Notes under the pieces: model-generated | What the model saw: only the letters and a program-made list of their open reading frames with translations | Told to the model about the DNA's origin: nothing | The model's database searches: none | Position numbers and translations under genes: made by a program | Assembly: GCA_973895155.1 (NCBI GenBank) | Contig: OZ316896.1 | Span: forward strand, 11,212,795 to 11,276,794 | Length of the DNA stretch: 64,000 nucleotides | Direction of reading: 5' to 3' | Source of the DNA: Marsupella aquatica | Lineage: Eukaryota > Plantae > Marchantiophyta | In this document: one piece after another, positions 1-64,000 of the stretch | Position numbering within the stretch: position 1 is the stretch's first letter | Layout: each line of letters opens with the position of its first letter

Positions 1-254
1 ATGATACTGGGTTTGGATACTATAAGATGTAAAACCTTGTCCAAGAGCTGCATCCCTTTCTAAGTTTTGTGGAAGTTGCACGCATGGTCAATTGAAAAAA
101 CCTTCAATTTGAGGGTGTTCGAGCCTTGAAACCATCATATAATTGTTAGAAATTGACTTGAGCTCCACTTTCTAGTTAGTTTGGCCTTACTAGGTTTAGT
201 TAACCCTGAATTATATCAATACTAGCCCCATGCTCGTGCGTTGCACGAAAGACT

Positions 255-625
255 TCACGTGAGGGCAAGATGTCGAGGAGAGGGCAAGATGTCAAGGAGA
301 GGGCAAGATTTCAAGGAGAGGGCAAGATGTTGAGGTGAGGGCAAGATGTCCAGTAGAGGGCAAGATGTTGAGGTGAGGGCAAGATGTGAGATGATGGTAA
401 GATGTCGAGGTGAGGGCAAGATGTGAGATGATGGTAAGATGTCGAGGTGAGGGCAAGATGTGAGATGATGGTAAGATGTCAAGGTGAGGGCAAGATGTGA
501 GATGATGGTAAGATGTCGAGGTGAGGGCAAGATGTGAAGGTGATTGTAAGATGTCGAGGAGAGGGCAAGATGTCGAGGTGAGGGCAAGATGTCAAGGTGA
601 GGGTAAGATTTTGAGGCGAGGCAAA
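255..625. repeat. Minisatellite of ~19-20 bp units (gagggcaagatgtcgagg[a/t]) inside the Helitron
   Basis: Directly visible tandem array, alternating with a gatgatggtaagatgt variant. Confidence 0.9.
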
Positions 626-755
626 CATGGTTGTGCATTGCCAACATATAATTCAGGCAAAAAGTCAAACAGATTAATACAAAAGTGATACACTCTTTAT
701 TCAACGCGTTCAATAAAGAACCTCATCATATACAACATTTTTTGTCAACCTTGCT

Positions 756-1440
756 TCAGTTACCCTCCTCGGAATCCGAAAGGAAAACCTTGGTAGTTGT
801 AGAAGATGTTGCCCTTGAAAATGCCACACACAATTGTCCGTGACTAAATACAGGCTTTGAAAGTTGTAACCCTACATGTTCTAAAGTATGACCTTGAACC
901 TTGTTTATGGTCATTGCATATGCCACTTGAATGGGAATTTGGACCCTACATAATAAAAAAGGAAGTAATTTGCCAGATGTCAACGGAATCTGTGGGATAA
1001 ATGTAAGGGTCCTTGCATGCTTTCCTGCAAGAACTCGTGCCTCAATGACACGACGATTCATTGCTCTCACAATTAGCAGAGAACCGTTACACAACCCCAA
1101 AGAGTGATCTATAATCCAAAGTAAAATGATAGGGCATCCAACCTTCATTGTACCAACTTATGAGACAACAAACCACTCGACGTGAGTGTTTCAAGAACTC
1201 CGTAGGGTAGAAATTCTCCTCTTCGAACTGGTCCGGACGATCAACACTAAAAAACTCCCTAGATATCTGAGTCCTAAGATATCTGAGTCATTAATTTTTA
1301 GTGCCTCGTCATTTGTCAGCGCCAGGGTAGTTCTTTCACTTAAGAACCTGTCGTCCACAGGAGCAAGAGATGGGTAAATTCCATGAATCAATGATTCCAC
1401 ACATCCTCCATCCACCACCATAGACTCAAGGCAAGTAAAA
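756..1440 (-). pseudogene. Helitron RepHel PIF1-like helicase, C-terminal fragment (disrupted)
   Basis: Motifs KVGCPIILL..GLCNGS, FIPQI, AYAMTINKVQG, VFSHGQLCVAFSR in ORF 756-1148. LIHGIYP..FLSERTTLALTND..IND in the separate ORF 1191-1466. No Rep domain seen. Confidence 0.9.
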
Positions 1441-1614
1441 AGATTATTTGAAGGCGAGGCAGACAAACCAATGAACAGCCCTTAAAAGACGTCAAAAACT
1501 CCAACGGCCATGTATGACTCTCGCCCTCAGCTCATTTTGTAAATGGACAAAAGGCAAAAAAAGGCAGCATCGGTTATTATAGTGTTAGATAGCTCAATGC
1601 CCATGCCTTGCACA

Positions 1615-2100
1615 GAATATGTCAAGGTGAGAAAAAAAGAGGTTGAGGAGAGAAAAAGATGTCAAGGAGAAGACAATGTGTTGCGGTGAGATAAGATGTC
1701 AAGGAGAGAAAAATATTGAGGTGAGCAAAAGATGTCAAGGAGATGAAAAGATGTTGAGAAAAGAAAAGATGTCAAGGTGAACAAAAGATGTCAAGGAAAA
1801 GAAAAGATGTTGAGGTGAGCAAATGATGTGAAGGAGGGAAAAGATGTGAAGGTCAGCAAGCGATGTTGAGGAGAGGAAAAGATGCCAAGGAAAGGAAAAC
1901 ATGTCAAGGAGAGAAAACGATGTCCAAGTGAGAAATATATGTCAAAGTGAGGAAAAAACATGTCAAGGTGACAGAGGACAAAACATGTAAGGGAGAGAAA
2001 AGTCACCGAGATGAGAAAAAGATGTCAAGATGAGACAAAGACATCAAGGTGAAAGAAGATGTCATGGGAGGCAAAGATGACAAAGGTAAAATATGTAAGA
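1615..2100. repeat. Degenerate minisatellite with the same aagatgtcaagg core, inside the Helitron
   Basis: More than 20 degenerate ~20-bp units such as aaaagatgtcaaggaga. Confidence 0.8.
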
Positions 2101-4770
2101 TGCTAGTGTGTTGCATGATTGTTGTTGGGAGCATGTTTTTGTGACGGCCATGAAGTCATTGTAGCCATGTTGTTATTGCCAAAGTAATGGGGGTGAACAC
2201 AAAACAGGCTATAGTGACGGGGCCAGGCGCGGTTGCAAGGTGCGTGGATGGAGATTTTTTTCCCTGCCCTCGTGGCCTCCTGTCCCATCCTTTCCCGTAC
2301 TGTCCCTTCCCTCTCCTTTCTCTCCTCCCTCTCGAGCTCACCTGTCCTCGTATTATCATTGCAAAAAGTGTGTCACTCATTGAGAAAATGTTGTCAGTAT
2401 AGAAATCCATGCAATCAAACATTTCAGAGGTCAACAAACAAATAGGGGATGGAAGACACAAAAGGGTAGAGAGTCAAAGTTAGAGAAAGTGTTAGGCAAG
2501 CCCTAAGGTGAGAGCTAGGGCGGGACTAATATAGACATATGGCAAGTAGAGTGTTGACAACAAAGAAACCATGCAAGCCCCCTAATGGCTTCTCTCTCCC
2601 ATTGGTCCGATAATCTTCTCCCCCTCGTTTGGGGAATCCAATGGTCACCAAAAATGTCACATAAATTAGATGATCTTTATTTTATCACATCCTTAATTTC
2701 TCCCTTAACCTTTTTTTCTTTGTCTTTTTCCTTCCTCCTTGATTTTTCCTTTTCCTTCCCCACCCCCCGCATTACTTGGAGAGGGCTTCTGGTGCTGGAC
2801 AGGCCCGTGGAGTAGTTGGGTGCCAAGAGTTGAGGAGTCAGGGTGGGCAGAAGGAGAGCGGAAAGGGCGGAAGAAAGGCGGAACATATGTAGGGTGGGGT
2901 CAGATGGCCATGGAGTGAGTTATGGGCAGTCAGTGGGGTTTTGCCTTACATCTGGCTAGTGTGGAGAGGGCCGCAAATGGAAGCCAAGAGGGGGGAAGGA
3001 CATGAAAGAAATTCAAAAGCAAAATTTAATAGGATAATTAATCAATTGAGAGGTGGATTCAATCCTGATAAGAGATTGGCAAGTCTCAAGAGGGGCCAGG
3101 TAAATAATCGCCTTGCACCCCCATACATGCCACCACCAACCCAAAAATACTCACACCTTCTCACACACCTTAATTTACTTTCCTATTTTAAACACGTTGC
3201 CCCACCCTTCCCCCCAAGGAAAAAGAACAGCACCACACAACAACCCACAAAAATCACATAATGGTCTCTTCAATAATAAATATATAAGAACAAACTCCCA
3301 AAAGGTATCTCCCAATTTCCACCAAAAAATTAAAATGGAAAGAAATAAAAATCTTCTAAAAAAGACAAAAAACTATCAATAAATGAAAAATTTCCTGGTC
3401 TTCGTTCCCTCTCCTTGGGATTCTCTCAATAATGATTGAGTGGAGGTTGTAACTTGTACCTCTTTATACATTTACTTATGTACATTAAATTGTATGTAGA
3501 TATCATAATTCCTTATTCATGTATCTATACACATTTTATAAGTTATCTCAACTTTAGATAATCTGACGGTTCTCAAAAGTGGCATAGTAAATCTAAAGGT
3601 GGACATGAGTTCACACCAAAAAGCTAGTTTGTAAACGAATGATGACCTCTTTTGGCGGGATTCTATATTATAGATATAGATTTGTCATTAAACTCTTCTC
3701 ATGATACATGCAGCACTTCCTTTGCATGGATACATGGAGCACTTCCTTTCTCTTTTTGCAGTTCCTTTTTCTTTCACTTAAAAAGCCTCTCCAAATGTGA
3801 ATGACGACCACTTCAAAAAGTGGCCCAACTCTGTATTATAGTTTCTGATAAGTTTAGGCCCACACTTCTCAGTTCCCTTGGGGGGTATAGATTCTCTCCC
3901 TCATTCTTCACATGTATTTTCTCATGAGTTATGGATCATTCAAGCGTTTCTCCATCATAGTGTCTTGCTGGTGTAGTATGAGATTGAGTGCTCTCATTTC
4001 CGGCATTGTTGTCTAGTCAGGAACCAACGGTTTCTTACAACAATGGGGGGGGTCCATATTGTGAACCCTAAAGGTTACAATCATCGTCTTTCACTTCTTG
4101 ACTAGTGCAAATCAGTAGGCAAAATGAAATATATATTTTGAGACAAAAGATTTTAAATTAATATATTCTTTCGACAAATAACTTTACAAGGATTAAGAGT
4201 GTACAAATACTGCAGTAGGGAGTATGATTTCCATTGCATTCCCTGTTGAACTCCAGGGGTACCCCCTCGCCCCTGCATAGTAGCAATGCAAGGCATTCTC
4301 ATTGGCCTCAAGTCCAAAATTCATACATTTTAAATATACCTTGGAATACGGCATATTGGGGCCTTGGGGGTGTCAGAGGGAGTGATTATACTCCCTACCA
4401 GTGGCCATGGAACCCAGCCCTTATCCCTTGGCATTTGAGGGAGTTTTGAAGGGACAAATTGTTGAGGGCCAGCTACATGCAAGATAGCTCTTATCCAGGT
4501 TGCACTTATCCAGGTCTCACCTTAATTGACCTCTTTAGGTTACAGTTCCTTCCTCGTTGATATGGTTGCAATCCTCTGCTGTTGCGCTAGAATGATGCAA
4601 AGCACGACGAAATCTCGAAACCTTACACAGAACAGGGGAGCGCCTCGAAGATCGATGACATCTCCAATTGGATTAAGCTCGAGGAGATTGTAGGCCGTGT
4701 GGCTGCGAACTGATGTGAACTGAATTGAACTGAATCGATAGACATTGTCGACGCCCTATGGTGTGATGTG

Positions 4771-7700
4771 ATGATGATGAATGGTGCCGATCTTCTCGTC
4801 CGGACGCTGCAGAGGGATCTGAACTGCTTGTCTGATCCTGATCGGAGCACGAGGAGGAGAGCGCTTGAGAGATTGCCGAAGCGATTGCTTTCTGGCGAGC
4901 CGACCGGCGAGGCTGCTGGTGCAGGAGCACCGTCCCCGGACGTACTCCAGGTGACACTTTCTGCGCCTGCTCTTCATATTTGTGCCGCCAGCAGTTGGGA
5001 TGTTAAGATGCTACTCAGTTTTGTCTAGTGCACCAATTTGGAAGCCTTTCATGGCCGGAAATTGAGAGACTGAGCGGGCATGAGTTTTGTTAGTGATCGC
5101 TGCCGCGCGTTCTTGTCAATTTCGTCGTAACAATGGATGTGACGACTGGTTGGCACATGATGTTAGGAACCTCTTCGAGCGAAATTTGGGATTTATATTT
5201 GTGGAGCCATAGTCGAAATGAACAAGCAGCATACGCAAATTTGGCACGTCTTTTCTGACTCACACGTAATTTGGAATCATGTTTTCTGCCAACAGGCAGC
5301 CTGGGACGATTCTATACTGCGGCTAGTCGTACGGTCATTAAGTGATCCGGTAGAGAAATGCCGGGAGCTTGGCATCCAGATGATCAGCTCCGTGGCCAAA
5401 AAGTTACCCCGGGTAGGTCACATGCAGTCCTCCGAATGGTTTGTACTTTCTGAAAAATTGCACTTGAGATTTATGCACATTTTGAATTATTTTCATGGCT
5501 GCGGGTCTCTCCCTGGAGAAGTCTTCAAATTCGTCATGCATTGTGTCTGAGATGTATTGTAGGTGGCCTGATGGAAACTAAACGAGCTCTTTCCTGGGGG
5601 ACTTCTTATGCTTCCTTCCTGCCAGGGCTAAGACTCCTAAGAGTGCCTGCTGAAGTCAACCTGACTACGTTTTTTGGTTTCATCGCTAAAATTTGCAGGT
5701 GGAGCAAACAGTGCTACATACAGTCCCGGTCATAGCTGAGAGAATTGGTACGACCCCTGAAACGTTCAAACATAAATCGTATATCTTTGTCGAATTGGTG
5801 GACATCTACTCCGTTGCAGTTAGTCCCCGTTGTTGTTCACACGGAGAAGAAGATATATCTGAGTTGAAATTTAGAAAAACGCATGGGTAGCTCGTGTTTT
5901 AATTTCTTCTTCTTTTTTCTCTGATTACAGGGCAAAACCCTGTGCTTGAGGAATCAGAAGAAATCCGCTTTCAGCTAGTGAATCTCATAGCAAAAGATTT
6001 ACTTCCTGGTTGCCCTGCCAGTGTCTGTTTCGACACCAGAGATCAATTCTACCTGGTATGAAAAAAGTCTGAGCGAAGCAGAAAGCTTTTGAAGTTGTGT
6101 TTGGCGGGATAAATTTTCCCTTCTGGTTTACTGAAGGCTAACGGGTTATGAGGACTTTCATCTTAAATTCATACGGCTTTGGACTTTGGGTGCAGGTAGT
6201 TATGTCAGCCATTGCCGATCAGTTTCATGAAATTAAGAAAGCAGCGTGCCAAATCATTGTACAAATTGGTGAATGTGCTCCTAACGCTCTGGAAGACAAG
6301 ACTGAGCCCCTACTCAAGGCTTTATTGCCCAACATGAACCACAGTCATTTCCGCGTGAGCTTTTTACCTTGCTGAGCATTATTTCTGGGAGAAAATGTTG
6401 ATGCCCTATTCGATTGCGTGCGTGAAATCTGTTGTTTCCTTTTTGTAATTATCTTCATGTGTTTCCATGTGGTATTAATCACGAACTCCTTGTATCTGAA
6501 GATTTAGGGCTTTGGGTCAGGTTACGAGTCCTATCGTAACTGATAAAATCAACAAATTGGCTCTCTTCAGGTTCGTATGGCAGTACTGCAAGCTGTTGAT
6601 GCGCTTGTGCTTGTGGGGCTACCGCCAGGTGTAGCGTCGGAGCAACTGGCACCCGGTGTCAAACCCTTGGCTTTTGATCGCTCAACAGGTCTACGAGCGG
6701 TATGTTTCTTTATAACCTTGCTTGTCTAAAGAGTTCTCCTTACTTGTCTGAAGAGGTTTTGTCTTCATCAGTTCAATATCTCTTTCCATCCTACACCTGA
6801 TGCAATTGAAATTTAAAGCCTGTCTTAGCGTCATCACAACAGAGAGGTCGTGAAGAAAGTTCTGCACTACCTTGTGTGGACGGCTTATCGCATTTTACGG
6901 ACAAGGATGTGTAAAGACCCAGTCATGTACCAACGGAGTCCGGTTGAGATTGCTTGGACAATAACACTCCGTCAAAATCTCCATTTTAGTCTTTTGAAAC
7001 GTGCGCGTGACATCCTTGCAGCTATTTTTCACCTGCGTCGCACGATGGCTTGGGTGGGAGGAGAAGGATGTCAAAGGCAGTTACACATCTGTTTTCCAAG
7101 AGAGAGATCCGAGGGTTCACATTCCACAGCTGCTACCATTGTTATTGCTGGGAGTCACAGATGAGTCAACAGAGGTGGCTGCAAACTCTCTTGCCTTGGT
7201 TGAAGGAGTGGGATTCGTATATGAACGGTACATGTCCGTTTTGGATCCTTCAGTGGACAAGGTTGGTCCGTTGCACCATTTGGTCACCTAAGTTCCTTTG
7301 TGCTAGTGTCAAAATGAAGCATTTCATAAGGTTTGTGCCCCAAGTAAACTTTGTATCTGGCTCGCAGACAATGGTTGATGCAGTGGAGGAGATGACTCTG
7401 GATGGTTCCAGGTCTGACCAAGATGACTTCATTAAGAATCGAATTGACGATAAGGAGGTTAATGGAAACGCTGGCTTCTACGCAGAATTCAATTTACCTG
7501 CTCCATATAAAGGAAGACCTTCAATTGGATGTCGCAAATTGGTGCAGGTAAGTATCGAAGATCCTCAGCAATCTTTTTCTCTTGAGAGGGCACTTTGGAA
7601 GGTGGCTACTGCTAGCACACAATCACCGGGTATGTGGGCAACTCTATCGTTGCAATCTGTGAGGTGAATGCGATTCAATGCGGTTTAGCCTTAATTAAAA

Positions 7701-10700
7701 TCGCTCCAACCAATAGCGCCCTTTGAGTCGTAGGTTCGATAGTTACTAGTGTTTAAAGTTGGAGTCACAGTAGAAAACTAATTGGTATATTTCTGACCTT
7801 ATTGAATGATCTGTCAGGCATTTCTAGGCAAGCTCCTCAAGCCAACAATGAAGGATTTACTTGGATGGACGATTGTGGTTCGTCTCGGAGCTGCTCGACT
7901 TGCTCACACTCTGTTGGTGCGTATCGTCAACACGTGGCACGTACTTGTTCAACACTTAGGAAAGGAGTTTTAGATTGTGTTTATTCAAACAAATCTATTA
8001 ATCATTGAGAACATGCAAAATGAACCATGTAAAAGTGGACAGTCCCACACAACTGGGCTCCTCGGTGTGGAAACCGCGTCGTTTTTGTTCTTTCTTTTGA
8101 GGAGTTTGTAGTAAGAGAGACATTAACCTTGAATATCTCTTGTATGGCTTTCTATTCAATTGGATGTATTAAACTTATCCTATGCGGCCTTTCGTTTTTC
8201 GGTCAACATCTTTAGTTTTTTCAGATACAGTGGTCATCGTCACTCTTAAAGAGCACATCAAATTTGAAAGTCATTAAATACTTTGAAGGTGTGGGTCCCT
8301 TTAGTTAAATCGGCTCTTCAAGGCCAAACAGTTCAAACTGAAAATATAAGTTCCAATGTACGGATTGCAGATCTTCGCTGAGGAGCAAGCTGTCGAGTAC
8401 TTGGATATTCTGATCCCGGCAGTTATTAGGTCAGTGGTTGAGTTCTTAATTATTTTCCTCTGGATACGATGCACATCATCAAGTCTGTCTTTAGACATCT
8501 TTCCCTTCTAACCAGACCTTGTGGACTTGAATTGTATGGAATATTTGGCTTCTTCTCATCTTTACTGTGATCTTAATAAAAACCTATTTTAGTGGGCTTG
8601 TTTGAGCCTTGTGGATGCAGTGCAGTTGGTGATGATGAAGTGGCGGTCGCACAACAGATTATGTTGGCAGTTCATGTGCTTGGTTTTCACACTAAGGCTG
8701 AATACTGGCTACCTCTTGTTTTAAACATTGTGACTACCCATGGAACTACCGATGCACAGGTACCCCTTTCATTACTCTAGTTCTCTCTGGCATCAAATAG
8801 TAGTGAAGATGGATAAGGATTCCACAAGAGATTGATCATCGTTTCATGGTTTGATTTTGCCAAATGGATTGAAGAATGATTTAAATAGCACTTGAATGTT
8901 GTGCACTGCATTGGCGAGGGTTTGGCTACAGATTTGTGCTTTCCTTGCCGCACCGCTTATTGTGGCCTTGTACTAAAAAATACTGTACCCTAGACTCTAC
9001 TGGAGCTCTATTGAGCTTCTTTTTCGGTAATAATGGGTTGGCAAATGCTCTAGACTTTGCAAAAAGAAATCAGCCCATTTTGGCGATTCCTAAAACCTTC
9101 CGTGTTGATTACAGAGAGCCAATGGACTGGTCGTAGTGGCTGGTTTACTCTATGGAACCCCAAAGCGCAGAATCCAGGAGAACCTGGTCATGCAGGTGAG
9201 AGGCCAGACCTCTGTCGTGACGTTTGTGGCCCATTCACTTTTCCACAGTATGGATTGATAGTCCTTACATCCTCTCATCCGAGCGTTGCAAATATATCAT
9301 GAGATTTATGAAATGCAGACAAAAGTATTTTTTTTTTAGTAGTTCAGACGAAGGAGCATTCTTGAGAACAAAGCTTGCTGATATTCTCGTTTCTATTGTA
9401 GTTGAATTATGGACTTGCAGAAGAAATTGTCCGATGTAGTGACCATCCTGCTGTACGACGCCAGGTAGGTTAAGGAATTGGCTACGGGAAATTGTTCGAT
9501 TGTATGAATTGTTCCTTGTAATGATTTCTGGGATTGAACTTTTCTTGCCAAAATCTGCTTAGAGAGGACGTATTGTCTGAGTAAGTAGTTATTGGTCTAC
9601 ATTTCCCTCGATAATTTACATTGGACTTATTTTGTGTTGCAGCTTCTGTTGGTGCTGAGTAATCTTCTGGGTGTGGCTGAAGAGCTTTGTGATTCGTCTT
9701 CTCTCAAAATGTTCCTCACTTTGATTCAGGCAAGAGAAAACTCATTTCGCTATCTCATGTGTTGTTTGAGAAGAATAGTGTTCTCGAGACAGACTCAATT
9801 AGGAGCAACCTTTAAATTTGATGTGTAATGAAGCCAAAATTCTCCACTTGAGAATGAAATGGGGTCTCGAACTGGAGTTAGCATGGTGCCTAAGATTGCC
9901 ACAAATCTTCGCTCATGAAGTTTGCTGTCGCTTCTGTATCACTCATCGCAAGAATGTGTCACCCACATATTAGAACTTAGAAAAATGCACCTCTAGCTTC
10001 ATCGGATAGATCTATGACGAGGGGTTCGCTGCGTTTAGCTTCTCTTAACTCTAAGTGCAACCAAATTGGTCTAAAGTGGAGAATTTGGTTTTGTTACTCG
10101 TAAAATGCAGACGTGAAACCTCCAGCTTTAGGAAGGAATTTTAGTAGAAGAGGACTTGGTGATGCTTAGGAAGTTAGGGATAAATTTGTTTTTGTGGTTA
10201 GAAGCAAAGGTCACGTCATAAGCTTACACCTTAAAGAAGGATTCCTCCTTCTTCGGGATGGGAAGGGGAATTTCCCATAAGTTGGAAGAGTTGTTTTAGC
10301 ATGGGCGAGGCATATGTATTTTATTGTGAGTAGTGCAGATATTGTCGTCCTCCTCGTGACTCACTTTCCTGAGTTTCTTTTCAAGGACCCAGCTTGATGA
10401 ATCCCTATCATTCTGTGCCAGCTTCAATCTGCAGAAGGAGATCAGGAATTGCAGGAAGGAGCCCACCAACTTGCTGATGCTTTAGCAAAAGTAATAGGAT
10501 TAACTTCAGAGAAAGATCTCTATCAAAGACATGTAGATTCTTTGATTCCGTTGGTCACTGCTGGACATGAGGATTGGTCAGGGGCCTCACCAGTGAAGTC
10601 ACTATTTCAGACCTTTATGAAAAACTCTGGCAATGCTGTAAGTGATCCTCTTATCCCTTTTTCTGATCTTAATAATCATCAGTGTGAAGAATTCTTCTTC

Positions 10701-13308
10701 TGGACATGAGGAGACGTTCACTATGCGAATGTTCTTGTTTTCGGTGTCATTTCATGGCGTTTGTCTTTCCAGGGTGGCAATGAATATCGACGTAGGCCTT
10801 GGGGAGTCTACATGACACGAGCTCACGTCTTAACGTTTCCTTAATGGTTTGAGTGTCCCATATGGTACAGGTTGGCCCCTATTTACAAATGATAGTGAAT
10901 ATGTTTGGCGATTGCTTGCATGAAGGACGAGATCCTGCTTTACGAATCAGTTTGTTGCAGGTCAGTCCTGAACTGAGAGCTTTGAGCTTCGCCCTTTAAG
11001 ACCCATACACGTCATCTCTGAGCGTACTTGGAGCTATACTTGCGGTCGAAATATTAAGAAGAGCAGTTTTCAAGTTTTTAGGAGTCAGGATTCCTTGTGC
11101 TCCCTTATGCTCTTAGAAATTTTTCAGATGTGCAAGTTGAGAACATGGATGATGTATTATGTCAGTCTTCATAGCCCCATTGCTCTTACAAATGTATGTC
11201 CGCCAAAAGAGTTTTGTTACAATTCTGTACTTATGTCAGTTCTTTTGTAATAGCTGCTGGATGATCTCTTGGAGAACGAACAACTCGGGCCTTGGTGGGC
11301 ACCACTTGCGGAGCAGATCATCCTGGGAATACTAATTCCATGCGGTGTATGGAGAATAGGAAAGGTAGGAACCCAATGCTAAGTCTTTGTGTATTCTCTT
11401 CGATTGGTTTAGTCTCAGGACTATTTGGACCTGTTTTGTTGTGGTTTAAGGTCATAAAATAGGTCATAAATATGGTCCATGTAAACCTGTCTTCATTACG
11501 AGCTCCTCAATTCTTGTTCCCATCATTGTGCAGGTTGGAGCCGCAATCCGACACAAGTCAATGGTGGCTTTGGGAACTTTCTTAAGAAGAGACCTCTGCA
11601 GCCAGGTTGGGAAAGAACTTTTGAAGCTTGAAAAATGTTTATTAAGGTCGTGAGAAAGCTAGGTGTCAATGTTATGTCTTCTCTCATCGATAATTGAAAG
11701 CTAGGTGTCAATGTTACGTCTTCTCCTATCGATAATTGTGAATGAAATCTGATGTCCTAAGAATCGGGCACAGGATCATTTTCAAATTACAGTCAAATTT
11801 GTCCCCAAGCCAGCTAGAACAAGCGAGTAAAGACATTGTTTTTTCTAAAGTTGGGTCAATTCGGACATGAGATCATACTGTGGGAGGAATATTCCTTACA
11901 ATTTAATTTGCAGGTTTCTTATTTTGTCAGTAGTGTAAGCACGACGTGCCCAAGTTAAATCATCGTTCGTAAGCAGTACACGAGGAATTTCGCATATATT
12001 CATTTGATGATACCTGACTATGAACAGGGTCAATTGCTGGAGTATTTGAAATCCGAGAAAGGAATGCTAGGGGTGATTATTTCCTGTCTTGATGAGGATT
12101 ACTATGTTGATACGCGGCGGGTCACATGTCATGTCATGCACCATCTTATCCGCATTGCTGGAGTTGTGTTGGAAGGTAACTAGTGCTAGCCACTTAAATG
12201 AGCCATTCATGCAAAATTGCCATTGAGAAAGAGCTTTATTTTAGTGAACGATCGAAGAATTAAATATCTCGAAATGTACGTGAAACATCCCGCCATATCG
12301 TGAAACCTAGTGTCTTTGTTTTCATGAGTGTTCTGTAACGTACGAGGCCAAACTAAGAGTTGAGGTGATATTGATTGAAATGGTGCCTAGCTTCGATGCC
12401 GTACAGTATGCCACTGTAAAGCTTACTTGGAGCCAGTAGAACAAGAACGTTTCTTTAGATCATGCGATTGTGCTCTTTCTGTACGTCAATTAGCAACGCA
12501 GAGTTTCCCTTTGAGATCTATGTCTTTAACCTGGTTGGTTCCTTACAGATGCTCAGAGAAGCGCGGTGAGCACGGAGCTTCAAAAACGCATGGAAGATAG
12601 CAGCGATGCTGTTCGTATTGGAATTTTGCCTGCTATAGCTACCTTTTTTGAAACAATGCCAGCATCTTACAGTGACGAAGCAGTAAGTGCTTGTCATTAC
12701 GGGTTCTAGTATTCAGCTGTTGTTTACTGCCTTTAAATTGCATGAAGACGTTTGAGTACGTATGTGACTGAAAGATGTGCTTTTAAGATTGGTTGTCCTA
12801 GCGTCACAGATGAAGAAGTTGCTTGACAAGGGGCTGGTGAAGGGGCTGACGAGGTGTACCAATTTCATTCTTTGACAGGTCAAAACTTTTCTGAACAATC
12901 TGATTGTACATATGGATGATGCAAATCACCAAATTCAGGTAAGGACTCAGTACTTGCTCAAATAGAATGGCCTCTGTGGACGGAAATTGGTCAGTGTATT
13001 TCTAATCTGATGACAAGTCAGGCTGGGAGCATCTACATTGCAGCTCTGGCTGATTTCTTTTCTTAACCGTACGTTTCAACATTGAATTTCAATAACGTAT
13101 CACATGCTTGAGCTGTCTTAATGAGTTGTTGCAACGCTCTGACTTTCAATGTGACCATGGATGTACATGTTTGCAGGACGCTGTCTGCATGGCGATCGAG
13201 TCCTGTGTAGTGCAAAGACCCAAGGTTGTACTCGAAGTAGCTACAATCTTTAGAAGTCGTCATCGCAGCACTTCTCGCTGCGACCACTTAATTGCTTTAG
13301 CAACGTGA
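4771..13308 (+). CDS. DNAAF5: Dynein axonemal assembly factor 5 (HEAT-repeat protein 2), ~889 aa, 22 exons
   Basis: Hand-assembled exons: 4771-4950, 5296-5412, 5699-5747, 5931-6055, 6196-6354, 6571-6699, 7022-7261, 7368-7547, 7818-7916, 8371-8429, 8621-8759, 9115-9195, 9402-9464, 9643-9729, 10422-10637, 10871-10960, 11254-11364, 11534-11605, 12028-12175, 12549-12682, 12879-12938, 13177-13308. Total 2670 nt, in frame. Motifs LQRDLNCLSDPDRSTRRRALE, SDPVEKCRE, ESEEIR, RPSIGCR, CGVWRIGKVGAAIR and LIVHMDD match recalled DNAAF5/HEATR2 sequences. Confidence 0.85.
9825..10097. mobile_element. MITE-like insertion in DNAAF5 intron 14
   Basis: Imperfect ~27-bp inverted ends: gtaatgaagccaaaattctccacttgag / ctaaagtggagaatttggttttgttac. 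No clear TSD. Confidence 0.5.
11654..11737. repeat. 42-bp tandem duplication in DNAAF5 intron 18
   Basis: gaaagctaggtgtcaatgtta(t/c)gtcttct...atcgataatt occurs twice. Confidence 0.8.
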
Positions 13309-14114
13309 GTAGACCCATCTTAAGTTCACGAATACTCAGGTGTATGGAGTCCACCGTCAGGGTGCATTGCGATTGTTATAATCAGCATTCGATGTTATCC
13401 GAGGATTCTGTATATCATCCATCGTGTCTGTTCTATGAGGATTATTCAAATTGAATGTTTCTAGTATGTACATTTCTTTGGCTCACAAAGATGAGAATGA
13501 AAACGAAGATGTTCCATCCAATCCTATTACTGTATAGTTCAAGGAAGATTACTTTCCGTTGGAGACTCAAAGCAGTGAACGATACCTGTGCCTACGTGAC
13601 AGGACAAAAGTCATTTTGATTGACATGCAGAAGTGCTAAATCAGTAAAATTCAAAGTGAATCGCAATTCGGGGCAACACTTAGGTTGGCCTTGTACGTAT
13701 CAATCAACGGTTCTGCGGGCAAATCTTAGAAGCAGGCAAAACCATACTTCGGGTTTGTGTGTGGAGCACTTGGAAGCGCTAGTGAATACCATCTGAGCAA
13801 TACTTGCATTGTATAACTCACTGTTGGCCACTTCATTGCAGTTGCATCGTTCAAAATGATGTTGGTCCGGGAGGGCAAGGGCATTCACAGAATTGACAAA
13901 GATAAATTGCCTGCTAAAGCCGCATCCTACTCTGGGCCTGTGTCAGCTGATGTCCAAGCTTAGCCTTGGCCTACAAACAAGAAAAGCAGCTGGCTTCAAA
14001 AGTCAAAGAGTGGATTGGCTTCTTTAGATCCACTCTGCAAGTAATCGTTGGAAGCCGTAATGGCCTCCATCCGATAAGGTTTCACCTTGGCAATGTTCAT
14101 CAAGCCTGCGGCAT

Positions 14115-14890
14115 TCGTGCCAGCAGCAATCTCCTTTGGAAAATTAGATAAGTAAACTGACTCCCAGATCTTAGAGCGGACCTGCTTCTAGGTTCCAGAA
14201 CAAGCAGAGATACCGATTTAAAGCACGTTTGAGCAGATCTTCAAAATGTGATGTGCGGTCCCTTCCAATGCTGAGGCACAAAGGCCAACAGATATCCTTT
14301 GGAAAATTAGACAAGTACTCTGAATCCCAGATTAGCTCTCCCTATTTTCCAGAACTTGCAGAGAACCCGATTTAGAGCAGGTTTAGCAGATCGTCAAAAT
14401 GTGATGTGAAGTCCCTCTCACTCTGAGGCACAGGCGCCAACAGCAATATCCTTCGGAAAATCAGGTAAGTACACTGAATCCCAGATTTTGAAGAGGAGCT
14501 GCTTCGATTTTCCAGAACAAGCAGAGAAACCGATTTAAACCACAGGTTGAGCAGATCGTCAAAATGTTAGGTGAAGTCCCTCCGCTGCTGGTGCCCACAT
14601 CAATATCCTTTATAAAAATAGTAAGTAAACTGAATCCCAGATTTTAAAGAAGAGCTGCTTCGATTTTACAGAACAAGCAGAGAAACCGATTAGAGCACAG
14701 GTTGAGCAGATCTTCAAGATGTTAGGTGAAGTCCCTCCGCTGCTGGGTGCCCCATCAATATCCTTTTTAGAAAATAGGTAAGTAAACCGAATCCAAAGTT
14801 AGAGAGAAGCTGCCTCTATTCTCTAGAACAAATAGACAAACCGACTTACAGCACAGCTTGAGCAGATCTTCAAATGTGAAGTCCCTCCCA
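14115..14890. repeat. Degenerate tandem array, ~155-160 bp x5
   Basis: Recurring blocks gtaa(a/c)ctgaatcccagat, agaacaagcagaga..ccgat and gagcagatc.tcaaaatgt..gtccct at ~157-bp spacing. Confidence 0.85.
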
Positions 14891-15087
14891 CTTTCCTCCT
14901 AGACGGCCACTTAGAATCTCTAGACTGAACACATGTCCACAATAGCTGGGACCCTGAATACGGTACTGGCAGACCCTCTCTATGATAGCGCAATCCTCCC
15001 TTTCAGGAGAGGTCTACTGTTAGGAATCCAGTTGAAGTTCACCATTTAGTAATTATAATAAAAATTTTAGAGCTCTCTCACCAACAA

Positions 15088-15169
15088 GCGGATGTGCCGG
15101 AGTGGTTAACGGGATTGACTCGAAATCAATTGGGCTCTGCCCGCGCAGGTTCGAATCCTGCCGTCCGCG
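15088..15169 (+). tRNA. tRNA-Ser(CGA)
   Basis: Acceptor stem GCGGATG/CGTCCGC with G discriminator; D-loop GAGTGGTT; anticodon arm ATTGA-CT-CGA-AA-TCAAT; long variable arm GGGC-TCT-GCCC; T-loop GGTTCGAATCC. Upstream AT-rich TATA-like stretch and CAA motif; downstream TTTT. Confidence 0.96.
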
Positions 15170-17169
15170 CCTATTTTGCACTATTACTTCTATTGTTGCT
15201 TTCTCCTTCCAAGCAAAGTTTGTTTGGGTCTACTTTTAATAGGGCGTGTCAAAGCAGGCCTAACTCACTTACAAGTCAGGATACAAATTGCTTTTATTGC
15301 CAAAGATATCACCAAAATACATATCCCATAAGCATTTTGGGTCCAAACATCCACAGCCGTATGACTGCATATGGGAGAACTTTACACACCCTAATTGCTA
15401 GGCTTCATCAAGTAAGTTGTTAGTCTTTTCAGTTGTGTGCTCCCTTTTGTTGGATACCTATGTTGGGTTTGCAAACATAGCTACAACACATTTGTTACAT
15501 TAGATGTGGACCATTTGCGCCACACAGGATTGCATTCTCCCCTTATTGGATACCTATGATCCATTTGCAAACATAATTCCTACATTAGGTGTGGACTGCT
15601 AGAGCAACGCATTACTGCAGTGATTGATTATCCACCCATCATTTGCTTTTCTTTTTTTGTTTTCTTTTCTCCCCAAACAAAGGGGAACAAAGGGGAACAA
15701 AAGCCCCAAAAAACAATGCCCCGGGGGGCAAAACCGTCGCGGAGAGAACGCAACACGGCCTTCTCCACGACCAGCAGCCCAAACGAATACACAACTAATC
15801 AGGCCATGAGATTCTGAACAGCTCCCAGACGGTGACCGTCAAAAGATCCAAGTGACTTGTTTTCCTATACTTTCTAAATACTGGTTTTCCTAGGGCTGCA
15901 GCCAGAGATGATGCAGTTGGCTATACCTATTGTTGAGTCTCCCTACTCTTCCTTTCATCCTGTTCCTGGTATAAATGGGTGTAAATACTCAGCTAAAACT
16001 GCTTTCTAATTACGGACCCCTTTATCCTGAATCACTGTCTTGCTTATTTGTGCTTAACCCTAAACTCTGGACCAGTTTACTTTTACTCTATTGTACTTGT
16101 TTGGCCTTTGTAATAAATTGGTTTTTTTTAATAATTTATTGGTCCTGTCTAGGGCTTTGGTGCTTTTTGTTCTTTTGCAATGTGTTATAGATGTTCTTTC
16201 ACTCTTCCATGGTTTAAGCATACTCCCAATTTACTCCTCAAATATTTTTCAGTCTGGTCATTCTTTTCCATGTGACCTATCTTATCGTATGTGTCAGACT
16301 CTCTCTAATAAATTATATATGTGATGGCATCTAAGGTTATCAGGGCAATCAGAATGCATGCAATTACATAGGGGAAAAGGCTTGAATGTATATTAATTGG
16401 TTTGAGGACCCTTTGGTTATGTAAGCTTGTTTTTTATTGAACTATTTGGAGCCATGAATAGTTGCACATTGAAATAGATAGATGAGAGGACAAAGATTAA
16501 ATGGAGGATTCTAAATGAACTGAATTTTAAAGGTAGTTAGGACAATTTCACTGAAAACAAATAGACATAAATTCATGGTAATACCGAAGGCAATTCTCCA
16601 TGCAAAATGTTTCCCTTAGTACCTCTATGTCTATAGAATACAGGTAACATTTCATATAGTTCATGCAAAATATTACTTTGTCCATAGTAGTTGAAAGGTT
16701 TTAGAGTCCCTTGGTATTCCTCTACACATAGTAGTTATCTTGATAGAGGAGTAAATAACTACCATAATGGTGTTTCTTACCTTTTCTTGTTACTCCTCTA
16801 TCCATAGTAGCCAAAAGGTTTCTTAAGTTACCTTAATTGGTAAATGTTAGAGAAGCTGAAAAGTTTATTGGGTTTCTTATGTTACCTTGGTAAATGTTAG
16901 AGTACTAGAAGAGTTTCTTTCTACTTGTCATTATTTCAAAAATGTGTAAATTAAACAGAAAAATTTAAACAAGTTACGAACAAACACTGATATATCAATC
17001 ATAACTCATCCAAAGATTAGGTTCTTCCACCCCTATTTTACCCTTTTCTTTGTTTACTTCAAATGATACTTTTCAATTTTCAATTATTTTTACAGTTATA
17101 TGTCTAGCTGCTTTTTCTTTCTCTTGCCTCCAACACGTATAGTCAGATTTGGTTCTTCTTGCATGCTCA

Positions 17170-17496
17170 GGGGGGTCACTATATGGAGGGCCATACATCA
17201 CGTGCGATGTTTTAGGGTTTGACCCCCCTAACTTATAAGTGAAAAATATGTTTTTGCAAAGCCCTTTCTTTCTTTAAATTTTGTCATTTTTTATTAAAAA
17301 AACCCCTAAAAACTTTAAAGAAAGTATTTTTTGCAATTAAATAGGCCTATGTGTTCTTTAAAGTCGACCAGTCAATAAAACATGCCCTATGTGTTCTTCT
17401 ACCAAACTTTGGAAGTCTTCCGCCACACCCATTTAAATGGGCCTATACTTCGTCGCACGTGATGTGCCACTTCCGTGGAAGTGATCCCCCCCCCCC
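17170..17496. mobile_element. Degenerate MITE-like element with G-rich inverted ends
   Basis: gggggtcact...catcacgtgcgatg is the imperfect reverse complement of cgtcgcacgtgatg...agtgatccccc. Confidence 0.45.
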
Positions 17497-17965
17497 TAGC
17501 TTGCATGTGTAACTAACAGTTCTTGTTTGTGACAAATCATGTTGGTGCGATTGCACGTGCATCCAACAATTTTGGAAGGGAACTTCCCGTGGGGGTCCGT
17601 AAAAAAATCTAGGAATTATAAACAAGATTAGTGGAGTAAACAGGCCAAGGCAGTTGGTTTTAGGGCCTCTACTCTAGTAACAAGGCTTATCCACACTATG
17701 CATGCTAGAGCCAATGATTTTCATGCATTCCAAAATTGTTTAATTGTATTTCACCCATCTTTTTCAAACCTTGTAGATCTGTTTTGGATCCCATGACAAA
17801 TCTTCCAAAATTCCAATCATGTGGTTGCACCACAACTAGTGGTTTCTGCTGCAAACACCAATGGCAGCTTTTGCAGCGACAAACAAACATGATTGTTCAT
17901 GTTTGTCGCAACCCCAGCAAATATGGTTTGACCCAGGAATGGCAAAACCCTTAAAAACTTTAAAA

Positions 17966-18442
17966 TTTGAATTTGAACCCCCCATGGACCACATTTCCCA
18001 AAATTTGAACTTAATTGAAATAACTTGATATTCATAAATTCCAGTATTTTCTAGTTTTGGAGAAATGCTAGAGGAGTAGGTAAGTTACACTTCCATCAAA
18101 GTGAGAGTGAACTTTTGGACATCTTGGTTGAGTTTTTCATTAAAAAAATGAGGAGGGGCAAATTTCATTAGATTATTTTTCATTATGTTAATATGAAATA
18201 CCTTTTGGGCTTTTGTCTTTTTAGGTCTCCTCCTTCTCTAGTTGCATTGCATGTGCAAAACTAAAACATTTTTCAGTACTCGTGATCATCAAGTTATGGG
18301 CCCCAAACTCCCATGGACCACCAAAATGTGATCCATGGGAGCACTGTGTCCAACATGGTGGTCCATCCTGGCTTCACTTTCCATGTTATTATATATAAAC
18401 TCAAATTTTGGGAAATGTTGTCCATTGGGTTTCAAATTCAAA
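17966..18442. mobile_element. MITE-like element with ~60-bp imperfect TIRs, upstream of the cyclophilin
   Basis: tttgaatttgaacccccatggaccacatttcccaaaatttga versus tcaaattttgggaaatgttgtccattgggtttcaaattcaaa. Confidence 0.65.
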
Positions 18443-20077
18443 CAAGCAAAGACTAAGAAACTAGAAGCTTCACAATGCCCATTAACGAGAACATTATCCT
18501 ATTGGAACAAGCAAAGACTAAGAACCTGAAAGCTTATCTATGAGGAACTGAAAAGATATATCACACTACCAAAAAGACAGAAATGCCAAATGGGGAGACA
18601 TGGTCCCTATGGCAAAACAACCCAATAAAGAGGGGAATTGAAAGACCCCAAGAAGATCAAAGAGGCCCAATAAGGGGGGGGGGGGGGGGGGAAGGGCCGC
18701 AGGAAAAGACCACAAGAAGACCAAAGAGGCCCAATAAATCAAGGAGTATCTCACAAAAACCAGAACTGAAAAACATGGTGGAAGTCTTGCATAGGAGGGG
18801 TCTATTTCCTTTTGTTTACTTTCCCGAAAAAAAAGAGTCCTCTGTCGAGCGTGCAAAGAGAATGTGCTCCACAGTATTCCCGATCCGATTTTCCGTTGCC
18901 GAACCGTGATTCGGCATGCCGCCCGGGCCCATTTTACGCCGTCGATGTTTGCTGTCATTGGACGATTCAGATTCTAGTCGCCACTTTCAAGACGAGGCAC
19001 TGTACCGTCCTGTAACCTTACTTGAGACAGTTACTGTAGTCTGCGTCAGTCGGTCAAAGGCAGTTTGCCAAGTGGCATACACGTTCGCTGTAACTGGATA
19101 CAACCCGTCAGGGGACCCTCGTCCGTCGCCTGTGCGCGTGCCACGTTGGCATTTTCGAAGCGTTCACCTGTAGTCACCGGTCTTGTGTACCGACGATCGC
19201 CGGTCACGTTCGATGCCTTGCTTCTCCACTTGCGTTTCTTGCCTTTTGCAAACAGAGACGGTCTTCATCGTGCTAGATCGATTTTCTTCTTCGATCGTCG
19301 ATCATAGATTGGAACTCGTGGGTTTGCTGCCTTTGCATCTGGTGCTGCTGCTCCTGTTTTTTTTTTTCGTGTGCAACTGCCGCCCAACGAACAGATTTCG
19401 AGCTTTCTTTCGAGGTTCTCTCGAGCTTTCTCAGGTTTGCCTACTTCCATCGGACTTGGCTAGGATTGTGTCTTTCACGCCCTCACTCGCACTAGATTTT
19501 CAGGTGGTTGCACTCCTCTCTGTCCTGGAATTGCCGGTAATTCTTGAGGTTTGCCTCTTTGCATCGCACTTTGTCGTCTCTTTCCTCCCTCCCTGGGTCT
19601 AGATTTAGAGTGGGTGAATTGCTTTGTTCTGCAATTGCCCCTCGATGTACTGATTTTGAATCGTATCTCGCTTCCTGCTTGTATCCCGATTCCTGAGGCT
19701 GCCTCTTTGTATCGCATTGTGTCGTGTCTCTCCCCTCGGCTCTGGATTTCGAGCTTCTTTGGAGCTTGTTGTCTGCCCTATTTCGATGTTTGCTTCGCAG
19801 TTGTTTGAGATTGTTTGAGATCTTGTTTTGGCGAAAATTAGGATGTTACTATTTGCCATCCTGCAGCACTCATGACGATGATCTGAGGCGCATCAGCACG
19901 GGACAATAGGTCGTAGATTTTTATTTTTGGCACTGTGTCTTGGAGTCGGATCGATGCGGATGTTCCTGTTGATGATCACCTATTTTGACAAGAGTCTTGG
20001 TGCCCACGGCCGAATTTGAAGGCTAGTTTCGTCTTTGGATGTTAGCTAAAAGAGCCTTTCCTTGTGTGTTCAGCAAA

Positions 20078-20859
20078 ATGGCGAAACCGAACCCCAAGGT
20101 TTTCTTTGATATTACCATTGGCGGCGCCAATGCCGGGAGAATCGTGATGGAGATTTACGCTGATACCACCCCCAAGACCGCCGAGAACTTCCGCTGCCTT
20201 TGCACTGGAGAGAAGGGCAGCGGCAAGAGTGGAAAACCTTTGCACTTCAAGGGCTCTTCTTTCCACAGGGTCATCCCCGACTTCATGTGCCAGGTACGAG
20301 ACCCAGATTTCCTGCCATCTGCGGTTCTTCCCCTTTCTGCGTGGCCTAGCCTTCTCTTTAGTCAAGACTGCACATTCTGCGTCAATTAACTATGCAAGTA
20401 GTGATGAGAGCCTCCTTGACCTGTCCGTTTGAACCTCCAACCGAGTATTGCGGTTGAGTTTCCCGTACTTAACGACTTGGCAGTGAAAGTGGTCGCGGCC
20501 CTTGTTGTTTGTTGACATGTTCACCCTCAGCAATTTTTCTCCGTTCCCTGCAGGGTGGAGATTTTACCAGAAACAACGGTACCGGTGGAGAGTCTATATA
20601 CGGAGAAAAGTTTGCTGACGAGAACTTCACCAGGAAGCACACTGGCCCCGGTATCTTGTCCATGGCAAATGCTGGCGTAAACACTAATGGATCTCAGTTC
20701 TTCCTGTGCACCGTTGCCACCCCGTGGTTGAATGGAAAGCACGTCGTGTTCGGACAGGTCATTGAGGGATTGAAAGTTGTTAGGGCCATTGAGGCCGTAG
20801 GATCTCCGACGGGCAAGACGAAGCAGCCCGTTGTTATTGCCGACTGTGGACAATTGTGA
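20078..20859 (+). CDS. Cytosolic single-domain cyclophilin (PPIase, CYP18/19/ROC type), 173 aa, 2 coding exons
   Basis: Exons 20078-20293 and 20554-20859 with a GT-AG intron. Motifs [54 protein letters not shown] and the plant-type GKSGKPLH loop. Probable 5'UTR intron ending at 20073. Confidence 0.96.
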
Positions 20860-22424
20860 ACGTAGCGCTTCTGACTTCCTCTCTCCCGTTCCATGTTTTC
20901 GAGAAGGAACCCTTTCTGGGTATGTAAGTCCCGATGTTGAAAACGCTCCAGAAGGATCTGGGAACTGATTTTGGGTTGACATCATGATCTCTCTAGCTGC
21001 CTCAAATTGACGACTAACTCACGATTGCTACGTTTCACTGCGCCGTCAATGGTCGTCTTATCTCCAGTTGACGATCTTCTATAAAGAGCAGCTGATGTTG
21101 TCTGAGCTCTCTCTCGTTGTGACGCTTGTGCTCGCTTGAATATCCGAGAATCTGGCAGGGTGGACGGAACATTTCTTTTGAGGACCTATACCGCACCACA
21201 TTTCTTGCTGTGTACAATGTGTACGAATCCAACTTTTCTTTTTCTTGAACCTTGCTTACTTGTGTCGTGATCAGTACGTAGCTGTGGATCGACCTGCTAG
21301 CTGGACGGAAGACTGGTTAGTCGTCTTCACTATTTCTGAATCAAACCACGTTTCATGGCTGGGAGTGGATTGACGGTTGACCTAATTAACCGAATGCTTC
21401 GAAACGATATTATTCTCGTCATAGAGGGATCCTATCGAACACTCACAGAGATCGTGGGCGAAGGTTATTCGATATGCCCTCGAAGTTGGATTGTAAAATT
21501 GTCTGGAATTTCATTGCGAAACTGGAGATTTCGGGATGGAGTTCTTTTTTCACGTGGAACCTTCCGCCGTGAGTCAAGAAGACGGGACTCTTGTAGTGGC
21601 CCACACGACACATTCGTGATTCAACCACGTGCTCCTCCAGACCTCTCACCTGTATCGAAGCGAAATGCTCTATCATGGGGTAGAATTGTTTTAATGCGAA
21701 ATACTTCAATGTGCATCTTCTCTGTTCCCGCACGATACTCCGGTTGGACTTCACAGTGACATCTCTTGACATTCAATGTATGCACCTCTGGCTGCGTCGC
21801 CTAATTGTACAGAGACTTACACGTTCAGCGACTTTCCTTTGTGGAGTTGTTTGCAATAATAATGTGCGATGCACTGTAGTTCTCACAAATGATACGTTTC
21901 CGGAATTGGTTTGTATTCTGTCTCCTCTGCGTCGACTGCGGGTCTGCATTCCAATTGTCTCCCTGGTGTTTATATATATTTTTAATACTTACTTAGCATT
22001 CGATCGATTTTGTCTGCACCCACATCACGTCCATCGGAACTATCTTGGAGCCAACACACTCGAGAAGTACAGGACGAGTTCCACGACAGGTCTCAGGATA
22101 GGTCCCAAGAGTGACCATGACAGTTCCTTCAGAGTAGGAACAGTTTCTTGGATCCTATCTCGCATGAAAGATCTGTTTCGCTCCTCTCCTCCAAGTCGAT
22201 GCTACAGCTTCCTCCCCTGTGCCATATTCATGTTAAGTGAAATCTAGAAATCCTCTTGCTGTATTACAATAAATGACCCCCTCCTTCCCCCGCATCTATA
22301 TAGTTGAAATCCTCCACATTTTTATGGCTGGAGCCTCGTCTCAACTCGGTAAATCTCACACATGGCTTTGAGATCAGGAGCCTCTCCAACATCTTATTCT
22401 CCTGCGCCACTTTTACAACGGTGA

Positions 22425-22564
22425 TGAAATCTTTCTCCTCTGCTTTTCAGCAGGCCATCTCTCCTATCCCACAAATCACATAGCTGAAATTCGTGAATCT
22501 TTCTCCTCTGCTTTTCAGCAGGTCATCTCTCCTATCCCACAAATCACATAGCTGAAATTCGTGG
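22425..22564. repeat. ~69-bp tandem duplication
   Basis: atctttctcctctgcttttcagcagg.catctctcctatcccacaaatcacatagctgaaattcgtg occurs twice; related fragments near 23500-23680. Confidence 0.85.
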
Positions 22565-22759
22565 GTTGAACTGGTGTATCATCTTTAGCGCCTACCGCAA
22601 GTCGTTAATTCACACCCCATCTCTAGAGATGAGAGTTCTCCAATATGATGATACAGCTTCCTCTCTCGTGCTCCAGTATATACTCAGTACATACTTCAAA
22701 CTGCAAAAGAATAAAAGCTTCCCAACCAGGGAGTCAGGATCCCACACCGAAAGAAGTAA

Positions 22760-23264
22760 ATCCTGTCAGGAGAAGAGGTCCCACACAGAAAGAACTAAAT
22801 CCTGTCAGGAGAAGAGGTTAAAGAACTAAATCCTGTCAGGAGAAGAGGTTACCGGTGTGTAACCATTTCTGCAGGGGCTTGCTATAGTCATAATCTCTTC
22901 TCTTGAAAAGTTGCCTGCTATAGTCATAATCTCTTCTCTTCAAAAGTTGAACTGGTAACCTCTTTCTGGGCAGATGTGTAACCATTTCTGTAGGGGCCTG
23001 TTATAGTCATAATCTCTTCTCTTGGAAAGTTGAACCGGTAATCTCTTTCTGGGCAGGAGTTAAGTACGCGGGCTTGCTATAGTCATAATCTCTTCTCTTG
23101 AAAAGTTGCCTGCTATAGTCATAATCTCTTCTCTTCAAAAGTTGAACTGGTAACCTCTTTCTGGGCAGATGTGTAACCATTTCTGTAGGGGCCTGTTATA
23201 GTCATAATCTCTTCTCTTGGAAAGTTGAACCGGTAATCTCTTTCTGGGCAGGAGTTAAGTACGC
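22760..23264. repeat. Compound repeat: three aaatcctgtcaggagaagagg units, then a near-perfect 195-bp duplication (22875-23069 / 23070-23264) built from tatagtcataatctcttctctt subunits
   Basis: Directly visible. Confidence 0.9.
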
Positions 23265-24328
23265 TAATGCAGGGCAGGGCTGGGGTTATAGTCTGTAACT
23301 TGCTCCCGGAATATTCAAAGAAGCTTTCCGATTGCCGCCGGTCAACTTCTTTTCATATTCCAGACGGTTACAGCCTAGTAACCCTGCGCCCAGACCTGCA
23401 TTACCTTATACTTAACAAAGAAGAGTATCTAAAAGCTGAAAGGGCACTGCAATAATGGGAGAGTGTGACCAACACACCTAGTAAAAAAGGACCTAAAAAC
23501 TTCTTCATGCTTTTCAGCAGGTCACCCCTCTCCCGCATTAACATAGTTGAAGACACGAAGTCCCTCTCCCCAACTTAGCTCCCCACCCAACTCAGGATAA
23601 TTAATGCTTTGGAGACAACCGTGAAATTCAGTCACATACATAGGTGAAATCCTCTTCATGTTTTTCAGCAGGTCGTTAAGTCACACCCCATAACCATTGC
23701 ATTAAAAGCAGACCTGAAAGCAAAATTGGCGCTGTACTGTCAAAATTGGCGCCGTACTGTCCCCAATGAAATGCCTTACTGATACGCCCCCCATTTAGAA
23801 ATGATATTTTGGGTGAGAGCTATGGGACTGAACAATTTAGAGCAGCAGTGACAAAATCTTGGACAGACTTTTGAGATACTCACTGGGAAATGGCAGATTT
23901 CAAATCCCTACTGGTAATGTCAAAGATTGGTTTGCTTTCTCTAGGATGCTCTACAGGTGCCAATTAGAAGAGGCACTTAAACCACTAATTCGAGTATAAA
24001 GAGCTCTGTGTAGCAATACTCACTTCACAAAAAGAGTTCAGGATATTCGAGATCACTTTGTTTGTATGTTTTGCATTTAATAAAAAATATGTGGACTTTT
24101 TGAAATAATTGTACCATTGATTTTGTCATCTTACTAATAAAGCGGAATCAAAATTGACCTATGAGGGCTACTGTCTAGAGCTACTGTCTAGAGTGAAGCC
24201 TCTATGGTGACTCTAATAAAAGTGTATTCCAAAAATGGGGATGGATAAAATATTAGTTTGACTGGTCCGATGACCCGTTCCAAAAAAATGAGGATGGATA
24301 AATTTCCAGTGATTCCATAAACAATTTC

Positions 24329-24400
24329 AGCAAAGATGAATGGGAAATAATGAGGAAACGTTTTTGCAGCAAAGATGAATGGGAAATAATGAGGAAATGG
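24329..24400. repeat. 39-bp spaced duplication of gcaaagatgaatgggaaataatgaggaaa
   Basis: Directly visible. Confidence 0.8.
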
Positions 24401-25849
24401 TTTTGCAAGTTTTGTCTGAATCTCTATATACATTCAAAGAACAGGTAATCAGGCCAATCAAACTAATTGTTTATGCTCAAAATGACTCTCCACCAAAGAT
24501 ACACCTTGCATGCTAAGTTCTACTGAAAAGGAGCTTACAACCAGGGTCTTCCCCTTATATGGGCTTCCAAATGCCATATGCAAGCTAGTTTCTCAGCTAG
24601 TGTTTTCCTTGATGTTAGAAGGCTGTTTTCCCCTTTAAGATAAGAAAATGAGCTCATTGTCCTGCAACTACTCTTGGACGAGTGTGCAAGCTGGTTGTTC
24701 AAAGACAAATTCCCCTTTCAGATAAGAAACGCTAAGCAAAATCTCTTGGACTAGAAAGCTACAGTAGATTTTCACTTTGTTCAAAAAACGCATGCCTGGA
24801 CTGATATATCTCCAAGCTAAAGTACAACCCTCGCCTCTATAATGAATTTTAGTATCTTATTATCTTAATTTGTCTGAGTGCAAAATTAGTGTTACTAAAA
24901 ATGAGAGTGAAACAGGACTTTTCTAGACTAATTTATGCAGGCTAGAGCAAAAAGTTTTCATGCAAAAACCTGGGGAACCCACCTTCTTTCCATTGGGTAA
25001 GACCATTGTTTGTTCTTGTTTAGGTGACACTAATTGCCAAAAACACTGTAGGAGAGTGGTTTTGGACTTTGGGACCCAAGTCACATTATCACCTCGTTTC
25101 TTGAGGTTGCATGGCCCCAGATTCCACATTTGACCCTTGGCAACTACCCTGCGTTGACATGAGAGGTATTATTATCTTGAGAAGGGAAACACCACCAAAG
25201 ACATGCATGTAAAGTATTTGGCTATACATTTTTAGCCGTGACAAAGGTGTTTCACATAGTAAGGTTCAAGGCAGTGGATATTTTGAAGAGGGGCCATGCA
25301 ACGTCACAAAACCAATCATGTGTTTGACCATATTATCCCGGAGGGAGCAGCTTTCAATCGGAACCTTTGCAAATAATTATCTACACCTTTCACAGCAATC
25401 AGCCTTTTTTATTGCATGAAAGAGTGTTATCTTTAAAAATCTCTAGCATGTACATTTTGAACTTTTCTCCAAAGGGAAGTGCCCTAGGTTCTGCATGAAA
25501 ATCTTGATCCTGACATGTATGAATATCATTAAAAATGACCATTTCTCTCTTACTGTTAGTAACACTACTTCTTTACTCGCACTATTTAGTTACTTAACAC
25601 TGAAGGGTGAAGGGTGAAGTTCTCAAACCTGCCAATTTCCCCAATGAGTTACCTGTAATGAGACCCATGTCAAGTTTGACGGGTGGAAATGGAGAAGTGT
25701 TAGATGTAGAGAGTGAGTGAAAAGCCATGTTGGATGGTCCCATCTGTTTGTCATGTAAAAGAGTCGATGTGTTTGTCCACCGAAAAAAGTACACCACAGC
25801 GTAGGAGTGTTCATGAAAGTGAAGCCCGAATTGAGCAAAGAGTAGTGTA

Positions 25850-26530
25850 GTTGCAGAGGATTGAGTTTGATAGAAAACGATAATTCTTTCCATGTCACGA
25901 AACAGAATGAAGGAGGAAAGAGTTCGGATGAAAAGTTGAAAGTTTCCTTTGCCTAGAAAGATTGCAGAGGATAACGTTTGACAGAAAGCGAGAATTCTTG
26001 TCATGTCACGACACAGAATACAGGAGGAAAGACTTCAGATGGAAAGTTGAAACTGTCTTTTGCATGGAAAGATTGCAGAGAATTACGTTTGATAGAATGG
26101 AGTATTCTTGTCATGTCACGAAACACAATACACGAGGAACGATTTCAGATGGGAAGTTGAAAGTTTCTGCTGCCTCGAAAGATTGCAGGTACGGTTGATA
26201 GAACGTGAGAATGCTTTTCTTGTCACGAAACAGAATACAGGAGGAAAGATATTCAGATCTAAAGTTGAAAGTTGAAAGTTGGCTCGAAAGATTGCGGAGG
26301 ATTGCGTTTAGTAGAAAATGATAATTCTATCATTTCACGAAACAGATTTCATCGATTTCAGATGGAAAGTTGAAAGTTTCGCTTTTGCCTCTAAATATTG
26401 CAGACGATTGCATTTGATAAGAAGCGACAATAAATCTCATGAAACACAAAACAGCATACAGAAAAAACATTTCAGAGTATTTGCGTTGGAACATGAGAAT
26501 TGCAATCCATGAAACACGAAACAGCGTACA
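25850..26530. repeat. Degenerate tandem array, ~110 bp x5-6
   Basis: catgtcacga(a/c)acagaat...ttcagatggaaagttgaaa...gaaagattgcag recurs near 25891, 26002, 26113, 26221 and 26335. Confidence 0.85.
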
Positions 26531-28808
26531 AGAGGAATGATTTCGGAAGATTGCGGTCCATGGAACATGAGAATTACATTCCACTGACCACGAAACAGCA
26601 CAGAGCAGGAATTGCATTACATGACGCGGGGGGGGGCCCAGAAATGCGAGTGACCAACACCCAGAGGTGGAGAACGCGCATCAGGGCAATATCCGGTTCG
26701 GGAGAAAAACTTTCCCCAGAAAAGCGACTGAAAAGCACCCAGAAGTGGAAGAAAACCTTTCCGGTTTGAGACAAAAGCTTTCCAGAGAAACATTGCCATC
26801 TTCTGAACGCCATGGGAGTTCCGACTGCACTTGAATAGTAAGAAATGAGAGTTATTGACAACGACATGCACAGTCAACTTGCTGGGCTTGCACGGAATGG
26901 ACATATTTCCTACACAGATACACACATACACTGTAGTGAGCACTGTAGTGAGCAGTCCACAGCACGAAGAATGATATCTCCCTTGTCCGTAGGCTGTAGA
27001 CTAGGCCAGCACACAACGACGGCACTTTTCGCACTGAAAAGTACTCGGCATCGACCTACTACTATATATCTCGGACCTTTGACTACTTTTGAGTTATAGT
27101 TGAATTCATTCCTCAGCTGACTGAGGTGAGTGACCACCGCCACGAGTACGTTCATGGCGGCCGGCAAGCGTCAAATGAACCACTATGTACCAATAGCTTT
27201 TAGCGACTCCTTGTAGTCAGAATGACATCGCGAGCCCTGCCCCACATATCCATAGTCTACCCAGACTGAAAAGCAGCATTCCTGGTCTTGACAATCTTCG
27301 ACGACAATGTGGCAAACGAGACACGGGTTAATCCAGGAAAAGCCATTTCCTACCCACTTCCTGAAACGCGGTAAGTTCCCGAATCATTGTAAGAGAGGAC
27401 AATATGAGCTCTCTTGACCGACCATGTACACCCATCGATGAACTCCCATGCAGGCATCAGACGAATTGCATGTGTACGTGGCCATGGCCCACAGTTCAGA
27501 GCGGTGGATATGATACAAGCAGAGAGGCAGTCATTGGTCCACGGCGGGATTGGTAAACTTTTGCGTCCACCGTGCAATTTAGTCGAAAACAACGAACCAC
27601 TTTATTCCTATATGGGGATCACAGTCAAATGGAGTGACTAAGATAAGCCGCAGTGGGACTGACAAGAGACTTAACAACACTGTGACACCGACCAACACAT
27701 GGATGCGCAGAAATGGGAGAAAGTAATGTGGAAGGGGCGATCCACAAGTCGCGTTCATTCCTGTACATAAAACTTTACCAATTGGCACTCTTGAGTTGAA
27801 CTCTGGAATGGCTGTTTTGGAGAATACTCACCCAAGTCGCTATCGACACGGGTGAAACAGCTGACCTTACATCACAGAAAGTCCTCAATTTAAGTTTTCG
27901 ACATTTCTTTGTGCGCAATGTAATGCGCAAGGAAAATTGGGAGTAGAACCCACCTTGTCGAAGCTGCTATCTAATCTAAATCTGTTCTACACCCAAGTTT
28001 GGGTCTCCGATTTCGGGTTCAGGAGGGACTCGATCAATACGGCACAAATAGAAGGAGATACTCAGCTGAAGTGCTCAGCATGTAGGGTGATTCGTGAATC
28101 ATCACCCATCTAATTCGCCCTCTGTGGCCACCAAGCGTCTGCTGCAAATTGTGGAGTCCCTCCAGACTAGTTCCTATCTTTATTTTGTGACATCTCCCGC
28201 GATGTGCCCTCGAGACTATATACAAAACCATCCGAAACAACGCAGTGCATCATCCATTCTACGTCCACACTGACGCAGTGGCACAGCGACCTTCCACTAA
28301 CCTACAAAATTGGTGCAGCCCACAAACGCATCGGAACACTGTTCCCTGAAGGAACATAAACTGAAAAGGGTGGAAACTTCCTAAGCTCGTCCACAGAGAT
28401 AGGTGGCGGGAATAGCTAGGAGATTTTCAATTCCGGTAAGCGGATCTACGTTCGAAACTTTTGAAGACAGGTGGGCGAGGACTGGGTTCCGGGTTCCCCA
28501 AGCAAATCGAAAAGTCTCCGAACTCCTGCACCACCTTAGCCCAGCCATCCAACAACCAGGCGACGTAATCCATCTGATGGTGAAAAACCGAACAAAACAC
28601 TCCACAGAACCCAACCCGAAGAGACTCCTGGCAGATTACAGTCGATCTGATGGGATACCTACAAATACATTCATGCTTGCCGAGGTGCTCGAGTGATTAG
28701 CACCTCCCACCGTAACAGATTGATGGGAAATGTAGAAAATCCTTCAGTAGAGAAGACGTAAGATCACGAGACGCGCGAATGCCCAGAGGGCTAGACGAAA
28801 GGGGTCTC

Positions 28809-29522
28809 TCAAGCCTGATCAAGAGCAAGGTCAGCACCAACCACCTCCACCAGGTGCAAAAACAATGCAGGATCGCAGAAGAGGAGTGCCCGACTTTGAA
28901 ACTCGGGAGATCCGACCATTTCCTCGGAGCACTTCATCATCGTTTGGAACAGATGGTGAGAGAGCAGATGCTTGTTAATGACATATTTCTCCCTCCTCCC
29001 GCTTCGTTCACCAACCACCACTGTCATGTAGTCCTCTCTCTCCTCTTCATCGTTCGGCAGTTTCTCCAGCGTGATGGTCCTCGGTTCACAATTGCTCTGA
29101 TCCAAGCCCTCAATGTTCTTATCACGCCCTAAAGCCTTTTCCGCATGCCCGCTGCTGCTATTGCTAGTAGCGCCTGAGTTGCTACTGCTGCTGCTGCTAC
29201 TATTACGTCTGAATCCCAGACGTCTTCCGAACGACTTCGACAGGTTGAATGCCTTGGGAGAAGAAAATCCCCAATGTGAGTCGCTGCCGCTGGACGCAGC
29301 AGCAGGGGCGCGGGGGGAAGAATCCCATGACCCGGGCGTCCTCGGAGAAGACGAGCTACAGGGGCTGGATGACCTAGACCGCGTGCGTGTCAGAAACTTC
29401 AGCCTCTTCGATTGAAGCCCCGTATGCTCCATATCTGAATCACTGGTGCCGCCCTCCCCAGCTCCGCTCCCACCGCTGTTATCACGCCCTTTCGGAGAAT
29501 GTCGGCTCCTCCACGATGCCAT
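28809..29522 (-). CDS. SAUR (Auxin_inducible)-domain protein with a long Ser/Arg-rich N-terminal extension, 237 aa, intronless
   Basis: C-terminus DYMTVVVGERSGRREKYVINKHLLSHHLFQTMMKCSEEMVG...LLFCDPALF matches the SAUR consensus GxxxVYVG..RRFVV...L.HPLF..LL..AEEEFG....L.IPC....F. Confidence 0.8.
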   Translation of the reverse strand: MASWRSRHSPKGRDNSGGSGAGEGGTSDSDMEHTGLQSKRLKFLTRTRSRSSSPCSSSSPRTPGSWDSSPRAPAAASSGSDSHWGFSSPKAFNLSKSFGRRLGFRRNSSSSSSSNSGATSNSSSGHAEKALGRDKNIEGLDQSNCEPRTITLEKLPNDEEEREDYMTVVVGERSGRREKYVINKHLLSHHLFQTMMKCSEEMVGSPEFQSRALLFCDPALFLHLVEVVGADLALDQA

Positions 29523-31994
29523 CGCTTATATATAAGCTATTACTGATCAACCTCCCTGTCCTCCGATATAAGCTGATCCACTACCGTTCACGTCCCTGAA
29601 CTTCCTCACAATCCAACCTACCGGGACAACGAATGTTGCGCCGCAGAATTCAAGGACTTGCGGGTGCGCGTTCCAGTCACTCGTTCGCATGTATCCCTCG
29701 TCTACTTGTCACTCTCCACTCTACACTGCTTGAAGATGAAAAATCCTTCCTATGGGGAAAAGCGGAACCGTTCCAATCCAAAATCCTTAGAAGATCCGGT
29801 CGAGCAAACAACGAATGGAAGATGAGAGCTCTACGGGTAGAGAACGCGGAAATTGAGCAAGATTGGGTCGATTTCATTCGCAAGGTTCAATCAATCAAGT
29901 CCTTAGACGACACGATAGTGGTTCGGCGGAGACGAGAGCTCGTCGGTCCGCAAAGAGAGGAGGAAGGAGAGGGCATTGTTCGGGACGCCCGCCACTCTCT
30001 GAGCCACACGAGAATGGTGCCTCGACTTATATGCCTCCACCCGTCTCGTGATCTCGCCGACCCATCGCGAGAATCATGATCAGAGACGCGAATTCGATGC
30101 TGCGAGTCAGAGCTTTACCACTGTCATGGCAACAGAACCACAACATGGAGGAGAGAGAGCGGAAGAGTCGGAAAAGCAGGAGAACAGCATAACGACTTCG
30201 CGACGAAGAAGAAGAGAAGAGAAGAGAAGAGAAGAGCCGTTTTCCACGACGACGACGCGGAGTAAAAAAAACGTGTCACCGCACTGTGAGAAGCGAAAGT
30301 TACCACCTCTTTGCGGTTGCTCGTTCCCCCCACGCGGCGCCCTCCCATTCCCACAGCGACGAAAGCTGCCGGACTCATTACACAATCGTGACGCGCATTT
30401 AAAGACCCCCGAATTATTTTGGCGCCGCGCGACGGATTGTGCCGGCATCTTCCCATCCTCGCCGTCGGTGGATAAGATCGACCGTTGAGAACTGAGTGCG
30501 GAAAATTAACCCCCCATTTTCCAGCGCGCCAATTCCCGCCCGTTTGAGAGTCCTCTGTGAGTCTGTGCGGTCTGCTCGGGCCTGCCCGATGCCATGAGCC
30601 CATGCCTGCAGGGACGTGCCCGCTGCCCCGTCGGGCCGCAGACCGAAAGCGACATCATGATTGTGCCCGCCTGCAAAAATACTCACCGTATTATTACGAT
30701 ATAACTATATCTCGGAATGACAATAAATGACGCCCGTGGATCCCACATCTCAACGGTTCAAGATCTTCCACCGCGAATTGCAAGGTTTCTGTCAGAAAGC
30801 GTCCCAGCCAGGACCGTACTACGATCTTTTGAGACGACGGGCAAGTGAAACGCGCCACCGTACCATATCTGGTTTTACTGGCAGCCAAGACGGATCTTGC
30901 GAGATGTGTCGGTCTGTATCCGTCGATGATTATTTTGGACGGCCCATGTCAAACTGGAGGGATCGCACTCGTAATTCTATTGACACACGCTCTGCGCGAG
31001 GTGAAAAAGGCGGACAGCGCCATGTCGGTGATTACCGTACAGGATAATACTGACCCGCGCCAAAATGGAAGATTTTTTTCTGCGAGAGACCTCGTAAGGG
31101 CCGTCGATGCCTAAGATCGGCGGCCTTTATGAACTGTCATAAAAATGTGCCTTTGTTGCAGTCTGTCGTTACCGTCCAAAACTTAAATACGTTGCCTTTT
31201 GAGACTTTTGGAGCCCGAATTTACAATATACGGTATCGTACAGGAAAACGGTCTCAGGAACTGTACGAGTACATTTTCCGATACACGTTATTTCAAGACA
31301 AAGGACGTTAAAAAGAAAAAAGTTTAAATAGCTGCGCACGTAAGAAAAAAATGTTTTCTGTTTTCCCCCGCCCCCTTTTGAACTCATGCTTTACTGACGA
31401 GTCAAATGTAACACGAGCAACTTCATTACGTCAACCCTTATTGGGTTTGGTTACTGTGACTGGAGGTTCACCCACCCTAGTAAACACAACTCAGAAAAGC
31501 TTCCCTCGCCTACAACAACAACAAAAGGTAATAACACGAATCTATGAAGGAGATTTCTTTGGGAGGTTTTTGTAAATGGGATGAAAAATGAGAAGAGCGG
31601 AACTTGTTTTCTTTTATCTTTAAGGGGTCATGTACATATTCTAGATTGTAGCCCATGCTCAAATGATTATGTTAATAAAACTATGCTATATAGAACAGAG
31701 GGTCTACATTTTGATTGGCGTCAATGATAACTCAATAATGGTCTATCTTTGGTTTGCTGTATAATTGGAGAGATATCAATCATCATACATGTATGTGTTA
31801 AAGTGAACAAAATCTGGCCCTTGAATGGTGGGCCTTGTTGGCCAAATCCTGCCCCCACCTTGTACTTTCATGCTTCCGTAAATTAGTAGAAGCTTTGGTT
31901 GCATTTGACCCTGGCTTGTGTGACATTGTCTGACCCCAATAGTTCTGAACATAACTATGTTGTAACAAATTCAACCAAAGCAAAATTTGACCAT

Positions 31995-32065
31995 GTGCAT
32001 AGTGCAATTGTAAGTGCTCTTGCGTCAAACTGTGAGGTCAAGGGCTCGAACCTCACTACAAGAGG
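31995..32065 (+). other. Degenerate tRNA-derived sequence (SINE head or pseudo-tRNA)
   Basis: A-box-like tagtgcaattgt and B-box-like ggctcgaacc at tRNA-like spacing, with a gtgagg/cctcac stem. No intact cloverleaf. Confidence 0.4.
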
Positions 32066-32992
32066 CATGTATGATAAAGTGTTTCACCTTAAGCATTGAT
32101 AGGAGACAGAGGGGGCCTCCCCGATTTCTGGGAAACCCAATCTTTGATAATATCAAAATTAGCTGGTCGCCCTGTGTGTCCTTATTCCTGGGGTGTATGT
32201 GGAATAAAAAGTAGATTGAAAGTTTAATAAGAATTTGCAAAACAAAGAAAGCATCCAAGTACATGGAGTGGTTTGTGGAAAGAGCAGGTGGGAATAAGTT
32301 GATGACAAGAACTGCACAACCCCACAAAACCATCTACCCTTAACTACCTGACTTGCAAATCAACCTAAAATAGAGGCGCCAACAACCTTACCTAATCAAT
32401 GTTGCTTGTTTTGGGGAATTCCAAATTGGTCGTTATGATGTCCTTCCATGCAGCAACCAACCTGTTGTCTCAGATTTTTAAGGGCCATGTGTTTGGCCTG
32501 AGCTTACATGGTAGCCTTGTGCATAAGGAGAGTGTGATGCAGTGGGCGGACACACTCATACGTAATTTACCAAGCTGTTTTAGAATGTCTAAGAAAGCCA
32601 ACGAGCTTTCACAATGTGTGATTTGCATGAATAGTCCCAGATTTGTGAGTCCATCTTGTACTTTCTCTAATTGCAATAGACATATTTCTTGGTGGCAACT
32701 TCTACACCCCCAGGATTGACTCTAACTGAAAGAGGTGATTGTAATATCCTAATCTGTCTCTCTGGAGGCCCTTGTCTGCCAAGACAAAAATAAATAATTT
32801 GAATTAATGGGACCCCTGAGCCTCACAACCTCCTGAAGGACCCCCTGTTTGTCAAAAAGACTCTCCAAATTAGGTTGATCTGCTATTTCTCCAGACAAAA
32901 ACACTTAGTTTCTGGAAGCAATTAAACTATTTTTTTCATGAAACAAGTTACCACTGCAGTACTATATGAATGGTTAACATAAGAACTTGTTA

Positions 32993-33222
32993 TTGGCTAT
33001 CAATAATTGGAGGTTGAATAAAAAACCACTACTGTTACTACTCCTGTTGCTTTGTGGTATTCCAATGCAATCCTTAAGGGGCAGGAAATGGGCCCACAGG
33101 GTCTTTGTGAAAGGACCCATCTCCTGCCCTTTAAGGACTGCATTGGAATACCACAAAGCGGGAATAGTAGTAACAGACTAACAGTAGTGGTTTTTATTCA
33201 ACCTCCAATTATTGAAAGCCAA
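32993..33222. repeat. 230-bp foldback (long inverted repeat); MITE or hairpin-RNA locus
   Basis: Arms ttggctatcaataattggaggttgaataaaaaaccactactgtt...gctttgtggtattccaatgcaatccttaaggggcagga and their near-perfect reverse complement flank a ~20-nt loop. Confidence 0.9.
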
Positions 33223-36200
33223 CTTTCTCACTGTTCTGCAAACATAGTCGTGATGCACGTGGGGAAACTAGAATATGACTTTCCTAATTAAAATATGCAC
33301 CTGGCCTAGAGAGGGACTCTTGCTCACATTCAAAGGAGGTAGTCAGGCCTGACTTCCTGAGAGACTTGAAAGAAGCAAGACCTCGTTGAAAAACTTTACT
33401 CCTTCAAAGCTTATTTTTCTTTGTTGGAAGGTTAGAAAGGCAGGCCTTCAATGTTCTTTCAAGGTGTCAGAAATACATTCTTAGTAGCAAGTGAGAATAT
33501 AGTGAAGTCAAGGATTGAATACATTGAGTAGAGCCTCCCCTCTTTCCGTGCAAAAACAATATTTTTGTCAAGGCAGTGAGGGCCCTAGAGGAACAGTGGC
33601 TCCTTCCTTCCATCGTTTATATACACAGGAAAAGACTGGGTACCTATGGACTGACAACCACCCAAAATGACAACACTTCCATGTCTCACTTGTATTTATT
33701 TGTCTCATCTCCATATTTTGTGTATTATTGCAGCGTCAATGTGCCCTCAACAACTGCATGGCTGCAATGATAATTGTGCAACAACAATGTTCAATGCTCT
33801 ATTGTGTTTCTTTATTGAGCAGGAAACGGTGAACAACAAAGCGGACTGGGAGTTTGCTTTGACAAGAAATAGTAGTGAGATCACCTCTAGCCCTTTTATG
33901 TCTCCAACCATGTAAAGTTTGCCCTAGAGAGATGGCTACTGCGCGTCTCGATGGCTACTGTACCTATAGAAAATCTATGCCTTTAGCAGCGAATCCCACA
34001 GAAGTAAGGTTCAATCAGCAACCCCTCTTGAATTATGGCCTCAATCATTTACAGAACAAGAAAAGAAAAACCTCAAGCATGACCACCTTCAATAATTCAT
34101 AGGCGATTCTTATAAAGGTTCTAAATGCCCCCCCTCCCCCCCTCTGGTCCTTGCCATGGGGTTTCTGGGTCTTGATAAAACTCATTTGAAAAAAACAGAC
34201 TCCAAAATGCCACCCATGACACACCTAATATTGACCCAAAAACCTTTTCGAGGGTTTTTGCACATCCCTGACAAAGATCTTTGTTGTTGTTATGGACCCC
34301 ATGACAAGTTCTTTGCAGACTTCCTGGCCCATCCTTGTGTTTAGCGGCTTCCAGTGCCAACATGAACAATGATGTTTGTGACAAGAAACAAACACAACCT
34401 TTTATGTTTGTGGCAAGGCCTTGAAAATTTGCCAGACCCAGGAACAATAAAAAGCAAAAATCAACAATTAACATGCCCCACACCAAAGGACGGGGGCGCA
34501 AAAGTAACCAATTGTAACCTTTCTATTTGATTTTTGAATTATAAGAAATAATTCATATTTATCTAATTATTTTACTTAGAAATAAATAGCAAGTAACTCT
34601 AGCCATTAGATATAATTGATTGACTCATTTGATAAGATTATTGACTACCAAATAGGATGGTGGATGACAATACACAAGGGTCACAACAGAAGGTTTCAGC
34701 AAATGTGCATGCCATCAAATTTCCTGAGTCAGTGGATGAGATTGGATGTTGCATTTCACGATAATGGTGTGTACTTTAAACCGACAGCACTCTATATTAG
34801 TCACTTATCTGTTTTGGGGTTTTGTGAGTTGTTTCTGTGCTACCGGGGTATATCAACATCCTAAGATGCATCAAAAAGACTTTTATAGCCTTAATCTTGT
34901 CGTCTCTAAATGGTGCGGGCTGAGACTTTATGTTGTTTCTTAGCTTGGGACCTACTTACTAAAACATATGAAGAAAAATTGAAATCTCAAAATTTTCCAA
35001 AGTCCCTTGTGAAAACCAATCAGATGTAAGAGATTGAAGGAAACAATTAAAGAAAAGTAGTTGGGATTGGGAGAGGGGAAAACAAAAGGGATGGGACGTC
35101 TATGAGGATGGGCAGGAGGTGGAAAGAAAATTGAGGTTACAAGTTTAGCTTTAGTTGAACTTTAGCCACTATGCACTTTCCACTTTTGTTGAGCATTTTG
35201 TTGAGCACGTTCATAGACTGAAAGAATTGAAGTCTAGGAGTCGGGCTTTCCGGTAGGGTTTTTTGCATAAATTGCATAGATAATACAGCAAGGGGGGCAG
35301 TACTCGTAGTAGAGAATACAAAGGAGGAAACAAATGAATATTAGTAAAATGATGTAAAGCCTTAGGTCTTTCCAGATTGTAAGGACAGCCATAAAATCTT
35401 CAAATATCTGGCAAATCCAACATGCAAGGCAAGTTTTTCTAAATACTTGTTACCCTTGTTTTTCTTTGTATCACTTTGCAGGGACATGGAGATGGGAAGC
35501 TTTGGCAGTATTTTGCCACTTAGAAAAATCACGGCCAACAACAGTTACTACCATAGTGCCATCCTGGCTTGTGTAGAAATCAAATAATTACTAAAATATC
35601 GTCCCTGACTAAGATAATATGCAAGGGTGCTTGTGCAAGCTCAACATAATTTTGTGATGCAAATTTAAGAATGTTATGATCGAGCATTTTGATGTAAATA
35701 GTGATTTGCAGTGTATACATTATTGTTAAAATTAAAAAGTGACAAGGACAAGAGAACATGTATTAGCTTTCTTATAAGGATTGAATCATGCACAAGGGGT
35801 GAACGCTTAGTTGTTGTTGAACATTTGGGGGTGTGGGGGAAAAGAGGAAAAATATGTTGCCCAGTAGCTGGACAATTGGCATAAGGTAAGAGGCAAGGAA
35901 GTCCTCAATAGACTGAAAAGGTGTGCATGGTATATCCGGTTGCTTGTTATAAAGCTTTCTTTTCTCAAAAATGAAAAAATTAAAGGAAGGTTACAATCTC
36001 CCTGATGGCAAGAATTGATTTTGAAACTGAATAATGAACCAGATTCTGTTCCAGCCAAGCCATGGTCGAGTCCATGTTATATGTGCCCTTGGTAGTTACT
36101 AGTGAGAACTATTCAAAAAGTTGAAAAACAAAAATTGAGGGTTTTCCAGACAACAGGAGTGTGATGAAACTTCAAATGCTTTGATCACATCAACTTTATT

Positions 36201-36478
36201 TAGCCCCATTTGCACCAATATGTGACTGAAGCCAGCCCCATTAGGATGCATGTATACCTACTGATGCAGTCTTGGGTAAAAGCAGCAGATGCTAAAAACC
36301 ATCTTGAATTGAAGGGGCTGTGAAAACATTTTTAGATGTCAAACCCACAACTGAATTTACAATTCATGTCTTCCTGCTCCTCATTTCACTCACAGACTCA
36401 GACAAAGAAAGTCATATGAGTAGGGATAATTTCCAACACAAGAGAATTCTCGTCTATTTAAATAAAAGAAGTGAACAT

Positions 36479-39400
36479 TCAGTAATTCTCAAGCTCAATG
36501 ATTTTCACTATTGATGAGTCTCCAACTTTTTGGCAGACTACAATTCTATCATGCGCCCTGATGATGCCAGCTACTTTCCCATGATCCAGAGCCACCTTCA
36601 AAATAGATTCAACAGAGATATTCTCATTGATCAGAAATATGTGCTCCCAACAGCAGCTTGTAAAAGTACAACAGGATAAGTAGAAAGCAAAAAATGGTTA
36701 TGAGGCATGATGCAGGATCCAGCTTTACACTGAGAGTTTCTGGCTGGTGTAATGTCAAAACGATTCCAGCCTCATTCATAATTTAATGCAGTGTTGTTTG
36801 ATAATTTTGAAAGTAAATTTCTCCAACTTGTTTGGACCCAAATTTGCTTGAGTTTGGACTTCCAATTAGCATCTCTTCTACAAAATTTGGATCTACCAGC
36901 ATTCTCAAAAGCAACACGAGGAATCATCTTTCTCACACATTGTTATTGAGGTAGAAAACCTGACAACATGGTTGCTTGCAAACTTCACACCAAAAACCTT
37001 TACTAGACATACAGTTGTTATTAGGGGAAACGGAAAGGAAAACCACTTACTGGATGTCTTGGGTCTGCAAGCATGGGAAAAAGACCTCTCACAGCCAAAC
37101 ATTGTCTTGCCTGCAAATACACAAATTTCATTGAGCCCTGTTCATTCATTCTTGCTCAAAGGCAAATTTGTTATGGAATTAAAAAAGAAGTTTTATAATT
37201 GATATAAGTGAATGTTTGGTTGATAAGATGTACCTGAAATGCCCCCGTGAAACTCCATCGCAGATGATTTGTAGTAAGTTTGGGAATGACAATCACTAGC
37301 ACTGGCATTGTTGGCTTGTATTTTGCAAGTAATCTAATGCATGAAGTTCCACAACCGTTACAATGATAACTACCAGTAGACCACCAGTAGGCTAACAGAT
37401 GTTGAAGACAGATTTTGAGACAGATAAAAGATTAAGCATGGAATCTTTCGTAGCAAAGGCAAAGCAATTTTGTGAGCTTTACCAAGTCAAGCTAGTTCAT
37501 TCTCACATCTATCACACCTGCAACTTCATGTTATATGAATGACTAGACCAATGTCGGTGCAATATTGTCGATAGTAGGTGATGTTGAGCTAGGCAGTTGG
37601 ATGTCACTGCAAGTCTACCTAGCAACTGGATTTCAAGGAGTGTGTGAACTGCAGGGAGAGGTCCAGGTTGGGCATGGAAAGGTACATAGTGGCGCGTTTA
37701 GGCCCATGGCATGGCAACAAAACATGTCACAATAAACAGCAAAGGAGACTTCCTGCAGAATGAATTTTTGTAAACAAAGCAGGATTGCAGAGTATAATGT
37801 TGAGACTGGTTGGCTATTTCAGAGCCGCTCTCCCTGTTTTGCAGTGCTTTGTGATTGACAATCATTTGTTACATGTACTACACCCTCTTAAGCTATCAAA
37901 CATTTGAACATGGGGAGAAGCATACCTTGCTGCCTTTCCAGAAGATGTGAAGACAATTATAACTGCAGCTTTTACTTTTATTGCAGCCCTAACCTGTAAT
38001 GCCACATTATTTATGACCCTGATTAAGTAAGAACAGTAATGGCAAAAATAAAAATTTCCATGGCAAGATAAAGTCTACAAATTCAGTTCTTCTCAAAATG
38101 CATGTGTAGTAGGATGTGGGGCATCACCAATGACCCCAATGCCCACCCCTTGGTGATATTTTATAAACCATGACATTCTCATTAATAAGGCAAACTTTGA
38201 TTTCTTACCACAACTATCAATAACCACAGTCATCTAAAAACTTAAAAGGAGGGAGGTCATACTGCTGAGGATGCAATTGACTCCAATTGTGGCATCGGCT
38301 CTCCGACAACCTTCACAAGTCTCTTAAAGAACACAGCTTGGTTGAACACCTTCTCGGCCTAGAAAACCATGTTGTCAACTTGTCCGTAAACAGGTGATCC
38401 TCAACATTTAGCCAGGGCTAAACATAATTTCCTTCACTAACATGTTTAGGATACAAATTCAGGATAAATTCGAATGATCACCATAAGGAAACAGTCTAGG
38501 CTTGAAGGAACTGGAAATATGTGCATAAAGATAACATTACACCTCTTTGCAGGTTTTGTGCACAATTGAGACCGTGTGAACTGGATACTTTCCCCTCAGT
38601 GTTTCTGCTCCTAAAAGGATACCATCAGCACCTGTAGATAGAGAAGTCACAACACAGGTCCAGGTACAACGTAAGCATTGATAAACCATGATTAGTATCT
38701 AACTGGAAATAAGACAAACACTGTCCAAAAGAGGGCAACAATTTATATGCATAATTCTTCCCAGGTCCCTCTCCCGGTCCCTCTCCCGGTCCTCTAGAGG
38801 AAAAACATTTCCATGGTTGATGTTCTGATTTCACTAACATTCTTGGCAGTGTTCAAAAGAACACATGTACCCCTCTACTCTCATTTCTTTGTGCAACTGT
38901 AACAACTGACCTCTCCACAACACATAGTGTCCTAGCTAGGTTGGTGTCAATTCAGAGAGTCATGTGTGTAATTTGGGATCCCATCCTGTATGGTGGTCTA
39001 GGGTTGACACAATCTACCTTTAAGTTTAAGGTCTAAGAAGTAAGGTCTAAGAATTAACATAAACTTTTCTCGCTGCTGTTATGACCTGCTGGTTCCACCC
39101 AGATCTGTGGGGGTTCATCCAGAGCAAATGAAATCCCAAAGAAATGAAATACATATTAGGATATAAAGTATTTTGTACTGAAAAGTAAATGAATCTACTA
39201 GTCATGGGACAATTCTAAAAGGTTTGGTGGAAGTAAGCCTGAAGATGTTGAGTTGAACACTTACAATGACTGGAAACTAGTACCCATCTGATATATGTAC
39301 ACTATTTTGTTGTCTCCATTGCATCTTTGGTACAATAAATTTTGGCTACAAATTCTTGTTGTGTGGGTGAAAATATCAGCTAAAATGATGAGGATGCGGG

Positions 39401-42400
39401 TTGGGATAGAAAGGTGACCATCTAGTACAGCATTTGCCACATCAGTGGCTTCTGCACGAGTGGGTCGGGGTGTGTCAGTCATTGAATCAACAACCCGAGT
39501 GATGAAAACTGGTTTTCCAGCCATGTTGCACTTGTAAAGGGCCGCCTTTTGAAAGAGAAACACCTGCACACAAGTACAAACTTCAAAACAATCTCAGCAA
39601 ATGAATGAGTGAATGGGATACTCCCTCCTTTGCTAGTCTGTTGCTCATTGTAAACCAATATCCATATAAAACTTAAGGAAACTTTATTCGGAATCAAGGC
39701 CGCTACAGTTCACAAAAAAACTGTTTAAGAGGTTGAGAGAAGACCTTTTCAGGAGGAAGATCAATACCAAGGTTCCCACGTGACAAGATAATGCCATCTG
39801 CCTCTTTCAGAATCTCATCAAAATGCCTCAAACCCTGGATTTGAGCCAAAGCACTAAAGGTTATTACATTTGTCTATTCATCAATGATAAATGACAGGGT
39901 AAGACTTTCTTTCAATTCAGATAAGCATACAATGCCTTGAAGTTTCAATCCTAGAGGCTCATTAGTGCCAAAAATAAATTAAAATTAAAATCCTAGAGGC
40001 TCATTAGTGCCAAAAATGATGATCTCAAAAGAACTAGACACATGGTGACATATACACCCAAACATTCAACCTGTCCATTGACCAAAAACCCTTAGAGTTG
40101 AATACCATCAAATGAAGTGCTGACTATGATAAGGAATACAACCAGACTTGACGGCCTACTGCATTGTATACTACCAAGCCACAAATATTTTCTGAGAACT
40201 ATTGGGCTTCTGGTCACTCAAATATGTACTTCAACATTCTCGATCTTTGCATATATTTGTGTCTGGTAAAGATCTCCCAGCTTAGATAAATGTGCTCGTG
40301 CCTGCAAACAACAAATCAAAGGTATTTACATGTGTAGAAGCAGGTCACTTATGTATATAAAAAGAAGCCTTGAGTTTGAAACATAAACTATCTGAATGAT
40401 CATGGTCAGCCCCAGTGCCAGAGAATTCATACCAGTCGAACATCCTCAGCATGCCTTGTATAAGCGAGTGAAAGAAAGTCAATGTTGTTACGCATTCCCC
40501 ATGTCATTATTATCTGCAAGCGATTGATAATGTCAGTTGACAAGGAACATACACAATGGAGGTGCTCAGGTTATTACATTGTGAAACAATTCTTCATAGC
40601 CTTGAACTAAGTAGTTGTGCATGCCAGCTGTTCATATTTGGTGACTTGAGGTCACATGCATGATATGAAGGGCAAAAGAATTGATCCAAGGGAAGATGCC
40701 AGCTTTTACCTCCTTGTCAAACTCAGTTAACGTAGGAAGGGTAACATGAACTTGGGCTGCATGCGCAGTGAACAAAGCCCCTGTCAATGTTGCAGAATTC
40801 TTGACTAGGCATTTAACATTCATGTTTTGCACCTCAACCACCTGTTACAGGAAGAAACTGCTTATGGTTTGAAGTGGAAATATATCTTTAGACTACATGA
40901 AATATTACAAGTCAAGTAAATCATGTATTGGCAAGTCAATGTTGAAAAGAGGACCTCAAGCCACACTGAAGTTGATTCACTCCCCGTAAATAAATATTGT
41001 CCTACAAATATCATGTCCTTTGGCTTCACTGCCTGCACAAACAGATATCAAGTAAGTATTTCCTATAAGCTAGAGGCAAAGCTTCCATTATCATAGAATA
41101 AATCACCAATTACAATAAAGTTTTACTCAAAGAAACTTCACTAGACACCATGTTTATTTTAAATGAGCCTGTTAAACACATTTTACATTTCTCCAATGGA
41201 CAAATGTGGTAGATCAGACCTAGCTGAAAACTGGTACGCACATATAAGGTCTATTCAAATAAAACCCACTCAGATACCCTTGGGGTTGGTTCATTGAACT
41301 TGACCCTCCGATAGAAGTCCAATAGCCTCTTTACTCATTGGTAATATGACCTTGTTTGTCTACCAGAGTTAAAAGTGCAACTCACATTGGCAAGTTCTGG
41401 GTAGTTGATTGGCAAAACTGTTGATGAGGGTTGTTGGGTGGTGTCTGGTGTTAACATCACAAATGCCTCAGCCCCTAAAACAATGGGTTGCTCCCCTTTG
41501 TTGAGAATTTGCAACTCAGGTCCCGCTGTATCAAACATCACCTGTTTGGAAAGACTACAGACAATGAAATCTAGCACACATAGAAGCCAACACAAGTCTA
41601 CTGCATTATATTGAGCTATTGCGGAGCTGTTTTGTTTTGATGTTCAGTGAGATGCTCATAATATACACAGATCTATCTGGCAAACACTGCTTCAATATTG
41701 GGGAGGATTCTTATCAAGGCCGGGTCCAAGACATGTTCATCTAGTCAGACATCAATTAGAATCAATGAATCATTTCAATTTTCTCTATTGCATGGCTGAG
41801 CTTCAGCATATTCACTGGCTTCATAGTGTCCGACAAGCATGCATTGAGGAAATCATTACTAATCTGAAGTTGATTTGGATGAGTCTTCTGAGCATTTGGG
41901 ACCAAGGTATTTTTTACATGCACAATCCAGAGACTCTATGGTGTATTGACACTTTATCCATGCTGCCAAGTTAAGCATGAGAATTTGAACTTACTGATTG
42001 AGATCTTGCAAGACTATGAAATGTCCCTAAGTAGGTAAAAAATGAAAATTTTCTCCTACGTAGCAAAGATTGGGTGGCATACAGCACAAAGTCGCCTCGT
42101 ATTCTTCACAGCAGTCCTCAAGTTATCCAGGCTCTCTTGGTGGTATGCCTCATCCCCCCAGGAAAAATCAAACCTGGCAACTGCCACATAACTACATGAT
42201 GTCATCAAGCTTGGTGCTAATGATTGGGAAAATCCTTGTATTTTTGGGGCTCAATTCCTCACTTCTTGCTTGAAATTTCTGTAGGTCCCGAGCATTGAAA
42301 ATCATTCTCATTGTTCATTGCTCATCCACAGGGATGGAGCTCCACCATCTCCGATAGTACAAGCACAACAACACCAAATTTTGATCAGAGTCAGACAAAG

Positions 42401-44221
42401 TTCTTACCTGACATCCCAGCTTGGAGAAGCTTTTCAATTGTCTCAACATCTCGAGATTGGGGCCCAAGTGTTGCAATTATCTTGGTCATCGATGAAAAGG
42501 ATTGCTGTGATAAAGAGACATCTCAGTGAGAGTTATGAAAATTATCCTTGAATTTAACTTATTCCTGGTAAGCCAGCAACAACATAATTAAAAAAATTCA
42601 ATGATAAATAAAGCACCTACTTCTAGAATTCTCAACTCAAGAACAATATCCACCATTGTCCAAGGACTTAGATTGCCACTCTCATGGCACAATAGCAACA
42701 CATCTAATATGGCTTTGCAGTTTAATTAGTACTTTTGATGGTGGATCGTCTGCGCGTGCTGGTCCAACAAGAAGTTTAACATCAACGTTTCTCTGCACCA
42801 CTTCACATTGTTATTTCTTGTGAATTCTTTGGAATTGCCTTAGTTACAGCAAGGTAATTAAAAGTGGATGATTTTATGGAAGAAGAGTCACAGCATTCGC
42901 TCATAACTCTGATATTACTTAAGCTCAACAAGAAGTGTTAAGGCTTTGTGCATAACAAGCTGGAATACATAGTCACCAAAATTCACTTTGATCTTCATTA
43001 GTGCTTCAACTTGAGATGACGAATTTGAAGATTCATTTAAGAATTATGTACATCAACTATTTTGTAAGAGGGACTACTATCCTTACTGTGGCGCTCCATG
43101 TAGGTCAATGAAAGTTTACTAAGTCCTGATATTTATACTTGACTAAGCAAGTCAGTAAAAGATCATTCACATTTTATTAGAAATGTTATGATTATTAATT
43201 TCCTGCAAGTGTACAGAGGTTTTGGATGGGTACATCTTCGCCGCTTCCAACTGTAGAGAGTGCAAACTCAAGGTTGATCCGTTTACCATCCATCTCAACA
43301 TTCTCCTCCTGCAAGGGTGTAGGAAAGCAATTTTGATTCTTGTCAACTAGCATGAATGCTAGATAATGATTAATCATGACTGTTGAATGCTTAATCTGTT
43401 GCTTCTTAAGTCCTTTTGAAAACTTGAGCATGAACAGTCAAATTGTTGTTACAGCACATGCAACTCACCCAGTGCGACAGGGGGCAGTACACAGTTGCCA
43501 GGGTGATACTCTACCCCATTGTTTATAACATGTACTTGAAAATGGAGTTAACCAAATTAAAAGATGGGGAAATGCTTGCAACAATTGAGCACAGGACCAG
43601 TAGTAAGGTTACAAAATCCCCTGCCGACTACGGGTGCAAGATGAGTTGGGACATAGATAGCTAGGACACATTGTGCAAGAGAGGCAAACAAGCTAAGCAA
43701 TTCAATTGAGCAAAAACTCAATTTTGAGCACCAAGTCAGATTTTGCCAAGGACAACTGAAAGTAGCTCGGGAATATAAAACTTAGTTTGGGACATGCATC
43801 CACAATTGGCTACTGGATCCCCCGTTCTGCCATGAATTAAACCTTGACTGACACATCAGATAAAGTCAAACAACAAATAGGCACTCTTGAGTTTTCTTAA
43901 ATAGGCAAAATGTGATCAACATTGTGATGACCCATATTGTCCAAATGAATGATTTCACTCAATAAGGGACTTTGGGGCTTCAGCACCCACAAATCCAATC
44001 ATGGATGTCCCGCACTGACTATCCCAACATTAGGACTCTCCAACCTGACAAAGCCATATACTGATCCAATCAATTGATTGTCTGACCAAACAGGCAACAA
44101 TAATTAATTATTCAATTGCTCATGCTGGACTCAATGAGAAGGTTAACGGGATTACCTCATTAGATGTTTCTAGAATGGAGGCCAGCTTGAATGGCTCCTT
44201 GAGGATCATCGATCCTGGCAT
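36479..44221 (-). CDS. Cytosolic pyruvate kinase, intron-rich plant subfamily with ARFDFSWG motif, ~523 aa, 16 exons
   Basis: Exons (minus): 44156-44221, 42408-42504, 42083-42180, 41386-41541, 40955-41032, 40710-40841, 40433-40513, 40230-40301, 39745-39834, 39419-39563, 38543-38631, 38263-38358, 37926-37993, 37234-37333, 37051-37110, 36479-36622 (last acceptor uncertain). Motifs [70 protein letters not shown]. Confidence 0.93.
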
Positions 44222-45766
44222 TTTCCTGGCTTTTAATTCTGTCTGTACCTTTCAGGTAAACGAAAGTCCACACTTGTCACTGTTGTGCCATGTCTAGATC
44301 CTCCGTCCCTCCCTCCCTCTTTCTGAGAACTTTGGACAGAGCAAGGGAGAAACAACAATCAATTGCAAAGAAGGGCAGGAGGCTAGGAGAAATTCATGTA
44401 TGCACAACATGAAAGGGGCAGGAAGAAGATGATTATACAAGTGTGCTACAGTGATAACCAAGGCCATCATAGATGCAGGAGACTGAATGCGTCACGTGGA
44501 TGAGTAAGGCAATGCACGCGACCCCTCGCAAGGCCGGGTTGTTGTTTAGACTGGTTTCACACCTGCAGCTGCCCAAACGTGGGTTCCTTCCCCCAAAAGG
44601 CTGTGTCCATGCTCCCACTTTCTCCATGGGACCAAGTCATGTTCTACATACCAGGATAGCATTAACTTCTTCCTGCAAACACTCTTTCAGATGCTTTAAC
44701 TTACTCACAAATATCAAGTTGACTATTTCTCAAGCTATGACATCCTGGATGACATCAATCAACCCCTACCTGGTAAGGATCACAAAGAGACCTGATAGAA
44801 ACAAACATTAAGGGATTGTGGTGTGGCTTGAACCATGGTCTTGGCAAGTGTGACTCTTTTGTTATTTGGGTTACTCATGGGTCCAGGGCCAGTATGTCCT
44901 TTATTGGATTTGTTTTTGCCAAAATCTGCCTTCACCAAAACCTTTCCCCACTTTTGGTGTAGGTTTGGCAGATTTGGGTTGCATTAACCAGTTTCCTGAA
45001 TTTCCTAGCATCTCTTCCTTGTCACAAGTGAACATTTGTCACTTTGCCAAATCAAAAGCAATTTTTTTAGGTCACAACAGATCATAGCCTTTGTGGTACT
45101 GACCTGTGTGACCACAGTTCATTACTCTCAATGATCATTTACAGATGGTGGCATAAGGAACACTTGCATTCCAGAGAATTCGGAAATGTATTTTTGTAAT
45201 TTAATAAATTTTAAAAATATTTTGGTGAAGTTTGCAACTTGTGAGGGTACGTTCCCAAAAGAGAAGTGTAAAAATTTGACTGCCCGGGCACCAGAAAGAA
45301 AAGTCCTCTGATTGACAGAATTGTGGCATACCTAACACTGGCATCGAGAGAACTAGGATAAATGTTTTGTAACTTCATAAACTTTAGGTATATTTTCTGA
45401 ATTTGGTCACTTGTGCGGTTTTTTCCTCCTGAATCCACCTAAAAATGTGAATTAAAGGCTCGATGTAAAAAAGTAAAGGAAAATTTACCTAATTAGCCCC
45501 ACATGCTGGCAAATCTGCCTACATGTACCAAAAGCTAACTGGGGGAAAACCTATCCTCCTAATTCTTTGATGAGTTCTTGAATGTGTTCCGTCCGCTATC
45601 ATGTCAATGGATATTGAGAGTAGTAAAGCAACCTAATCATTTTGCTACCTTAATATGGTCCTATTGATATACAAAGATAATTCAAGAGTGGAATGTGAAT
45701 TACAGTCTAACTTGCAACAGTGCAACTTGTATTCAACCCTGGTTGCAAAGTGTAATGTGCAATAGC

Positions 45767-45954
45767 TCCTCAGCCCCTGGTTGTCCTGCACAGTTTAGGG
45801 TTTGCCAACAGAGGATAGATGTCCTACTCTAGAGTATGCAATTCTATATACGGTAGCCACAAGGGGACAATACCCAGGGATCCGACAGGGATCCAGACCA
45901 GGAGGGAGAGAGGGTTAAACCAGGGCCCCAAAGCGGGCAACCAGGGGCTGAGGA
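45767..45954. repeat. Inverted repeat pair upstream of pyruvate kinase (MITE remnant?)
   Basis: tcctcagcccctggttgtcc / gggcaaccaggggctgagga match at 19/20, with weaker outward extension. Confidence 0.55.
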
Positions 45955-47475
45955 CGCCTTGCAATCATCCAGGGTTTGCACTTATGGAGTGTGCATTTGA
46001 GAGTTAGATCACTCTATGGAGTTCCCGATTGAGTTGGTGTGATGGATTCACTATTGCCATGATTGTGCTATTTGGTGCAAAATATTCTGACCGAGCTATA
46101 TTCCACTAGCCCAATATTCATCCATTGCATAATATTGTCAATCTTCACTGATGCAGGCACTAATTATGATCAAAATTGTTGTCAAGTATAAGTGAGATGA
46201 CCAGGCAGTAAGGTGCTGTACAAGTATGGGTCTGGCAACTGAATTTCAAAGATTGTGCAAGCAGGGGGGAGTGATGATTGGAAGTGAAAAAAGGTGCACA
46301 ATGGAACCTTTAGGTGTACCTCATACATGGTTAAAGCGCCACTGTCCATGACAAAACCTGGATCCACTGGGTCTCACCATTTTTAGCACCTTTTTCCTGA
46401 AGTTGTGGAGCAAAATCTCACCCTAGTGGAGAGAAATGTGAAAAAGTGAAAAGTCTTGCACACTTGTCCCATAATGGTGGTTTAACCAGTATCACCATAT
46501 TCTATTGGATTGGAAGGCTTTGTTCAAAATGACATTTAGTAAACAGACCCGTAAGGGGGGGGATGATGATTGGAAGTGAAAGAAGTGCACAAATGGCACC
46601 TTTAGGTGTTTGGTTAAGAAAAAAAATATTGGCTTAGAAGGCTTTGCTTCATATGACATTTAGTAAACAGACCCCCAGAAAAAGAAGAGAAGAACGCATA
46701 GATGCCCATCTGGAGAGAATCAACAATCCAGGAGGCCTCGGAAAACGCAGGGTGTTGCTCGTCATCTTCTTCGCCCCTGCCTCGTTAGTTCGTCGCATGG
46801 TCTCCCATTCTCCCCCATGGATTACGATAGGTTGATTATGAAGTCATTCTGCCCCTCTCACTCTCTCAGAGAGTAGAAACGGCACTGCACTTCCACACGT
46901 CGACCATTAAGGTTACGTCAATCAATCAATTGCCGTGGTTTGACGAAAGATTCTCATCATGCTCAAACACTGGCCTAAACCTCCAGCCAGATGCAACAAC
47001 CAGGTCGTGGAATCATGATCCCCAAATACTCGGGAGTGGGCTTTCCACCATGCCCAGAAGCTAGTGTCGCTAGAGCTGTTCACCTTACTGTAAGACACGG
47101 TCTACATCAGAGGTGGCTCTTTATTTATGGCAACATTCTGCCTTTCAAACGAACATCAATCTTGCATTGCAGCTGATCAACATGCTAAGAATTGGATTCC
47201 TTCCAACAACACCGACCACGCCACATCTCACATCGACTAACAAGACGGCGCCACTTGGAACGAAGATGGCCTCTAAAACTAGCGGAATCCATTTGCTTTG
47301 TACCTTTCTCTTTTACTTTTCGTTGAGACAAAAATTGTTTATCTTCTTCTTCATTCTATAAGGCTTTTATTATGCCTTTAGCCTTTACGTTTTGTTCTTT
47401 CCCATCAGTAATTGCAAACCCTTATCTTCTTTTGACTTCGCTCCTGACTTGACATCCTCGTTGATCGGGAGGAGA

Positions 47476-47750
47476 GCTCGCGACTATGATAATGCGAGTC
47501 CGGTTATCCCGGGGCTACAAATTTGGAGAACTCAAATTGAGTCCAGTAGCTGCAGCATTATTACAATACATTACTTTTTCTAAGATGAATCAGCAGATTG
47601 GGTAAGCTCTACAATGCTAGGCTCGCGAGTATAATAATGAGAGTCCGGTTATCCGGTGGCTACAGATTTGTAGAATTCAAATTGAATCCAGTAGCTGCAG
47701 CATTATTACTTTTTCTAAGATGAATCAGCAGATCCGGGTAAGCTCTACAG
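47476..47750. repeat. ~145-bp tandem duplication
   Basis: gctcgcga.tat.ataatg.gagtccggttatcc...gctgcagcattattac...gatgaatcagcagat..gggtaagctctaca occurs twice. Confidence 0.85.
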
Positions 47751-48300
47751 TACAAGGCTAGATTTCGCATAAATTACTTCGCGGATAACAAGAACCGGCA
47801 GAAGATCCGGGGTGCCTCTGCGAGGCTGCGCATTAGTTCACTGTACTTCGTGGACACCTACGGTAGAGATCCGTTTAGACGTTTAGTAGAGGGTTTGTGG
47901 ACCCTCTGAACGGACATCCAAGCGTGTGAGATCGGGTGCAGTGGTAACTTGTTGTGCATATCCTGTTTTGTCACGGAAGCAAGCTCCGTGGTTTAATAGC
48001 ATGCACTGTACCGTGGATTGGTTTGGAACTCGAGGGACTGATGATTGGGAGGGAGTTTCAGTCGGTGCATTGCTGGTGCTCAAACTGGAGATGATATCTA
48101 ATAGGGGGTCTCAATATTGTAGTCGCGACCAAATGCTGTTGCCCGGGTTTGCTTCGGAACGGCCCCGGACAAAAAAATGATGGGCGACTGGCAGGCTGGT
48201 CGACAGGCCATCGTCGCGGACTTTTGCTGACGGCCGTTGCTTATTTTTTGACCGTTACTCACTACCCCTGGCTGTCTGAAACCTTAGTCTAAACCTCGCA

Positions 48301-48483
48301 AAGCAGTTCGACGAGAACATCGCGAGGCATCGAGGCGAAGCAGGTGAATGAGAACGAGGCGCCGAGGCGAAGCAGGTCGACGAGAACACTGTGAGGCATC
48401 GAGGCAAATCCTCACAAGCAGGTCAATGAGAACACTGCGAGGCGCCGAGGCGAAGCAGGTTGACGGGAGCACCGGGAGGCATG
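48301..48483. repeat. Subterminal tandem repeat of the transposon, ~37 bp x5
   Basis: Consensus gcaggtcga(c/t)gagaacactgcgaggc(at/gc)cgaggcgaa. Confidence 0.85.
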
Positions 48484-48965
48484 GCATTTTGAACTTCAAC
48501 GAGTGAGCTTGAGCTTTGTGCAAGAGCTTAGTTGATGAGGCCTTTTGTTCTGTAGTGATTTCAGGTTTGATTGGTTGATGTTGTTGTGAATAGCAAGACT
48601 GATTGAAAGCCGTTGAATCGAAATGCCTGCTTTACATACGTGACAGACTAATTTAGGGCTCAATGCAGTTCCCGGTGGGAAATTGATGTGAATTGATTTC
48701 AGGACTTACATTTGCTTGAGGAGGATTTTGCGTGCGGTTCCTACAGAATAGGGCACTTTCCAGATTTTGAAGCTGGTCGCTATAAGGTGCAAAAAGGTGC
48801 AACTCCATTTCTCAACCTGCATGCTATTTTGGCCATTTTTGGTTAGACTGTCACAGTCCAAGGCAATGGACACGTTCTTCGTGCTTCCTAGGTTGCCTCT
48901 TCCAGGTCTGGGTTTCCTATGGGTTCCCAATTGATGTCTGCCATTTTTTTGACAGGAAGAAAATT

Positions 48966-49604
48966 ATGGCTAAGTGGACCTGTCTCTCAGATGTGGAGGA
49001 GTTTAGGCCGAGTGATCAGACCATCTCTTATCCGCCCTCTATAGTGTGGATTGCCAATTTCGTGGCCCCCAATCCATTCCCACGAAAATTTCTTTATGCA
49101 GCCTGCCCATATAGATTTTCTGGTGGACGTTCGTGTGCAAAATCCCTTGAGTTTGGGTCTCATTGTGGTCATAACCTACCAGGCACTTCCCAATACAGAT
49201 TCAAAGTGATTTGTTTCGATGCCATTTATCCAGGTGTTCCTCCTCTCCATGTGAATTTGTGGGATTCAGCTACTGTTTTGCTTGGATGTACCGCTGCAAA
49301 CTTTAGGTCTTGCTCTGAGACTGAACAACTTGCATATGTGATATCCATAGTGGAGAGCACCCCACGAGTCAAGATTCATCTTCGGTCCTCTGATAAAGGG
49401 GTTTCTGCAACGCATTTGACTCTGTTGGATGCTGCAAAAGTTGCCCTTCCTGCCATGTTGAGAGGGCTGTCCACTCCTGAACAGTCGGCTCCCAACACAC
49501 CAACAAAAGCCATGAAGTCAACTCCAAGAAAGGGCAATGCAAAGAAGTTGCTTGAGGATCTTTGCAAAGCCATTCAGTCAACAGAAATTGAAGACAATGA
49601 TTGA
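48966..49604 (+). CDS. RPA70 C-terminal (DBD-C)-like zinc-ribbon OB-fold protein, 212 aa, transposon cargo
   Basis: Intact ATG-TGA ORF preceded by a polypyrimidine-AG acceptor at 48955. FLYAACP..CAKSL..C.H..YRFKV..FD..VNLWDSATVLLGCTAANF parallels the recalled RPA1 DBD-C pattern YxACP..CxKKV..C..C..YRY.L...D.TG..WVT.FD..AE.LLG..A.EL. Confidence 0.7.
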   Translation: MAKWTCLSDVEEFRPSDQTISYPPSIVWIANFVAPNPFPRKFLYAACPYRFSGGRSCAKSLEFGSHCGHNLPGTSQYRFKVICFDAIYPGVPPLHVNLWDSATVLLGCTAANFRSCSETEQLAYVISIVESTPRVKIHLRSSDKGVSATHLTLLDAAKVALPAMLRGLSTPEQSAPNTPTKAMKSTPRKGNAKKLLEDLCKAIQSTEIEDND

Positions 49605-49832
49605 TGGCGTTGAAGGTCGATAGTTGTGCAGCCATTGTGTTGTTTGAGCACATTTGGTGCATCATTTTGTAAGGCTTATGCCGCTTTGATATAATTATAA
49701 ATGCACACTCCTGTGGGGAGCTCCATCTATGTCAAATACTTTTTGTGAATGGTGTGCAATTCTGCAAATGAATGAGAGCTATGGGCATGGTGTGCATTTG
49801 ATGCAGGTTCGTGGTATTCATTCACTGTGAAC

Positions 49833-51360
49833 ATGCCGAAAGTCTCCAATCGACAACAGTGTCTAAAATGGGTTCGATCACAACTTTATTCCAGCATTCT
49901 TTGCGAAAGTTCCAGCGAGGATGAGACCTTCATGTCCACTAGCTCTGACGGCTCAGCCAACAGTAGTGACGAAAGTGCTTTCAATTCCACAGCAAGTGAT
50001 TCTATCATGGACTTGGACTCATCAAGCGATTCTGAAGCTGGGGTCACTGATCCCACCGATACTAGGGCCAAACCTGGTGAATGGTTGGAGTTGAATTTTG
50101 TAATAGAAAGCCAAAGGTTCTTAGCTGATCGGACCAAAAGAGTTCAATCCAAACAGTTTGCTGATGATTTTTTCAGGCATGTTTTGCCACCTGATTTGTT
50201 TAGACAAATGTGTCGGATGGATAAAGAGGCCTTCTTCCACCTCTTGACTCTGATTGAGATGCACCCAGTGTTCAGTAACAACTCCTTGCATGATCAGGCC
50301 CCCGTTTCTCTTCAATTGGCAACTTGCTTGGACAGGTTAGGACACAATGGCAATGGAGTTTGCTTGAGACGAACCTTGCTCCTTTGGGTCTCAGTGTTGG
50401 TAGTTGTGTCAACTATACAACTAGGGTTGTGACAGCACTGGAAAGTGCCCTTGCTGATTACGTGGCCTGGCCAAACATAGAGGAGAGGATTGCCATATCA
50501 GCAGAATTTGCCAAGACAGGTTTTCCAGGCTGTGTCGGTTTGATTGATGACACATTACTGCCTCTTTCACAACGCCCAGCGATTGATGGAGAATGTTACT
50601 TTGATCAAAAATCTCGGTACTCAAGTAGTATGTGACCATAGGAGGAAGATAACTTTTGTCTATTCTGGTGAGTTATATTTTTTTTTTCAGGTTTGGAATG
50701 TTTTAGCTTGAATTGGACAAATAACATTGTTCAAGTGGATCTTTTTGCTTGTCTCCTTATTCGATCTGTTGGGGGCTTGTTGCAGGAATGCCAGGTTCTT
50801 GCCAAGACATTACATGTCTGAAGCGATCACAACTATGGGCTGAGATCCATTCAAACTCAAATTTTGATGAAGGTCAATACATCCTGGGGGACTCTGGATA
50901 TGTTAATGCTCCACACATGGTAGCGAGTTATAAGAATACATATCAACAGAGAGACAAAGAACAATTCAACACCTGTGTGGCAAAAACCCGGTATGTGAAT
51001 GAACACTGCATTGGTGTTCTAAAATCTCGATGGTTTTCACTGAAGGAGATAAGGACACAGCTGAACAAGAAAAAGGACAATGTGTGGATGTGTCGTTGGA
51101 TTAGAGTGTGCACATTGCTGCACAATTTTGTTTTGTTCATGAAGGATGATTGGAGACAGGAAGATATGGAATGCCCGTTGGAAGTGACGGATTTTGATGA
51201 GGCAGGGAGTGGGGACTCACAGAACATGAGAGAAGAGACAGGTGCCACTATAGCTCGGAATGAGGCATCCCGAGTTGCAGGCCGAGCATTGCAGAGGCGT
51301 GTGATGCAACATACATTGGAATTCAAGAGTGGGCCTGGAGGTTTTCTCAATGACGAATAG
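49833..51360 (+). pseudogene. Harbinger/PIF-family DDE transposase (HARBI1-like), frameshifted
   Basis: Motifs FRQMCRMDKEAF, HPVFSNNS..QAPVSLQL..L.RLGHNGNG, GFPGCVGLIDDT, QVVCDHRRKI, PGSCQD, ILGDSGY, FN...R..NEHCIGVLKSRW, LLHNF. Intron 50668-50785. Frameshift near 50386 (W-G-LSVGS) and a frameshifting deletion near 50622. Confidence 0.92.
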
Positions 51361-51615
51361 CATCTACTTAGCAGTCACCGAAAGCACAAGTGTAATTGAG
51401 TTGTAGCAGTATAGTTAGTTGCAAATAGTAGTGAACTCGTATTGTATATATGAAAGTATATTCACGTACTTCAATTGTGAACTTGTATTTTGCCATTTGG
51501 AATAAAATAACATTCATTGTTTATACACAAGAGATAAGGCGATTATATTTTAGCAGTTTTGTGCTAAATTCGAAGCTTTATAAATTCCAAACACAAAATT
51601 TGTTTCATTGACTTA

Positions 51616-53301
51616 TCAATCAAATGGATCATGGCTACCTGTAAGATCTTCCTCAGTAAACATATCATCTACATCCCGGTCTGTACTTGCACTGGGTGCA
51701 GGAGCATCTATAAGTTTCATCAATCTAGTAATCTCTGCTTCTGACTTCTGGCTACGGACCATTTCAGTTAGGAAGGATGCTTTCATTGTCATGTGTGCCA
51801 TCATAAATTGGTGACTCTGATCTATTCGCATACGTTTTTCAGCATTTGATGCTGAAAGTTTCTCCAATCTGAATTTGTGGATCCTATCCAGACGGTCTTT
51901 TTTTGCAGCAGTTGTTCTGGCCTCTTTCCGGTCATCCAATTCAGCTTTTTTCCACTTCTCTTTGGACCCGATTAATTCCTTCCGGAATTCTGATTTGTCT
52001 CTGCACCTGTCCTGATAAACTGATGCTAGGTTGTTCTTTGATGTTGCGCTACCCTGGTTCTCTAACCTCCTATTTGCACGAGCTCCATGATCATTACCCG
52101 CTGCTACATTTGGATTAGACCTCTGTGGTGCACCAGTGGACTGTGATGGCCTCTATAGTGGGGTTCGACGATGGTTCTGGCCAGCATTTTGTTGGGGAGG
52201 CGGGGCACATTCCTCTGTGCCAACCGAGGGAGTCTGTTGTTGCTGCACAGGAGTTTCCTCTTCGGGATCAATCACGGGAGGTGGTGGCACAACATTCTCA
52301 CTCTCAGCAGGTGGAGATGGTTCGTCATCAACCTCTGCTGGCCCATCTGTGACAAGGAGTGCAAAACAATGGCATCAATCAACCTGCTTTACAAACATAC
52401 GACAGATTTAGAAAAGACTAGCTCTTTATTGTTGATTAATACCTGTGAGTATGTGTGTAGCTTCAGAATCATGGGGCTCAGAATCGTTCCATTCACTGTC
52501 AATGTTGTCCGTTGCATCTTCAGTAGTGTCCTCAACAATGATCAGCCCAGAATTGCGAAATCCCTGGTTGAAACTACTTGGTGTTGCCACGTTCGCACGT
52601 TCTCCATAAATCATGTGCATTCTGTCAAAATGGGGGCACATCTTCTCCAGTTTCCCTTGAATCGTCATACCGGTTTGAAACTCCTCTTCTGTCAATCCTC
52701 CACCGCTAGAGTTCTTCACTTCCAAAGCCTTCCTATACATGTCAACGTATCTCCCAAATCTCTTGCTCAGATTCTGTCCATCCATGATTGGGAAACCATA
52801 CTCTGCTAGGACTGCTGCCATGCTTGTAAATGTGGACTTCTTGGACTGGTATCGGCCACCAATCCTGGTCTTCTTCCCAGCCCCGTGTATGGCGTTGAAA
52901 TTCTCCCTGACCTCAATGTAATCCAGAATTTTTGCGTAATCTTCATGCTTGAGCTTTGTGCCTCGATCAACAGGTACTCTTGAACTAGGGCGACGTCCTG
53001 GCTGGAGATGATTGACTGGAGCTCGTCCAGTCTGCCCTGCTCCTATATTTTGCGTGTTACACATGGAAAACGGAATCGATTGTTGACCCTGTGACATCCC
53101 CATACCTTGCGCAGCAGCACCTACGACAGTTGGGTGTGGAGGAACAAAAGCACTCATCGGAGCTCCTGCATTTGACCTTGGAGTGTTGGAAGGCATGTCG
53201 ATGGGAGAGGAAGAATCACCGGCGTCCGCTTCACAGAAATCTGTGCTACTGCGCTCAACATCTGCTGCGGAAATGAAGTTGTGAATGGTGATGGGCTCCA
53301 T
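51616..53301 (-). pseudogene. Myb/SANT-like DNA-binding partner gene of the transposon (~529 codons) with one in-frame stop
   Basis: Exons 52443-53301 and 51616-52346 joined by a GT-AG intron. Motifs ILDYIEVRENF, KRFGRYVDMYRKA..SSGGGL, LEKMCPHFDRMHMIYGERANV, plus a charged C-terminus. In-frame TAG at 52153-52155, with the frame open on both sides. Confidence 0.8.
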
Positions 53302-54696
53302 ATTGCAGCTGCTTGCTTGAAGTCCTGCGAGCTTCGTAAGTGGAGTTAGCGCAATGCAATGCGGAGAGGAACCCTCGTTGTGAATCCTTTGAATTTCAAA
53401 TTTTGATTACGCGGGCTTAGCCAAGTCTTCTTGGAGGGTAAAGTCTATAGCCCTGCGGGACCCCGTGCGGGACTCCTTAGAGCCTAATTTTGAGCGGCCC
53501 CATTTCTTGTTTTGGTCCGTCAATGGACTCACACAGGAGGTTTCATTTTTAATTCACTGTGCTGCCCGCCGTCCGTGACTTGCTGCCGTCACGCTCAAAA
53601 CGGTCGGTGACCAAATACCGTGGAATCCAACTCGGCCCCAATATTGAGTCCCCCTAATGATCCTAAGAAGCTCGAATCCTAAACAAAGGGATGGGCAGAA
53701 CGTTCTCGTTTACTTTCGGAGAATTTTATTTACAAACGGTTACTCCTTCCAAAGGCAAAAGAGATGTTTTAAGGGTCAGCATTTGCCCTTCTACGTACCC
53801 CGAAAACGGATATCCCGTTCAACAACACCAAAAAAAATGCCGTCTAATTGTTTACAGTCGTCAAGGAAGAAGTCTCTAGTTGCCAGCATTGCTGATGTTG
53901 GGTATCTACTGTACAACGATACCATCGTCGTTGCTTTCGATTGAGTTCGTTCCACACTTCAGCCCCGACTTCAGCTCCAAAACGCATCCGAACGCCACGT
54001 GCAGCCAAAGAAGGGATCATCCGCATTTCCTTTCGAGACAGTGTGGAACAAGGGAAGGGAAGAAAGAAAAGGGAAAATAGGGAGAAAAAAGTAAAAGTGG
54101 CATTGGATTGGACTCTTGGCCCTGAGGCCTCAGCCTAGGCCATTGGGCTGACCGGCTGACCAACATTGACACTTGAGAAGAAACGACATGCCAACCTCAC
54201 TCAATCAGACAACAACATGAGCGTCGTGGACAACAAACGACAGTGGACATGCCCGTCAAGCACGGCAAAGAACAAAACGAGCAGCACTCTAAGACGGGCA
54301 ATGAGGAGTGACTACGACAAGAAGCGACACCACCGGGACCAACATGAAGCATAATAATTGGAGAAGAGGTTCCGCAGACAAGCAACGAGACGCGCCTTCG
54401 AAAAGCAATTCCAGACGTCCACAAACGAGCATCTCATCAGGCACAGAGCCCATGCATGACGGAAACAACGCTTGGTTATACAGTCCTGTTGGGACTAGGT
54501 CACTGGGGACCGGTGGGACTGTGGGAGCAAACAATCAACAAAAGCGATTGAGAGAGCCATAAGAGCCCACCATGGAAACAAAGCAGTGCTAGAAATAGAC
54601 GAAATTCACTGTTGAGGGAGTCATCCGCCATGCAACAAAACCAACAGCGCGGATGCGATAGCTAGAAGCAGACGAATTTACTGTTGAGCATCACGA

Positions 54697-54882
54697 TTTT
54701 CGTCTGATTTAAGGTGGGACACGTCTTTGTTCAGGCGGCTACACACTGACGTATCCACTGTTATTGGGCCTCCTCAGTCCAGTCCTCACCATTTTGGCAT
54801 TTTCGTCTGATTTGAGGTGGGATATGTCTTTGTTCAGGCGACAAGACACAGACGGATCCACTGTTAGTGGGCCTCCTCACCG
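54697..54882. repeat. ~103-bp spaced duplication
   Basis: ttttcgtctgattt.aggtggga.a.gtc.ttgttcaggcg...atccactgtta.tgggcctcctca occurs twice. Confidence 0.8.
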
Positions 54883-55857
54883 TTTGCGTTTGTGAGGCAA
54901 CTGTTGGAGGACATACTTTTGTTTAAGCCGCCAAACAGAGACGAAATCACTGTTGTTGGTTCTCATCAAATAATTTCATTCAGTGTGAGGTCACTGTGGG
55001 TGGACATGTCTCCACAACTTTGTTGGTGGACATATCAGCATATCTCCTCCATATCTTTGCTTTCCTACCCAGGAAAGGAGGAGTATTTTAGACCTCTCTT
55101 TCTTAGTGTCGAGCTCTATTATTGTGATTACGACCCTTACTCTTGCTGGGCTCCACTGCTCATTTTTATTTTACCGATCAAGAGTTTGAGCAAGAGTTTC
55201 TATGCCCCAAGTTTACTGCGATGCAGCAGACACACGGCAGTAACATCAGTGTTTGTGGGTATCATGTCACCAAGAACCATCAGCCTTTAGGGCATTATAC
55301 CTGCCACACTTTTTTGTCTTGAATGAATTTTTCACTTTTTTGTGTTGATATAGCATGCTCATCTGGAACATGCTTTACTTTTTGTCTGGTAGTGATGTAC
55401 TTTTTGTCTGGTGGTAGTGATGTATAAGTGTAGTGATATATAAGTGGATAAAATTAGGGAATAAAACTAAAATACAAATGTGAATAGGGATAAAATAATA
55501 TAAATAAAGCATCATGACCAATGAAAAATACAATTAAATTTTATGTCACAAAGATGCTAAGAGTTGTGCACTTACTTCAATGTGCCTTAATGACATTTAC
55601 TCATTTCAATAAAAACCATAAACATAGTAAAGAAAGCCACGAGGGGAACTTAAGACACAATCTGTTCACTTTATTTAGAATCATTCCTCTCATTCATGAA
55701 AATACTTAAAAGTGGTAGAAAATGAATTCCTTGGTTTCTCTCTAGGAGAAAACAAAATTTCAAAATTACGGGGGCTGCCAAAATAAATTAAAAATCCTAT
55801 AGGACACCAAAATTTAAAGGGGTCCAAAAATGAATTCAAAATCTCTATGATACAAAG

Positions 55858-56361
55858 GATGCCCCTTGTTAAGGTACATTCAAATAAAAATACATGACAC
55901 AAAAATAAGAATAAGACAAAACATGAAAGTTGGTATCACCATATAGCAGCTTCTAAAATGAATGAATTTTTCATTTACTAGCCTGATTGTCCATTCTTTG
56001 AATATTAGACGCTTGCATTTTGATGCCCCTGGTTAAGGTACATTCAAATAAAAATAAAAATACATGACACAAAAATAAGAATAAGACAAAACATGAAAGT
56101 TGGTATCACCATATAGTAGCTTCTAAAATGAATGAATTTTTCATTTACTAGCCTGATTGTCCATTCTTTGAATATTAGACGCTTGCATTTTGATGCCCCT
56201 GGTTAAGGTACATTCAAATAAAAATAAAAATACATGACACAAAAATAAGAATAAGACAAAACATGAAAGTTGGTATCACCATATAGCAGCTTCTAAAATG
56301 AATGAATTTTTCATTTACTAGCCTGATTGTCCATTCTTTGAATATTAGACGCTTGCACTTT
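55858..56361. repeat. Near-perfect tandem triplication, 165-171 bp x3
   Basis: Units start atgcccct(t/g)gttaaggtacattcaaataaaaat near 55859, 56023 and 56194, with few substitutions. Confidence 0.95.
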
Positions 56362-59300
56362 GCGGGTTGCACTTTGCCTGTCCACTGATTTGACAATTAG
56401 CTGCCAGTGGTCATTTCAAAGACTCACCCTGCCCAGTCCATGTTTTTCTCTCAGTCATGGGTCTACTGTAGAGGTTTCACTTAGACTACACCCCTGAAGA
56501 AATAGCTTTCTATTGTGATTATATAGTTAGATAATAAATAATAGATCAGGGTACAAACAGTGGAGTCAACGACAGGACCCTGGAGGAAGTGACACAGTTC
56601 CCCTGCTTTTCATGCTAGCTAACAGTGTATTATTGGGACTTCTTTATTTTAATTTAAGTCATGAGGGTCATAGTGCCTCTTCCCTACCAAAATAAATAAA
56701 AGAACAAAAAACAATAACCAATACAAAACAGACATGTCATGAGAATCTAGTCTCAATCTAGAAAAGAGCAAACCATTAATGCTATTCCTGAGATTAGTTA
56801 ATCGTGAATCCGTTATGGGGCAATGAGATGTTAATATTGGCGCTATTACCATAGTTACTGACTATTCTTATTAGAATCACTTGCAATTACTGTTGATACT
56901 TAGTTAGTGCTAATAAGGCAATTTCTTGTGGTATTCAAATTTTGCAAGCCACATAGTTATTGTGAGTGAAGTTGATGGAAGATAAGACTATTTAAGACTA
57001 ATAGTGTAGATGGAAAACCTTGATCTTGTATTTTTGTATATATATCTTATATATACATTTTTCAATTTTTCTTCAACCATCATTTAGAGTAAAAGTAACT
57101 GTTCTCAATCAATTATTAGTGCATGGGTCACTCTCCTTTGGAACCCCTCTATTAAAATGAACAGTGAGATTTATATATTTATTTGACTTTAATCATTTGC
57201 GCAAAGGTTAAAAGCAAAAGAAAGGAACTCATTTTTTCGTCCCGAAAGAGAAAACATCTGATAAAGCACGCACGACCATCCTAAAAGTGTGCCACACCTA
57301 ATGTGTGAAAAAGAAATAAAGAACGATTTCCCCGTTACTGTACCCACGTTTTTAAAATGCAACATTTTCATTTAATACGAGAACTTTGCAACTCCCCACA
57401 AAGTCCCACGTTTCTTTCCTCTTTTATAAAGCAGAGTTGGCACTTTTTAATACCTTTTCCTAAGTGCAAACAGGAGAGAAATAATTTTGCTAAATGACAA
57501 CTTTATAAATACATACTCTTGATAAGTGTACATGTGCACTTATCAGCAAGCGCAGAATCCCATCAGATTGCACTTATGGCAGGACTTATGGAGTAGGATC
57601 CCAAATTGAGGCAGGGATGTACACTTTGGGTTGCTAGTCACAAGACTGCTCAGGTGGGTGCTCTATTGACAAGTGCATGACCCTACAGGTTTGCACTTAT
57701 CACATAGTGCAAACTCCCATTCAATGCACACTGGATGCTTCTTCCTGGGAGTGTAAGAGCTGTAGTGTGCTGTACTTTTACCAAAGTGCCAACCATGGCT
57801 AAGTAACCAGGTCCATGACGAGGAGCTTGGGCCCATCTGCACCATAAAACCAACAAAAATCCCCGAAAAGTGTTGACAACTATTTGATTGGGCAGTCAGA
57901 ATTTCACTTTGGGAAGTTTATACTTACCAAATGACCAGAATATGTCTTAATGAGGGAGAAAGTTGCTTAGAGGATCCCTGGCAAGAAACCTTCACTTCAT
58001 GAGGCCGCCCTAAGTTTTTCACTAGCTTGGTGAGGGCCCAATGAGCCTGTCACATTGCCAAGGTTCTAGCAATGAGGTTGAATGAAGGTGATCACTACTC
58101 TTTAAGCCTGACAAATTGAGTCACAATCCTCCAGTTGAGGTCATGGGGCAATGCTATGAATGCTAAGTTGTTCCATTCTGCAGCAACAGAATTTCAGGTG
58201 TGGAGCATATCGCAACGCCCTTCTGGCATTTCAGCCCCAGGCAATTCGAATCATAAGTGGTTCAACTGAGAGATGACACTTAACTCACCCTTGATCTGTG
58301 CCTAACTAGCAGTAAACTCACCCTGATTTGGCAATATTACCTACAACTCTATTGGGACCTCACATCTTCTTGGTGTTTTTGCCTGAATGTTCATTTGGGG
58401 TAGAGCTTCGTTGCAGACTAGAGAGATCTAAGAAGCCAAGGGGCTGAGAAGGGCCAAGGTGTTGGGGATAATCCTTATCCTGAGACACCATGCACATGTA
58501 AACACCATACAAAGTAGTCAACACAGCAAGTATGTGGTTCACCTCACAACTGAGATTACGTCCACGGGAAAAGCAAGAGACCTTTACTTCTCTCTTGCTT
58601 CACTCCAACAATGAACTAAAGATCCACCAGGGGCTGACATCAGCCCTGGTTATACACAACATGCATCACTGCTAACCTTAGCTAACATGTTTCATTTGTG
58701 TTGTCTTGTAGTGATATGTAAATGACTATTTACATAGTATTTGATAGGATTGAGTAACAAAAATGCAACATGCCAAATAAAGGTACATGTTCCATAATGA
58801 CCAGGAAAATTACAAGTTAACAAGTCTGGAAAATAGTGCACATAAAGTACAGATTCTCACTTGCTTTGTGACACTCAAATCAATCAAAAATTGTGCAAAT
58901 AATGTACAAAATATACTCCCTTGCCATAGGTAATGACAAAAACAAACCATTAGCTTAGCCAATACAAGTTTGAGGAGCACTTAAAGCAAAGGAGAGGAGT
59001 CCACACCTCAAAGTATGAATTCTCTCTCTCATTCACTAGAATTGGCAGAAATTTCATAAAATCTGTTAAAGGGGGTGATTGCACTATATTGAAAACTCAG
59101 TGTAGTGGGGAATTTGAGCCTTACCATAGGGATTAAATAACACTTAGAGGGGTGCCAAAGTAATCTTAAGTCTAAATCCCCCCCCCCAAAAAAAAAAACA
59201 AAAAAAAAACAGAAAAAAACATAGAAAAAACAAGAAGAAGAAGAAGTGGTGCACCTTGTTTAAACACATTAAAGTAAAAATATATGATAAAAACATTTAG

Positions 59301-62300
59301 TACTACAAAACATTGAAAAGTGGATTGGCCATTATAGCAGTGTCAAAATTTACAAGGGAGACCGTCAACCTAAGAGACAAGCCGGTGGAAACCAAAATTG
59401 ACTCACCAAGGTCCACACACTAAGGCGGACTTAATCAAGGTGCCAAGTGTAGGTCCTCCTTAGTGACAACAAGACACTAGGACCCTGTGGCCCCGCTTCT
59501 GGCAAAGTGATGTTAGCTCCTACTTAAGGGTGACTTCTTCTTCTAAAAATAGACTCCATACCAAAAAATCTATCCAAATGAAGCTCAATTTGGAAATGTT
59601 TGGACCATTCTGAAGTTGTCTAAACTTCAAGACAAAGAAGCACTCCACATCAGCATTTCCTTGGGTCCAGTGCTTGCCATGTAGGACCACTCCTAAATGT
59701 GGCCTTGAGTTTTTGTAAAGCAAGCTGCAGCCATTTCCACTCAATATAAGGTCCATATTGAATCTGGGAGGGAATAAAAAAAGCAATGGCCCCCACGTCT
59801 TGTAAAGCCACCCTAAGGTGGATATGACTTCAGACAACCGATGATTGCATCTACATTATATCCTGTGCGCAAATTGTAGCCTTTCATCTCGATCCCATAT
59901 TGTTATTATTGCTTCTCATTGAGGAAAGATTCATAGGTTTGGACAAATAAATATCTAAGGATTGCCTGCTATTCCCAAGACAACAATTATCAGTTTAGTT
60001 CTATCAAGTACACATCAAAAGTGCTCTATATATGTACAGTGTAAAAGGGAGGAAGAAGCATGCAACGCCTGCTTTAGAATGCCTGAGTTTTGCACGCCTA
60101 GAAAGAGAGGATAAGAAACCAAGATAAGGAAGCGAAAAATCATCAGCTCCCCTTTACATATGATTTCCGATCAGGAAATACAATATGTGGGGCCTCCCAA
60201 TTCCAACATGCTTCATGTGTTTGCGTTTGGGCAAAGGACATATAACCTTTTTGTTCCTAGGAATAAATTGTTCCCGAATCAAATCCTAACCACAACAAAT
60301 TCGTGTGGTCATTGTGTGGGGTTTGTCCTGGTGTATGGGGCACTGCCTCATTTCCAACTTGAACTTGACCAAAAAATGGCACTCTGTGGGGCCTCGTGGT
60401 TACCTCAGGTGGCCAAGGCTGACTCGTGACCAGCAGTTCTCAAGTTCAATCCCTGCCCAGACAATAATGCTACAATTATGCTCATGCATGTAATATTTAT
60501 TCTAGGCCAAATTACTGATTTTGGGTGGGTCAAACATTTTACGTGCCACAGGAGCTTGCGGTTGTTGTAAAAAATGTCTACAAAACACAGAAAAAAAACT
60601 GGGGGTTTTCCTTTGCAATCTACAATAGTTGTGCAACTGCCTCTAGGTAGTTTCCTCTCTTAAAAAATGGTCACTTTGTAAGCCTAGAGAAGGGGATGAG
60701 ATGTCTTTTGGTAGGTAGGGCACATAATTTTACGTGGTAGACAATATGCCTCCTCTGTTGGTTGCCTGCCTTCGTGCATGCCCATAGTGCCCAGGCACCC
60801 TTGCTTGCCCCTCCATGCCTTCACTTGCCTCTCATGCACTTTCTCACTGAGCCCCACATCCTCAATGGCTTTCCCACCCTCACTCGACCATCCTTGCTCA
60901 ACCCACACATACCTCGGTAGTTCTCCCAACCTGGCCAAATCTATGTTTTGAGCTGTAGATTGACCCCCATGATTGATAGACAATATAATAATGAGGGCCA
61001 AAATTTTGCAAAGTTTTGCAAGCATGAGATGCTACAGGTTTTTTTTAGAGGCAGGACCACCCAGGCATAAAGCAAAAACTACAACAGCCACATGAAGTGC
61101 CTTTGGGGCAGGGAGAAGCCCCCCATCCCCACAAAGGTCAAATTCAGATCAGATCAAGGAGCCAGTCCAGATCAAGGAGAAGGAATGGAATTGCAGCTCT
61201 TCAGGCTGATCTGGGTGCAGCTACTGCCTAATGATATTTGGTGAGACTCATTATGATCATCATTCTTGTGTCATTGGGCTTGGGACCTCAAAGTTAGCCC
61301 AGGTTCTCAAACAAAATCAAGCTCATCCACTGTTTGTTGCAGCTCTCTTGATTTTTGGTTAGTCCTGATGACATTCAACATCATTCTGATGTGATCACTG
61401 GGGTTCTTCAGGATAACTCAGCTAGGTAATCAACAAAGGAATTGAGATGACACGTGAGCATTACACTGGTTCCAGTTCACATTGCACAACTTTGTGAGAA
61501 GTACAACTGGTCAAGGACTCTGGTTGTACAGCATCAAAGCCCAGTGGATGGACTTGTAATTTTTTTTTGTCAAGTAATTCAGGCTCTTGGTGTTTTGTGG
61601 GAGCACCTTACTCTCCTGCCACCAGGTTCTCATTTTAATGCAGCTATAGAAGAAGTGTTTTGTGTGTTTCTAAACTAGGTTGTAGCTCTCGCAGATGCCA
61701 GAACTAATACCCCACTTGCTTGCCATGTGATTTTCAAGAATCCATGGTGAAGAAGATTCCAGATGAAGAACCTTCCCTCTAAACTTGGGGGTCTCACTTT
61801 GGCAAAAATAGCACATCAGGCGCAACAAAGCATAGGGTACTTTTATTTGTCTTAAGGAATTAAAGACTTTAGCAAGAACATTATGGTCTTCTAAATCCAA
61901 TTATTTTTTAAAAGTATGAAAATATAGGGTTTGAAGTAATTTTAAGCAAATTCCAAGAACATTCCAAAGTAAGAAGGGTAAAAAATGCATTAAATACTTG
62001 TTTTTTAATTTCAATTTTACAGTGTCCATGCCTTCAAAATGTTGCACACGATTGGGGCTCCATATAGCCAGATTCCGAGCCTTCCAAAACACCCAACCTC
62101 TCCACACTTTGACTCAATTGTTGTCCACCCGGCCCTTATGCTACCTGGCTCCCTGCCCTCCTGTCCTTGCTCCTCCCAAGAGGCCCAGCTCTCCTACCCG
62201 TCCAGCTATTGTAGACTAGATTGCATGGATTATTTCCTACCAGTAACTAAAAAAGACCCGTAACAAGTAAACTAATTTTGGATTTTGTATTTGCTAGAAC

Positions 62301-64000
62301 GGCCAGATATGGCCAAGATTTACTTTTTGAACTCTATATTAATCCCTATGACTGACTGAGGATATGACAACAAGGGCCAGAAGTTTGCAAAAATGCTCTA
62401 TATATACTATCTGAATGTGATTGTACAAAGGTACAATGAGACTGGCAGTGAGCACTACAAGTAGCCTGTGGCACCTGTAGGGGCAACTGTGGTTTAAGAG
62501 AATGTTTAGTTTAGGGTGACGCAAGACATGCAAAACAGGTTGAGATATATACTTGATGGACCCCTAAATTGAAATGTCTTACTTGATAGACCCCATGAGC
62601 TTTTGGGTACACTGATTTGAGGTCTATCCGGGGGCCTATCAATGGTTTGGATCACTCATGGGTCCATCAAATAACACTTTGCATTTTGAGGGTCCATTAA
62701 GTATCTCTCTCAAAACAGGTTGGGAGATAGTGCAGCAACTCACATCAAAATTCCCCCCCTCCATAGGTGTGAAAAAAACTCTGCAATGTATACAAAAGGA
62801 TGACATGTATCATTATCCTAAAATGTGTAGCCTAATAGCTCAGGATTGGGGGGGGGGGGTCAACTACCAAAAACTGTATGAACCACATGAGATCCAGAGT
62901 AAATATTTTTCAATTTAAAGTAGCTGAATTTATAAAAAGGGTAGGAGGTCAAAGAAGGCATTATAAACTCAAAGTAAGCTAATATTCTCTAATATATACC
63001 CTTTTTAATGTAAAACAGGTCATTAATATTGAAAATAGAGAATATTCTCAGTATATTTCTTTTAGGAAATAGGAGTATATACTAGCCTAGGATTGCACGT
63101 GGTATCCAAAAATATACACTAAGTTAACCCCCCTAGCCTAATAATTGAATGGCTTACTTTGTATCCAAATGGTTAGGTGCCTAATTTCACTAAGGACCTC
63201 CAGACCTGGCTTTTGCTCCTTTTAACATATCAGATGAAAAATACTTTTAAGGATGGTTCTCCCTGATAGGTTAAAATAGTGGTCACGGCAAGGGATTGAG
63301 AGAAAGGGGAAAGCAAAGGACAATCATTGGAGAGAAAAGTGGGGGCAAGGGAAGGGATAGTTGGGCTAGGTGCAAGGTGTTAGTATTTACTCTTAGGTCT
63401 AGAGTTGCGACTGTACCATAGTTAAGGCTAACCTTAGTGGTAGACTTGGTTAGGTTAGTCATGTTGTGCACACTCTATAACCAAGCAGTGTTTGCTTGGA
63501 GAGTGGAACTCAGACTCATTGTTACAGAGCTAGTTGAGAGATAGAGAGAGCTTGTGCTGTGGATGCTTGGTATGGCCGGTCAGCCTAGAGTGCAGTAAAG
63601 CTCATGTGTATTCCAGTGAACGTAGCCTCAAGAGGAGGTGAACCACGTATCTCTCTGTGTCGACTCTTGTGCGTTGGATGGTTCATGGACTTGCCGTTGC
63701 GATTGTCGTCTATGCTCAACACAAGGGGGGGTGCTTTTGGGAATGAGGCAATTACTGTAGAAGTAAGTGACTACTGGCTCAATATTTATGTGGGTTGTGG
63801 TAGAAAGTTTCCTTGCTTCAATCTCCAACACGCTCTCTCTATCTCTTCATAGTTTCTGGTAGTAGGCCAGACTATTTTGTTAGCTCCCAAAAGTTTATCT
63901 AACTTTACTTCATTGTCATCTCACTCAATTAGACATTATTGTGTTCAACAGCAGCACCTGGGACTTTAGGCCTTTGCTCATTGTCCTCCCTGTGAGGTGA

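Follow-up and report, generated by a model that had tools for sequence, protein, structure and literature searches.

Rolling-circle transposons, which produce single-stranded DNA (ssDNA) by design, are known to carry RPA-like genes, but such genes have no obvious job in a cut-and-paste DDE element. The question raised by this 64,000-nucleotide stretch of Marsupella aquatica DNA (the window) is what such a gene would be doing in the Harbinger-like unit at 48103-53655, whose features are collected in Table 1. Our preferred reading, held tentatively and with slightly less than even confidence, is that the unit is one defective member of a Pangu-type Harbinger family that has multiple copies and moved recently, and that its third gene likely encodes an accessory ssDNA-binding protein, predicted to consist of a single RPA70 DBD-C-like zinc/OB domain. 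The observations beneath this reading are the terminal inverted repeats (TIRs), the AAT duplication, empty and filled sites, several sequence variants of the OB gene within the element, and a deep protein family whose putative zinc ligands are conserved.

Table 1 Features of the element and its target site (positions in the window)
Feature	Position	Strand	Basis
Left target-site duplication (TSD), AAT	48100..48102	.	Sequence; single AAT at empty site (run X1)
Left TIR, 17 bp, starts AG	48103..48119	+	Sequence
Subterminal tandem repeats, 32-46 bp	48286..48491	+	Repeat comparison
Putative 5'-leader intron	48503..48955	+	Donor-like site 48503; acceptor-like end 10 nt before OB start
Intact 212-aa gene, predicted RPA70 DBD-C-like OB fold	48966..49604	+	ORF, predicted model, profile, alignment
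Putative GT-AG intron	49669..49806	+	Fills most of the 228-bp gap from OB stop to transposase start
DDE transposase gene (DDE_Tnp_4), putative intron 50668-50785	49833..51360	+	Pfam, copy comparison
Convergent second gene (ORF2), putative intron 52347-52442	51616..53301	-	ORF, copy comparison
Right TIR, 17 bp	53639..53655	-	Sequence
Right TSD, AAT	53656..53658	.	Sequence; empty site in run X1

The two TIRs are complementary at 16 of 17 positions, and their pattern, with up to three mismatches allowed, occurs at only two places in the 64 kb, both of them the element ends (chance mean 0.35). A contig of public run X1 connects the two flanks through a single AAT, the element being absent (joint 48093 to 53654, short side 47 letters, one extra base just upstream), so the AAT is a real duplication, and contigs of runs X3 and X4 pass from flank into TIR. 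An empty site in one run and a filled site in two mean that the element has moved; the TIR- and TSD-bounded unit described in the first-pass annotation was borne out, and it combines TIRs with a short TSD proven by an empty site, as expected of the PHIS superfamily. The subterminal repeats may be binding sites for the ORF2 protein, or a leader exon.

Runs X3 and X4 also hold a second left-end insertion with a different flank, and X1 and X2 a 0.4-kb derivative with an internal deletion. Among the longest records, contigs passing from OB coding sequence into the spacer number three in X1, two in X2 and two in X4, all different and with 0-20 differences, while an X3 contig that covers the interval between OB stop and transposase start has a depth of 280 versus 36 for a flank contig, depth being a rough guide. 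Several element copies thus hold the ORF, and a search around it found neither a TIR pair longer than 9 bp nor a Helitron-type CTRRT end, so that neither of two objections foreseen at first pass, a single-copy ORF or a separate nested insertion, seems to apply. A reading in which the three genes do not form a single unit, with the OB ORF as such an insertion or single-copy feature, is accordingly very improbable and already largely refuted: no single contig spans the whole element, but variant copies in X1, X2 and X4 have the same OB-to-spacer junction, no repeats flank the OB ORF, and in three of the four runs a deletion derivative (49088 to 52175, short side 30 letters) ties ORF2 sequence to the start of the OB gene. 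A nested Helitron was separately rejected at this locus, which is a TIR/TSD unit with no CTRRT end in the spacer. Linkage of OB gene and transposase is shown for one family, that of this element.

The OB-gene frame is open, as first annotated, and its product is laid out as a zinc-ribbon OB core (aa 1-156), an S/T-P-rich linker and a C-terminal helix (aa 192-205), with a putative C-C-C-H zinc motif at C47/C57/C67/H69. The protein alone had no significant match among Pfam or PDB sequences, and its Atlas recognition score was lower than known families reach; unnamed Basidiomycota and Ascomycota proteins were the two top-scoring Atlas clusters. A fold model from the single sequence was unusable (pLDDT 31), whereas that built on the 59-sequence alignment reached pLDDT 90.3 and predicts an OB barrel with an inserted zinc ribbon, as in RPA70 DBD-C-like folds. 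The model aligned with 4gnx_C (Z 13.3, rmsd 3.1, 137 aligned), and the Foldseek check proposed at first pass returned ten matches at E<=0.001, nine of them RPA or RPA-containing complexes and the other Teb1 OB-C; no viral structure matched at that threshold. The family profile matched yeast RPA1 6i52_C at E 0.0019, and Pfam matches at E<=0.1 were obtained for Rep_fac-A_C in 5 and for CDC24_OB3 in 7 of the 59 family members. Model, structure matches and profile matches all agree with the RPA-like zinc/OB fold first proposed; the RPA70-like label holds for the DBD-C-type domain but not for the protein, which has a single OB domain, and a full RPA70/RPA1 (tandem DBD-F, -A, -B, -C) was rejected at 212 aa and one OB. 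The predicted zinc-ribbon-inserted barrel is common to RPA70 DBD-C and Tetrahymena Teb1 OB-C (4gnx, 1l1o, 6i52, 3u50; Z 10-13), but identity is 11-21%, the protein stands alone without DBD-A, -B or -F, an S/T-P linker separates barrel and terminal helix, and the fourth ligand is His, the four putative ligands occurring together as C-C-C-H in 49 of 59 rows where RPA70 DBD-C has a four-cysteine site.

Homologs of the OB protein form 91 clusters, mostly of 200-300 aa, the nearest 52% identical; 30 clusters were looked up, and the six that name an organism all name liverworts. The alignment comprises the query plus 58 of its 91 matches (59 rows), leaving out fragments, long-tailed and weak matches, with P0024 excluded as a repeat artefact. 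It reveals a deep family with conserved putative zinc ligands (C47 in 59/59, H69 in 55/57) and conserved aromatics (Y44 in 58/59, F/W99 in 57/59). The tail is six times as dense in S/T-P as the core, a helix-type pattern occurs in 28 of 50 tails versus 10% of shuffles, and the layout of one OB, linker and helix is conserved in both clades of a tree made by a quick method. Seven diverged Calypogeia fissa OB proteins, on seven contigs, are scattered across this tree, as members of a mobile gene family would be. The C. fissa genes are CAM6099887.1, CAM6082296.1, CAM6105707.1, CAM6089661.1, CAM6095858.1, CAM6129755.1 and CAM6099404.1; Riccia sorocarpa has a homolog, R1sor_014200.

The family is clearly constrained at depth, but close copies of the OB ORF vary neutrally: among 27 differences, the best-supported subset, 7 are synonymous and 20 non-synonymous, with 24-33% synonymous expected. 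Neutral evolution across copies, which the first-pass annotation had named among the results that would refute its reading, is thus seen in part, among close copies and not in the deep family. Decaying copies of any cut-and-paste element vary neutrally. The transposase differences listed (four synonymous, four non-synonymous) are too few, at eight, to serve as a control. Word-based homolog searches returned nothing for the OB protein or the ORF2 exon, and four proteins with the OB profile. OB patterns gave 29, 23 and 25 matches in metagenome, viral and prokaryote contigs, none confirmed; the transposase DNA motif gave 24 metagenome loci, none with transposase, ORF2 or OB similarity; for the transposase, viral contigs gave 0 of 5, and prokaryote contigs four loci, all chance matches of 15-20 aa.

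The two other genes are decayed in this copy. The C-terminal part of the transposase matches Pfam DDE_Tnp_4 (E 5.9e-16), and its D, D and E motifs, of the DDE_Tnp_4/IS5 type that marks the PHIS superfamily, are legible across two breaks in frame, near 50385 and near 50620, at which other copies are longer by 1 and 11 bases; the first catalytic D lies at 50546-50548 and is followed by D, usually G. The DDE transposase first annotated is therefore present but broken. The second gene is likewise present and convergent, with an in-frame premature stop at 52153-52155 that is a sense codon in other copies, and its description as Myb/SANT-like fared less well: the 291-aa exon had no Pfam match, the trimmed exon 1 domain matched Myb_DNA-bind_4 at E 0.047 (14.5 bits, cut-off 27), and Atlas Myb clusters scored only 0.80-0.83. 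Read by eye, one diverged OB paralog likewise has an acceptor-like AG ahead of its start codon, and in diverged copies such an AG lies 15-19 nt ahead of the transposase start.

An OB gene that belongs mainly to another carrier, a Helitron-type RPA cargo or a host family, and that was captured once and amplified without helping the Harbinger, is unlikely, though still a substantial possibility. RPA genes are described as recurrent, often dispensable Helitron cargo in the part of PMC11417382 available, and rust accessory genes as passing passively among DNA transposon superfamilies in that of PMC12730594; the neutral variation of close copies and the distance to the nearest homolog fit such a passenger too. 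However, the gene is whole, intact and oriented as the transposase, with matching acceptor-like sites; it is flanked by no nested ends; 14 longer homologs scanned had no fused helicase, Rep or other transposable-element domain; and the layout is the same in both clades. Diverged OB paralogs, whose loose ends are in frame and conserved, also occur in the same runs as diverged transposases, which is co-occurrence rather than linkage, and no OB homolog fused to transposase or ORF2 sequence was found. Helitron-borne RPA genes are likewise RPA-like OB proteins encoded by a transposon, but Helitrons move by a rolling circle, pass obligatorily through an ssDNA intermediate and lack TIR and TSD, whereas this is a cut-and-paste DDE element whose cargo is one DBD-C-like domain with a C-C-C-H motif (PMC11417382, PMC9033089, in the parts available).

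Judging by its AAT target and by the motifs of its transposase, the element probably falls in the Pangu (ANT/AWT) group of Harbinger-like elements, and its probable nearest relative is the rust-fungus Harbinger-3_MLP rather than a canonical TWA PIF. A canonical PIF/Harbinger identity was rejected, since AAT, not TWA, flanks the element at either end and also marks the empty site; the ends instead have the ANT TSD and the 11-40-bp TIR starting AG or GG of Pangu/Harbinger2. As far as the available part of PMC4482050 describes them, Pangu elements share with this one an ANT/AWT TSD, a short TIR starting AG, a DDE_Tnp_4 transposase and a second ORF whose domains are hardly or not at all recognisable. 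The nearest member printed there, Pangu-2_MLP (= Harbinger-3_MLP) of Melampsora larici-populina, is identical to our transposase at 43 of 69 positions of its printed catalytic blocks, compared by eye. Two ORFs are described for Pangu elements against three genes here, most Pangu transposases in the figure have motifs unlike those of this element and of Pangu-2_MLP, and 30 of the 35 Pangu rows in the supplement include no land-plant host (PMC4482050). PIF, Pong and Harbinger3_DR also have TIRs, a 3-bp TSD, a DDE transposase, a DNA-binding partner protein and short deletion derivatives (PMC4482050, PMC9179366), whereas canonical PIF/Harbinger elements, as these partial sources present them, have a TWA TSD, a clear Myb/SANT and no third gene, in contrast to AAT, a weak Myb/SANT and a third gene.

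The first-pass premise that Harbingers are normally two-component overstates the case: published examples include HarbingerS, with a SET domain, and the three-protein PHISTA elements (TET/JBP plus a third protein), all of which, like this element, stably carry an extra gene (PMC12730594). Their extras are chromatin or DNA-modifying enzymes, however, none reported as an OB fold in the available part of that paper, and the PHISTA TSD is TA rather than AAT. Three-gene Harbingers were thus already known, but our literature search turned up none described with an RPA-like gene; the third gene is the feature in which this element departs from the two-ORF Pangu plan, and its function is inferred.

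In the mechanism we propose, the ORF2 protein would bind the element ends and partner the transposase, by analogy with other Harbingers, and a single left-end promoter could supply OB and transposase mRNAs through alternative 3' splice sites. The OB domain would bind ssDNA weakly, the C-terminal helix would bring it to the break via host RPA32/RPA14, itself or the transposase, and the S/T-P linker may act as a cell-cycle switch. At the donor site, the OB protein would shield resected ends and favour sister-templated gap repair, which would restore the element after excision and raise copy number, a gain that may be useful in a haploid-dominant host. Several points count against an accessory role: DBD-C is a weak ssDNA binder of RPA and mainly its trimerisation domain (PMC8210275, PMC6303327, in part), close copies are neutral, transposase and second gene are broken in this copy, and a third protein is not needed, as Harbingers transpose with two (PMC9179366, in part).

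It is improbable, though compatible with several features, that the OB protein is a true component acting not on transposition intermediates but by contacting other proteins, titrating host RPA32/RPA14 or telomere/HR factors as a variant or decoy RPA subunit, or by binding RNA and countering silencing. Other Harbinger accessory genes encode chromatin enzymes (PMC12730594, in the part available), trimerisation-core domains (1l1o, 8rk2, Teb1 OB-C) give the best structural matches, the strong DBD-A/B domains are absent, and the helix after the OB core is conserved. However, neither the protein nor its family members matched a chromatin-enzyme or RNA-binding family in Pfam searches, and the aromatics matching RPA DBD-C motifs are conserved. 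Counterparts of Y44 and F/W99 in those motifs presumably face ssDNA. The anti-silencing option entertained at first pass is supported by nothing in the analysis.

Extending the accessory-protein reading, we consider it rather doubtful, but worth stating, that an old three-component Harbinger-like lineage with a rust-like transposase exists across liverworts, carrying its own miniature RPA subunit, spliced from the transposase unit, which steers excision repair to sister-templated restoration so that a cut-and-paste element multiplies. Were the OB gene a passenger, it would be a further case of accessory-gene traffic between DNA transposons. Donor-site repair is the step thought to decide copy gain of cut-and-paste elements. 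If the OB gene is a conserved part of such elements, it would represent element-encoded control of that repair, and an unnamed liverwort protein family comprising about 90 clusters would acquire a role.

The first-pass annotation had proposed a unit bounded by terminal inverted repeats (TIRs) and a target-site duplication (TSD), and this held: AAT directly flanks the unit on both outer sides, and the TIR pattern (≤3 mismatches) matches twice in the window, at the two element ends (chance mean 0.35). Contigs from four public sequencing runs of two studies (X1–X4), in which 72–87% of the element's words are present, were compared over window positions 47000–54800. An X1 contig joins flank to flank across a single AAT (an empty site), X3 and X4 contigs cross the boundary between left flank and TIR without differences, both of these runs also contain a second left end of the element in a different flank, and X1 and X2 contain a deletion derivative without 48365–53502; thus, the element is real, multi-copy and polymorphic between samples (public runs of unspecified purity and ploidy). 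In the derivative, 48103–48364 is joined to 53503–53655, giving a MITE-like form of ~0.4 kb with both element ends. CpG observed/expected ratios are low (0.35–0.53) in all three element genes and the flanks are depleted too (window 44000–58000); the element's 5′ 860 bp is undepleted (0.86), consistent with a promoter region that is unmethylated or was protected recently.

This copy is non-autonomous, because its transposase contains frame changes and its convergent gene, ORF2, a stop codon; the gene for the OB-fold protein (OB gene) is the only intact one of the three, its reading frame open as first annotated. The annotated DDE transposase was recovered in its C-terminal part (Pfam DDE_Tnp_4, E = 5.9e-16), but the frame is broken near 50385 and 50620, where contigs from three of the four runs have 1 and 11 additional bases. 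ORF2 is likewise present, but with a premature stop at 52153–52155, where other copies have a differing base, and the Myb/SANT label given to it is weak: the whole exon had no match in the domain search, and the trimmed domain reached E = 0.047, below cut-off. In the Atlas, its top clusters consist of unnamed proteins from streptophytes and basidiomycetes, and Myb clusters score 0.80–0.83.

Features of the transposon and its surroundings, in window positions
Feature	Position	Strand	Details
TIR-like pairs	17980–18429; 24866–25588		47–48 bp, 354 and 629 bp apart; probable MITEs
SAUR/auxin-inducible gene	28812–29525	−	PF02519, 28.8 bits, above Pfam cut-off; long Ser-rich N-terminal part
Long hairpin	32993–33222		nested inverted repeats, 64 bp (86%) and 32 bp (97%); candidate MITE or miRNA-like foldback
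Transposon unit	48103–53655 (5,553 bp)		17-bp inverted repeats, one mismatch
OB gene	48966–49604	+	open reading frame
Transposase gene	49833–51360		putative intron 50668–50785
Convergent gene (ORF2)	53301–51616	−	putative intron 52347–52442
Tandem array	55882–56362		170-bp unit, 2.8 copies, 99% identical

The OB protein is predicted to be a stand-alone DBD-C-like protein, and the predicted fold is solid, in line with the RPA-like zinc/OB fold first proposed. Foldseek returned ten matches at E ≤ 0.001, nine to RPA or RPA-containing complexes and one to Teb1 OB-C (AlphaFold2 model with alignment, pLDDT 90.3); an independent structural aligner placed RPA70 DBD-C and Teb1 at the top (Z 13.3–10.3, residues 1–156), and a 59-sequence profile matched one PDB sequence, yeast RPA1 DBD-C (6i52_C, E = 0.0019). 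Rep_fac-A_C, expected at the outset along with RPA1 DBD-C, was matched by 5 of the 59 members (CDC24_OB3 by 7; E ≤ 0.1). In the Atlas, two fungal clusters without names ranked ahead of a Rep_fac-A_C cluster (0.91), and the recognition score was below the usual level. All four residues of the predicted zinc motif C47-C57-C67-H69 occur in 49 of 59 alignment rows, Y44 in 58 and F/W99 in 57. After the barrel, a linker with six times the S/T-P density of the core leads to a terminal helix, the pattern of which occurs in 28 of 50 tails and in 10% of shuffled sequences; the protein of this copy does not fit the pattern, and its helix is visible in the AlphaFold2 model. Full RPA70 identity was rejected, since the protein has a single OB domain. 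A full HMMER search yielded 91 clusters at E ≤ 0.001 (best 52% identical); the organism was named in 6 of 30 clusters looked up, five Calypogeia fissa and one Riccia sorocarpa, all liverworts. Together with the SAUR gene at 28812–29525, these names point to a land plant as the probable host.

Within this family the OB gene is part of the element, a link we consider solid. Distinct contigs extend beyond the OB coding sequence into the spacer and show 0–20 differences (at least three in X1 and at least two each in X2 and X4). An X3 contig bridges the spacer between OB stop and transposase start, reaching 23 bases into the OB ORF and 26 into the transposase ORF; its depth is 280 versus 36 for a flank contig, to be taken as a rough guide. 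No inverted repeat longer than 9 bp and no Helitron-type end was found around the ORF. An insertion confined to this copy, the outcome that the first-pass annotation had set against its own proposal, is therefore highly improbable. Acceptor-like sites lie 10 nt upstream of the OB start and 26 nt upstream of the transposase start, and the 228-bp spacer between the two genes consists mostly of a GT-AG stretch; this suggests, from DNA alone, one promoter with alternative acceptors for both; loose contig ends of diverged copies have AG at comparable distances (by eye).

Loose contig ends in X1, X2 and X4 also hold diverged OB paralogs, in frame over the 24–32 bases shown and retaining C57, F79, D85 and F113; by eye, X1 and X4 paralogs differ over 18 codons by five silent codon differences and three residue changes, and diverged transposases are present in the same runs. 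Seven OB proteins of C. fissa come from seven different contigs, and its five clusters are scattered over a quick tree, a spread that fits a mobile gene family and does not name the carrier. Context searches of metagenome, viral and prokaryote contigs confirmed no OB homolog or related transposase locus. In an unrelated chance match, a cyanobacterial MAG (L025:1037–2854, +), a group II intron reverse transcriptase-like ORF adjoins a topoisomerase I-like gene (by eye).

Neutral evolution across copies had also been named as evidence against the proposal, and this was found in part: variation in the OB ORF among close copies is neutral (7 of 27 listed differences synonymous, best-supported rows only, versus expectations of 24% for random changes and 33% for transitions), which counts against a strong claim for the OB gene. 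Such variation is also general among dead copies of any cut-and-paste element. Zinc ligands and core are conserved across OB homologs at 22–50% identity, which shows long-term constraint on the protein family, regardless of carrier. We consider it unlikely, if far from negligible, that the gene is a passenger captured from a Helitron or a host gene; RPA genes are described for Helitrons in excerpts of PMC11417382 and PMC9033089.

Han et al. (PMC4482050, main text and supplement in part) define PIF/Harbinger by TWA duplications; their Pangu group has ANT duplications, TIRs with AG or GG as first bases, and a second ORF that lacks known motifs. Our element agrees with Pangu in duplication type, TIR start and ORF2 character. 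Its nearest row by eye in their Figure S3 is Pangu-2_MLP (Repbase Harbinger-3_MLP, AWT TSD), identical to the transposase at 43 of 69 printed positions. The motifs differ in most of the other Pangu rows, and this by-eye comparison places the element with the rust-type subgroup. The catalytic blocks are ~62% identical by eye to this rust-fungus element, and the best Atlas clusters of ORF2 and of the OB protein both include Basidiomycota; plant–fungus horizontal transfer of the lineage is possible. The premise that Harbingers are normally two-component needs revision, as HarbingerS carries SET and PHISTA carries TET/JBP and a third protein (excerpts of PMC12730594). The first-pass annotation knew of no RPA-like gene in a Harbinger; our full-text literature search likewise found no report, judged mostly by search results and with Repbase entries and subscription papers, which could hold one, outside its scope, and the available portion of the bioRxiv C. 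inopinata paper leaves accessory ORFs unmentioned.

In Harbingers, a Myb-like protein binds the element ends and the transposase (excerpt of PMC9179366), and DBD-C binds ssDNA weakly and belongs to the trimerisation core (excerpts of PMC8210275 and PMC6303327). A lone DBD-C would need a partner or tether, for which the terminal helix is a candidate, and the ssDNA open to a cut-and-paste element would be the resected donor break and insertion gaps. An RPA-like fold might also serve as an RPA decoy or anti-silencing factor, a role we think improbable here. The family is a recently mobile Pangu-type Harbinger with an RPA70C-like third gene, and we tentatively favour, at somewhat less than even confidence, a reading in which the product of that gene, its fold predicted, would act as an accessory ssDNA-binding protein favouring sister-templated repair of the donor site.
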